Below the pieces are notes generated by a model that searched no databases, had not been told where the DNA came from, and saw only the letters and a list, made by a program, of their open reading frames with translations. Made by a program: the position numbers and the translations under genes. 64,000 nucleotides of DNA from an uncultured delta proteobacterium. GTDB taxonomy: Bacteria > Myxococcota_A > Polyangia > Polyangiales > Polyangiaceae. This document shows positions 1 to 64,000 of the stretch, in pieces; position 1 is the stretch's first letter, and every line of letters begins with the position of its first letter. The stretch covers positions 108,948 to 172,947 of the forward strand of contig CAVSWE010000003.1 of the NCBI GenBank assembly GCA_963731595.1. Reading direction: 5' to 3'.

Positions 1-45
1 GAAACCGCCTCGTCGGAGTCGTCCTCGCGCTCGCCGCGACCGCCT

Positions 46-933
46 GTGGAACGCCCTACCTCCCCGCACCGAATGCCCGCGGAGTCGCCGCAGCCCGAGG
101 GCACGAAGCACGCGCAAGGCGAGCTCGAGGGCGTTGGCCGGACCACGCTCTACTGGCAAAGCTGGCTGCCGACGAAGACGCCGAAGCGCGGCGCGCTCGT
201 CGTCATGCACGGCCTGAAAGATCACTCGTCTCGCTACGCCGACTTCGCGCACGCGCTCAACGAAGCGGGCTACGCGGTCTACGCGCTCGACGCCCGCGGG
301 CACGGCTACTCCGCCGGCGATCGCGTGCGCGTCCTCTTGTTCGACGACTACGTGATGGACTTCGACATCTTCCTCCATCGCGTGCTCGCCGACGAGGACG
401 TGCCGGTCTTCGTCTTCGGCCACAGCATGGGCGGCGCGATTGTCGCGCTCGACGACGTCATGTACCACCCCGACGTCCGCGGGATGATCCTCAGCGGCGC
501 CGCGCTCGACCCCGGCGTCTCGAGCTTCGAGATCGACCTGACGAAGACGACCGCGGCGCTCTTCCCGGACTTCGACGTGTTCAACTTGAACCTGAGCGAC
601 TTCTCGCGCGACCCCGACGTCGTGCGGGCGGGCGAGCACGACCCGCTCGTCTACCAAGGCGCGGCGCCCGCTCACATGGCCGCCGAGCTCGTCGATGGGA
701 TTCGAGCGATTCAGTCGACGATGGAGCAAGTCGACGTGCCGCTCTTGATCCTCCACGGCAAAGCGGACCGCGTGACGCCGCCGCGGGGGAGCCAGGCGCT
801 CTACGCGCGCTCGCGCTCGAAGGACAAGACGCTCACGCTCTACGGAAACATGTTCCACGATCTCCTCCACGAGCCGGAGAAGGCCCAGGTGACGAAGGAC
901 ATCGTCGCGTGGATGAACGCGCGAACGCGCTGA
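46..933 (+). CDS. alpha/beta-hydrolase, lysophospholipase / monoacylglycerol-lipase family
   Basis: ORF 46-933 (GTG start in track). HG oxyanion motif (VVMHGL), GHSMGG nucleophile elbow, C-terminal Asp/His region (KADRV...MFHDLLHE). High GC3. Frame +3 at nt 3-70 encodes a lipobox-like signal (VVLALAATAC), so the true N-terminus may lie upstream of the window or be frameshifted. Confidence 0.75.
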   Translation: MERPTSPHRMPAESPQPEGTKHAQGELEGVGRTTLYWQSWLPTKTPKRGALVVMHGLKDHSSRYADFAHALNEAGYAVYALDARGHGYSAGDRVRVLLFDDYVMDFDIFLHRVLADEDVPVFVFGHSMGGAIVALDDVMYHPDVRGMILSGAALDPGVSSFEIDLTKTTAALFPDFDVFNLNLSDFSRDPDVVRAGEHDPLVYQGAAPAHMAAELVDGIRAIQSTMEQVDVPLLILHGKADRVTPPRGSQALYARSRSKDKTLTLYGNMFHDLLHEPEKAQVTKDIVAWMNARTR

Positions 934-1043
934 CCCTGGATCCGTCGACCATCACGCGAGTGCCGCGTGCGTCGCGAGCGCCCTGGAAATAGCCGAAATC
1001 GCGCGCGGCCGCGTGTGGCGCGCGCGTTGCTCCTCTCCACGCG

Positions 1044-1571
1044 ATGGCGACCAAGCTCACAGTCCCGCGCCCCGGGCCACGCGCCGATCGTGCTGCAAAA
1101 GTGCAAGTGGAGAAGAAAACGCCGCCGCGTCCGCCCGCGACGAAGCCGCCCGAAGCGATGGCGCTCGAGGCGTCCGACGTCGTCGAAGAGATTGACATCA
1201 CCGAGCCGTCGCCGGCGCCGGTCGTCGCGCTCGAGCCGGAGCCGCCGCCTGCGCCCGCGCCGATCGTCGCCGCGCCGCAGCCGGTGATCCTCCCGCCGCC
1301 GCCCGCGCCGATCGATTACCCCACGCCGATGTGGCTCGCGCCGCCGCCGGAGCCGCCGCCCGCGCGAGCGCCGATGCGCTCGATTGCCACCAGCACCGTC
1401 TCGGAGTTCGAGCGCGACAGCATCCGCAAGTCGAGCCCGCCCGTGCGCGAGCGCCGACGGCAGCTCCAGAGGCTCGTCGCGAGCGCAGTCGGCGTCGCGT
1501 GGTTCATCTGCCTCGTCGCGCTCGGTCAGACGGCGCTCCGCACGATCCTCGCGTCGGTGTCGAGCCCCTGA
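1044..1571 (+). CDS. hypothetical Pro/Ala-rich protein with C-terminal transmembrane anchor
   Basis: ORF 1044-1571. High GC3 throughout. Pro-rich low-complexity middle (PEPPPAPAPIVAAPQPVILPPPPAP). Hydrophobic C-terminal helix (VGVAWFICLVALG). Confidence 0.5.
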   Translation: MATKLTVPRPGPRADRAAKVQVEKKTPPRPPATKPPEAMALEASDVVEEIDITEPSPAPVVALEPEPPPAPAPIVAAPQPVILPPPPAPIDYPTPMWLAPPPEPPPARAPMRSIATSTVSEFERDSIRKSSPPVRERRRQLQRLVASAVGVAWFICLVALGQTALRTILASVSSP

Positions 1572-1578
1572 GCGCCGC

Positions 1579-2370
1579 TCAAAATGAGACTTTGAACGCG
1601 AGCCCTGGCGTCGCGACCAGCGGGACCAGCGACATCGTCAGCGCCGGTCGCGGAAGCTTGCCTCGGAGGTAGCGCTGGTACGCGCTGACCGCGCCGGTCG
1701 GTGTCGTGAGGATCTGCGACTCCGTGAGGATGAGCCCGGCGACGCCGTTGCCGACCGCGTTGAGCCAGTGCGCGTCGCGGACGGCCGGATCCGTCGAGGT
1801 CGCGGCCTCGACCGCCATGATCGCGAACATCGCGCCCACGCCGAGGATCGCCGTCACTTGCGTGAGCACGCCGGTGTTGAACGACTCCTCGGCCGCGTCC
1901 TTCGCGAACAGCTCCTCGATGCGCGCGAGGACGAGGCACGATCCGGCCTCGCCGCCGCCGGTCTCACGCAAGAGCTGGTCGACGGCCGGGGCGTCGTCTT
2001 CGACGCGCAGCGCGAAGAGGAGAGAGAAGATGGGCGTGACGATCGAAAACCCCGAGACGACGAGGTTGTCGATCACGTTCGCCTCTCGCGTCTTGTCGTT
2101 GCCGGCAGCCCAGCCGATCGCCTGCGCCGCGCTCGACGCGAAGGTGGCCGTCCCGATCCCGAACCACGCCCACTTCCACGTGCGCGCGTATCGCGCTTGA
2201 TCTTGCATGACGTGATGCAAGAATTCGATGCGCTCGCGCGAGTCGATCGTCGCGAGCCTCGCGTTCGCGCCGTCGGGCACCGGGCACGTGTCGGCTCGCG
2301 CCGCCGTCGCCGCGAGAAGCACCGCGCCCGCGCACCAGCCCGCCCACGTCCGCATCGTCCGACGATACAC
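1579..2370 (-). CDS. hypothetical secreted protein (signal peptide, C-terminal Phe)
   Basis: ORF 1579-2370 minus strand. N-terminal signal-like segment (WAGWCAGAVLLAATAARA). Non-repetitive, protein-like composition. Ends ...AFKVSF. Confidence 0.5.
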   Translation of the reverse strand: MYRRTMRTWAGWCAGAVLLAATAARADTCPVPDGANARLATIDSRERIEFLHHVMQDQARYARTWKWAWFGIGTATFASSAAQAIGWAAGNDKTREANVIDNLVVSGFSIVTPIFSLLFALRVEDDAPAVDQLLRETGGGEAGSCLVLARIEELFAKDAAEESFNTGVLTQVTAILGVGAMFAIMAVEAATSTDPAVRDAHWLNAVGNGVAGLILTESQILTTPTGAVSAYQRYLRGKLPRPALTMSLVPLVATPGLAFKVSF

Positions 2371-2429
2371 GAGCGCAAGGCCGCTGACGCCCTGCGCGTG
2401 TGCTATGTAGCAGACGCACCTGGAGAAGG

Positions 2430-3533
2430 ATGGTCGACCCCATCGCCCTCGCGGTCCCGGGATTTTTCGCGCTCATCGGCGTCGAGAGCGTGGTCGCGCG
2501 CGCGCGGCGCCGGCGCGTTTACCGCCTCGGAGATTCGATCACCGATTTGTCGTGCGGCGTGTCTTCGCAAATCGAGGCGATCTTCTTCGCCGCCGCCCAG
2601 CTCGGCGTGTACGCCGCCGTCTTCGCGCGCTTCCGCGTCGCCGAGCTCCACGGTTGGCGCGCGTGGGCGGTCGCCTTCGTCGGCGTCGACTTCTTCTACT
2701 ACTGGTGGCACCGCCTCTCTCACGAGGTCAACGTCCTCTGGGCCGCTCACGTCGTGCACCACCAGAGCGAGGACTACAACCTCGCCGTCGCGCTCCGCCA
2801 ATCGATCACGACGGGCTGGTCCGCGGTTCCTTTCTATCTCCCGCTCGCCTTCCTCGGCGTCCCCCCGCTCGTCTTCGCGATCACCCACGCACTCTCGACG
2901 CTCTACCAATTCTGGATCCACACCGAGCTGGTCGGAAAGATTCGCGGTCCTGTCGAGTGGATCCTGAACCTGCCCGAGCACCATCGCGTGCACCACGCGG
3001 TCAACCCGCAATACCTCGACAAAAACTACGGCGCGACGCTCATCGTCTGGGACCGACTCTTCGGCACCTTCGCCGAAGAGACCGAGCCCTGCGTCTACGG
3101 CATCACCAAGCCGCTCCGGAGCTTCAACCCGCTCTGGGCGCAGCTTCACTATTTCGTCGAGCTGGCGCGCCGCACCGTTCGCCTGCGCGGCGTCGATCGC
3201 GCGCGCGTCTGGCTCGCGTCGCCCGCGTGGGTCGCGTCGGGCGAGGCGAAGTACGTCGCCGACCTCGCCGCGCGCGTGAAGTACGACGTCAGCCTGCCGC
3301 CGCCGGTGAAGCGCTACGTCGTTGCACAATACATCCTTTTGCTCGCCGCCACGTCGGCGCTCATGTTCGCGCACGGCGCGCTTCGTCCGGCGCAGCTCGC
3401 CGTCGCGTGCGCGGCGCTCGCCGGCGGGCTCGTCGCGCTCGGCGGGCTCCTCGAGTCCAAACCGTGGGCGCGCCCCCTCGAGGGAGCGCGCCTCGCCGCG
3501 ACGGTGCTCGCCGTCACCCTCGTCGTCTTCTGA
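2430..3533 (+). CDS. fatty-acid hydroxylase / sterol desaturase family membrane protein
   Basis: ORF 2400-3533. Second in-frame Met at 2430 gives the typical N-terminus (MVDPIALAVPGFF). Three histidine boxes: HRLSH, HVVHHQSEDYN, HHRVHH. Multiple TM segments. Confidence 0.8.
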   Translation: MVDPIALAVPGFFALIGVESVVARARRRRVYRLGDSITDLSCGVSSQIEAIFFAAAQLGVYAAVFARFRVAELHGWRAWAVAFVGVDFFYYWWHRLSHEVNVLWAAHVVHHQSEDYNLAVALRQSITTGWSAVPFYLPLAFLGVPPLVFAITHALSTLYQFWIHTELVGKIRGPVEWILNLPEHHRVHHAVNPQYLDKNYGATLIVWDRLFGTFAEETEPCVYGITKPLRSFNPLWAQLHYFVELARRTVRLRGVDRARVWLASPAWVASGEAKYVADLAARVKYDVSLPPPVKRYVVAQYILLLAATSALMFAHGALRPAQLAVACAALAGGLVALGGLLESKPWARPLEGARLAATVLAVTLVVF

Positions 3534-3536
3534 CGG

Positions 3537-4232
3537 TTACTTGAGATTGGCGACCGCGCGCGTCGCGCCGCCCATGTCGACGACCTTCGTCGAGTAGAGC
3601 GTCTTGCCCGTGTCGGTGACGATGTCGCCGCCGAGGTCGCCCCACGCGAACGCGTCGCTGTGGACGACGCTCATCGTCGCCTCCTTGCCGGCCGCGACGA
3701 CTTTGTAGGTCGTGCGGACCGCGTCGATCTTGCGACCGGCGACGTCGAGGGTCACCGGCTCGACGTCGATCGTACCGTCGTTGCGTTCGACGTTCGGGAC
3801 CGTCTTCTGGAGCGCGGCCTCGTAGGCCGCCATCGTCGTCGCGTGCTCGATGCCGTTCTCGACCTTGGTCACGTCGAGCGGGTGCTCGCCCGCGCGTGTC
3901 GTCTCGCTGCGAAGGCGGAAGGTCTGCGTCCGCGCGCCGTCGGTGATCGCGACCTCGGTCACGCTCATCGCGCCGTCGCGCGAGAGCACGCGCTGGCGCA
4001 CCGTGATCGGCTTGCCGTTGGTGACGAAGCTCGTCGCGATCCAGTCGCCCACGCCGCGGGCGTCGTTCGAGCGCGCGATGTACGGGTTCTCGTCGTCGAT
4101 CGAGTCGAAGGTCATCGGCACGACGTGCGTCGCATGAAACGCGAGCGGCGCTTCGGCGACCGGCGTCGCGTGGTGAGCGGCGCAGCCGAACATCATCAGC
4201 GGGAGGGCGAGAGCGAGTGCGATTCGTTTCAT
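3537..4232 (-). CDS. hypothetical lipoprotein
   Basis: ORF 3537-4268 minus strand. Internal Met at 4232 begins a lipoprotein signal MKRIALALALPLMMFGC. Protein-like downstream sequence. Confidence 0.55.
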   Translation of the reverse strand: MKRIALALALPLMMFGCAAHHATPVAEAPLAFHATHVVPMTFDSIDDENPYIARSNDARGVGDWIATSFVTNGKPITVRQRVLSRDGAMSVTEVAITDGARTQTFRLRSETTRAGEHPLDVTKVENGIEHATTMAAYEAALQKTVPNVERNDGTIDVEPVTLDVAGRKIDAVRTTYKVVAAGKEATMSVVHSDAFAWGDLGGDIVTDTGKTLYSTKVVDMGGATRAVANLK

Positions 4233-4288
4233 GGTTCCGCTGTCGCATTGCCCGGGCGCCAGGGCCAAGTTTTGGGTAAAGAGAGGCC

Positions 4289-5254
4289 GTGCGCCGCTTC
4301 ACCCGGTTCGTTTGGTTGGTCCTCGTCTACGACGTGCTCGTCGTGCTTTGGGGCGCGTACGTGCGCATCAGCTTCTCGGGCGACGGCTGCGGCCGTCACT
4401 GGCCGCTCTGCAACGGCGAGCTCGTGCCCCACGCGCCGCAGACGAAGATGCTCGTCGAGCTGAGCCACCGAGTCTCGAGCTTCGGCTCGCTCGTCCTCGC
4501 GGCACTCGTCTTCGTCGCCGCGCGACGCCTCTTCGCGAAGGGGTCGCCCGTGCGCCGCGGAGCGGGCTACGCGCTCGGTTTCACGCTCGCCGAGGCGCTC
4601 ATCGGCGCCGGCCTCGTCCTCTTGCGCCTCGTCGCGCACGACGTCTCGCTCACGCGCGGCGTGTCCACGTCGCTCCACTTGGGCAACACGTTCCTGCTGC
4701 TCGCGAGCCTCGCGCTCACGGCCCGCGCGTCGGCGGGCGCGCCCGCGCCGTCGTTACGCGGGCGAGGCACGCTCGCCGCTCTCGCCGGCGCGACGCTCTT
4801 CGCGGCGCTCCTCGTCGGGGCGACCGGCTCGATCGCCGCGCTCGGCGACACGCTGTTTCCGTCGCACTCGGTCGCGCAGGGGCTCGCGCAGGACGTGTCG
4901 GCGGCGGCGCCTCTCTTCATTCGCCTCCGCTCCATTCACCCGTTCATGGCGGTGGGAGCCGGCGTGCTGATGCTCGCGTTCGCGACGTACGCGGCGGCGT
5001 CGAACAAATCGCGCTCCGTCGCGCTCTTCGCGCGTCTGCTCACCGTCGCGTTCTTCGTCCAGGTCGCGCTGGGCGTGACGAACATCGTGCTCCTCGCGCC
5101 GACCTGGCTCCAGCTTCTCCACCTCGGCTCGGCCGACGTGGTCTGGGTGCTGCTCGTCTTGCTCGCGTCGAGCGCGCTCGCGGAGCCCAAGTCGTCCGAA
5201 GAGCTCAGCGAGTCGCGAGGAGAAGCGCTCGCAGAGTCTCCGCCTGCTCGGTGA
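4289..5254 (+). CDS. ctaA: heme A synthase (CtaA/COX15 family)
   Basis: ORF 4289-5254 (GTG start; AAAGAGAGG RBS-like upstream). Polytopic membrane protein with the CtaA signature HWPLCNG near the N-terminus and a second Cys/His-bearing half. Overlaps convergent gene 5205-6611 by ~50 nt at the 3' end. Confidence 0.7.
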   Translation: MRRFTRFVWLVLVYDVLVVLWGAYVRISFSGDGCGRHWPLCNGELVPHAPQTKMLVELSHRVSSFGSLVLAALVFVAARRLFAKGSPVRRGAGYALGFTLAEALIGAGLVLLRLVAHDVSLTRGVSTSLHLGNTFLLLASLALTARASAGAPAPSLRGRGTLAALAGATLFAALLVGATGSIAALGDTLFPSHSVAQGLAQDVSAAAPLFIRLRSIHPFMAVGAGVLMLAFATYAAASNKSRSVALFARLLTVAFFVQVALGVTNIVLLAPTWLQLLHLGSADVVWVLLVLLASSALAEPKSSEELSESRGEALAESPPAR

Positions 5255-6611
5255 TGGCGCGATCGTGCGTGTCGCGCGCGAGGAGCGCCATGGATTGTGC
5301 GTGACGCCACGCGAGGTTCCATAGACCGCCCGCGCGCTGCACGTCGTCGCCGACGAACGCCGCGTCGAGTCGCTTGAGCGTCGCCAGCGCGGAGGCGTAC
5401 GCGATCACGTCGCCGTAGCGCGACTCGGCGATGCGCTCGATGTCGTCGTCGTACGTGCACGGGATCGTCGCGGAGAAGGTGCGCGCCTCGCCGGTCTTCG
5501 CGTCCTTCGCGTGGGCGGTCACCGTGAACGTGAAGGCCGACCCGGGCACCCACGGCGGCACCGTCACGCGCACCACCTCGGTGCGCGCCTCGCCCGCGAT
5601 CACGTCGCCCAGCAAGAGCTCGCCCGAGTCCACGCGCCACCGCACGCCGCCGCCCGAGGTCTCGAGCACGTGCGAAGGCGCCGGCGTGCCCGAGAACGTG
5701 AGGACGACGTTCCGAAACATGAGGGCGCCGGCGGGCGGCGCCGCGAGCGCGACCGATTTCTCGCGGGTCTTGAGATCGTCGGCGACGTCGATGACGCCGC
5801 TCTGCGCGATTTGCATCGCGTCGTCGCCGCTGACGCCCGTACGCGTCGCGATGACGCTCACCGGCACGCCGGCGAGGGCGAACGCCGACGACTCGTTCAC
5901 GGCCGCGGGCGACGGCTTCACCTCGCCGTCGCTGAGGACCACGATGCGCCTGTGCGGCCCGACGCCGATGACCGATCGCGCGACGCGAAGCGCGCTCGCG
6001 AGATCGCGCCTCGTGCGCGCCGTCGTGCGGAGTCGCTTTTCGATCGCCGCCTCGGCGAGCGACTTGTGGTTCGCCGGAATGAGCGGCACGACCACCTTCG
6101 CGTCGGTCGCGTCGACGACCGCGATGCGATCGTAAGAGCCGGTCTCCGCGATCACGTCCTCGGCCAGCACGATCGAGTCGATGCCCGACCCGTCGAGCAC
6201 GATCGCGATGCTCTCCCCGGGGCGCGCGGTCCCCTTCGCCGCAGGCGACATCACGTCCACGCGAACGAGCACCTCGCCGCCCCACGAAGGAACGCGCTGG
6301 TCGCTCGGCCGCAGCGCGAACCCGAGCCCCGGCATCGCGACGACGGTGGGTCGGCTCGTCTCGGTGAACCGCCCGTCCTTGGGCAAAATGAACCCGATCG
6401 GCGCGCGCCACGGCTCGTCGACCGTCTTGCGGACGACGCGCGTCGGCACGTCCATTCGATCGCGAAACACGATCCCGTTGGCGGTCATCACGGCCGCGCC
6501 GTGCGCGCCGCTTTGAGGGAAGGTGAGCGTGCCATCGCGCCCCAGCACGGGCCCCCCGCACGCGGAGGCGGCGAGGGCGAGCGCGAAGAGGATGCTGCGC
6601 GCCGTCTCCAT
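5205..6611 (-). CDS. von Willebrand factor A (VWA) domain lipoprotein
   Basis: ORF 5205-6716 minus strand. Internal Met at 6611 begins lipobox METARSILFALALAASAC. VWA-like core (ESIAIVLDGSGIDS ... RIVVLSDGE). Confidence 0.6.
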   Translation of the reverse strand: METARSILFALALAASACGGPVLGRDGTLTFPQSGAHGAAVMTANGIVFRDRMDVPTRVVRKTVDEPWRAPIGFILPKDGRFTETSRPTVVAMPGLGFALRPSDQRVPSWGGEVLVRVDVMSPAAKGTARPGESIAIVLDGSGIDSIVLAEDVIAETGSYDRIAVVDATDAKVVVPLIPANHKSLAEAAIEKRLRTTARTRRDLASALRVARSVIGVGPHRRIVVLSDGEVKPSPAAVNESSAFALAGVPVSVIATRTGVSGDDAMQIAQSGVIDVADDLKTREKSVALAAPPAGALMFRNVVLTFSGTPAPSHVLETSGGGVRWRVDSGELLLGDVIAGEARTEVVRVTVPPWVPGSAFTFTVTAHAKDAKTGEARTFSATIPCTYDDDIERIAESRYGDVIAYASALATLKRLDAAFVGDDVQRAGGLWNLAWRHAQSMALLARDTHDRAITEQAETLRALLLATR

Positions 6612-6734
6612 GAGGAATACGTATGCCGCTTGGGAGAGCTTCCTGCAAGGGGAGGGCGGTCGGGCGTTCCCCTGCTCGTGCTTGGCCGAGGGTGCCAGGC
6701 CGCCGGCGGAGAACATCGGCGGGGGGCTGCCTCG

Positions 6735-9700
6735 TTACGCCTTCGCGTACTCCGCCAGCGCCGCGTCGCAGTCGTCCACCACCATCCGGTGCCCGTTCGT
6801 CTTCGCCAGCGCGCGAAGCGAGTGAAACGCGTGCTTCGCTTCTTCGTCCTTCCCTCGCCGCCGCAGGAGAAGCGCGCGCAAGAAGCGCCCGCTGATCACG
6901 TCCCACCAGAACTCGTTCGCCTCGGCGTACGAAATTCCCTGGTCCAGCTGTTTGTCGCCCTCGGGGTCGCCTTTGTACCCCGCGAGGTACGCGAGGAGCA
7001 TGCGGTTGTGCGTGAGCAGTCGCTCGAACGCGTATTCCTCGCACAGCGCGAGCGACTGCTGGAGCGCGCCGTACGCGCGCGCGTAGTCGTCGAGACGAAT
7101 GAGCACGTCGCCGAGGTTGTGCAGGTTGACCGCGACCTCGTAGGTGAGACCGAGCGAGCGCGCCACGTCGATCGCCTTCTCGATCTCGACGGCCGCGAGC
7201 CTGAAATCGCGCAAGAAGAAGTGGACGAGCCCGCGGAGCTTTTGGCGCTCGCACGCCGCCGCCGTGTCGGCGGGCAAGAGCTGCTCGGCGCGGTCGAGCG
7301 CCTGAATCGCCGCGGCGCGAGCGCCGAGCGCCGCGTGGGCTTGCGCGAGGTTCGTGAGGATCTTGTGCTCCTCCTGTTTGTCGCCCTCCGCGGTCGCGAG
7401 CTTTTGCATGCGCGTGAGCAGCTCGAGCGAACGATTGAAGTCGCCGCGCCGCCCGGCGAGCTCCGCCGACGCGACGAGCACCATTTTCATCAGCTCGTCG
7501 CGCCCGCCTGCCACGCGCTCGGCCTCGCTCAAGTGCGGCGTCGCCGCCTCGAACTTGTGGAGCGCGACGAGCAGGCGCGCAGCCGCGACGCGCGTTCGCA
7601 CCCGCAGCTCCGGGTCGCCCACTTTGTCGAGCCGCGCGATCACGCGCGCGCACGTGTCCTCGGCCTCGGGCGCCGACCTCACGAGACGCACGCCCGTCGC
7701 GAGCGCGTCGAGCCAGCTCGCGAGCTCGCGCGCGTCGCGCGTCGCCATGTCGCAGAGCTCGATCGCGCGCGCGTAGTCGCGCACCGCGGCTTCGAGCTGC
7801 CGCGCCTCGAGGCGGCCCTCGCCGCTCTTCGCGAAATACGTCGCGGCGAGCTCGCGGTCCCCGGACTCGTAGAAGTGCGTCGCGATGCGCGCCGCCTGTT
7901 CCCACGCGCGTTCGCCGAGCGTCTGCTCGAGCGCGAGCCCCGCGGCCGCGTGCATGTCGCGCGCGGCGTCCTGCGGGAGCGCGTCGACGACGACCTCGCG
8001 CATGATGGGCGAGGTGAAGTGAAGCTCCGACGCGCTCGTGTGTGCGAGGAAATCGGCTGATTTCAGCGACGAGAGCGATCGCTCGAGCGCGGCGAGCGGC
8101 TGGTTCAACATCCGCGCGAGCACCGCCGAATCGATGGGATCGCCGAGCACCGCCGCGGCCTGCAGCGTCGTCTTCGCCGTCGCCTCGAGGCGCGCGACAC
8201 GCGACGCGACGAGCCCGCGGAGCGTCTTCGGCAGCGCGAGCTCTTGCCCGAGCAGTCGCATCGCGACGACGCGACCGTCGGCGACGCTCACCGCGTTTGC
8301 GTCGAGCAATCCCTTGATGATCTCCTCGATGAAGAGCGGGTGCCCGCCGGCGCGCTCGCGGACGAAACGCACGAGCTCCTCCGGCGCCGTCTGCGTCCCG
8401 AGGCGCAGCGCGACGAGCCGGCTCACGTCCTCCGCCGACTTCAGATCGGTCAGGTCGATCGACACGTGCGCCGCGCCCTTCTCGAGCGGATGCGCGAACC
8501 CCTCGCGCGCGGTGAAGGCGAACACGACGCGCGCGTGCGAGAGTCGATCGAAGGACGCAGAGAGAATCGAGAAGCTGTCCTCGTCCATGTTGTGGGCGTT
8601 GTCCCACGCGAACGTGTGCGGCTTGTCCTCGCAGAGGCTCATCACCATCCGTGCGAGCGCCGAGCGAAGCGAGCTCTTCGCGTTCGCGCCCGAGTACGTC
8701 GGCACGCTCGCGCCGAGCGCCGTCAGCACCGCGCCGACCTCTTCGTCGTGGAGGCCGAGCGCGCGGAGGCGCGGCTGCACCGACGCGATGCGCTCGGGCG
8801 GGTCGCCCTCGCCAACGCCGCACAAGACCTGCAGCATCGAGACGATGCCGGAGAGCGGGTACTCGCGCCCGCGCGGCGGACACGCCGCGATGTAGAAGCC
8901 GACGTTGTAGTTGCCCTTGCCGAGCCGGCGCTCGACCTCGACGAGCAGCCGCGTCTTGCCGACGCCGTGCCCGCCTCGGATCGTGAGCACGCGCGCCTGG
9001 CGTCGCGTCGCCGAGGCGAGCACCTCGCCGATCTTGCGCAGCTCCTCTTTGCGTCCGACGAACCGCCCGAACGCCTCGGTCGGCCCGCGCACGTCCTTCA
9101 CGAGCGAGCCCGCGAGGAGCGGCGTCAGGTTCTGCCCGCTCTCGCTCGTGATCGGCTCGAACGTGAAGAGGCCCTTCACGAGGCGCACCGCCGTGCCCGA
9201 GATCGCGATGCGGCCTTCGCGCGCCCGCGCGAGATCGCGCGCAGACGCGACCAGCCCGTTCAGTCGATCGTCGTCGGTGGGCGTGCCTTCGGCCGTGACG
9301 TGGATGCGCCCCGTGTGAATGCCGGCGCTCGCGCGCGCGGCGGGACCGGTGAGCGCGCGAAGCGCGACGAGCGCGCAGCGCGTCGCCACCTCCGTGTCGC
9401 GCCCGTCCGGATCGCCGAGGCCGAAGAGCGCAGCGAGCTGATCGCTCTCGCGCCGAACGAGGGAGCCGCCGTAGCGCTCGACGATCTCCGCCGCCGTCGC
9501 CGAGACCCTCGCGTCCACGCCGCGCGGCAGCTCGACGTAGAGCGCCGTCACCTCGCGCCGCTCGCCCACGCCCGCGGCGCGTTCGATGTCGACGAAGCGC
9601 CCGCCGCCGTCGCCGCCCGCGGGGATGCGACCCGTGTCGACGCGCGCCATGGTGCTCGAGGCGGTTCGCGACGGCGGCACCTCGACGGGCGTGCGCTCTT

Positions 9701-10727
9701 GCGCGTGCGCCGTCTCGCTCTCGAGCGCGGCGTCGCCGAGCGACGGCGCGGCCGATGACGGCGTGTCCTCGCGCTGCGCGAACCGCGCGAGAAACTCGCT
9801 CAAATCGTGCGCGGTGTACCGCGCGCCCGCCGAGTACAAGAAGGCGAGCAGCGACTCGTAGAAGCGGCCCGCGTCGGCGTAGCGGTCCTTCGTGTCCTTC
9901 GCGAGCGCGGTCTTCAGGATCTTCACGAGCTCGGGCGGCACCTCGGCCCGCAAGAGCTCGACCGGCGGGTACTCGCACGCCTGCACGCGCCGCAGCGTCT
10001 CGAACGTCGTCGGCGCGCTGAAGGGGTTCACGCCCGCGAGCAGCTCGTACAGCACGACGCCGAGGGAGAAAATGTCGCTCCGCGAATCGACCGGCTCGCC
10101 GCGCGCCTGCTCCGGCGACATGTAACCGAACTTGCCGTGGAGCTGGCGCGTGCGCGTGTCCTCGAGGTTCTGCTCGAGCGCGCCGCGCGCCTTCGCGATG
10201 CCGAAGTCGGTCACCTTCACCTCGCCCTCGTACGAAAGCAAGACGTTCTGCGGCGACACGTCGCAGTGCACGATTCCGAGCGGCTTCAGCTGCTCGTCAC
10301 GCCGGCGATGCGCGTGATCCAAACCTTTCGCCACTTCGGCGCAGACGAAGACGGCGAGCTCGATCGGGATCGCCTTCTGTTGCCGGCGGGAGCGCGCGAG
10401 CAGCGTCGCGAGATCGAGCCCGTGCACGAACTCCATCGCCATGAAGTACGCGTCGGGGAGCTTGTGCCCCTTCTCGTCGGTCACCGGCGCGATGCCAAGG
10501 TCGAACACTTGCACGATGTTCGCGTGCGAGAGGCGCACCGCGAGCTTCGCCTCGTGGATGAACATGTCGACGAACTGCTGGCTGCGCGCGAGCTCGGGCA
10601 AGATGCGCTTGATGACGAGGACCTTCTCGAAGCCCTCGACTCCGAAGCTCTTCGCCTTGAACACTTCGGCCATGCCGCCTTGTCCGAGGCGCTCGAGCAA
10701 ACGATAGCGTCCGAACGCCGCGCTCAC
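6735..10727 (-). CDS. Ser/Thr protein kinase fused to an AAA/STAND NTPase and TPR repeats (1330 aa)
   Basis: ORF 6735-10727 (GTG start). N-terminal Hanks kinase: GxGxxG (LGQGGMAEV), VIK Lys, HCDVSPQN catalytic loop, DFG. Middle P-loop (GGHGVGKTRLL). C-terminal third is TPR-like helical repeats. Confidence 0.85.
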   Translation of the reverse strand: MSAAFGRYRLLERLGQGGMAEVFKAKSFGVEGFEKVLVIKRILPELARSQQFVDMFIHEAKLAVRLSHANIVQVFDLGIAPVTDEKGHKLPDAYFMAMEFVHGLDLATLLARSRRQQKAIPIELAVFVCAEVAKGLDHAHRRRDEQLKPLGIVHCDVSPQNVLLSYEGEVKVTDFGIAKARGALEQNLEDTRTRQLHGKFGYMSPEQARGEPVDSRSDIFSLGVVLYELLAGVNPFSAPTTFETLRRVQACEYPPVELLRAEVPPELVKILKTALAKDTKDRYADAGRFYESLLAFLYSAGARYTAHDLSEFLARFAQREDTPSSAAPSLGDAALESETAHAQERTPVEVPPSRTASSTMARVDTGRIPAGGDGGGRFVDIERAAGVGERREVTALYVELPRGVDARVSATAAEIVERYGGSLVRRESDQLAALFGLGDPDGRDTEVATRCALVALRALTGPAARASAGIHTGRIHVTAEGTPTDDDRLNGLVASARDLARAREGRIAISGTAVRLVKGLFTFEPITSESGQNLTPLLAGSLVKDVRGPTEAFGRFVGRKEELRKIGEVLASATRRQARVLTIRGGHGVGKTRLLVEVERRLGKGNYNVGFYIAACPPRGREYPLSGIVSMLQVLCGVGEGDPPERIASVQPRLRALGLHDEEVGAVLTALGASVPTYSGANAKSSLRSALARMVMSLCEDKPHTFAWDNAHNMDEDSFSILSASFDRLSHARVVFAFTAREGFAHPLEKGAAHVSIDLTDLKSAEDVSRLVALRLGTQTAPEELVRFVRERAGGHPLFIEEIIKGLLDANAVSVADGRVVAMRLLGQELALPKTLRGLVASRVARLEATAKTTLQAAAVLGDPIDSAVLARMLNQPLAALERSLSSLKSADFLAHTSASELHFTSPIMREVVVDALPQDAARDMHAAAGLALEQTLGERAWEQAARIATHFYESGDRELAATYFAKSGEGRLEARQLEAAVRDYARAIELCDMATRDARELASWLDALATGVRLVRSAPEAEDTCARVIARLDKVGDPELRVRTRVAAARLLVALHKFEAATPHLSEAERVAGGRDELMKMVLVASAELAGRRGDFNRSLELLTRMQKLATAEGDKQEEHKILTNLAQAHAALGARAAAIQALDRAEQLLPADTAAACERQKLRGLVHFFLRDFRLAAVEIEKAIDVARSLGLTYEVAVNLHNLGDVLIRLDDYARAYGALQQSLALCEEYAFERLLTHNRMLLAYLAGYKGDPEGDKQLDQGISYAEANEFWWDVISGRFLRALLLRRRGKDEEAKHAFHSLRALAKTNGHRMVVDDCDAALAEYAKA

Positions 10728-10885
10728 GGCGAGATCCTCGGGTCAATCGCTTGCAGTCGTAACCCCCGCACGGTGCGAGCCGAAGTAATCCGTTGCGCGT
10801 GTCATGGCAACGTCACTTTGAACCGTACCATCGAATCCCATTTGCGCGAGCCACACGGACCCACATCGCCGCACTCTCGTCGGGG

Positions 10886-13238
10886 TCACTGGCGTACGAA
10901 GATGGGGTTCGTCGCGGCGAACGGCTGAATCGGCATGAAGGGCAGAATGTCGTCGAGGGTCCGCTTGCCGCGGACGACGACCATCACCCAAGTACCGGCG
11001 GCGCCGACGGTCGAGTCGCCGAGGTCGACCTTCACGTCCGTGTCGAGCCGGACCGTGCGCGCCTGAGCCTCCTCGAGCGGGCCGGTCTCCGGTCCGGTGA
11101 TCGTCGGACGCGACGGAACGTCGATCGTCTGAACGATCTTCGCCGGCTCGAGCGTCGCGCCGTGCACGCCGACGACGATGTCCACCGTCGTGACGTCCAC
11201 CCAAGGCGCTGCGCGCACGACCAAATGGCCGGACAGCTCGCGCCCCTTCGCGCTGACGTCGCCGCCGGGGCGCGCCCCCTCGAGGACGAAGTCGACGATC
11301 GGTCCGCTCGTGACGGTGACGTGGCCGGCTTTGATCGCGGCGACGATCGCGGCCGGATCTCTTTCCGTCGACGCGCACCATCGTGCGCGGATACCCGGCC
11401 CACTGGTACTGGATGCGGTGCGAGTCGCTCGACCCGGTGATCGCGTAACGATGTCCCGCGTCGAGGAGCGCCCAATAATCGCGGAGGACGTTCTCGACGC
11501 GCTCGAGCGAGGCGCTCTCGTAGCCGTTGAAGACCTCGAGCGCGTCGAAGTCGAGCCTGATGCGCGCCGGCGGCGGCGTGCCCGCCTTCCACCCGAACGC
11601 GGTGAAGTAACCGATGTCGCGCGCGAGGCGCGGGTGGTGCACGACGAGGACGCGCTTCGGATCGCCGCCGCGCGCCGACGCGAAGACGGCTCCGACGTTC
11701 GTGTGGCGAAACGCCGGGACGCCCTTGCCCTGCGGATACGGAAAGATCCCGAAGTGACCGAAGCGCGGCGAGTACGTCGTAATCTCGACGCCGGGCACGA
11801 ACATGAGCTCGCCCTCGAGCCCGAGCATCGCGAGCGAAGGACCGTAGTCGCCGACGAGGTTGTGCTCGGTCGGCACGGCGAAGTCGATGCCGGCGGCGAC
11901 GAGCGAGAGCACGCGGTCCTCGGGCGAGACGGGGGAGTCGAAGCTCGGCCGCGCGTGGACGTGGAGATCGCAGCCGAGCTCGTCCGGCGTCGGGACCACG
12001 TGGCGCGGCGCGAGGTCGAGATCGACTCGCTTGCCTGGAGCGATCGCGACGACGCGCGAGTCGATGCTCCACTCGATCCCCTTCGTCACGGCGACGCGGT
12101 ATTTCCCCGCCGGGAGCGGCGTCGTCACCTCGCCGCGGAGCGCGTCGATGATCGGCCCCGCGCCCGACGCGCGATAATCGGGGCCGAAGCTCGGGTCGAG
12201 CGTGCCGTCGATTCCGTGCACGAGCAGGCGCGCGGTGATCGGCTCGTTCGTGTCGGCGTCGAGCACGCGCACGTGGAGCTCGCCGCCGTCGGAGACGTCG
12301 AGCTGGAGGTCCCACGGCGTTCCGGGCGCGTGGATCACCGGCGCGCTCGTGCGCGTCGCGCTCGCGCTCGCGTACCAGCTCGTGACGAACGCCGGCGCGC
12401 GGAAATCGAATCGACCGGCGACGTCCGTCGCGAGGCGCATCTGCTGAGCGCCCTGATCGTCGAGCCCGACGACGTGCGTCGCGCCCGGCGCGCCCGTGAC
12501 GAAGCCTTTCACGCGCTTGGTCTCGACGTGCGCGCGATCGAACAAGACCGCCCACGGGCTCCCGCGCCGCGCGCCGCCGACGGCGATCGTGAAGCGCGCG
12601 TCCTCCGGCGGGACCGTGACGCGCACCTCCATCGCGTGCGCGTCCTCGCTCCGCGGCGCGAGCGCGACGCGCATCGGCTTGCCCGCGGCGACGAAGCCGA
12701 TCGGGTGCGCCGCGTCGGAGAGCACGGCAAACCGTCCGCTCTCCGCCGTGAGATCGGCCAGCTCGCCGCGCCCGGAGAGGAACACCTCGCGACCCTCCGT
12801 CGGGAGCCGAACGCCGACGCCGTGCTCGACGCCGGGGTCCCCGCTCTCGGTCGCCGAATCCGCGCCGCCGCGGACCGTCACGTCGAGCGCGTCGTGCGCC
12901 GCGTCCACCGTGAACGTCATCTCGCGGTCGTCTTTCGTGCGCGCGCGCGCGCGCGTCACGCCGTCGTTCGCGAGATCCGGCATCGTGATCGGTTCGACGG
13001 CGTCGTCCGCGCTCGCGACGATCTCGCCCTCGACCGAGCGTGCGCCGTCGCTCGTCTCGACGCGGATGCGTCCGTCGCGAAAGAGCGTGAAGCGCGCGTG
13101 CTTCGACTCGAGCGTCACGCTCGGCGCGTTGCGGGCGCGCAGGTCGCCGCACTTGTGCATCGCGTGGATGAGCACGGCGACGGCGACCATCGCGAGCACG
13201 AGCAGCGCGTACGGCCTCGCCCGCTCGCTGTCGTTCAC
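10886..13238 (-). pseudogene. PHP-domain (CehA/McbA-like metal-dependent phosphoesterase) secreted protein, single-nt frameshift near 11363
   Basis: N-terminal part is in the frame of ORF 10743-13718. GTG at 13238 overlaps the tsaE TGA, signal-like N-terminus [25 protein letters not shown] motifs CDLHVHARPS ... PTEHN ... GSSDSHRIQYQW. After ...YPRTMVRVDGK that frame turns Arg-rich. The +1-shifted frame (ORF 10886-11224 and its upstream extension ERDPAAIVAAIKAGHVTVTSGP...) continues protein-like to a stop at 10886. The shift maps to the T-run in ctctttcc (~11359-11366). Confidence 0.6.
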
Positions 13239-13678
13239 GAGAGCCCCGCGGCGCGCGGCCCGCTCAGCGTCGCGTCGCGCCCGCTCTTGCCGATCGCGAG
13301 GCGCACGACGAGCGCCGCGTCGCCACCGAGCCAGGCGATCGCGTCCTCGCCCCACTCGACGACGAGGATGCATCCCTCCGCGCGGCGCTCGCGAAGCCCG
13401 AGCCGCTCGATCTCGCGCCGCTCGCCCTCGCCGAGGAGCCGATGCAAGTCGCAATGCAGCAGCGTCGCGCTCGGCGTCTCGTACTCTTGGATCAGCGCGA
13501 ACGTCGGGCTCGTCACGGGCTCCTCCTCGGCCACGCCGAGCCCGCGCGCGATCCCGCCGGCGAGCGCGGTCTTGCCGGCACCGAGCTCGCCCGACAGCAC
13601 GACGAGATCGCCGGGAGCGAGGCGCGCGCCGATGGCGCGTCCGAGTCGCTCGGTGTCCCGACGCGTTCGCAGGTGCAC
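13235..13678 (-). CDS. tsaE: tRNA threonylcarbamoyladenosine biosynthesis protein TsaE (YjeE ATPase)
   Basis: ORF 13235-13678. P-loop GELGAGKT, size ~147 aa, typical TsaE layout. Confidence 0.85.
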
Positions 13679-13727
13679 GAACGACGAGGCTACTCCAAGC
13701 GCGCCCCGCGCTCAGCACCCGTCGTCG

Positions 13728-14837
13728 TCAGAAACGGACGAGCCCTCGCAGCATCGGCCCGCCGGCGACGATCGCCCCGGTGCCGCCGAACGCGCTCTGC
13801 AGGTCGAACGCCAGCTCGAGCTGGAAATGCTCGCCGAATCCCATCGACGCGAAGGCGTCGGTTCGCAGCAAGAAGCGCGACTCCTGATCGCCGGTCGTCA
13901 CGAAGAACCCGCCGATCGTCACCTCGGGCCCGACGAAGATGCGGAGCTTCGGCACGATCGGGATCGCCCAGCGCACGCCGGCGTCGAGCAGCACGGCAGC
14001 CGGACCGTAGAGATTTCCGCCCAAGTCCGCGCGCAGCGCGACGCCGCGGAAGAGCTGTGGGTAGCGCTCGCCCGAGAGCGGCGCCCACTCGCCCGTGAGC
14101 GTGCCCTCGAACGCGAAGGTCGACGGCTGGGTTTGCGGCGCCGGCACGGGCACCGTCGGGTGCGCGAACGCGCCGTCGATCCCGATGCCGATTCCGAGCG
14201 CGAACGGCGCGTGGATCCCGTAGCCGCGGTCCGGCTCGGGGACGACGGGCTTGGGGGGAGGCGGCGGAGGTGGAGGCGGCGGAGGCGGGGGCGGGGGAGG
14301 CGGAGGCGGAGGCGGCGCTTTGAGGACGTCGTTCTCCCACGGGATCTCGGCGTTGGCGATCCCCTCCGGCCGGAGGAGGAGCGCGAGCATCTCGGCGATC
14401 TGCGCGTTGGCCTTGCTCGGATCGATGTCGCGCGCGAGCGACTCGACGCGACCGCTCGACACCTGAGCCGCTTCGATCTCGAGGTGATACCCGGGGATGC
14501 CTGCGGGGTGCGGCTTCACGTGGCCGACGACGACCCACTGCGAGCTCGACGCTTTCCCGGCCGCTTCGTACTGCGCCTTGGTGTCGTTGGGCGCGCCGGC
14601 CGCCGCGGTCTCCGCCGTCAGCAGCTCCGACTCGGTCGCGAGCGGATCGCCCCGCGAGATGACCGCGCCGATCGTCGCGGTGCGCGCGGCGTCGAGGTCG
14701 CCCTTCGGGACCTCGCCCGAGAACGGCAGCACGACGACCTTCTCGGGCGGCGGCGGCGCCCCGCCGTCGGGTGCGGCGATTGCGGGTACCGAGACGAAGA
14801 AGAGACCGGCGAGGGCGATTTTAAAAAGACGCTTCAT
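13728..14837 (-). CDS. hypothetical outer-membrane-like protein with polyproline linker
   Basis: ORF 13728-14837. Signal peptide MKRLFKIALAGLFFVSVPAIAA. N-terminal globular domain, then a 23-residue uninterrupted Pro tract, then a Gly/aromatic-rich C-terminal domain ending ...LVRF. Confidence 0.6.
   Translation of the reverse strand: MKRLFKIALAGLFFVSVPAIAAPDGGAPPPPEKVVVLPFSGEVPKGDLDAARTATIGAVISRGDPLATESELLTAETAAAGAPNDTKAQYEAAGKASSSQWVVVGHVKPHPAGIPGYHLEIEAAQVSSGRVESLARDIDPSKANAQIAEMLALLLRPEGIANAEIPWENDVLKAPPPPPPPPPPPPPPPPPPPPPKPVVPEPDRGYGIHAPFALGIGIGIDGAFAHPTVPVPAPQTQPSTFAFEGTLTGEWAPLSGERYPQLFRGVALRADLGGNLYGPAAVLLDAGVRWAIPIVPKLRIFVGPEVTIGGFFVTTGDQESRFLLRTDAFASMGFGEHFQLELAFDLQSAFGGTGAIVAGGPMLRGLVRF
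14250..14320. repeat. (GGN)n simple repeat encoding the polyproline tract (minus strand CCN)
   Basis: Plus strand reads ggaggcggcggaggtggaggcggcggaggcgggggcgggggaggcggaggcggaggcggc inside CDS 13728-14837. Confidence 0.8.
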
Positions 14838-14891
14838 GCGCTGTGCGATCGCCGGCCGCCGCGACAGTCAGACATTCTTAGCACGTCGCGG

Positions 14892-16379
14892 TCAGGCCGG
14901 CTCGGCCTCGGGCTCGCTTTCGTCGTCGTCGTCGTCGTCTTCGTCTTCGCCTTTGGGCTCGTCTTTGGCGGGCTTCTTCGAAGCGGTCGGCCGAGCGGGC
15001 TCGGGAGACTCCTCCTCGTCCTCTTCTTCTTCTTCCTCTTCCTCGGCAACCGCCTTCTTCTTCTTCACCATCTCGCTCGCGAGCCCGAGGCTCATCGCCT
15101 GCTCCGGGTGCTTGCGCGCCTTCTCCCAGAGCTTCGCGTAGAAGTACGAGACGATGACCGCGCTCAGCAGCCCGACGAACTGGCTCGTCGAGAGCATGTA
15201 GGGATCGCTCTCGAACTGCGCCGGCTTCAGCGCGAAGAACGCGACGATCGCGGGGACGACGGACAGCACGCGCGCGACCGTGCGCACGCGCTTGTTCGGG
15301 ATGCCGAGCGACACGCCGAAGATGAACGCGATCGCGAACAGCAAGAGGCCGCCCGAGATGAGGACGTAGCGGTCCATCTGCGGCGGGACGTTCCCGCGCT
15401 CTTCGTCGTCGCGCCAGAGCTCGAGCAAGAAGCGCAAGAACCCGTACGCGAAGACGAACGTGAAGAAAATCTGTCCGCGGAATTTCTGGTGCTTGCGGTG
15501 CCAGAGGAGGAGCGCGAGCAGCCCGAGCCCGACGAGCGCCTCGTAAATCTGCGTCGGGTGCACCGGGAAGGAGTGGTCCTTCAGGTTGACGCAGTCCGCG
15601 GCTTTGAACGCCATCTCCTGGCACATCTTCAAGTGGTGCGCGTAAGGGATGCTGCCGACGAGCGCGTTGCCTTTGTCGTCGTAGCCGAGCGTGCCGTCCG
15701 CGAGGTGCGGGAAGCTCCCGAGCTTCTGCAGCCACGCGGGCGCGTTAGGCGAGCTCGGGTGCGCGCTCGAGAGCACCTTGCCGAAGTCGCAGCCATAGAG
15801 GTAGCAGCCGATGCGCGTGATCAAGAGACCCGACGCGAGGCTCGGCACGGCGACGTCCGCCCATGGCAGGAGGCGGACGTTCTGTCGCGACAAGTACAGC
15901 CAGCTCCCGAGGAAGCCGCCGACGAACCCGCCGTACGCGACGAGCCCGCCGCGCCGCAGCGCGAAGAAGTCGGCCGTCGTGTCGAACTGGCTCGGGTTCG
16001 TGATGATGTAGAGGAGTCGCGCGCCGATGAGCGCGGCGATCGCCGTGATGACGTAACAGTTCGCCATCGTCTCGCGCGGGAGGCCGTCGCGCTCGGCGAG
16101 CCCGAGCGACAGAAACCAACCGACGATCAGCGACGACCCGAGCAAGACGCCGTACGAGTAAATCGGCAGCGAGTCGATGTGGTAGACGACGCCGCGCCAG
16201 TAGTACGAGCCTGCGCCGGCGGCCGCGGCCACCACGAGACCCGTGAGCACTTCGTCGCGTTGACCTTTGCGCGCGTAGAACGCGGCGTAGATCGCGCCGA
16301 GGCCGGCGAGCACGACGAGGGCCCACCACAGCTTGAGCGGACCATGAGGGAGCGGGATGTGAAAGAGAATGGGGTGCAT
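14892..16379 (-). CDS. lgt: prolipoprotein diacylglyceryl transferase with long acidic C-terminal tail
   Basis: ORF 14892-16379. Polytopic membrane protein with the Lgt signature region (GKVLSSAHPS...; HPTQIYEAL). The last ~70 residues are poly-E/D (EEEEEEEEDEEESPEP...DEDDDDDDESEPEAEPA). Confidence 0.85.
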   Translation of the reverse strand: MHPILFHIPLPHGPLKLWWALVVLAGLGAIYAAFYARKGQRDEVLTGLVVAAAAGAGSYYWRGVVYHIDSLPIYSYGVLLGSSLIVGWFLSLGLAERDGLPRETMANCYVITAIAALIGARLLYIITNPSQFDTTADFFALRRGGLVAYGGFVGGFLGSWLYLSRQNVRLLPWADVAVPSLASGLLITRIGCYLYGCDFGKVLSSAHPSSPNAPAWLQKLGSFPHLADGTLGYDDKGNALVGSIPYAHHLKMCQEMAFKAADCVNLKDHSFPVHPTQIYEALVGLGLLALLLWHRKHQKFRGQIFFTFVFAYGFLRFLLELWRDDEERGNVPPQMDRYVLISGGLLLFAIAFIFGVSLGIPNKRVRTVARVLSVVPAIVAFFALKPAQFESDPYMLSTSQFVGLLSAVIVSYFYAKLWEKARKHPEQAMSLGLASEMVKKKKAVAEEEEEEEEDEEESPEPARPTASKKPAKDEPKGEDEDDDDDDESEPEAEPA

Positions 16380-16468
16380 GCGGGCCCGACCCGGGTGTAC
16401 TCCCGAGGGATGCCGATGTCGACCACCCGAGCCGCCGTCTGACCGGCGGACGTGCTAAACCCGCGGGC

Positions 16469-17326
16469 GTGAAGCCCCTGCAGTTTGGTCTCTGGGCGCT
16501 CGCGCTCGCCGCGTGCGTCCCGCCCGGCAACAGCACCCGCGAGGAGGGCGAAGGCGGCTCGACCGCAATCACGGCTCCGACGTTCATGCCGTCGACCCAC
16601 GTGATGACGGCGCCCTTCGAGGACGATTTCGAGCGCCCGCACGGCGACGCGGCACCGCACCTCGCGATGGTGATGCCCACGCCGGGTCCCTCGGGCTCGT
16701 CGATTCGGCTCTTCCCGCCGACGATGGCGTCGGGCTCCGCCGCGGCGATGGCGCCGGCGCTCGAGGCGGAAGATCTCGGGCCCAACTGGCGGCAGGCCGC
16801 GACCAACGCCTGGCACATCGAGAACGGCCGCCTCTGCGGTCAGCGCGCGATGAACCACGGCGTCTGGCTCGAAAAAACGCTCCCGGTCAACGCGCGCATC
16901 GAGTTCGACGCGATCTCCGAGTCGCCGCAAGGCGACCTCAAGGCCGAGGTCTGGGGCGACGGACAGTCGCACGCGACGGCCATCTCGTACACGAACGCGA
17001 CGAGCTACCTCACCATCCTCGGCGGGTGGAAGAACAAGTTCCACGTGCTCGCGCGCCTCAACGAGCACGCCAACGATCGCCGTCAAATCAACGTCGACCA
17101 GCAGTCCGACGACCCGCGCGAGAAGCCGGTGTTCGCGGGCCAGATTTACCACTTCAAGATCGAACGAAGCGACGGCCACACCGTGCGCTGGTCGGTCAAC
17201 GGCCTCGACTATCTGTCGTGGGACGACCCCCAGCCGCTCGCCGGAATGGGGCACGACCATTTCGGGTTCAACGATTGGGAAGTGAAAGTCTGCTTCGACA
17301 ACGTGAAGGTCACGCCGCTCCCCTGA
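16469..17326 (+). CDS. hypothetical lipoprotein
   Basis: ORF 16469-17326. Lipobox MKPLQFGLWALALAAC. Protein-like composition. Confidence 0.6.
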   Translation: MKPLQFGLWALALAACVPPGNSTREEGEGGSTAITAPTFMPSTHVMTAPFEDDFERPHGDAAPHLAMVMPTPGPSGSSIRLFPPTMASGSAAAMAPALEAEDLGPNWRQAATNAWHIENGRLCGQRAMNHGVWLEKTLPVNARIEFDAISESPQGDLKAEVWGDGQSHATAISYTNATSYLTILGGWKNKFHVLARLNEHANDRRQINVDQQSDDPREKPVFAGQIYHFKIERSDGHTVRWSVNGLDYLSWDDPQPLAGMGHDHFGFNDWEVKVCFDNVKVTPLP

Positions 17327-17353
17327 CGTTCGCGGTTATGATGGCTTCACCCC

Positions 17354-18325
17354 GTGGATTCCAGCGAGATCGAGTCTCTCGTCGGTGAGCTCGAGACGCG
17401 CGTCGATCGACTGCGCGCGCTCTACGAGCAGTATTTCATGGGCATCGAGAAGATGGTGCCCGCCGTCCCGCACAAGGACGTCGAGCGCCGCATCCAGGTC
17501 CTGCGAAAGGAGCAGATCCGCAACACGGCGGTGCGCTTTCGCTTCCAGATGATCATTCAGCGGTACAACACGTACCAAACGCACTGGCAGCGTATCTGCC
17601 GGCAAATCGAAGAGGGCACGTACAAGCGCGACATGCTGCGCGCGCAGCGGCGCTTCAAACCGGCCGAGCCGGCGCCCGAGCCCGTGGCGCCCGCCGAGCC
17701 GGAGACCGAAGCCGCCGCCGTCGCCGCCGCGGTTCCCGAGCACATCGTGCCCGCGCCGAGCTTCCAGCGTCTCGAGCTCGATCCCCTCGAGGATTTCGCC
17801 GACCTCGATCGCCTCTTGAACGAGGGGACCGCCCCGCCGAAGCCCGCGGCCCCCGCGCCCGCACGGCCCATGTGGCGCAAAATCGAAGCAAAGCCCGCCG
17901 CGCCGCCGCCCGCGCCGCCGCCGCCCGCGCCGCCGCCGCCCGCGCCGCAAGCGGCCCCGCGGCCGGCACCCCCGCCGGTTCCGCGGCCGGCGACCGCCGC
18001 ACCTCCCAGGCCGCCGCCGCCGCTGCCGCAAAAGCCGCCGACGCAGGCGCCCGCGCCGCCCGCGCCGCAAGCCCCCGCGCCGCCGGCCGCGCGTCCGCGC
18101 TCCCCCGCCGATCTCAGCGACGATCGCCTTCGCCAACTCTATTCTCAGTACGTGCAGACGCGCCGCTCGCGCAACGAATCGACGGCCGCCATCACCTACG
18201 ACGCGATGGCCAAGAGCCTCCGCGAATCGAGCGAAAAGCTCCGTGAGAAGCACGGGAAATCCGTCGACTTCGAGGTCACGGTCAAGGACGGCAAGACCAT
18301 CCTTCGTCCGGTCGTCAAGCGCTGA
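17354..18325 (+). CDS. hypothetical protein (conserved N-terminal domain, Pro/Ala-rich linker, C-terminal domain)
   Basis: ORF 17354-18325 (GTG start right after in-frame stop at 17339). N-terminal helical domain, ~120 aa PAPP-rich linker, C-terminal region LSDDRLRQLYSQYVQTRR... Confidence 0.55.
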   Translation: MDSSEIESLVGELETRVDRLRALYEQYFMGIEKMVPAVPHKDVERRIQVLRKEQIRNTAVRFRFQMIIQRYNTYQTHWQRICRQIEEGTYKRDMLRAQRRFKPAEPAPEPVAPAEPETEAAAVAAAVPEHIVPAPSFQRLELDPLEDFADLDRLLNEGTAPPKPAAPAPARPMWRKIEAKPAAPPPAPPPPAPPPPAPQAAPRPAPPPVPRPATAAPPRPPPPLPQKPPTQAPAPPAPQAPAPPAARPRSPADLSDDRLRQLYSQYVQTRRSRNESTAAITYDAMAKSLRESSEKLREKHGKSVDFEVTVKDGKTILRPVVKR

Positions 18326-18328
18326 GAA

Positions 18329-18613
18329 TCAGTGCGACAAGCGGGCTCGCGAGACCGGGGTCTCGTCGTCCTCGCTGCAGAACAAGATCGCGCAGTGCTG
18401 CAGGTCGGCGCTGCGCATGCGCGTGCAGAGCTCCACCAGGTCCTCGTCCGAGTCGACGATGCACCCCTCGATCACCTGCGACGTGCGCATGTCGTAGCGA
18501 CAGTCGTCGAGGGCGACCCATCGCCCGCGGAGGAGGCCGTCCTGCTTGGCCTGCTGAAGGGAGATGCGGTGCTGCAAAGCGGCCGCCGGCGAGGTGGTGA
18601 GACGACTACCCAT
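18329..18613 (-). CDS. hypothetical small protein (94 aa)
   Basis: ORF 18329-18613. High GC3. Non-repetitive sequence with several Cys (DDCRY...EGCIV...ELCTR...HCAILFC). Confidence 0.45.
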   Translation of the reverse strand: MGSRLTTSPAAALQHRISLQQAKQDGLLRGRWVALDDCRYDMRTSQVIEGCIVDSDEDLVELCTRMRSADLQHCAILFCSEDDETPVSRARLSH

Positions 18614-18668
18614 GTGCAGTCCGCGCCGGTAACTACACGGCGGGAGGCTCCGCGGTCAAGAAACCGCC

Positions 18669-18708
18669 CCGGGCTCGGCTGAAAATTCGTTCAGCGCCGC
18701 GAGCCCGA
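18669..18708. promoter_or_regulatory. imperfect palindrome in divergent promoter region (candidate regulator site / hairpin)
   Basis: ccgggctcggctgaa-aattcg-ttcagcgccgcgagcccgag. Arms cgggctcg and gctgaa pair with their reverse complements (one 4-nt bulge). Lies between the divergent starts of 18329-18613(-) and sufS(+). Confidence 0.25.
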
Positions 18709-18788
18709 GCGCAGTGCTAACTTTCGGGCGCGCTTATGGAATTCGCCGAGGCCGTTTGCCACGATGCCACACCCGCGAAGGTCGTCGG

Positions 18789-20009
18789 GTGAGCGGCGAT
18801 TCGCTCGCGAGGCGGGTGCGGGCGGAGTTTCCGCTCCTCGGCCGGCCGCTCGGCGAGCTCCCGCTCGTCTTCCTCGACGCCGCGTCGACCACGCCCAAGC
18901 CGCGGGCGGTCATCGACGCGGTGCGCGCGTACTACGAGACGTCCACCGCGAACGTTCACCGCGGTGTTCACCCGCTCGGCGAGCTCGCGACGCGGAATTA
19001 CGAGGCCGCGCGCCTCGAGATCGCCGGTTTGGTCGGCGCGTCGCCGAGCGAAATCGTGTTCGTGCGAGGCGCGACGGAGGCGATCAACCTCGTCGCCCAC
19101 GGGCTCGGTCTCGGGCCGGACGACGAGGTCATTCTTCCCGCGAGCGAGCATCACGCGAACTTCCTGCCGTGGCGCGCGCGCGCGCGGCCGGTGCTCGTGC
19201 CGGTCGACGACGGAGGCGTGCCTCGCTGGGAAGAGGTCGCGAAGCTCTTCTCGCCGCGGACGAAGCTCCTCGCCTTCGCGCACGCGTCGAACGTGACGGG
19301 CGCGATCGCGCCGGTCGCCGAGATGGCGAAGCTCGCGTGCTCGCGAGGCGTCCCGCTGCTGCTCGACGCGGCGCAGTCGCTCGCGCACCTGCCCATCGAC
19401 GTCCGCGAGCTCGGCGTCGACTTTCTCGCGGCGAGCTCGCACAAAGCGTTCGGGCCGAGCGGCGCGGGGTTTCTCTACGCGCGCCGCGAGCGCCTCGCCA
19501 AGCTAGCGCTCTACCAAGTCGGCGGGGGCATGGTCGCCCTCAATCGCGACGTCGGAGCGGGCGCGTTCGTGCCGCTGGATCCGCCGTTTCGGTTCGAAGC
19601 GGGCACGCCGGCGATCGAAGCTTCGATCGGCTTCGGCGAGGCAGTGCGCTGGCTGCGGGCGCTCGGCTGGGAGGCGATCGCGTCGCACGAGCGCGCGCTC
19701 GCGGAGCGCATGCTCGACGGTCTCGCCGAGATCCCGAGGGTGCGCGTGCTCGCGAAGGACCTGCCCGCGGGCGAGCGCCTCGCCATCGCGAGCTTCGTCG
19801 TGGACGCGCCGGGCGTCGCGCAGGAGGACGTCGCGCGGCGTCTCGCCGACGACGCGGGGATCTGCGTCTCGGGCGGCTACCACTGCGCGCACGTGCTCCA
19901 CGAGCGTCTCGGGCTCGCGGGCAGCGTTCGCGCGAGCGCGCACGTCTACAACGACTTCGCCGACGTCGACGCCCTCCTCCGCGCGGTTCGCGCCGTCGCG
20001 ACGAGCTGA
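18789..20009 (+). CDS. sufS: cysteine desulfurase, SufS/CsdA (class V aminotransferase group II)
   Basis: ORF 18714-20009. Start likely GTG 18789 (VSGDSLARRVRAEFPLL matches the usual SufS N-terminus). PLP-Lys motif SSHKAFGPSG. Active-site Cys in GGYHCAHV (group-II HHCA-type). Confidence 0.8.
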   Translation: MSGDSLARRVRAEFPLLGRPLGELPLVFLDAASTTPKPRAVIDAVRAYYETSTANVHRGVHPLGELATRNYEAARLEIAGLVGASPSEIVFVRGATEAINLVAHGLGLGPDDEVILPASEHHANFLPWRARARPVLVPVDDGGVPRWEEVAKLFSPRTKLLAFAHASNVTGAIAPVAEMAKLACSRGVPLLLDAAQSLAHLPIDVRELGVDFLAASSHKAFGPSGAGFLYARRERLAKLALYQVGGGMVALNRDVGAGAFVPLDPPFRFEAGTPAIEASIGFGEAVRWLRALGWEAIASHERALAERMLDGLAEIPRVRVLAKDLPAGERLAIASFVVDAPGVAQEDVARRLADDAGICVSGGYHCAHVLHERLGLAGSVRASAHVYNDFADVDALLRAVRAVATS

Positions 20010-20012
20010 CGA

Positions 20013-20865
20013 TCAGCGTCGGCGACGCGGGCGCCGAATCGCGATGACGCCGGCGCCCGGCGCGGGCTCGGGGTCCATCGGCGGGAGCGCGAGCACGAGC
20101 CGCTCGAATCGTGGGGAGCACGTCGCGCATCGCGCGCTCGGCGCGGAGCATGTCGAACGCCTTGTCGAACACGAGGATCAGCACGTAAATCGCGGCGAAG
20201 CTGCGCGCGACGACGCCGTACGACTCCTCGCGACGATTGTAGGCGAGGTGCCCGCCGCGGTGGAGCATCACGGTCGCGGGGAGCGCGCGCACCTCGGCGA
20301 CGGCGCGCGTCGTCAGCGGCGACGGGGCGCCCGGCGCGGGCGTCGCGGAGGCGCGCTCTTCGGCCTCCGACGCGACTTCTTCGTCCTCGCCGCCGAACGT
20401 CGCGATGAGATCGCGGTGCGACTCGTGGATGCGCTGGATGCGGGCGCGCGCCTCGGGATTCAACGGGATGACGTTGTCCCGCGGCGACGCGAGCGGCCCG
20501 GCGACCGCGCCCCACACAATCGGCGAGTGCGCGTCGATGACGAGCGCGTCGATCGCGTCGGCGCGCTCGGCGAGGCTCTCGAGCTCGTGCCGCAGCGAAC
20601 GGCGGCTGATTTGCGGGCGTTTGAGGCCCACCTCAATCGCGCTCGAGAACGCGGTCGCGAGCATCTCCAGGCGCCGCTGGCGCGCGTCCACGTCGGGCGG
20701 CACTTCGCCGAAGCGCACGACGACCTCCGAACGCTCGCCGAGCGGCGCGACGAGGACGTTGCTCGCGGGCGCGACCGTGCCGCGCGCCTCCGCGCGCACG
20801 TCGTCGGTGTCCATTTCGCGCGCGACCAGCTCGAGGAAGCGCGCGAGTGCGTCGTCGTCTCTCAC
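20013..20865 (-). pseudogene. hypothetical protein translationally coupled to hybrid histidine kinase; apparent frameshift near 20113
   Basis: GTG at 20865 overlaps the kinase TGA at 20862-20864 (GTGA). Protein-like sequence VRDDDALARFLELVAREMDTDD ... FAAIYVLILVFDKAFDMLRAERAMRDVLPT in the frame of ORF 19540-21708. After ~20110 GC3 collapses in that frame. A shifted frame with high GC3 (RFERLVLALPPMDPEPAPGAGVIAIRRPRRRR) ends at TGA ~20013, just past the convergent sufS stop. The shift maps to the gggg run at 20113-20116. Confidence 0.45.
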
Positions 20866-22439
20866 CGTCCGGAAGCCGCCTTCGCGCGCCGATGCAACAG
20901 TCGCCGCAGCTCGCGCACGTCGAAGGGTTTCTCGAGGCGCGGGAGCTCCGTCGAGTCGATGAACTGGCGCGTGCTCGCCGAGAAGGCGCCGCCGGTCATG
21001 AAGATGAACCAATCGCGCAGCTCGGGATGCGAAGCCGAAACACGTTCGAAGAGCTCGATGCCGGTCACCTCGGGCATCATGATATCGCAAAGAACGACGT
21101 CGAAGCGATCGTCCTGTTCGAGCACGAGCATCGCCTCGGCGGCGGAGCTCGCGAGGACCACGTCGAGGTCGCGGCCGAGCGCGCGGCGCAGCGACGAGAG
21201 CAGCGTGAGCTCGTCGTCGACGATGAGCATTCGTTGTCGCGCGACGCTCTCCGGCGGGGCCGTCGTGAGCTCGCGTTTGGCGGAGCGGGCGGCGGGCGGG
21301 AGGCGCACGCGGAACGTCGAGCCGCCGCCTTCCTGGCTCTCGACGATCACGCTGCCGCCCATCGCGTGCACGATCGCGAGACACGTCGTGAGGCCGAGGC
21401 CGGTGCCTTCGCCGACGGGCTTGAGCGTGTAGAACGGGTCGAAGATGCGCGCTTGCACGGCGGCGGACATGCCGACGCCGCTGTCCTTCACCTCGACGAC
21501 GATCATGTTGTCGCTCGGGTCCATGAACGTGCGCACCGAGACCTCGTTGGTCGACGGCGAGCCTTCGGGGATCGCTTGAGCCGCGTTCAGGAGCAGGTTG
21601 AGGAACGCCTGCGCGAGGCGAGACGGGTTGGCCTCGACCGGCGGGATCGCGTCGAAGATCTTCACGAGGCGCCCGCGGTTCTTGAGCTCGCTCTCGACGA
21701 GCACGCACGCCGACTCGAGCAACGCGATCACGTCGAGCAGCTCGCGACGTTCGTCCTCCATGCGCGAAAACGTGCGCAAATCACGGACGATCCGCGCGAC
21801 GCGCTCGGCGCCCTCGCGCGCGTCGCTCATCGCGCTGAGCAGCTCCGCGAGGCGCTCGCGCTCGGGGGCCGACAGCGTCGGCGCGACCGTCTGCAAGAAC
21901 GCCGGCATCTCCTCGGCGAGGTAGTTGATGTTCGCGATGACGTACGCGAGCGGGTTGTTCAGCTGGTGCGCGACGCCGGCGGCGAGCGTTCCGACGGCGG
22001 CGAGGCGCTCGGTTTGCTGCAGCTGCGCCTGCGCGCGCCACGCGGCGCTCGCGTCGCGCACGAGCACGACGCGCACGTGCACGTCGCCGACCTTCATCGG
22101 CCGCAGCGAGACGTCGACGCGCGCGACGCTCCCGTCCGCGCGGCGCCAAGACTCTGTGCGCGGCTCGCCCATGTGGGCGTCGATCCACGCCTCGTAGCTG
22201 CCGGCGCCGGTGATCGCGGTCACCTTGTGCGCGGTGAACGCCTCGAGCGACGCATAGCCGAGCATCCGCAGGAGCGGCTCGTTCGCGTACAAAAATACGT
22301 CGCCCTGCACGACCGCGATCCCGCCCTCGACGTGGTCGAGCACGCGCAGCCGGTCGCCCTCGGCGATGTGCGTCGCCACCGGACCGGATGCCGGGGGTTT
22401 CGTGCTGGTTCGCTCGACGTTGGTCTTCGGGTCAGCCAT
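20862..22439 (-). CDS. hybrid sensor histidine kinase / response regulator (PAS-HisKA-HATPase-REC)
   Basis: ORF 20862-22439. PAS-like N-terminus. H-box AAGVAHQLNNPL. ATPase G-boxes (DSGVGM, GLGL). C-terminal receiver with phospho-acceptor Asp context (RFDVVLCDIMMP). Confidence 0.85.
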   Translation of the reverse strand: MADPKTNVERTSTKPPASGPVATHIAEGDRLRVLDHVEGGIAVVQGDVFLYANEPLLRMLGYASLEAFTAHKVTAITGAGSYEAWIDAHMGEPRTESWRRADGSVARVDVSLRPMKVGDVHVRVVLVRDASAAWRAQAQLQQTERLAAVGTLAAGVAHQLNNPLAYVIANINYLAEEMPAFLQTVAPTLSAPERERLAELLSAMSDAREGAERVARIVRDLRTFSRMEDERRELLDVIALLESACVLVESELKNRGRLVKIFDAIPPVEANPSRLAQAFLNLLLNAAQAIPEGSPSTNEVSVRTFMDPSDNMIVVEVKDSGVGMSAAVQARIFDPFYTLKPVGEGTGLGLTTCLAIVHAMGGSVIVESQEGGGSTFRVRLPPAARSAKRELTTAPPESVARQRMLIVDDELTLLSSLRRALGRDLDVVLASSAAEAMLVLEQDDRFDVVLCDIMMPEVTGIELFERVSASHPELRDWFIFMTGGAFSASTRQFIDSTELPRLEKPFDVRELRRLLHRRAKAASGR

Positions 22440-22552
22440 CGTGGTCCCTCTCGCGGCGCGAGCGGTCCCTTCGCACGAGAAAACGGCAACTACCCGAGAA
22501 ATGTAAGCGGGTTGCGCCGCCCCGTCACAGGCTTTCTGCTAGAGCAGCAGCC

Positions 22553-23156
22553 ATGCCGGTGCTGACCGAAGAGACGGCGAACCCCGATCCCCTCGCCCAG
22601 TTCAGCCTTTGGTTCGAGGACGCAAAAGCCGCGGCCGTGCCTGAGCCGAAATGCCATGGCCGTCGCGACCGTCGGGTCGAACGGGGCGCCGAGCTTGCGC
22701 ATGGTCCTGCTCAAGGGCCACGGCGAGGACGGGTTCGTCTTTTTCACCAACTACGGGAGCCGCAAGGCGCAAGAGCTCGAGCACAACGCCCGCGTCGCGC
22801 TGCTGTTCTTCTGGCCGACGCTGCAGCGCCAAATTCGTGTCGAAGGCAGCGTGGCGCGCACGAGCCGCGAGGAGTCGGCGGAGTACTTCCGCACGCGCGT
22901 CCGCGGCGCGCAGGTCGGCGCGTGGGCGTCGGCGCAGAGCGAGGTCATCACGACGCGCGAGGCCCTCGAGGCGCGCGTGGCCGAGCTGGAAGAAGAGTAC
23001 GCCGGTCGCGAGGTGCCCGTCCCGCCATTTTGGGGCGGCTTTCGCGTCACGCCCTCGCGCTACGAGTTTTGGCAAGGACGCGAGCACCGGCTGCACGATC
23101 GCCTCGTCTACGAGGGGGACGGCGTCCGCTGGAAGATCGCGCGTCTTTCGCCGTAA
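22553..23156 (+). pseudogene. pdxH: pyridoxamine 5'-phosphate oxidase PdxH with single-nt frameshift near 22650
   Basis: ORF 22656-23156 gives the PdxH core (FFTNYGSRKAQEL...RQIRVEG...FWGGFRV...EFWQGREHRLHDRL). The conserved N-terminal segment (MPVLTEETANPDPLAQFSLWFEDAKAAAVPEP) is encoded from ATG 22553 in another frame (within ORF 22388-23164). The two join at the A-run ccgaaatgcc (~22649-22651). Confidence 0.7.
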
Positions 23157-23206
23157 GCTCGTAGGGCAAATCGAACGCGGCGCCCGCGCGTTTAACCGGA
23201 GCCGAC

Positions 23207-26200
23207 ATGCCCAGTGCGCACACCTCCCGATTCGTTGTGGCGCTCGGCGTGCTGGTCGTCGCGTGCGCGCCCTCGATGCCCGCCGACGACGCGAGCCGCG
23301 CCGCGCTTCGGACGCCGGGCGCGCCCGCCGCGAATCCGACCGTCAGCCCGGCCCACCTCGTCCCGCTCGTCGCCACCGACGAAGGCAAGTCGTACGGGGT
23401 CGAGCCCGGCGGGGGCAAGCGGCTGCTTGTCGCCGGCGTGCGCGTCGTGAAGCTCGCAGGCGGCGGGGTCGAGAGCGCGAGCGATCCGTTGCCCGCGCCG
23501 CCGTCGACGACGGTCGACGTGCCCGAGCGGCTCGGCGGCGGGTTCTTGTTCGCGATCGGTCCGACGATTTACCGCGCCGCGAGCTGGCTCGCGCCGCTCC
23601 AGATGCTCTACGCCGCGCCGGTCTCGCCGACGCAGCTCTTCGTCGGGCTCGATCGCGCGTACGTCCGACTCTCGAACGGCGCGTACGCCGCGTTCGATCC
23701 GAAGACCGGCGACCCGATGGACCTCGGGCCGTGGCCCGCGAGCCCCCACGTGAGCAAGTACGTCGCCGCCGACGGGTGGCGCGCGGTCGCGATCGCCGAC
23801 CTGCGCGGCGCAGTCGCGACGTTCGACGCGGGAGGAAAATGGCAGACGCTGCCTCTCCCGATCGAGGCGAAGGATCTCCGGCTCGCCGGCGACGCGATCG
23901 TCGTCAGCGGCGTGGACTCGCAGGGCGACGCGCAGTCGTACGCGGTGCAGCCGAACGGACAGATCGCGCATCTCACCGAGACCGAGCGCGCGGCGCGCGC
24001 GCACCCGCCCGTCGAGCCGGAGGACATCGCCCGCGCGACGGCGAAGAATCCGCTCGCGTCCGCGGTGCTCGACGGTTGGCCGCTCGCCGGCGGGACGGCG
24101 CTCGTCGCGCGCGACGGCGCGCTCTCGCGCGTGCGCGTCGCGGACGGGACGGTGCTCGACACCGCGCCCGACGCCTTCCCGCTGAAGCCCGCGCACTGCC
24201 ATGCGATCTCGCTCGCGCCCGCGAAGGCGGCGTCCGGCGCGTTCGGCTTCGTCTGCGGCGTGCCGCACGGCGCCACCGAGATTTACGCGTACGATTCGCG
24301 CGCGGGAAAGCTCGAGCTCCTTCGGCATTTCGACGGCCCGCGCGCCGTGTTCTCGCCGAGCAACGGCACGCTCGTCGTCGAGGGCTCGTGCAATCCCGAC
24401 GCGACGCCCGTGGACGTGAAGAAGACCGAGCAGCCGTACTGCATCATGCGCGGCAATCGGACGTTCGAGGACTTCGTCGTCAACGGCGACGTCGGCACCG
24501 AGCGCGTCGTGCCGCTCGCCGACGGTCGCACCGCGATCGTCTCGCCGCCGGTCGGCGACATCGCCACGGGCCGACTCACGATCTTCGACGGGACGAAGCC
24601 GAAGACGATTCCGCTCGTCTTCTCGACCGTCGCGCCGAAGCCGCCCGCGCGCGCGCGCCGGGACGACGACGACGAGGACGACGTCGAGGACGACGCCGCG
24701 ACGCAGCCCGACGCCGAGTCGCGCGTCGTCGCCGTGCTCCGCTCGGGCACGTGGCTGCGCGGCATCGAGGAGCGCACGCCAGGCACGCTCTCGGCGTGGG
24801 TCGCGCACTCCGGGCGTTACCTCGGCGTCGAGATCAACCTCGCGGGCGCGGCGAAGCACGGCCCGTTCGTCGTCGATCTCGGGACGGCGATGGTGTCCGG
24901 CCGTTGGGGGCTCGGGTGGACCGCGTCGCGCCAGGGCTACGAGACGATCGACGGCGGCATGACGTGGAAGCCGCTCGCGCTCCCCGAGCCGCTCGAGAGC
25001 GCCGGCCCGTCCGCGGGCGCGGCGACGCACGGGTGCGGGCCCCTCGGATGCGTGCTCGCCGGGTGGATCCGCGTCGGCTGGGGCGAGCCGCCGGCCGCGA
25101 GCGCCGCCGACGCCACTGCGCAGACGCCGCGAACGTTCGACGTGCCCTCGCCGACCGCGCTTCGTCTCCGCTGCGAGGCCGCCGGCAAAGCCCCGCCCGC
25201 GAGCCTCGACGTCTCCGCGACCCCGACCGCCGGCTACGGCTACCGCTACGGCCGCTATGGCGGCTACGGCTACGGGTACGGTTACGGAGGCTACGGCTAC
25301 AACCGCGTCCCGACGACGATCGACTGGCAGCCGTTCTTCTCGATCACGGCGCCGACGCTCGGCAAGGACGAGCTCGGCTTCAGCCGGCGCGTCGACGAGA
25401 TCTACGATCGAAGCGGCACCGATCGCGGCAACTCCGGGCACTTCACGCTCTCGGCGGTCGCGCGGCTCTACGCGTGGGGACCGAAGGGCATGGACTGGGA
25501 CAGCCACGGGCGCTTCGTCGTGCGCTTCACGTCGCCCTTCGAGCCGTCGAGCGTGCTCCGCGCGACGCAAGGCACGACCATCCCTGCGTTCATCGCCGAC
25601 TCCACGAATTTCGTCAGCCTCGGCGGGTACCCGCAACGGCCGCTTCAAGACGTGTCGTTCGTGCCGGGCGACGACGCGAGCCACGGCCTGCTCGTCCTCA
25701 CGCGCTACGTCTACTCGCCGACGGGCAGCGGGCCCGAGTCGATGTTGATGGCGGTCGAGGAAGGACGGCCGGCGGTGGAGATTCGTCGTGAGGGAGGGCA
25801 GCCGCTCGGCGAGCTCGAGTCGGCGGTTCGCATGGGCGGTCGCTGGTACCTCGCGACCACCGACGCGAGCTCGACCATCGTCTCGGAGGTCGAGGCGGGC
25901 GTCGCGCGCGACGTCGCTCGGATCCCGCGCGTCGGAAATGACGCGCAGCGCGCGCCTGCGGTTCGACTCGCGAAGCGCGCCGACGGCCGGATGCTCGCCG
26001 CGCTCGTCGACGGCGTCCCGGCGACCGAAGGCGCCGAGCGGCCGACGCGCTGGGAGAACCAGACGTGGGCGCTCCCGATCGACGTCGGCTCCGGCACGCT
26101 GGGCGATCCCGAGCGTCTCGGGCCGGCCGACGGCAGCGGAAAGTCCGTCCGCGTCTGCGGGGCGGAGGACGGCGGCTGGGTGGTCGACGGACGCTGGCCG

Positions 26201-26440
26201 GGCGCGAGCATCAGCGTGCTCGGCGCGTCGGGCACGCAGCTGAACGGCTACTCCGGCAGCGGAATGTTCGCGCGCTACCACGTGACCGCGCAGGCGCTCT
26301 GCCTCGAGAAGCTGTCGCTCAACGGCTACGCCGAGGCGCCGAGCGCGGGCAAGCTCGGCCGGGTCGACGCGCCGACGGCCGCAGCGGCCCTCTTCGTCGA
26401 TCGCGCGCGGCAAGCATTTCGGTGCGTCCAAAGCCGCTGA
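23207..26440 (+). CDS. large hypothetical lipoprotein (1077 aa) with internal Gly-Tyr repeat
   Basis: ORF 23207-26440. Lipobox MPSAHTSRFVVALGVLVVAC. Diverse protein-like composition over >1000 aa. Internal GYGYRYGRYGGYGYGYGYGGYGYN repeat. The overlapping ORFs 22651-25791(+) and 23192-26533(-) are Arg-rich shadows. Confidence 0.7.
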   Translation: MPSAHTSRFVVALGVLVVACAPSMPADDASRAALRTPGAPAANPTVSPAHLVPLVATDEGKSYGVEPGGGKRLLVAGVRVVKLAGGGVESASDPLPAPPSTTVDVPERLGGGFLFAIGPTIYRAASWLAPLQMLYAAPVSPTQLFVGLDRAYVRLSNGAYAAFDPKTGDPMDLGPWPASPHVSKYVAADGWRAVAIADLRGAVATFDAGGKWQTLPLPIEAKDLRLAGDAIVVSGVDSQGDAQSYAVQPNGQIAHLTETERAARAHPPVEPEDIARATAKNPLASAVLDGWPLAGGTALVARDGALSRVRVADGTVLDTAPDAFPLKPAHCHAISLAPAKAASGAFGFVCGVPHGATEIYAYDSRAGKLELLRHFDGPRAVFSPSNGTLVVEGSCNPDATPVDVKKTEQPYCIMRGNRTFEDFVVNGDVGTERVVPLADGRTAIVSPPVGDIATGRLTIFDGTKPKTIPLVFSTVAPKPPARARRDDDDEDDVEDDAATQPDAESRVVAVLRSGTWLRGIEERTPGTLSAWVAHSGRYLGVEINLAGAAKHGPFVVDLGTAMVSGRWGLGWTASRQGYETIDGGMTWKPLALPEPLESAGPSAGAATHGCGPLGCVLAGWIRVGWGEPPAASAADATAQTPRTFDVPSPTALRLRCEAAGKAPPASLDVSATPTAGYGYRYGRYGGYGYGYGYGGYGYNRVPTTIDWQPFFSITAPTLGKDELGFSRRVDEIYDRSGTDRGNSGHFTLSAVARLYAWGPKGMDWDSHGRFVVRFTSPFEPSSVLRATQGTTIPAFIADSTNFVSLGGYPQRPLQDVSFVPGDDASHGLLVLTRYVYSPTGSGPESMLMAVEEGRPAVEIRREGGQPLGELESAVRMGGRWYLATTDASSTIVSEVEAGVARDVARIPRVGNDAQRAPAVRLAKRADGRMLAALVDGVPATEGAERPTRWENQTWALPIDVGSGTLGDPERLGPADGSGKSVRVCGAEDGGWVVDGRWPGASISVLGASGTQLNGYSGSGMFARYHVTAQALCLEKLSLNGYAEAPSAGKLGRVDAPTAAAALFVDRARQAFRCVQSR
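25231..25300 (+). repeat. GGCTAC-type tandem repeat encoding a (GY)n stretch
   Basis: ggctacggctaccgctacggccgctatggcggctacggctacgggtacggttacggaggctacggctac inside CDS 23207-26440. Confidence 0.8.
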
Positions 26441-26504
26441 AGTGCCGTGCACGAATGTCGGCGTGCTATCTGCACGCCGACTGAAATGGTACGAGGGGGG
26501 ACCC

Positions 26505-28476
26505 ATGGCCGGCCCCTCCCCCGAAGCGCCCACCCCGGAAAAAAAGCCTTACCGCGCGTCCGCGCCGCCCGCGCAGGCGCCGATCGATCCCGAGGTCGAG
26601 TGGTTCCAGAACGTCTACCGCGGAAACGTCCGGCAGTTCACGCTGCGCTCGTTCCTCGTCGGCAGCCTCATCGGCGCGATCATGTGCCTGTCGAACCTCT
26701 ACGTCGGTCTGAAGACCGGCTGGGGGCTCGGCGTCGCGATCACCGCGTGCATTCTCTCGTACGCGGTCTACTCGACGCTCTCGCGCATCGCGCCGAAGCT
26801 CTTCGGGCAGAACCTCACGATGCTCGAGAACAACGCGATGCAGTCGACCGCGTCGAGCGCGGCGAACACGACGACGATCATCTTGGTGTCCGCGATCTCG
26901 GCGCTCCTCCTCGTGACGGGCAAGCACCTGCCGATGGGCCTGCTCATGGGGTGGCTGTTCTTCATGGCGGTCCTCGGGACGATCATGGCGATCCCGATGA
27001 AGCGGCAGATGATCAACATCGAGAAGCTGCGCTTCCCGTCGGGCACTGCGGCCGCCGAGACCCTCAAGTCGCTCTACGGCTCCGGCGGCGACGCTGGTGA
27101 AGAAGGCGCGCGCGCTCTTCGCGATGATGGGCGTCGGCGCGGTCGTCGCGTGGCTGCGTGACGCGCACGGCGACCCGGCGCACCCGATCCTCGGAGCGTT
27201 CACGAAGCTGAGCAAGATCCCGAGCTTGATCCCGATCCCGGGCGTGAAGATCCGCGGCCTCGCGCTCGTGCAGTACACGATCTCGTTCGAAGGCTCGCTC
27301 ATCATGGTGGGCGCCGGCATGCTGATGGGGCTCCGCACGACGATCAGCATGCTCGTCGGGGCGCTCATCAACTTCGGCGTCCTCGCGCCGATCCTCCTCG
27401 ACCACGGCGTCATCCACACGACGGTCACCAAGACCGGCGAGCACGTGCTCGGCTACCGCAACATCGTCTCCTTCAGCTTGTGGCCCGGCGCCGCGTTGAT
27501 GGTCACGTCGGGGCTGCTCACCTTCGCGCTCCAGTGGCGCACAGTGCTCCGCGCGTTCTCCGGGTTCGGCAAGCTCCTCAAGCGCGGCGCTGAGCACCAC
27601 GACGCGCACTCCAGCGACCCGATCGAGAAGGCGCGCGGCGAGCTCGAGAAGATCGAGGTGCCGTCGTCCTGGTTCGTGCTCGGCACGACCTTCGCGACCA
27701 TCGGGCTCGTGATCATCGGGTACGTCTCGTTCAAGATCTCGCCGATCCTCGGCGTCATTTCGGTCGTCATGGCGTTCATGCTCGCGATCGTCGCGTGCCG
27801 CGCGACGGGCGAGACCGACATCACGCCCGTCGGCGCGATGGGCAAGATTACGCAGCTCACGTACGGCGTGCTCGCGCCGTCGAACATCACGACGAACTTG
27901 ATGACCGCGAGCGTCACTGCGGGCACCGCCGGCGCTTCGGCCGACCTCCTGAACGATCTGAAGAGCGGCTACCTCCTCGGCGCGAACCCGCGGCAGCAGT
28001 TCCTCGCGCAGCTCTCGGGCACGCTCATCGGCACGCTCGTCTCGGTGCCGGCGTTCTACTTGCTCGTGCCGACGCCCGACGCGCTCGGCACCGATCGCTT
28101 CCCCGCGCCGAGCGCGCAGGTGTGGAAGGGCGTCGCCGAGCTCCTCGCGCACGGCGTCGAGTCGCTGCACCCGTGGGCGCGCTGGGGCATCGTCATCGGC
28201 GGCGGCATCGGCCTCGTGCTCCCGCTGCTCGAGCTCGCGTTCCCGAAGTACAAGAAGTGGATGCCGAGCGCGACGGGCCTAGGGCTCGCGCTGGTCATCC
28301 CGGCGTTCAACTCGGTCTCGATGTTCCTCGGCGCGCTCCTCGCGTACCTCTGGGTGAAGTACAAGCCGGACCACGGCGAGCGCTACATCACGCCCGTCGC
28401 CTCGGGCATCATCGCGGGCGAGAGCCTCCTCGGCGTCGCTGTCGCGCTGCTCAGCGCCGCAGGGTATTTGCAGTGA
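26505..28476 (+). pseudogene. OPT-family oligopeptide transporter, split by frameshift near 27085
   Basis: ORF 26442-27161 is the N-terminal OPT region (likely start ATG 26505 with GAGGGGGG RBS; ...EWFQNVYRGNVRQFTLRSFLVGSLIGAIMCLSNLYVGLKTGW...). ORF 27097-28476 in another frame is the rest (~460 aa, many TM helices). The first frame turns Arg-rich after ...LKSLYGSGGDAG. Combined length ~690 aa fits OPT. Confidence 0.7.
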
Positions 28477-37430: not shown

Positions 37431-37532
37431 GAGATTGAACAGGAAGGTCAGAAGCCGCCCACCTCGGCTCCACCAGCCACCCCCCCAAAAAATCCCTTCT
37501 GATCTTCTGATCCCCCTGTTTTTCTCTCTCTC
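37429..37532. repeat. MITE-like intergenic element copy 2
   Basis: gagagattgaacaggaaggtcagaag ... cccttctgatcttctgatccccctgtttttctctctctc. Same terminal inverted repeats as 29333-29470, different AT-rich core. Its ends overlap the TGA of 36495-37430(+) and the stop of 37531-37944(-). Confidence 0.55.
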
Positions 37533-37944
37533 AGCGGAGCGCCTCGGGGACGCGGGAGAGCGCGCCGTGGATGGCGCCGCGCAGGGCGTTTTCAGGCACT
37601 TGCGCGCTCGCGCCTTGGGCGCGGGCGTGGCCCTCGAGGATCGCGAAGAGGACGCCGCCGCTGCGTGACCTGAGCGCCGCGGACACGACGCACTCGGCTG
37701 CGCCGCGCTCGGTGTCGAGCTTCACGAGCGACACCGACAAGATCGCGTCCTTGCGCGCGCCGCGGAGATCGAGCGCGCCGATCTCCGCTTCGAGGTCGGC
37801 GCGGAGCTCCGGCGTGAGGTGCGCGGCGCCGGTCGGGAGGACCGCGACTTCGCCGAGCGAGAGGTGCCGGCTCCCGGCGTCGGCGGTCTTCGCGGACGCG
37901 AGCATGGCGACGGACAAAACGATCCCGAGCGTGGCGAGACGCAT
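37531..37944 (-). CDS. hypothetical secreted protein
   Basis: ORF 37531-37998. Second Met at 37944 gives signal peptide MRLATLGIVLSVAMLASAKTADA. Confidence 0.5.
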   Translation of the reverse strand: MRLATLGIVLSVAMLASAKTADAGSRHLSLGEVAVLPTGAAHLTPELRADLEAEIGALDLRGARKDAILSVSLVKLDTERGAAECVVSAALRSRSGGVLFAILEGHARAQGASAQVPENALRGAIHGALSRVPEALR

Positions 37945-38079
37945 GGCACTCCTCCTTGCGGCGCGGCCCAGGAGGGCAAGCGCGCCGATGATGCTCATCC
38001 GCTATCGCATCCGAGCGCGTCGGGCCAAATTCGGCGCGACTCGCGACGCGCCGACGCGTCTTTGCATTAGGATTGCCGC

Positions 38080-40466
38080 ATGCGCGCCCTGCATTTCGCG
38101 CCCCTCGTGTTTCTCTGCTTTTGCGAGTCGAACCAGGTCCCGGCCGCGGCGCGGACGTTCGATCTCGGCGACGGCACGACGGCGACGTTCGCCGGCGACG
38201 GCTCGCTGCTCGTGACGCGCGACGGCGCGCCGCTGCTCGCGTCGCCCGGCCTCGTCTCGCGCTCGCTCGACTCCGACTCGCCCGACGCGTGGCACGATCC
38301 CGCGAAGGCGAGCTACGCGTTCGAAGGGATCGACCCGCGCACCGTCGACGTCGAGAGCCCCGCGCCCGGCGTCCTCCACGTGACGACGCACGACGACGGC
38401 TCGCCGACGGCGCTCGTGCGCGTCACGCTCGCGAGCGACGACGGCTTCTACACCGGCCTCGGCGAGCGCTTCGGCCACGTCTCGGCGCGCGGACAGATCG
38501 TGCCGATGCAGCTCGAGATCGACGCGAAGTTCGAGTCGGCGACGAACGACGCGCACGTGCCCGTGCCGCTGCTCGTCTCGTCGAAAGGCTACGGCGTCTT
38601 CGTCGAGAGCCGCGAGTCGGGCGCGTTCGACGTCGCGAGCACCGACGCGGGAAAAGTCACGGCCACCTTCGAGGGCAAGGCCGAGAGCGTCTGGTTCTTC
38701 TTCGCGCGCGACCCGCTCGATGTCGTTGCAGAATACACGCAACACGTCGGCCTCCCCCGGGTCCTCCCGCGCTGGGCGCTCGGGCCGTTCTACTGGCGCA
38801 ACACGTGGGACAGCCAAGCGCAGATGATCGACGACGCCGTCATGATGCGGAACCTCCACATCCCGACGACGACCATGTGGATCGACAACCCCTGGCAGAC
38901 CTCTTACGACACGTCGGTCCCCGATCCGGCGCGCTTCCCGGACCCGCCCACCCTGATGGGCGAGCTCGCCGCGCTCGGCTACCGCGTCATGTTCTGGTCG
39001 GAGCCGTACCTCGAGAAGCCCGGCACCGGCCCCGACGACGAGGCGCGCCAGCTCTACGCCCAAGCCGCCGCGCAGCCCGACGTGCTCGTGCACCTGAAAG
39101 ACGGCTCGATCCTCGCGGCGCTCGGCTCGGACGACAAGCTCCAGTTCGGCATGATCGATTTCTCGACGGCCGCGGGCCGCGATTTTTGGGCGAGCCTCGT
39201 CTCGCGCGCGGTCGCGCTCGGCGCGAGCGGGTTCAAGCTCGACTACGGCGAGGACATCGTGCCGTCGTTCTTCAACGCGCGGCTCGGCGTCGTCTTCGCC
39301 GACGGCGAGACCGACCGCACGGCGCGCACCTACCCGCTCGGCTATCACATGGCCTACCACCAGGCGCTCGACGCGGTGCGCAGCGACGGCTTCTTGCTCG
39401 TGCGCGCGTCGAGCTGGGGCGGCGCGTCGATCACGAACGCGATTTGGCCGGGCGATCTCGACAACGATTTTCGAAATACGGCGACGACGACGGCAGCGGC
39501 ACCCTCCTCGTCGGCGGCCTCCCGTCGGCGATCGTCGCCGCGCAGACGCTCGCGGTCAGCGGCTTCCCGAGCTTCGGCTCCGACACCGGCGGCTTCCGCC
39601 ACGGCGCGCCGACGAAAGAAGCGCTCATCCGCTGGGCCGAGCACACCGCGCTCTCGGTCGTCATGCAGCTCGGCGGCGGAGGGGATACTCACGCGCCGTG
39701 GGCGTACGACGGAGAGACGGTGTCGCTCTACCGAAACCTCGCCAGCCTGCACACTCGGCTCGAGCCGTACCTTTCGTCCATCCTGCGCGAGGCGGAGACG
39801 AAGGGCACGCCGACGATCCGTCCGCTGCCGCTGGCGTTCCCGAGCGATCCGGGCGCGGCGGCGTTCGCCGACGACGAGTACATGCTCGGCCCCGATCTGT
39901 TCGTCGCGCCGGTCACGACGGCGGGCGCGAGCGATCGCATGGTGCATTTCCCGCCCGGCGACTGGGCGAGCTTCACGCTGAACACGATCGTCAGCGGTCC
40001 GGTCGAAGAGAAGTGGGTCGCGCCGCTCGGCACGCCGATCCTCTTCGGGCGGGTCGGCGCGCTCCTTCCGATGCTCGCCGCCGACGTCGACACGCTCACC
40101 GACGCGACCGCGCCGGCGGTCGTCCGCGCCGCCGATCGTCCGACGCTCGAAGCGCGAGGCTGGCCGCGCGGCCCCGCGAGCGCGACGTTCGACGACGGCT
40201 CGCAAATCGCGATCGACGACACCTCGCAAGGCGTCAGCGTCACCTTTCTTCCGGGCGCCTTCGGCCAGGCGATCGTGTGCACGCTCGACTTGAAATCGCG
40301 CCAAGGCAAGACCTCGCAGCTCACGCACGTCTTCTCGGGCGCGACCGAGCTTCCGTCGGTCACGAGCGAGGCCGACGTGCGCGCGTCGAGCGGCAGCACG
40401 TATTTTCTCGACGGCGACTCGATCGTGCTGCGCCTCGCCGGCGCGCAAACCGCGTGGATCGAATGA
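38080..40466 (+). pseudogene. glycoside hydrolase family 31 (alpha-glucosidase/xylosidase-like), frameshift near 39470
   Basis: ORF 38080-39981 carries the N-terminal beta-sandwich and the start of the catalytic barrel (…MFWSEPY…GFKLDYGED…WPGDLDNDF), then turns Arg/Ser-rich. The -1 frame (ORF 38073-40466) continues as GH31 (…GLPSAIVAAQTLAVSGFPSFGSDTGGF…) to the stop at 40466. The shift maps to the gattttcgaaa homopolymers at 39468-39476. Confidence 0.7.
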
Positions 40467-41650
40467 TCGACCTCACGGGCAAGCTGCTCGGCGGCCGTTA
40501 CCGCGTGGGGCAAAAGCTCGGCGAGGGCGGCATGGGCGCGGTCTACGAGGGCGTGCAGGAGGATCTCTCGCGCGCCGTCGCGCTCAAGATCCTGCACCCG
40601 CACCTCGCGACCGACGAAGAGCTCCGCGGCCGATTCCGGCGCGAGGCCCGCGTGGTGGCGCGCCTCGGTCACCCGAACGTCGTTCAAATCAGCGATTTCC
40701 AGGTCAACGACGGCGAGCCGCCGTTCCTCGTCATGGAGCGTCTGCACGGCGAGAGCCTGCGCGATCTCTTGAAGCGCTTCTCACGGCTGCCGCCCGAGCG
40801 CGTCGCGTACATCGCCGTGCAAGTGCTCTCGGCGCTCGAGGCCGCGCACCGCGCGAACGTGGTCCATCGCGACGTGAAGCCGGACAACATTTTCCTCGAG
40901 CGCACGAGCGTGCAGGCCGACATCGTCAAGGTGCTCGACTTCGGCGTCGCCAAGCTGCTCGACGACGAGGCCGCGGGGCCGAAGCTCACGCGCGCCGGTC
41001 TCGTCGTCGGGACGCTCGCGTACATGGCGCCCGAGCAGGCGCTCGGCGATCCGATCGACGGGCGCGCCGATCTCCATTCGCTCGCCGCGGTGATGTACCT
41101 CGCGCTCGCCGGCAGAAAGCCGTTCGACGGCCCGACCACGGCGACCCTGCTCCAGGCGATCCTGAACGAGCGTCCGCCGCCGCTCGTCTCGGTTCGGCCG
41201 GAGGTGGGGCCGGGGCTCTCGGCGATCGTCGATCGCGCGCTCGAGAAGCGCCCCGAAAATCGCTTCGAATCGGCCGCCCAGATGGCGCGCGCGCTCGCGC
41301 CGCACGCGCGCGCCACCCGGCTCGACGACGAGCCCGCGCCGACTCCGGTCATGACGCTGCGCACGCCGACCTCCATCTCCGCGATCGCGCTCCAGCCGGA
41401 GCCGCCGCCGAAGACCGTCGCGATGACCGCGTTCGACCCGTCGACGACGCTCCCTCTCACGCAGCGATCGTCGTCGCACCCGCCGCCAATCGCGCCGACC
41501 GTCCCGATGACCGCGTTCGCGCCCGGGCCGTCGCGCTCGGCGGCGCCGTGGATCGCCTCGATCGTCGTCGTCGTGGTCGTCGTCCTCGTCGCGGGCGTCG
41601 CGGTGGTCGTGATGCTCCACCCGTGGCACGGCGTCATGGGCTCGAACTGA
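40463..41650 (+). CDS. Ser/Thr protein kinase with C-terminal transmembrane helix
   Basis: ATG 40463 overlaps the GH31 stop (ATGA). Hanks motifs LGEGGMGAVY, ALKIL, HRDVKPDN, DFG, APE. Pro-rich linker and hydrophobic C-terminus (ASIVVVVVVVLVAGVAVVV). C-terminal part of ORF 39698-41650. Confidence 0.8.
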   Translation: MIDLTGKLLGGRYRVGQKLGEGGMGAVYEGVQEDLSRAVALKILHPHLATDEELRGRFRREARVVARLGHPNVVQISDFQVNDGEPPFLVMERLHGESLRDLLKRFSRLPPERVAYIAVQVLSALEAAHRANVVHRDVKPDNIFLERTSVQADIVKVLDFGVAKLLDDEAAGPKLTRAGLVVGTLAYMAPEQALGDPIDGRADLHSLAAVMYLALAGRKPFDGPTTATLLQAILNERPPPLVSVRPEVGPGLSAIVDRALEKRPENRFESAAQMARALAPHARATRLDDEPAPTPVMTLRTPTSISAIALQPEPPPKTVAMTAFDPSTTLPLTQRSSSHPPPIAPTVPMTAFAPGPSRSAAPWIASIVVVVVVVLVAGVAVVVMLHPWHGVMGSN

Positions 41651-42218
41651 CGAAGAGCACGCGCGTCCACAAATCGAGCAGCTCTTCGCGGCCGACGTCG
41701 CGTCGCTCGAGCCACTCGAGCGCGGTCGCCTCGACGAACCCGATCCATCCGCGCACGGCGAGCCGGAGCCGTGGCGAGATCGCGGAGCGGAGCTCCGGCG
41801 CGGAGAAGAACCGCTCCACGAACTCGGCGCGCGTCTTCTCGATCACCGCGGCGACTTGTTTGTCGGCCCCGACGCCGCCGCGCATGAGCGCGCCGTACGC
41901 GCGCGCGTGCTTCTCGACGAACGCGAGGTACCCGGAGAGCCCGCGGCGCAAGCGCTCCTCGGGCGGCGCGGACTCGTCGGGCTCGGTCTCCGCCAGGAGC
42001 TGCCTCGCCGCCTCGCGGAGCACCGCGACGTAGAAGTGCCGCTTGGTCGGAAAGTAGTGGTAGACGAGGCCCTTCGAGATCCCCGCGGCGCGCGCGAGAT
42101 CTTCCATCGAGACCTCGTCGTACGGCCGCGACGCGAACACGCCGAGCCCGAGCGCGAGCAGCTGCGCGCGGCGCTCGTCGGTCTCCATGCGCGCACGTTT
42201 CGGCACCTTCGCCAGCAT
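41634..42218 (-). CDS. TetR/AcrR family transcriptional regulator
   Basis: ORF 41634-42218. N-terminal HTH signature (DEVSMEDLARAAGISKGLVYHYFPTKRHFY). Alternative start at Met 42188. The 3' end overlaps convergent kinase gene by ~17 nt. Confidence 0.8.
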   Translation of the reverse strand: MLAKVPKRARMETDERRAQLLALGLGVFASRPYDEVSMEDLARAAGISKGLVYHYFPTKRHFYVAVLREAARQLLAETEPDESAPPEERLRRGLSGYLAFVEKHARAYGALMRGGVGADKQVAAVIEKTRAEFVERFFSAPELRSAISPRLRLAVRGWIGFVEATALEWLERRDVGREELLDLWTRVLFVSSSP

Positions 42219-42237
42219 ACACGCTGCGGCGAGCTTA

Positions 42238-42252
42238 TTGACTTTGATTCAA
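42238..42252. promoter_or_regulatory. candidate TetR operator (imperfect inverted repeat TTGACT-ttg-ATTCAA)
   Basis: AT-rich 54-bp divergent intergenic region between the TetR gene and the hydrolase gene contains ttgactttgattcaa, with half-sites TTGAcT / aTTCAA. Confidence 0.3.
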
Positions 42253-42272
42253 CAAGACATCATCGTTCTCTC

Positions 42273-43109
42273 ATGCAGCTCGAGCGCGCGTCCGTGAAGT
42301 CGCCGAAGGTCCCTCGAGTCCGAAACCCCGGCGTCGACGTGACCGGCGTGCCGCGTCACTGGTTCGGCGGCAACGTCGTCGCGACGCACGTCGCCAACGG
42401 CGTGAACATGCTCTTCCCCGCGGGCGAGCGCTTCTTCGTCCGCTCCGTCCGTCATTACCTCGATCGCGTCGACGACGAAGAGCTCCGCGCGCGCGTGCGC
42501 GGCTTCTTCGGCCAAGAGGGGCGTCACGCGAAAGAGCACGACGACTACAACCGCGTCCTCGAGTCGCAGGGCTACGAGGTCGAGCGCTTCTTGCGGCTCT
42601 ACGAGCGCATCGCCTTCGGCTTCATCGAGCGCGTCTCGCCGCCCGCGCTCCGCCTCGCGGCGACGGCCGCGTGCGAGCACTTCACCGCGATCCTCGCCGA
42701 GAACGCGCTCTCCATGCGCTTCCTCGACGTCGCCGACCCGCGCATGCGCGCGCTGCTCTTGTGGCACGCGTGCGAAGAGATCGAGCACCGCGACGTCGCG
42801 TTCGACGTGCTCCAACGCGTGGACCCGAGCTACGCGCTGCGCGTCGCGGGGCTCGCGGTGGGCGGCGCGTGCCTCGCGAGCTTCTGGGCTGCGGGGAGCC
42901 TCCATCTCCTCGCGCAGGAGCGCAAGGAGCAGGGCACGCGCGGCCTCTTCCGCGGCTGGAAGCAGCTCCGCGAGCACCGTGCGAATTTCAGCGGCCGAAA
43001 ACCGGTCTTCGCGCTCGGCATCCGCCAATACCTGCGCCGCGACTTTCACCCGTCGCAGAACGATTTGGACGCGCTCGCCGACGCGTACTTGCGCGAGGCC
43101 GGTCTCTGA
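42273..43109 (+). CDS. predicted metal-dependent hydrolase (COG3687-like)
   Basis: C-terminal 278 aa of ORF 41856-43109 from ATG 42273 (MQLERASVKSPKV...). His/Glu-rich motifs (FGQEGRHAKEHDDYN, WHACEEIEHRD). Divergent from the TetR gene. Confidence 0.6.
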   Translation: MQLERASVKSPKVPRVRNPGVDVTGVPRHWFGGNVVATHVANGVNMLFPAGERFFVRSVRHYLDRVDDEELRARVRGFFGQEGRHAKEHDDYNRVLESQGYEVERFLRLYERIAFGFIERVSPPALRLAATAACEHFTAILAENALSMRFLDVADPRMRALLLWHACEEIEHRDVAFDVLQRVDPSYALRVAGLAVGGACLASFWAAGSLHLLAQERKEQGTRGLFRGWKQLREHRANFSGRKPVFALGIRQYLRRDFHPSQNDLDALADAYLREAGL

Positions 43110-43116
43110 AGCGTCG

Positions 43117-43689
43117 TCAGGGCCGTTGCAGCGCGCCGATTTTGTGGAGCCAGTCGGCGAGCTCGTCGGCGTGCTCCTCTTCGACCGCGAGGATCTCCTC
43201 CATCATGCGGCGTGAAGTGGGGTCGCCGTTGCCGAGGAAGCGGATGATCTCGCCGTACGTCTCGATCGCGATGCGCTCGGCCACGAGGTCCTCGCGGAGC
43301 ATCTCCTCGAGGGTGTCGCCCGCGCCGTACTGCGCGTGCGCGCGCGTCGTGATGCCCTCGGGGTCGTAGTTGGGTTTGCCGCCGAGCTGCGTGATGCGGT
43401 GGGCGACGCGGTCGGCGTGGTCTTGCTCTTCGGTCGCGTGCTGCGCGAGCTCCTTCACGATCGCCTCGCCCGCGATGCCCGCGACGCGCGGCGCCATCGC
43501 CGCGTGGCGCTTGTACCGCAGGTAGCAGACGATCTCGGTCGCCAGCACTTCGTTCAAGACGTTGCAGACCGTCCCGACGTCCGCGCCGTACGACTCGGTG
43601 ACCGCGCCTTGCTCGATGTGCCGGCGCGCGCGCTCGCGAATTTTCTCGACGTCGACGGCGAAGCCGTGACCGTTGGTCGTGTTGGCCAT
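43117..43689 (-). CDS. ferritin-like diiron protein (bacterioferritin-related)
   Basis: C-terminal 190 aa of ORF 43117-43980 from ATG 43689. Ferritin-like ExxH pairs (ELAQHATEEQDHADR, MMEEILAVEEEHADEL) and LNEVLATEIVCYLRY helix. Longer N-terminus than canonical Bfr. Confidence 0.6.
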   Translation of the reverse strand: MANTTNGHGFAVDVEKIRERARRHIEQGAVTESYGADVGTVCNVLNEVLATEIVCYLRYKRHAAMAPRVAGIAGEAIVKELAQHATEEQDHADRVAHRITQLGGKPNYDPEGITTRAHAQYGAGDTLEEMLREDLVAERIAIETYGEIIRFLGNGDPTSRRMMEEILAVEEEHADELADWLHKIGALQRP

Positions 43690-43955
43690 CACGCCACCCC
43701 CGGGTGAAAGTCGAGGTCGCGGGGCCCTTGCGGCTCTTCGCCCTTCGCCTGAACCTCTTGCTGGAGGTCGACGCGGACGATCACCGGCGACGATGGAGGC
43801 GCGACGGCCTCGACGTGCGCCATGCGCTCCTCGAGCGCGCGGCGCAGTGACGAAACTGCGCGGTCGACGGTCGGCCCCATGGCCTCCACTCCGAGCTCTT
43901 CGCACGATGCCCGGTAGCCGCCGTCGACCCGCTCGATGATGTATCGGATGGTCAT
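43689..43955 (-). CDS. UPF0150 / HicB-like small protein (88 aa)
   Basis: ORF 43689-43955. High GC3. N-terminus MTIRYIIERVDGGYRASCEELGVEAMGPTVDRAVSSLRRALEE resembles HicB-antitoxin-like fold proteins. No HicA partner is present. The stop shares one nt with the start of the ferritin-like gene (TGATG). Confidence 0.45.
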   Translation of the reverse strand: MTIRYIIERVDGGYRASCEELGVEAMGPTVDRAVSSLRRALEERMAHVEAVAPPSSPVIVRVDLQQEVQAKGEEPQGPRDLDFHPGVA

Positions 43956-44004
43956 GCCGCCGAAGGCTTGCAGTCGTCATGCCCGCCTTCGGCGGCGTTT
44001 CGGG

Positions 44005-44169
44005 TCAGGTCGGCACGCGACGGTTGAAGACGAGCGACAGCACGGCCAAGGCGAGGAACACGAAGAACAGAACCTTCGCGATTCCGGCCGCGCCGGCTGC
44101 GATTCCGCCGAATCCGAAGATCGCGGCGACGATGGCGATGACGAAAAAAACGGCTGCCCAATACAGCAT
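44005..44169 (-). CDS. DUF1328-family small membrane protein (54 aa), not in ORF track
   Basis: Hand translation of the minus strand gives [54 protein letters not shown] with stop TGA at 44005-44007. High GC3. Matches the DUF1328 pattern (…LGFGGIAG…AKILFFVFL…). Confidence 0.6.
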
Positions 44170-44496
44170 GAGAATGTCCTTTCAATTTCCTCCAGACGCC
44201 GAGGACTTCTGCACCGGCCATGCCCGACGACGCGTTCGACGCCCCACTCGATCACTGTTCAGCCACGTTCGTGGCGAAAAGCCACGCATCGGCTTGCACG
44301 GCCCAGCGGGCCGTCGTCGCGACGACGTCGGCGGCGGGCACCGCTCGAATCACGGTGTGCGCGAACCATCGACGGGCGCCCGTGCGCGGCGCGCGTGTGT
44401 GCGGCCGTAGCGTTCCACCCCAACCGCTCCGCACACCGAATGCACAGATGCCGTGGAAACCGGTCGCCGCAGCCGCGTCGGGTGCCACGGGCAGGA

Positions 44497-44512
44497 TGGC
44501 ACACACCGTGCA
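44497..44512 (+). promoter_or_regulatory. candidate sigma54 (-24/-12) promoter
   Basis: TGGCAC-acacc-gTGCA with correct GG...GC spacing, ~35 nt upstream of ATG 44547. Confidence 0.3.
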
Positions 44513-44546
44513 CTCGCTGGCTCCGCAAAAGCGCGGGAAAGGAAAC

Positions 44547-46052
44547 ATGCAAGCGAACATCCTGCTCATCGACGACGACGCCGGTCTCTGCGATCTACTC
44601 GCGAACGATCTCGAAGCCCGCGGGCATCGAGCGCGTCGCGCGCACTCCGCAGAGGACGGCCTTCGCCTTCTGAGTGAAGACAACTTCGACGTCGTCGTGA
44701 CCGACGTGAACATGGGAGGGATGAGCGGAGTCGATCTCTGCCGCCATGTTCGCGCGCGCCACGAAGACCTACCGGTCGTCGTGATGACGGCGTACGGCAC
44801 GCTCGAATCCGCCATCGCGGCGATTCGCGCGGGCGCGTACGACTTCATCACGAAGCCCTTCGAGTTCGATCACTTCTCGCTCGTCATCGATCGGGCGCTC
44901 GGCCTGCACGCGCTCCGGCGCGAGGTCGCGCGGCTGAAATCGGGCGCGCAAGAAGAGAGCGCGGCCATCGCGCCGGACCTCCAAGGGCGGTCGCCTGCCC
45001 TCGAGCGCGTGCGCGATCTCATCGCGCGCGTCGCCGACACGGAGTCGACGATCCTCATCACCGGCGAGAGCGGCACGGGCAAAGAGCTCGTCGCGAAGGC
45101 CATCCACGACGCGAGCGGCCGAAAAGCGGGCCAGTTCGTGGCGATCAACTGCGCGGCGATGCCCGAGACGCTCCTCGAGAGCGAGCTCTTCGGACACTCG
45201 CGCGGCGCGTTCACCGACGCCAAAGCTCCGCGAACGGGCCTCTTCGTCCGCGCGAACGGCGGCACGGTCTTCCTCGACGAAATCGGCGAGATGCCGGCCG
45301 GCATGCAGGCGAAGCTGCTCCGCGCGCTCCAAGAGCGTCGCGTGCGGCCCGTCGGCAGCGACACCGAGGTCGAGTTCGACGCGCGCATCATCACCGCGAC
45401 GCACCGCGATCTCGAGACGGAGGTGAACGAGAAGAAGTTCCGCGAGGACCTCTTCTACCGCATCAACGTCGTGCGCATCCACGTGCCGCCGCTCCGCGCG
45501 CGCGGCAACGACACGCTGATCCTCGCCCAGCGCTTCCTCGAGAAGCTCGCGGTCACCTCCAAGCGCGAGGTGAAGGGCATGAGCGCGGCGGTCGCGCAGA
45601 AGCTCCTCGCGTACCCGTGGCCGGGCAACGTCCGCCAGCTCCAGAACTGCATCGAGCGCGCGGTGGCCGTCGCACGAGGGAAAGAGATCGCCCTCGAGGA
45701 TCTCCCCGACGACGTGCGCGACTACCAACCGTCGAAGGTCGACCTCGTCGGCGTGGACACGAACGACGCGATCACCGCGATGCCGACGATGGACGAGATC
45801 GAGCGGCGCTACATCCGTCAGGTCCTCGGCGCGGTCGCCGGGAACAAGACGCTCGCGGCGCAGATCCTCGGGTTCGACCGCCGCACGCTCTACCGCAAGC
45901 TCGATCGCATGAACGAGCAGAACGCGGCGGCGCGTCCGCAGTCGCAGTCCTCGACGCCCGCGTCGATGACGCCGAGCTCGTCCAGCGCGCAGCAGGGCGG
46001 CTCGTCCGGGCAAAACGGCGATCACAAATCGGTGCCGCCGGCGACGGCGTGA
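44547..46052 (+). CDS. sigma54-dependent Fis-family response regulator (NtrC-like: REC-AAA-HTH)
   Basis: C-terminal 501 aa of ORF 44220-46052 from ATG 44547 (GGGAAAGGAAAC upstream). Receiver domain (LLIDDD...D-V...TD). Sigma54 activator motifs GESGTGKE, GAFTDA, ESELFGH. C-terminal Fis-type HTH. Confidence 0.85.
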   Translation: MQANILLIDDDAGLCDLLANDLEARGHRARRAHSAEDGLRLLSEDNFDVVVTDVNMGGMSGVDLCRHVRARHEDLPVVVMTAYGTLESAIAAIRAGAYDFITKPFEFDHFSLVIDRALGLHALRREVARLKSGAQEESAAIAPDLQGRSPALERVRDLIARVADTESTILITGESGTGKELVAKAIHDASGRKAGQFVAINCAAMPETLLESELFGHSRGAFTDAKAPRTGLFVRANGGTVFLDEIGEMPAGMQAKLLRALQERRVRPVGSDTEVEFDARIITATHRDLETEVNEKKFREDLFYRINVVRIHVPPLRARGNDTLILAQRFLEKLAVTSKREVKGMSAAVAQKLLAYPWPGNVRQLQNCIERAVAVARGKEIALEDLPDDVRDYQPSKVDLVGVDTNDAITAMPTMDEIERRYIRQVLGAVAGNKTLAAQILGFDRRTLYRKLDRMNEQNAAARPQSQSSTPASMTPSSSSAQQGGSSGQNGDHKSVPPATA

Positions 46053-46067
46053 CCCTATCTTGATCGC

Positions 46068-46478
46068 GTGAGCGCGATCGAGCGTCCGGTGGTGCTGTTC
46101 GACGGCATCTGCAACCTCTGCAGCGGCTTCGTTCGGTTCATCGTCGAGCGCGACCCCGCGGCCCACTTCCGATTCGCATCGCTGCAGTCGGAGGCGGGCC
46201 GCGCGCTCATGAGGGAGCACGGCCTCGAGATCGGCGAGGTCGACCCGACCAGCGTCGTCCTCGTCGAGGACGGGCGCGCCTACCAGCGCTCGACGGCCGC
46301 GCTGCGGATCGCGCGTCGCCTTCGTTTTCCTTGGCCGCTCTTCGCCGCGTTCGTGGTCGTCCCGCGCTTCGTGCGCGACGTCGTCTACGACTTCGTCGCG
46401 CGCCACCGGTACCGCTGGTTCGGGAAGAAAGACGTGTGCATGGTGCCGACGCCGGAGCTTCGCGCGCGCTTCTTGTGA
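46068..46478 (+). CDS. thiol-disulfide oxidoreductase DCC family (DUF393)
   Basis: ORF 46068-46478 (GTG start). N-terminal VLFDGICNLCSGFVRF CxxC motif typical of DCC1-like proteins. Confidence 0.7.
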   Translation: MSAIERPVVLFDGICNLCSGFVRFIVERDPAAHFRFASLQSEAGRALMREHGLEIGEVDPTSVVLVEDGRAYQRSTAALRIARRLRFPWPLFAAFVVVPRFVRDVVYDFVARHRYRWFGKKDVCMVPTPELRARFL

Positions 46479-46489
46479 CCGAATTTGAT

Positions 46490-47752
46490 ATGGGTGCGCC
46501 CATGTCCGAAACCCTCGCGGCGTTTCGTGCGGTGCCGCGCACCGGCGTGATCTACGTCACGAGCGAGGCCACGCGGCTCGGCTTCTCCGCGTCGAACCCG
46601 GAGTGGTGCAACCTCGGCCAAGGCCAGCCCGAGACCGGCCCGCTGCCCGGCGCGCCGCCGCGCGTCGAGCACGTGAACATCGAGGTCGACGACCAGGAGT
46701 ACGCGCCGGTCGCCGGGGTGCCCGAGCTCCGCGAGGCGATCGCGAGCTTGTACAATGCACTTTATCGCCGCGGCCTCCCGTCGCAGTACTCGGCGGAGAA
46801 CGTGTGCGTCTCGGGCGGCGGGCGCATGGCGCTGACGCGCGCGGCGGCGAGCCTCGCGCAGATCAACCTCGGCCACTTCCTGCCCGACTACACGGCGTAC
46901 GAGGAGCTGCTCGACATCTTCCGCGCGTTCACCGCGATCCCGATCATGCTCGACGGCGACCGCGGCTACGCCTTCTCGCACGAGGATTTGCGGCGAGAGA
47001 TCATGGGGCGCGGGCTCTCGGCGATCCTCTTGTCGAACCCGTGCAACCCGACGGGCAAGGCCGTGGCCGAGGGCGAGCTCCAGCGCTGGGTCGCGGTCGC
47101 GCGCGAGCTCGAGTGCTCGCTCCTCTTCGACGAGTTCTATTCGCACTACGTCTACCGCGCGAAGCCGAACGCGCTGCCGGTCGAGAGCGCCGCGCGCTAC
47201 GTCGAGGACGTCGATCGCGATCCGGTCGTCGTCTTCGACGGGCTCACGAAGAACTGGCGCTATCCCGGCTGGCGCGTCACCTGGGCGCTCGGTCCGAAGA
47301 GCGTCGTCGAGGCGCTCACGAGCGCGGGGTCGTTCCTCGACGGCGGCGGGAGCAAACCGCTCCAGCGCGCGGCGATCCCGCTCATGAGCGAAGAGCACGT
47401 GACGAAGGAGACGCTCGCGATCCACGCGGTCTTCCGCGAGAAGCGCGATCGCATGCTCTCGCGTCTCGAGCGCCTCGGCGTCCGCGTCGACCGCGTCCCG
47501 GACGGGACCTTCTACGTGTGGGGCAACGTCTCGGCGCTCCCGCCGGCGATCTCCGACGGGACGAGCTTCTTCCGCGCGGCGCTCGACAAGAAGGTCATCA
47601 CGGTCCCGGGCGAGTTCTTCGACGTGAACCCCGGCAAGCGCCGCGCGCGCGCCTCGCGCTTCCGCGATTACGTGCGCTTCTCGTTCGGCCCGTCGATGGA
47701 CGTGGTGGAGCGCGCGCTCGACCGGCTGGAACAGCTGGTGGCGGAGAGCTGA
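46490..47752 (+). CDS. pyridoxal-phosphate-dependent aminotransferase (class I/II fold)
   Basis: C-terminal part of ORF 46331-47752 from ATG 46490 (MGAPMSETL...; alternative ATG 46502). Conserved NPCNPTG and LTKNWRYPGWR (PLP-Lys) segments. Confidence 0.8.
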   Translation: MGAPMSETLAAFRAVPRTGVIYVTSEATRLGFSASNPEWCNLGQGQPETGPLPGAPPRVEHVNIEVDDQEYAPVAGVPELREAIASLYNALYRRGLPSQYSAENVCVSGGGRMALTRAAASLAQINLGHFLPDYTAYEELLDIFRAFTAIPIMLDGDRGYAFSHEDLRREIMGRGLSAILLSNPCNPTGKAVAEGELQRWVAVARELECSLLFDEFYSHYVYRAKPNALPVESAARYVEDVDRDPVVVFDGLTKNWRYPGWRVTWALGPKSVVEALTSAGSFLDGGGSKPLQRAAIPLMSEEHVTKETLAIHAVFREKRDRMLSRLERLGVRVDRVPDGTFYVWGNVSALPPAISDGTSFFRAALDKKVITVPGEFFDVNPGKRRARASRFRDYVRFSFGPSMDVVERALDRLEQLVAES

Positions 47753-47910
47753 CCAGTCGGAGACGGCGACGGAGACGGAGACGGAGCGGATTCGGCCCTC
47801 CCGGGCGGATTCCTGAAATTTCGGGCGACCCTCGGACGAATCCTCCGGGAAACCCCATGCTCGCCGCGGTCTTCTTTGCTTCGCCTCGCCCACGCGGCAA
47901 CATCGCCCCC

Positions 47911-48471
47911 ATGACTGCGGCGGTGTCGGTCGAGGCGTTTTCGCGGGAGGCGGCCGAGCTGCGGCCGCTCTTGCGAGCCGTCGCGGCTTCGGTGCTCCAC
48001 GTCGGCCCCGAGCATCCGGACGTCGACGACGCGGTCAGCGAGACGATGAGGCGCGCGATCGAGGGGCGCGCTCGGCTGCGCGCGGGCGAGCCGCTCCGCG
48101 CGTGGATCGTCGGCATCGTGAAGCACGTCGCGCTCGACGCGGCGCGGAGCCGGACGCGCGCGCAGAGGCGTCAGGCGAACGAGCCGCCGCCCGACTCGGC
48201 CTCGGCCGGCAGCCTCGCCGACCGCATTCCGGACTCGAAGCCGTCGCCCTTCGAGCGCACCGCGCGCGCGCAGGAGCTCGCGCGCGTCGAAGCCGCGCTG
48301 GGCGAGCTGCCGGAGAAGCAGCGCGAGGCGGTCACGCTGTTCTTTCTCGAGGGCCTCTCGTACGTCGAGATCGGCCGGCGGCTCTCCGTGCCGGTGGGCA
48401 CGGTCGCGACCTGGATTCTCCGCGGACGAAAGGCGCTCGCCGCGACGCTGACGGAAAGGAAGACACCGTGA
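47911..48471 (+). CDS. RNA polymerase ECF-type sigma-70 factor
   Basis: C-terminal part of ORF 46603-48471. Region 2 (DAVSETMRRAIEG...FRAWIVGIVKHVALDAAR) and region 4 (LPEKQREAVTLFFLEGLSYVEIGRRLSVPVGTVATW). Start ATG 47911, alternative 47857. Confidence 0.75.
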   Translation: MTAAVSVEAFSREAAELRPLLRAVAASVLHVGPEHPDVDDAVSETMRRAIEGRARLRAGEPLRAWIVGIVKHVALDAARSRTRAQRRQANEPPPDSASAGSLADRIPDSKPSPFERTARAQELARVEAALGELPEKQREAVTLFFLEGLSYVEIGRRLSVPVGTVATWILRGRKALAATLTERKTP

Positions 48472-48995
48472 AGCCGACCGAACCCGACCCCGAGCCCGCG
48501 CGGCTCTCGAGCGAAGAGACGTGGGAGGGCGACCACCTCAGCGAGGTCGCCCTCTCGTGCCTCGCCGACGCCCAGGACGTGCTCGACCCGGTCGCGCGCG
48601 TCCACGCCGAATCGTGTGCAGAATGCACCCTTCGGATCGGGGCGATGGCGCTCGAGTCGCACGACGTCGGCGCCGCGCTCCGGGTCGCCAAGAACCTCTC
48701 GATCGCGACCGCGAAGGCCTCGCACCGGTTTCCGACGGTGCTCGTCGCCGCCGCCGTCGTGCTCGCGTCCGTCTGCGGCGCGCCCGCGTTGTTCGACGCG
48801 CTGCCGCGCGCGACCGCGTTCGTCTTCGCGGCGCCGCGCGTCCTGCCGGTCGTCACCAGCTCCGCGTGGAGCGTCGCCAAGAGCTTGTCCACCGGGCCGA
48901 GCGGCGCCGCCGTCTCGCTCGTCACCACCTTCGCGCTCGCGCTCATCGGTTGGGCCGTCGCGCGTACGTCTCGCAACTCGGGAGTCACGTCATGA
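48468..48995 (+). CDS. zinc-finger (HxxxCxxC) anti-sigma factor with transmembrane segment
   Basis: GTG 48468 overlaps the sigma-factor stop (GTGA). HAESCAEC motif, then hydrophobic helix (TVLVAAAVVLASVCGAPALF). C-terminal part of ORF 48102-48995. Confidence 0.65.
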   Translation: MKPTEPDPEPARLSSEETWEGDHLSEVALSCLADAQDVLDPVARVHAESCAECTLRIGAMALESHDVGAALRVAKNLSIATAKASHRFPTVLVAAAVVLASVCGAPALFDALPRATAFVFAAPRVLPVVTSSAWSVAKSLSTGPSGAAVSLVTTFALALIGWAVARTSRNSGVTS

Positions 48996-50287
48996 ATCGC
49001 TTTCGAAAGCTCGCAGTCCTCGCGTTCGCCTCCGCGGCGCTCGTTTCTTCCGCGGCGCTCGCCGAGGTCCGTCACGAGGGCGCTTGGCCGGCCGACAAGC
49101 GCGTCTCGCTCGACGCCAAGCACGTCGGACGCGTCGACGCCGTCACGCGCCTCGCGAAAGACGCGGGTTGGAGCGTCGTCTTGCGCGGCGTCGACGACGG
49201 CGAGCCGTTCGACGTCCACGTCGCCGATCAGCCGGCCGACAAAGTCCTCGACGTCGTGCTCGGCGACGGAGACTACACGGCCAAGCGCGACGGCACGCTC
49301 ATCACGATCACTGGCGCGGCCCCGCCGCCTCCAGCGACCGCGACGCCCGCCGCGACCGCCGCCGCGCCCCCGCCTGCGGCTCCGACGGCAGCGCCGGCGA
49401 TTGTGACCGCGCGCGGCGAGGACCGCATGGTCCACGGCGGGGACATCGTCATCGGCGCCGACGAGACCGTCCACGACGTGACCGTCTTCGGCGGGTCGGC
49501 GACGGTCTACGGGACCGCGACCGGCAACCTCACGGTCTTCGGCGGGAGCGCCTCCGTGAAGAAGGGCGGTCACGTCTTCGGCAACGCGACCGCGGTCGGC
49601 GGCTCGCTCGACGTCGCCGACGGCGCGGAGGTCGACGGCGACGTCGGCGTCGTGGGCGGCTCGCTCGATCGTCACAAGGGCTCCAAAATCGGCGGCTCCC
49701 TCCGCAAGAAGGACGACAAGCGCATCGGCGCCGAGACCTCCTCGTCGGGGCGCTCGATCCTCCGCGAGGTCAGCGACGCGACCACGCGCGCGGCGATGCT
49801 CTTCGTGTTCGGCGCGGTCCTCTTCGCGCTCGCGGGCGACAAGATGAACAAGCTCCGCATCGAGGCCGCGTCGCGTCCGATGCGCTCGTTCGCGCTCGGC
49901 CTCGTCGGCCTGCTCGTGGGCGCGGTGGCGCTCACGGTCATCGCGATCACGATCATCGGTATCCCCGTCGCGTTCGTGCTCTTGCTCGGCGCGGTCTTCG
50001 CGGCCTACGCGGGCATCTGCGCCGTCCTCGCGACGGTCGGCAAAGCGCTGATCGGTCACAAGACCGACAACCCGCACGTCCACTTGCTCGTCGGCTGCGC
50101 GCTCTTCCTCGTGAGCGGCGCGATCCCGTTCGTGAGCGGTCTCGTCACCCTCGCGGTCGTCCTCACCGGCATCGGCGTCGTCGTCGCGACGCGCGGTGCC
50201 GGCACCGTCCGCGGCGGCGGGACCCCGGTTTCCGGCCCGTATCGCACCGAAACGACGCTCGTCGAAAACGGCAGAGGCGCGTACTGA
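48992..50287 (+). CDS. bactofilin-like beta-helical repeat membrane protein (sigma/anti-sigma operon member)
   Basis: ATG 48992 overlaps the anti-sigma stop (ATGA). Signal peptide MNRFRKLAVLAFASAALVSSAALA. Repeats VFGGSATVYGTATGNLTVFGGSASVKKGGHVFGNATAVGGSLDV. Three C-terminal TM helices. C-terminal part of ORF 48521-50287. Confidence 0.6.
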   Translation: MNRFRKLAVLAFASAALVSSAALAEVRHEGAWPADKRVSLDAKHVGRVDAVTRLAKDAGWSVVLRGVDDGEPFDVHVADQPADKVLDVVLGDGDYTAKRDGTLITITGAAPPPPATATPAATAAAPPPAAPTAAPAIVTARGEDRMVHGGDIVIGADETVHDVTVFGGSATVYGTATGNLTVFGGSASVKKGGHVFGNATAVGGSLDVADGAEVDGDVGVVGGSLDRHKGSKIGGSLRKKDDKRIGAETSSSGRSILREVSDATTRAAMLFVFGAVLFALAGDKMNKLRIEAASRPMRSFALGLVGLLVGAVALTVIAITIIGIPVAFVLLLGAVFAAYAGICAVLATVGKALIGHKTDNPHVHLLVGCALFLVSGAIPFVSGLVTLAVVLTGIGVVVATRGAGTVRGGGTPVSGPYRTETTLVENGRGAY

Positions 50288-50357
50288 ACGACCGACCAGA
50301 TCGCGCACGCTTCCGAGATCGATCGCGCTTCCGAGGTGATACCCTCGGCGATCCGGG

Positions 50358-53300
50358 ATGAGCGACTCGACTCGACATCGCCCGACCGCAGGCGTTTCCG
50401 CGGTCATCGACTCGCTCGACGAGCGACTCGAAAACGAAGGTGAGGTTCTCAGCGCCTTCCTGCTCGCGCTCTCCAGAAATCAGCTCCCGAAGGAGGCGTG
50501 GGACAAGCTGCATCTCGCGGCGAAGCGCGACGACCGCGTGACCGAGCTCGCCTTCGCGTTCGAGGGCCTCGCGGCCGATCGCAAGCTGCGGACGCTGCAC
50601 GCGGGCGTGGTCGCGGAGTTCATGTACCAGTCGTCGATCTTCTTCGGCGACGTCATGGGCGACGACGTCGGGTCGCAGAGTTACTTGGATCGGGCGATGG
50701 CCGCGCTCCCGACGCACCCGGGCTCGCTCGCGCGTTTCGAGGAGAAGCTCACGCAGGCCGGCGAGTTCACCAAGCTCGGCGAATTCTACTTCGAGCTCGC
50801 GCAACACCGCCCGCGCGCCGAGCAGGGGCCCGTGCTGCGCAAGGCCGTCGAGGCGTTCGAAAGAGCGCAGGCGAGCGAACGTCTCGCCGACACCCTCACG
50901 CTGCTCGTGCGCGTCGAGCCGAAAGACGAAGAGGCGCGCGCCAAGCTCGAGGAGGCGCTCCTCCAGGCGAACCGCCCGCGCGACGTCGCCAAGATGCTCG
51001 AGCAGGCGCTGACGAGCGACCCGCCGCCGGCGGACGACGTCGCGTTCGCGCACCGCACGAAGCTCCTCGCGCTCTACGAAGAAACGAGCGAGGTCGAGCG
51101 CGCGCTCCCGCACGTCGAGTGGCTCCTCGAGCACGCGCCGGGGCACGAGGGCGCCAAGAGCATCGGAATTCGCCTGCTCGAGGTGAAGGCTTGCGCGCAG
51201 CGCGCCGCCGCCGCGCTTGCCGCGGCGTCCGAGAAGCAGGAGCTATGGGGCGACGCGAGCCGCTACTACCTCCTCGAGCTCGAGAGCGCGCGCGGCGCGA
51301 GAAGGTTCGGTCCGCTCCGCGCGCTCGCGGCGCTCAAGCACGATCGCGAGGAGGACTTCGCGGGCGCGTTCGACATGGCCGAGCAGGCGCTGCAGATCGA
51401 TCCGAGCGACGGCAATCTCCTCGACCGCTACGTCGTGCTCACGCGGGCGCTCGGCAAGCACGACGCCGCCCAGAAGATGCTCCAGCGGCTCGTCAGCCTG
51501 ACGAAGGATCCCTCGGCGCGGGCTCGTCTCGCCGCCGAGATGGGCGAGCTCTTGCTCGCGACGGGCGACGTGAAGCGCGCGCGCGCGGCGTTCTCGAGCG
51601 CGCTCACCGTGCCGGGCGCGTCCGACCTCGCCGTGCTCCCCGCGATGCACGCGCTCGCGCGCCTCTACGGCGAGGACGAGGACCACGTGTCTCTCGCCGA
51701 GATGCTCGAGCGCATCGTGAAGACCGAGCCGGACGTCGTGCGCCGGCAGCAGGCCGCCGAGCAGCTCGCCGAGCTCGCGTCGGGCGCACTCGGCGATCCG
51801 GCGCGCGCGGCCGCCGCGTACCGAGGCCTCCTCGAGACCCCTGCGCGCGAGCGCGCGCTCGAAGCCCTCGAGCCGCTGCTCGCGTCGCTCGGCGATTCGC
51901 TCGGCCTCGTCGAGGTGCTCCACGCCAAGGCGAAGGACGCGCCGACGCCCGACGCGCGCCGCGCGCTCCTCGTGCGCGCCGCCGAGCAGCTCACCGCGTC
52001 GTCGAGCGAGACGCCCATCGCGTCGCACTCATGGCGCGAGATCGTCGAGGAGTTCGGCCCGAACCAAGACGTCCTCTCGCGGTGGATCCCGCTGCTCGAG
52101 CTCGAGCGCGATTTCCCGACGCTCGCGACGGCGTACGAGTCGCTCGCGGGGATCGTCGAGGGCGCCGAGAAGGTGTCGACGCTCGGACGTCTCGGTCTGC
52201 TACGCATGCAGTGGCTCGGTGACGGACGCGGCGCAGCGGAAGCGTTCCGCGAAGCGCTCGCGATCGATCCGCAGGACTCCATCGCGCGCGACGCGCTCGA
52301 GCAGCTCCTCGACTCGAAAGACCCGGCGATCGCGCTCGCGGCCGCCGACGTCCTCGAGCCGATGGTCCGCGCCGAGGGATCGCGGGCTGGGCTCTTGCGC
52401 GTGCTCCTCGCGCGCGTGCACGGCGCGACCGACGCGGACGAGAAGGGCCGGGCGCTCGAGGGCGCCGTCGCGCTCGCGGAGCACCTCCCGAGCGAGCGCG
52501 GCCGCGTGCTCGCGCTCGTGCGCAGCGCGCTCGAGGGCGCGATCGACGAGAACCGGCCCGTCGCGCCGTGGCTTTCGGCGCTCGAACGTCTCTCGCCGGG
52601 CGAGGTCGGCGCGGGCGCGCGCGCCGACGTGCTCGCGCTCGCGCTGGGCGAGCGTGCGGTCTCCACCGACGAGCTCCTGCTGCTCGCGCAGCGCCTCGGC
52701 GACGCGGCGATGCTCGCCGGCGATCGCGCGCGCGCTCTCGACTCGTACAAGCGCGCGCTCGAGTACTCGCCGTCGTCCCCCGAGCTCATGGCGGGCGTCA
52801 ATCTGCTCCTCCGCGAACAGGGCACGCCGCACGATCGCGTGAAGCTCTACCGCTCCGCGCTCGCGACCGAGAGCTCGCCCGACAAGCGACGCGGCTTGCA
52901 CCTCGCGATCGCCAGCCTGCAGCGCAAAGAGCTCGGCGACGCGGGCGGGGCGGCCGAGACGCTCCGCGCGAGCCTGGCCGAAGGGCCCGACGACGCGACG
53001 GAGGACGCGCTCTACGAGATCTACTGCGACGCGGGCGCGTTCGCCGACGCGTGCACGCTGCTCGAGCAGCGCCTCCCGCGCACGCCGCCGGGCGAAGACG
53101 AGCGCGCCGTTCGTGCGCGCCTCGCTCGCCTCGCCTCGGACCACAAGCTCCACGAGCGCGCCGCGTTGCACGCCCGCTCGCTCGCGGAGGACGCGTTCGT
53201 CACGAACGCCGCTCTCGAATCTCGTCGAGCAGGTCGCCGAGCGCGCGGAGGATCGCGAGCTCTTGATCCTCGCGGCGCAGAAGCGCGTCGAGATCGCGGA

Positions 53301-56300
53301 GTCGACCGAGGACAGAGTCTTCTGGCACACGCGGCTAGGTACGCTCCACACCGAGCGCGGCGAAGCGACGGCCGCGGCGGCGGCGTGGCGTGACGCCGCC
53401 CGCGCGGCCGAGGAGATGGGCGACGCGAAGACCGCACGCAAGCTCTACGAGCGCATCCGTCGCGGAGCGCCGTTCGATCGCGTCGCGACCGAGCGTCTCG
53501 CCGGGCTGCTCGAAGGGGGCGGGGAATGGTCGGCCTTGCCCGAGCTCTACGCGGCGCTCGTCGAGTCGGCCGCCAGCCCCGGAGAGCGCAAGGACGCGCT
53601 CCTCCGGCTCGCGGCGGTCCTCGAGCAGCGGCTCGGCGACGCGGCGGGCGCGTTCGACGCCGTCGCGCGCGCGTTTTTGGAGGTCCCGAGCGACGAAGCG
53701 GCCCTCGCGCGGCTCGCGGAGCTCGCCGTCGCTGCGTCGGCGGTCCCGTCGTTCACGCGCACCGTCGACGGCGCGCTCGCGGGCGACGCGGGCCGCGACC
53801 CCACGCTGCGCGCGCGTCTCGTCGCCGCCAAGGCGGAGGTGCTCGCGAAGACCGGCGCGAACCCCAGCGAAGCGCGCGAGGTGTTCCGCGCGGTGCTCGA
53901 GGATCCGTTCGCCGACGACGCGACCAAGTCGCGCGCCGCGGACGCGTTCGAGTCGCTCCTCGCCGCGTCGGACGCGAAGGCCGAGGCCGACGCGTGGCGC
54001 TGGCTCCTCGCGTGGCGCGCCTCGCGCGAGACCGGGCCCGCGCGCGCGCGCGCGCTGGCGCGGTTCGCGCGCCTCGAGGAAGAGAAGCTCGGCGACGCGG
54101 CGCGCGCCACCAATCTCTGGAAGCAGGCCGCCGAGGCCGATCCGACGAGCGACGAGGCCCCCGTCGAAATCGCGCGACTCATGGTCGCGAGCGGCGACGT
54201 GGACGGCGCGCTCGCGACGCTCCGCGCGCGCCTCGAGCGCGCGAGCGAGGAGAAGGCGCCGCAAATCCGCGCAGAGATCGCGGCGCTCCTCGCCTCGATT
54301 CCGGGGCGTGAAGGCGAGGCGATGAGCGAGCTCCGCGCCGCGCTCGAGCGCCGCGCGGACGACGAAGCCGCGCTGCGCATGCTCGTCAAGTTGCTGCCGC
54401 ACGCCGAGATCGGCGCCGAGGCGTCGCGCCTGCTCGAGTCGTCGCTCGCGATCGCGGATGGCGCCGCGCGCAAGCGCGTGCTCGCCGCGCTCGTCTCGGG
54501 CGCGCTCGAAGCGCCGCTCGAGCGCAGGCGCGCGTGGCACGGCCAGCTCCTCGAGCTCGCGCCGTCGCCCGACGAGGCGTACGGCGTCTTGCTCCGCGCG
54601 CTCGCGGAGCTCCCGAGCGAGCTCGCGTGGTGGGACCGCGCCGAGCAGCTCGCGCGCACGCTCGATCGCCCGCAAGAGCTCTCCGATCTCTACCACGGCG
54701 CGATCACGCGGCCGGTCCCGACCGAAGACGCGCTCGAGCTCGGACAGCGCGCCGTCTCGTTCCACGAAGAGTGGTTCGACGACGCGGCGGCCGTCGTTCG
54801 CATCCTCGAGCGCATGGTGGACCTCGATCCCGCCGGTTGGGCGTTCGATCGACTGAAGCTCCTCTACGATTCGCAGGAGCGCTGGGACGATCTGTTCGCG
54901 CTCTACGATCGTCTCCTCGCCGGCGACCTCGACGAGGGCCGCCGGACCGAGCTCCTCGAGGACGCCGCGCAGATCGCGAAGGACTTCGCCAAGAACGCGG
55001 ACCGCGCGATCGCGTACCTCGAGCAGCTCCTCCACTTCAAGCCGAAGAACGAGCGCCTGCTCGCGTCGCTCGAGCGCCTCTACGAGCGGTACGGAAAGCA
55101 CCGCGAGCTCATCGGCTTGCTCGGCGCGCAGATCGGCGGAAAAGAGCCGAAAGAGGCGCACGAGCTCCGCGTGCGAATGGCGTCGCTCTGGCTCGACGAG
55201 CTCGCCGACGCGGGCTCCGCGCTGATCGTCGTCGAGGAGATGATGCGCGAGGGCGAGACCGGCGACGAAGTCATCGCGCTGCTCGAGCGCGTCCTCGCGG
55301 CCGCGCCACAGGGCGAGGAGATGAAGAAGACGCTGCCGCCGACGTCGTCGCCGATCAGCGAGCACGTCGCCGCCGCGCACGAGAGCAGCGCGCCGCCGCG
55401 CGCGTCCGTCCCGCCGCGCGCGTCCGTCCCGCCGCCGGGTGGAAAAGGTCGGAGCAAGCGCGTCCTCGTCCGACAGCGCGCCGCGTCGCTGCTGCGTGAG
55501 CGTTACGCCGAGGCGGGTCGCGACGCCAATCTCGCGCGCATGCTCGAGATCGAGCTCGAGGCCGTGAAGAACGCGAAGGAGCGCATCCGCCGCCACGCCG
55601 AGGTCGCGACGCTGCACGAACGGCTCGCGAACGACGCCGCCGCGCTCGAGCACGCCGTCTCCCTCGTGATGCTCGATCCCGACGCGAACGTGCATCGCGA
55701 GCGCCTCGCGCGCCTCGCGGACAAGACCGGACGCTACGATCGCCTCGGCGAGGTGCTCGCCGCCGCGGCCGACGACTGCGAGAGCGAAGAGCTCCGCGCG
55801 ACCCTGCTCTGCGACGCCGCGACCGTCTACGCCGAGCGGCTCGGCGACGTCGGGCGCGCGGTCGACTTGCTCGGGCGCGTCCTCACGCTCGACGTGCCAC
55901 CCGCCTCGATGCTGGCCGCCGCCCGCACGCTCGACGCGCTGCTCGCGAAGACCGATCGCCGCGGGGACCGCCTCGCCGTGCTCGAGCGCCTCGCCACGCT
56001 CGAAGAAGACGCCGCGGCGAAGCGCGAAGCGCTCGGTGTCGCCGCGCGGCTCGCCGCCGAAATCGGCGAGAGCGAGCGTTGCATCGCGGCATGGGAGGCA
56101 CGGCTCGCCGACGACCGGAGCGACATCGAGGCGCTCGACGGTCTCGTCGACGTCCTCGCCTCGTCGGGGCGCTTGCGGCCGCTCGTCGACGCGCTGCTCG
56201 TCCGCGCGGATCTCCACGAGCCCGACGCGTCGAGCCGCGACGACCGCGTGCGCGCCGCGCGCATCCTCTCCGGCGAGCTCGACTCCGCCGACGAAGCGAT

Positions 56301-59300
56301 CGCGGTGTGGGAGGCGGTCCGAAAAGCGAGCGGCGAGGCCGACGACGCCGACGCGGCGCTCGCGGAGCTCTACGACGCCCGTGCGCGGTGGAAGGAGCTC
56401 GCCGAGCTGCTCGAGCGCTCCGCCGCGCGGCACGACGACGCGGAGACGAAGGCGAGCTTGCTCGTGCGGCTCGGCGACGTGCAGCGCGCGAAGCTCGACG
56501 AGGCGGCGCGCGCGATCGAGAGCTACGCCAAGAGCCTCGCGTCGAAGCCAGGCGACGCGCGCGCGGCGCACGGGCTGACGGCGCTCCTCGACGTGACCGC
56601 CTCGGCGCGCGAGGCGCTCGACGTGCTCTTGCGCGACCACGCGGCGACCGACTCGTGGTCGGCGACCGTCGCGCTGCTCCCGCAGCGGCTCCGCCTCGCG
56701 AAGGACGACGAAGAGCGCGTCGCCGACTTGCTCGAGACCGCCGACCTCTTCGAGACGCGAGCGGGCGACATGGAAGCGGCGTTCCACGCGACGCGCGAAG
56801 CGTTCCTGATCGCCGCGGGCGCCGAGAGCGTGGCGAGCGTCGCCGAGCGGCGCGCGGGAGAGGCCGCCATATCCGGCGCGCCCGACGCGTACCGCGCGCT
56901 CGCCGAAGCGCATCGAGTCGTGCTCGAGGCCATCGAAGGCTCGCGCCCGGCCGACAATCCGGACGTCCTGCGTCTCCGGACGACGCTGGGCGCGCTCCTC
57001 GAGACTCGCCTCGACGACCCGCGCGGCGCGCTCGTCCAGTTCACGCGCGTCGCGGGCGACGAGCCGACGAACGAAGCGGCGGCGCTCTCGCTCATCCGCG
57101 TCGCGGCGCGCGTGGCCCGGTGGGACGCGGCCACGAAGATCGTGCTCGACCGCGCGGCGCTCGCGGGCGGTCCCGACGAGACGCTGCTCCGCGCGCTCGA
57201 AGAGGCGGCCTCTGCGCAAGCCGGTTGGGACGCGGTCACCGGCGCATTCGAAGCGGCGATCGGCCAGCGGACGGATCTCGGGAAAGAGTCGCTGCGCGAT
57301 CTCGAGGCTCGTCTAGCGACGTGGCACCGCGATCGGCGCGCCGACGCCGAGGCGGCCGAGGCCGCGTACGGCCGCGCGCTGTCGCACGACGCGACCGACA
57401 CCGAGCTGCTCGCGCAGCTCGCGCAACTCCAGAGGCGTCACCGCGGCCGTCCGCTCATCGACAGCCTGCTGCGCCTCTCGCAGGCGACCGGGGGCGATCC
57501 TGATCTGCTGCGCGAGGCCGCCGAGGTCGCGGCGCGCGTGGTCGTCGATCGCGGGCTCGCCAAGACGATCCTCGAGCGGCTCATGAAGCTCGCGTCCGAG
57601 CGCTGGACGTCGGGAGACGACCACCCGCCGAGCACCGTCTCGCCGGACGCGGTCGACGAGGCGCCGCCGAGCGTCGGCGCGAGCACGCACCCGAGCGAGC
57701 ACGTCGAGTGGGCGCTCGCCGAGCTGCTGCGCGTCCACAACGAAGAGGGCGCCGCCGAGCGCATCGTCGAGCTCCTCGAGACTTCGGCGAAGCTTCCGTT
57801 CGCGCGCCCGCGCGCCCGCGAGCTGCTGCACGAAGCCGGCACGACGGCCCTCGACCGAGTCGGCGACGCGCAAGCGGCGCTGCGACTCTACGCGAGCCTC
57901 TTCGAGCAAGACCCGCGCGACGCCGAGGCCGCGCGCAGGCTCGCCGAGGTCTACGCGACGCTCGGGCGCAAGGAAGACTTGCTCGCGGTCCGCAAGAAGC
58001 AGGTCGAGGTCGCCGTCGTCGCCGACGAGCGCGTCGCGCACCGACTCGACGCGGCGCTGCTCGAGCGCGACCTCGGTCGCGTCGACGACGCGGCGGCGAC
58101 GTTGCGCGCGAACCTCGCGGACGCGCCGCGGCACGCGAGGACGACGCTCGTCCTCTCGGAGACGCTCGAAGCGGCGGCCCGTTGGGACGAGCTCGCGGGG
58201 TTCTGCGCCGAGCAAGCCACGCTCGCGGAGGCCGACGGCGACGCGCTCTCGGCCGTCGAGCTCTGGGCGCGCGCCGCGAGCATCGCCGAGGAGAAGCTCG
58301 GTCACCTCGCGATGGCGCTCGCGCACTACAAGCGGAGCCTCGCGCTCGAGCTTCGCGCGCCATTGCTCGACGCGATCGCGCGCATCCACGAACAGCGGAA
58401 GGAATGGCTCGACGCCGCGTCGCACCTCGATCGGCTCGTCCGCGAGTTTCCCGAGCAGCGAAGCCACGTCATCGTGCGCCTCGCCGACGCCTACACGCAC
58501 GCCGAGCGCGACGCCGACGCGCAGCAACGTCTCGAAGCGGCGCTCGGCGATCCGAGCTCGCCGCCCGAGGTCGCTTCGCGCCTCGCCGCCATCTATCGGC
58601 GCACCGAGCAGTGGCCGCCGCTCGCCGAGCTCGTCGCGCGTCAAGCCGGCCAGGCGAGGTTGGACGACGAGCGGCGCGCGCTCCTCGTCGAAGCCGCCGA
58701 GATCTTCCTCAGGCAGTGCGCGCAGCCCGAGCAGGCGGTGCCGCTCCTCGAGCAAGCGAGCGCGCTCGCGCCCGAGGATCGCGCGCTGAAGCTGCGTCTC
58801 GGCGAAGCCCTCCAAGACGCGGGCCGCGCCGACGACGCCCGCGTGCTCTTGCGCGACATGATCGACGCGTTCGCCGGACGCCGTCCGAAGGAACGCGCCA
58901 CCGTCCACTTCCACCTCGCGCGGCTCAATCTGCGGCTCGGCGATCGCGCGCAGGCGCTCGCCGAGCTCGAGGCCGCGACCCGGATCGATCCAGCGAACCC
59001 CGGAAATTTTGCGAATGGTCGCCGAGCTCGCGCGCGACGACGGGCAGCTCGACAAGGCCGAGCGCTCCTACCGCGCGCTGCTCGCCGTCGTTCGCCGCGC
59101 CGACGACGACGCGCCGGTCTTGCGGAGCGAGGTGCTCGTCGAGCTCAGCGCGCTCGCGGAGCGGCAGGGCGAGCCCGAGCGCGCGTCCGAGATCCTGGAG
59201 TCCGCGTTCGAGACGGCAGCGGGCTCCGACGCCGAGGCGCGGCGGCTCGAAAAAGCGCTCCGCGCACGAGGGAACACGAAGGGGCTCCTCCGTTCGCTCG

Positions 59301-62300
59301 ACGCGCGGCTCTCGCGTGCGCCCGACGCCGCCGCGCGCGCCGAGGTGCTCGGCGAGCTCGCGCGAGCGCACGACTCGCTCGGCGACACCGCCGCGGCGCT
59401 GCGCTCGCAGCTCGACGCGATCGCCGAGACGCCCGCCGCGGCGCCGGCGCACGACGCGGCGATGGCTCTCGCGACGAAGCTCGGCAACCCGGAGGCGTAC
59501 GTCGAGGCGATCACGGCGCTCGCCGACCGCGTGAGCGGCGACCCGAAGGCCTCGTGCGCGCTGATCCTCCGCGCGGCCGACGCGCTAGGTCGCGGGCCGG
59601 ACGGCGTCGCGCGCGCGATCGTCTTGCTCGAACGCGCCCGCGCGACCGGCGCGATGCGCGGCGAGGTGCTGCGGGCGCTCGACCGCGCGTACGCGTCGCT
59701 CGGCGACGCGGAGAAGCAAGAGGCCGTGCTCGGGGAGCTCTCGACGCTCGAGGCCGAGGCACGCCTCGCGATCCGCGCGGCGCGGCCGACGTCCTCTACC
59801 GACTCGCCGAGCTGCGCGCGAAGCGCCCCGACGCGGCCGACGACGCGGCGCGCGCGCTCGCGACCGCGCTCGATTTCGCGGCGGATCCCGAGCGAGCGGC
59901 CGCGATCGCCGCGTCGGCGATCGACGCGGGCGGCAAGACCGCCGCGATGCTCGAGGTCTTCGCGCGCGCCGCGCGGGCGGCCGGACGCGCCGACTTCTCC
60001 GCACGCGCAGTGTTGCTCCAGGCCGAGCGCGACGACGCGCCGCTCGCGACGCTCCGGGACGCGGCGCAGCTCGCGCTCCAGTCGGGCGACGCCTCGCTCG
60101 CCGAGTCGCTCCTCCGCCGCGTGGTCGCGGGGGCCGACGGCGATCGCGAGACGCTCGGCCGCGCGCTGCTCGATCTCGCCGCGCTCGTCGCGGCGCGCGG
60201 CGACGCGAGCGAAGCGCTCGGCATCGAGCTCGACGCCGGCGACGCCTCGAGCCCCGAGGACGCGCGCCGTCTCCGCGAGAGCGTCGCCGCGCGCGCACGC
60301 CAAATCGGCGACGTCGCCATCGAGCTCCGCGCGCGCCGCGAAATCGCCCTCGCGGATCCGTCGGACGTCTCGGCCCGCGCCGGCCTGCTCGAGCTGCTCC
60401 GCACGACGGGCGACGCGGCGGCGCTGCTCGCGGTCGTCGAGCTCCTGCTCCCGTCGGTCCAAGAAGAGACCGAGCGCCGCGCGCTGCGACTCGAGCGCGC
60501 GCGCCTCCTCGCGACGAGCCCCGAGCGCGTCGACGAGGTCGTCGGCGAGCTTCGCACGCTGCTCGAGGAGGAGCCGTACGACACGCAAGCCGTCGCCCTC
60601 CTCGCGGAGCTCCTCGAGGCGCGCGGCGAGACCGGCGAGCTCGCGTCGCTCCTCGAACGTCAGATCGACGCGGCGAAAGATCGCGAGGACGCCGCGGGCG
60701 TCGCCGTGCTCTCGCTCCGTCTCGGCTCGCTCGTCGAAGCGGACGATTCGGCGCGCGCGCGCACGCTCTACTCCGCGGGTCTCGATTGGGAACCGAAGAA
60801 CCGCTCGCTGCTCCTCGCGATGAAGCGCCTCTTGACGGCGACCGGCGGCGACGCCGGCGATCGCGCCGACGTGATGGAGCGTCTCCTCGAGACCGAGCAG
60901 GGCGAAGCCGCCGCCAATCTCGCGCTCGAGCTCGCGGCGCTCCGCGCCGAGCAGTGGGACGACGCGGGCGTCGAGCGCGCGCTCGAGGCTGGCCTCGCGG
61001 CGTGCCCGTCGAGCGAGGCGATTCGATCTCGCCTCGTGTCGCTCTACGAAGATCGCGGCGATCGTCGCAAGCTCGCCGCGCTGAAAGAGACCGCGTCGCG
61101 CGCGCTCGGCGGCGAAGCGGCGAAGAAAGAGCTCCTCGGCGCGGCCGCGCTCCACCGCGAGCTCGGCGACACCGTGGCCGTCGCGCGCGCGATGCGCGCC
61201 GCCCACTCCGCCGATCCGAACGACCCCGAGGTGCTCGCCGGCTTCGCGGGCGCGCTCGAGCAGCTCGGCGACGAGGGCGCCGCCGAAGAGCTCGCGGCGC
61301 TCCTCGAGACGCGGTCGGAGCCGATCGTGTACTCGGCGCGCGCGCGCGTCTTCGGCACGCTCGGCCGTCACCCCGAGGCGATCGCCGACGCCGAGCGCGT
61401 GTTCGCCGCGGACGCCGCGGCCGGCGCCGGCCTCTTGCTCGACGTCCTCGTGCGCGCGGCCGACGCTTCCGACGCGGAGGCTCAAAAGCCGCTCCGGCGG
61501 CGCGTCGCCGATCTCCACGCGTCCGCGGGCCGCGTCGACGAGGCGCACGCGCAGCTCGAGATCCTCCTCTCGCACGACGAGTCGGATCGCGACACGCTCT
61601 GGGCGATGGGCGCGCTCGAGGAGTCCGCCGGCCGATTCGACACGGCGAGCGACACCTACGCGCGGCTCCTCGAGCTCGAGGCCGACGCGCGCCTGGTCGA
61701 GGTCGCGCTCCGTCTCGCCGACGTCTCCACCAGCGCGCAAAACCCGGGCTACGCGCGCGCCGGCCTCGAGAAGGCCCACGCGACCGCGCCGGCCGACGAG
61801 CGCGTCATCGAGAAGCTGTCGGCCGTCTACGCGGCGATTGGCGCGCAGCGCGAGCTCGCCGAGCTTCGTCTCGCCGAGGCGCGCGCCGCGACCGATCCGA
61901 ACCGTCGCTTCGACATGCTCGTCGCGGCGGGCACCGCCCTGCTCGAGCACGACCCGGCCGCCGCGGTCGCCGCGCTCGAGGAAGCGCGCGGCATCAAGCC
62001 GGCCGACGCCGAGTGCACCGGCCTGCTCGCCGACGCGCTCATCGGCTCCGAGCGCTACGACGAAGCGCGCGACATCCTCCAAGCGGTCGTCGCCGCGCAC
62101 AAGGGCCGCCGCTCGCGCGATCTCGCGCCGATTTACCTGCGCCTCGGGCGCCTCGAGAACACGCTCGGAAACCCGAAGGGCGCGCTTCAGATGCTCTCGA
62201 CCGGCCTCGACATGGACGGCCAGAACGGCGTCGTCGCCTCCGAGCTCGCGTACGTGGCGCTGGCCGAGGGCGAGCTCGACGCGGCGACGCGCGCGCTCCG

Positions 62301-62481
62301 CGCGATCACCATGCTCCGCACCGCCGCGCCCATCTCGAAGGGGGTCGCCTACGAGCGCCTCGGCGAAATCGCGATGCACCAGGGCGACAACAAGCGCGCC
62401 GTCATGCTCCTGAAGCGCGCCGTCGACGAGGACGCGACGCTCGAGCACGCCCGCGAGCTCCTCGCGCAGCTCGGCTCCTGA
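50358..62481 (+). pseudogene. giant (~4040 aa) alpha-helical TPR-like repeat protein, apparent frameshift near 53215
   Basis: ORF 50358-53393 is protein-like up to ...LAEDAFVTNAALE (~53215), then Arg-rich. ORF 53113-62481 is protein-like from ...LSNLVEQVAERAEDRELLILAAQKR (~53212) to the stop at 62481. Both are uniformly Ala/Leu/Glu/Arg-rich helical repeats of the same character, so one gene with one indel is most parsimonious. Confidence 0.55.
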
Positions 62482-62502
62482 CGAGGAAGACGGGGCGAAA
62501 TC

Positions 62503-63063
62503 TTGGGGAGGGGAGCCGCCATCGTCTTCGTCGCGTTGCTCGTTCCCGTTTCGGCGTTCGGCGAGGACGAGCGAGGGGGCGGCTTCGATCTGCTGCTCGA
62601 GGGCGGCGCGCTCGCGGGCGTCCACGGCGCTCCTCTGTCGTTCGCGCCCGTCGCCCAGGTCGACCTCCTCGGTCGCGCGCGCGTCGCCAAGCATCTGGCG
62701 TTGACCGGCGGCATCTCCGCGCTTCCCGTTCCGGATGTCTTCTCGCTCGGCGCCATCGGGCGCCTCGAGTGGCTGCCGCTGGACGACGAGCCGCTCGTGT
62801 TCAGCGTCTTCGCAGGAACTCGCCTCCTCGTACTGCAACCGTTCTGCGTCGTCACGACGACCTCCACGTGCTCGACCGAATTCGGCGAGGCCGGCGGCTT
62901 GCTCGGCGAGGTCGGCGTCGCGCTTCGCACGACGCGCCTCTCCGGTTACCGTTTCGGACTGACGCTCTCCGCGGTCGCCGGCGTCGTCGCGCCGTACGAC
63001 GACGCCCAGTCGCTGCGCGCGTTCTACGTCGGTGGTATAGCGGGTCTCGGCGTCACGTTCTGA
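62503..63063 (+). CDS. hypothetical secreted beta-rich protein (C-terminal Phe, OMP-like)
   Basis: ORF 62503-63063 (TTG start in track). Signal peptide ([16 protein letters not shown]). Gly/aromatic-alternating segments. Ends ...GLGVTF. Confidence 0.5.
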
Positions 63064-63070
63064 TCTCCCC

Positions 63071-63984
<914 letters not shown>

Positions 63985-63988
<4 letters not shown>

Positions 63989-64000
63989 TGAAGGCGGTCT
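63985..64000 (+). CDS. glyS: glycine--tRNA ligase beta subunit, 5' end only (partial)
   Basis: ATG 63985 overlaps the glyQ stop (ATGA) and reads MMKAV... to the window end. Assignment rests on gene order only. Confidence 0.4.

Follow-up and report, generated by a model that had tools for sequence, protein, structure and literature searches.

On the + strand of the window (the whole 64,000-nt stretch of Polyangiaceae DNA analyzed here), positions 50358-62481 form, judged by sequence, a single gene whose product is a giant, all-alpha TPR protein. The first-pass annotation had proposed one gene running through two overlapping ORFs and broken by a single indel near 53215. Both ORFs are present (50358-53393 and 53113-62481), the coding signal is handed over where that annotation placed it (53217-53221) and a break does lie at 53218/19; however, two further indels, at ~59002 and 59758, had escaped it. 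GC3 remains at 0.85-0.99 throughout the frame plot, but the 12 kb are not uniform, as the coding signal sits in a third frame at ~59002-59758. The gene lies downstream of an ECF sigma operon, and the features of the locus are as follows:

~47908-48471, + strand: ECF sigma factor (NCBIfam TIGR02937, 80 bits, cut-off 42.9)
48471-48995, + strand: putative anti-sigma factor with one TM segment (translation, by inspection only)
48992-50287, + strand: putative membrane protein (translation, by inspection only)
50337..50345, + strand: extended -10-like motif TGATACCCT, 13 nt ahead of the start codon
50358..53217, + strand: CDS segment 1, beginning with the ATG at 50358 and encoding aa 1-953 plus base 1 of codon 954 (GC3 frame plot)
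53218..53219, + strand: indel 1, one extra A (CTCGAATCTC here, CTCG-ATCTC in orthologs L003, L005 and L006)
53221..59001, + strand: CDS segment 2, aa 955-2881 (GC3 frame plot; once corrected, single-frame by tblastn to L003 and L005)
54613..62478, + strand: conserved core of ~2,600 aa, aa 1419-4040, collinear with ~2,600-aa TPR proteins
55339..55458, + strand: predicted disordered linker rich in Pro and Ser (aa 1661-1700) that connects solenoid arms
58998..59002, + strand: indel 2, one extra base (C or G, ~59002) in CCCCGG
59003..59758, + strand: CDS segment 3, aa 2882-3133, third frame, where the GC3 maximum changes phase
59758..59759, + strand: indel 3, one A missing (GCCGAG-GCACG here, GTCGAGAGCACG in orthologs)
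59761..62481, + strand: CDS segment 4 with the stop codon, aa 3135-4040

In DNA alignments, the frame breaks resolve into three single-base indels, each at a short run, and these are the only uncompensated non-3n gaps against L003 inside the gene. Indel 1 appears in blastn as an uncompensated +1 gap versus L003, and orthologs read ...FATNADLDLVEQVAE... across the site. At indel 2 the window has AACCCCGGAAATT where orthologs have AACCCC-GAGATT or AA-CCCGGAGATT; IDPANPEILRMVAELARDDGQL is identical at this site across L003, L005, L006 and L007, and Pfam TPR_8 and TPR_17 matches span the corrected junction. The 3,122-aa ORF as it stands contains 252 Arg-rich out-of-frame codons (~aa 1965-2225). 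Segment 3 includes one of the most conserved blocks of the family, with conserved blocks lying at both aa 2887 and aa 2929, and its identity to L003 is 78%, versus 83-86% for the other three segments.

The indel-corrected product has 4,040 aa, a mass of 435 kDa, a pI of 5.0 and a net charge of -175, with no TM segment or signal peptide detected in the corrected sequence (maximum 19-residue hydropathy 1.53). Its composition (A 20%, L 14%, R 10%, E 10%, D 7.5%) agrees with the Ala/Leu/Glu/Arg/Asp richness noted at first sight. L003 has the identical N-terminus, MSDSTRHRPTAGVSAVI, which is also conserved among 21 orthologs, and the C-terminal end motif can be recognized by eye in the homologous proteins P0019, P0160 and P0262 as well.

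The gene is probably expressed from its own extended -10, sigma-70-type promoter, independently of the neighboring ECF sigma factor. The exact sequence TGATACCCTCG occupies 50337-50347, and, of 16 orthologous loci, 9 have a TGnTAnnnT motif within 60 nt upstream of the start (background rate 0.5% per locus); a consensus promoter and terminator scan found neither element at either end of the gene. The position just downstream of the ECF sigma operon is real here, but this adjacency is confined to a close clade (L003-L007, L011 and L012). Indeed, no neighboring gene is conserved across the family in the orthologous loci compared, and the neighborhoods of paralogous families are likewise uninformative.

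Protein family and fold

The gene is an uninterrupted, collinear ORF of 3,450-4,116 codons in more than 20 orthologs from short-read metagenome-assembled genomes (MAGs). The corrected protein aligns by tblastn as a single-frame HSP spanning residues 1-4040 in L003 (84% amino acid identity) and in L005 (72%), and L003, L005, L006, L007, L012 and L015 show no interruption at any of the three break points. The cultured myxobacterium Pendulispora brunnea, which has a complete 13.4-Mb genome, likewise encodes the protein in one ORF (WP_394844024.1, P0019; 4,033 aa), with the same size and architecture (1-4038 aligned to 1-4031, 42.5% identity). By sequence, this protein and the MAG orthologs are in practice the same family. 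The proposal of one continuous gene is thus upheld: orthologs carry an uninterrupted gene rather than two genes meeting at the junction.

The family comprises 367 clusters (at 50% identity) in a representative search at E<=1e-30 and ranges over Polyangiaceae and related myxobacteria with lengths of 3,450-4,116 aa; conservation spans the full length of an alignment of 22 sequences. The names given to its members are all automated and vary with their source (PilF, golgin, SbcC, colicin-uptake protein), and a general literature search returned nothing on a giant, collinear Polyangiaceae TPR family. We had suspected a conserved break point, as the distant homologs P0004-P0008 all end at 1,035-1,132 aa. 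This idea was dropped: the word-indexed search gave no match longer than ~1.75 times the query length, and full-length proteins of 3,450-4,061 aa dominate an index-free search.

A second size class shares only part of this architecture. TPR proteins of 2,580-2,650 aa from Sandaracinus amylolyticus, Plesiocystis pacifica, Haliangium and Nannocystis are collinear with aa 1419-4040 and share, by eye, the FHEEWF / ERW(D/T)DL start block and the C-terminal end motif, but lack the ~1,400-aa N-terminal extension (aa 1-1418 here). In blastp, aa 1419-4039 align to residues 20-2599 of the S. amylolyticus protein (P0262, 2601 aa) at 35.8% identity over 2,682 columns. The ~2,600-aa gene of Sandaracinus comes after a che cluster, whereas that of Haliangium does not.

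The protein belongs to the TPR/alpha-solenoid repeat superfamily by both profile thresholds and tandem helix pairs. Pfam matches in the C-terminal half include TPR_19 (107.8 bits, cut-off 25, in seven stretches), TPR_15 (46.5, cut-off 26.2), TPR_17 (42.1, cut-off 24.4) and TPR_8 (41.1, cut-off 25.7), and the N-terminal half matches TPR_19 (33.2 bits) and ARM_TT21_5th (35.2 bits). NCBIfam and PDB sequence searches gave only generic TPR or sub-threshold matches; matches from Pfam and NCBIfam were exclusively of TPR type with no enzymatic domain, in agreement with the first-pass remark that no enzymatic motif was recognizable. AlphaFold2 models of aa 1-951 (54 helices, pLDDT 89.5) and aa 1300-2050 (39 helices, pLDDT 86.3) consist of continuous helical hairpins, interrupted in the latter by the linker, where pLDDT falls below 50 (model residues 362-401) and family occupancy reaches its minimum (0.53). 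Autocorrelation of hydropathy and loop residues peaks at lags of 17-18 and 34-37, with an additional loop-residue peak at 71-72, and self-BLAST of the product yields zero off-diagonal matches at E<=1e-3. The units are repeats at the structural level only.

The top Foldseek matches of the aa 1-951 model are IFT139, SKI3, Ctr9 and Naa15 (E ~1e-12 to 1e-13), although TM-scores are low (~0.15), such that these matches indicate a fold class and not a specific relationship. The eukaryotic scaffolds IFT139/TTC21B, SKI3/TTC37, Ctr9 and Naa15 are likewise continuous TPR solenoids and hold multi-subunit complexes together; however, they share only 11-15% identity with the giant protein and have a third to a quarter of its length. 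The initial description of TPR-like helical hairpins of a scaffold type is borne out by Pfam, AlphaFold2 and Foldseek.

Frame breaks and the relation to GltI

The three indels most likely reflect errors in the assembly consensus and not biology, because isolate and short-read orthologs are intact, orthologs on long-read-style contigs are broken differently and two other genes of the window are frameshifted. Real frameshifts would make this either a recent pseudogene or an N-terminal fragment of 1,011 aa accompanied by a C-terminal protein bearing 252 aa of garbage, a reading that we consider quite improbable. The indels are present in the sequence as given, NCBI and ENA both list the 1,011-aa ORF as a protein, and of the five frameshifts detected in the window, three are in this gene, whose share of the window is 19% (binomial estimate p ~0.05). 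Against this, the unrelated GH31-like gene (~39466, T5 to T4) and PHP-type hydrolase gene (~11390) are frameshifted as well, the shifted frames have not decayed (GC3 >0.9 and ortholog-level amino acid identity are retained) and the stretch that indels 2 and 3 put out of frame carries a top-conserved block of the family. Moreover, the isolate ortholog and every short-read ortholog whose contig covers the entire gene are intact, and L004 and L011, whose contig names resemble long-read assembler output, break at other positions. Programmed ribosomal frameshifting, such as +1 slippage at CCC-G (58999-59002), would give back the conserved NPEILRMV reading at indel 2; yet at none of the three sites do orthologs leave the frame or share a conserved slippery sequence, the sites differ in kind (+1, +1, -1) and similar breaks occur in unrelated genes. 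We regard programmed frameshifting as extremely improbable, the ortholog comparison having effectively refuted it.

[quoted passage not shown] GltI has 3,822 aa, is modeled as a scaffold ~1,100 Å long and has multiple predicted FHA-binding sites (PMC11761067), and its homologs reach 4,074-4,104 aa (PMC3169522). As judged from these published descriptions, GltI and the giant protein are alike in being myxobacterial, giant, cytoplasmic and built almost entirely of TPRs, and the size class (3,822-4,104 aa) and phylum agree; by this analogy, GltI/AgmK is the closest characterized analog. Genomic context points the other way. In M. xanthus, Anaeromyxobacter, Stigmatella and Sorangium, a gltI homolog is found within or adjoining the glt cluster (PMC3169522, supplement 5); gltJ is its neighbor (except that none is listed for Sorangium), and gltG, the FHA gene, is close by (PMC3169522). 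The giant Polyangiaceae family, by contrast, is never linked to glt in the loci examined: neither here nor at ~14 orthologous loci is the gene located within or alongside the glt (G1) cluster, adjacent to gltJ or close to gltG (FHA-TonB). Instead, the neighbors at these loci are unrelated (ECF sigma, glyQ, radical SAM, DyP peroxidase, SDR, ClC channel, PPK2, LysM-esterase), and none of the window genes scanned proved to be a glt or agl gene. Furthermore, the same MAG contains one or more additional giant TPR families, which makes paralogy likely. Orthology to GltI is hence unlikely in our view.

We consider it highly probable that a 4,040-aa product of a single gene, a collinear family, artefactual indels and a proposed multivalent scaffold are jointly the best explanation of the data.

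Proposed role and significance

In our reading, the acidic, cytoplasmic protein consists of ~115 TPR-like helical hairpins arranged as solenoid arms with short disordered linkers between them. We hypothesize that it would serve as a very long, multivalent docking platform whose many TPR grooves may bind short peptide motifs or domains of several partners. Partner proteins would thereby be held together in the cytoplasm, as has been proposed for the Myxococcus gliding-machine protein GltI; this scaffold mechanism is one that we infer purely by analogy of fold. More tentatively, and with considerable doubt, the Polyangia may possess a superfamily of giant cytoplasmic TPR platforms with a core of ~2,600 aa and lineage-specific N-terminal extensions, of which the present branch would be a glt-unlinked GltI paralog organizing a different machine. 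Such platforms may also be spread across Myxococcota.

In the deposited assembly, this 4,040-aa gene appears as two pieces, a 1,011-aa protein and a 3,122-aa ORF with 252 nonsense residues, and, since the same assembly carries indel errors in other genes, gene-level analysis of the MAG needs frameshift correction. The initial impression that proteins of this kind are unusual was overstated, given the 367 clusters of the family and the prior characterization of GltI/AgmK as a giant cytoplasmic TPR protein (PMC11761067); the protein type is known and common in Polyangiaceae and should come as little surprise to a specialist. The family is nonetheless large, strictly collinear and conserved at full length across Polyangiaceae, its function has never been studied and its role can be tested in cultured relatives such as Pendulispora and Sandaracinus. 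By analogy, the likeness to GltI suggests that myxobacteria may use several TPR rods of ~0.4 MDa to organize their cytoplasmic machinery.

Reading frame of the giant gene

The window has a G+C content of about 73%, and in such high-GC DNA the third codon position is nearly always G or C, which makes the true reading frame directly visible. In a frame plot, the third-position GC (GC3) signal stays at 0.85-0.99 on the + strand throughout 50358-62481 while its phase shifts at three points (about 53210, 58950 and 59800). Both ORFs of the first-pass annotation are present (50358-53393, 1,011 aa; 53113-62481, 3,122 aa); the longer is open across ~59002-59758 by chance only, its translation there being Arg-rich nonsense, and the alternative (third) frame reads ...EILRMVAELARDDGQLDKAERSYRALL... 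over the same stretch. A blastn comparison with L003, the closest orthologous locus, contains only three uncompensated gaps of a length not divisible by three within the gene, and local DNA alignments of the window with L003 and two further homologous loci (L005 and L006) define them as follows:

53218/19, + strand: indel 1, an extra A (window CTCGAATCTC, orthologues CTCG-ATCTC)
58998-59002, + strand: indel 2, an extra base within CCCCGG
between 59758 and 59759, + strand: indel 3, a missing A (window GAG-GC, orthologues GAGAGC)

The single indel near 53215 of the earlier proposal thus becomes three. The frame-corrected product has 4,040 aa (434.8 kDa, pI 5.03).

Scanning one genome per species returned 40 related loci, all from Polyangiaceae, Myxococcales or related MAGs. 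The orthologue is a single unbroken ORF on every contig of sufficient length that is not named like long-read assembler output, with 4,029-4,116 codons in nine loci (L003, L005, L006, L012, L015 and L017-L020) and 3,477-3,516 codons in a second size class. The corrected protein aligns with L003 as one HSP (residues 1-4040, one frame, 84% identity) and is 72% identical to L005, and all three junctions are read straight through in the orthologues. When aa 1-951 were searched without an index against 1.84 billion representative proteins, 367 clusters were recovered at E<=1e-30, the apparently full-length proteins among the top 150 matches being mostly 3,450-4,061 aa long. These include WP_394844024.1 (4,033 aa, "tetratricopeptide repeat protein") of Pendulispora brunnea, a cultured myxobacterium with a complete genome of 13.4 Mb; this protein and the window protein align collinearly over their entire length, with 42.5% identity. 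Because the orthologues are uninterrupted and the Pendulispora protein is collinear throughout, 50358-62481 is one gene and a real giant TPR gene; the first-pass annotation had asked whether orthologues show two genes at the junction, and the outcome favors one.

Origin of the frame breaks

The apparent split is most likely an assembly artefact. All three indels are of one base, at short runs, and full coding signal and orthologue-level identity are kept in the shifted frames; identity to L003 is 78% between indels 2 and 3 versus 83-86% in the other segments, and a block in the former segment is among the best conserved in the family. At least two further frameshifts in the window (~39466 and ~11390) hit unrelated genes, and L004 and L011, homologous loci on contigs named in long-read assembler style (contig_*), break at quite different positions (three places and five or more places, respectively). 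All of this argues for assembly error, and that the gene is a recent pseudogene carrying real indels is, in our view, improbable. Programmed frameshifting is effectively excluded, as the orthologues just stay in one frame across each of the three sites.

The two unrelated genes are a GH31-like glycoside hydrolase gene (38080-40466, + strand), in which GATTTTCGAAATAC is apparently one T short in a T run and ...WPGDLDNDF resumes as SKYGDDDGSGTLLVGGLPS... in a different frame, and a PHP-type/metallohydrolase-like gene (10886-13727, - strand), in which ...YPRTMVRVD resumes as ...ERDPAAIVAAIKAGHVTVTSGPIV in a different frame near GGAAAGAGAT. A distant homologue (L002, 4560-4633; JGI Ga0394183_0010973) is split into 1,132-aa and >572-aa calls overlapping by 25 nt, with the frame changing within a variable region. 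A 72%-identical orthologue fragment (P0001, partial, on a 3,287-nt Polyangiaceae MAG contig) turns abruptly, after ...LFALYDRILAG, into cation-diffusion-facilitator-like membrane protein sequence, as would be expected of a contig that is chimeric or has been rearranged.

Protein fold and family architecture

The TPR-like helical character proposed for the protein is borne out by Pfam, in which only TPR-type models match, several well above threshold (TPR_19, 107.8 bits; TPR_15, 46.5 bits), and by AlphaFold2, which models uninterrupted helical hairpins for aa 1-951 (54 helices, pLDDT 89.5) and aa 1300-2050 (pLDDT 86.3, with a Pro/Ser-rich disordered linker at aa 1661-1700). NCBIfam gives only sub-threshold TPR families (e.g., PrsT, MamA and PilW), and the PDB yields sequence matches to consensus TPR proteins and OGT. 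The protein is periodic at 17-18 and 34-37 residues, and despite this BLAST finds no internal repeat, indicating that the hairpins are ancient and diverged rather than recently duplicated. It has a net charge of -175 and lacks any hydrophobic segment (19-residue hydropathy peaks at 1.53). Among solved structures, the best Foldseek matches are long eukaryotic TPR scaffold subunits (IFT139/TTC21B, SKI3/TTC37, Ctr9 and Naa15; E about 1e-12), with a TM score of only ~0.15, so that the likeness is one of fold class only.

An alignment of 22 full-length members shows conservation along the whole length, with three variable stretches (aa 1651-1700, 2051-2450 and 3001-3100), the second of which is mostly missing from the ~3,480-aa class. 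Residues 1419-4040 are collinear with a ~2,600-aa Sandaracinus amylolyticus protein (35.8% identity), of a 2,580-2,650-aa class found also in Plesiocystis, Haliangium and Nannocystis; the Polyangiaceae protein therefore consists of a ~2,600-aa core and a ~1,400-aa N-terminal extension. The core-only Sandaracinus gene (2,601 aa; within locus L046, CP011125.1, 3620800-3648605) follows a complete chemosensory cluster (CheW, MCP, CheA, CheB, REC-HK) on the same strand after a gap of 240 nt; no such cluster stands beside the Haliangium homologue (L047). The MAG Polyangiaceae STL-MYX18 carries, besides this family, a second and more distant family of giant TPR proteins (3,720-3,820 aa); it encodes a member of the window protein's family (3,938 aa; L031, JAXLYR010000004.1) and P0160 of the second family (3,777 aa; L043, JAXLYR010000018.1).

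Genomic setting and comparison with GltI

The giant gene has the following neighbors:

upstream: NtrC-type activator, DCC1-like protein, aminotransferase, ECF sigma factor, putative anti-sigma factor, membrane protein
downstream: 186-aa ORF, glyQ

The adjacent ECF sigma operon noted earlier is indeed present, but synteny with the ECF/anti-sigma/membrane genes and glyQ is confined to a close clade (L003-L007, L011 and partly L012), beyond which the neighbors are unrelated (radical SAM, DyP peroxidase, SDR, ClC channel, Hsp70-like, PPK2 and LysM-esterase genes). An extended -10-like motif, TGnTAnnnT, lies at 50337-50345, upstream of the start codon, and occurs 9-50 nt upstream of the start in the window and in 9 of 16 orthologues (background, 0.5% per locus); this recurrence, far above background, suggests that the giant gene has its own promoter. 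A consensus promoter scanner found none for it. A short inverted repeat, CCGAGG-TGATAC-CCTCGG (50331-50348), overlaps the motif just upstream of the start. The product of the 186-aa ORF (62503-63063, + strand) starts with a signal-like sequence and ends in ...GLGVTF, resembling a small beta-barrel protein of the outer membrane; the ORF has no family match and no tblastn match in any fetched locus, and L003 lacks it, the giant gene and glyQ there being 16 nt apart. Elsewhere in the window, 6735-10727 (- strand) encodes a STAND-like signaling protein of a kind common in myxobacteria, a Ser/Thr kinase of 1,330 aa that also carries AAA_16 and TPR domains. The product of 31008-33212 (- strand; full ORF extending to 35204) is, by its matches to the Major Vault Protein (MVP) shoulder domain (PF11978, 94 bits) and a Vault_3 repeat (31 bits), a predicted bacterial MVP-like protein.

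GltI (AgmK, MXAN_4863) of Myxococcus xanthus is described as a giant cytoplasmic TPR protein of 3,822 residues in the Agl-Glt gliding machine, modeled with a length of ~1,100 A and six predicted sites for the GltG FHA domain and proposed as a scaffold for several motors (PMC11761067). Homologues of 4,074-4,104 aa occur in Anaeromyxobacter and Stigmatella (PMC3169522), and that of Sorangium cellulosum So ce56 is annotated as the adjacent ORFs sce2920 (1,774 aa) and sce2921 (2,081 aa) (PMC3169522 supplement 5), possibly a further case of a giant TPR gene divided by a frameshift or by annotation. In each of these organisms the glt cluster contains or adjoins the gltI homologue (PMC3169522). In phylum, size, predicted cellular location and TPR build the window protein is similar to GltI, whereas its gene shows none of the linkage to glt genes that gltI has; the second giant family likewise has no glt genes beside it in three loci (L043-L045). 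The giant TPR family of the window protein is large, already in databases and unstudied. On this comparison of published descriptions and gene linkage, the window protein would work like a GltI-type scaffold and is classed as such, not as GltI itself.
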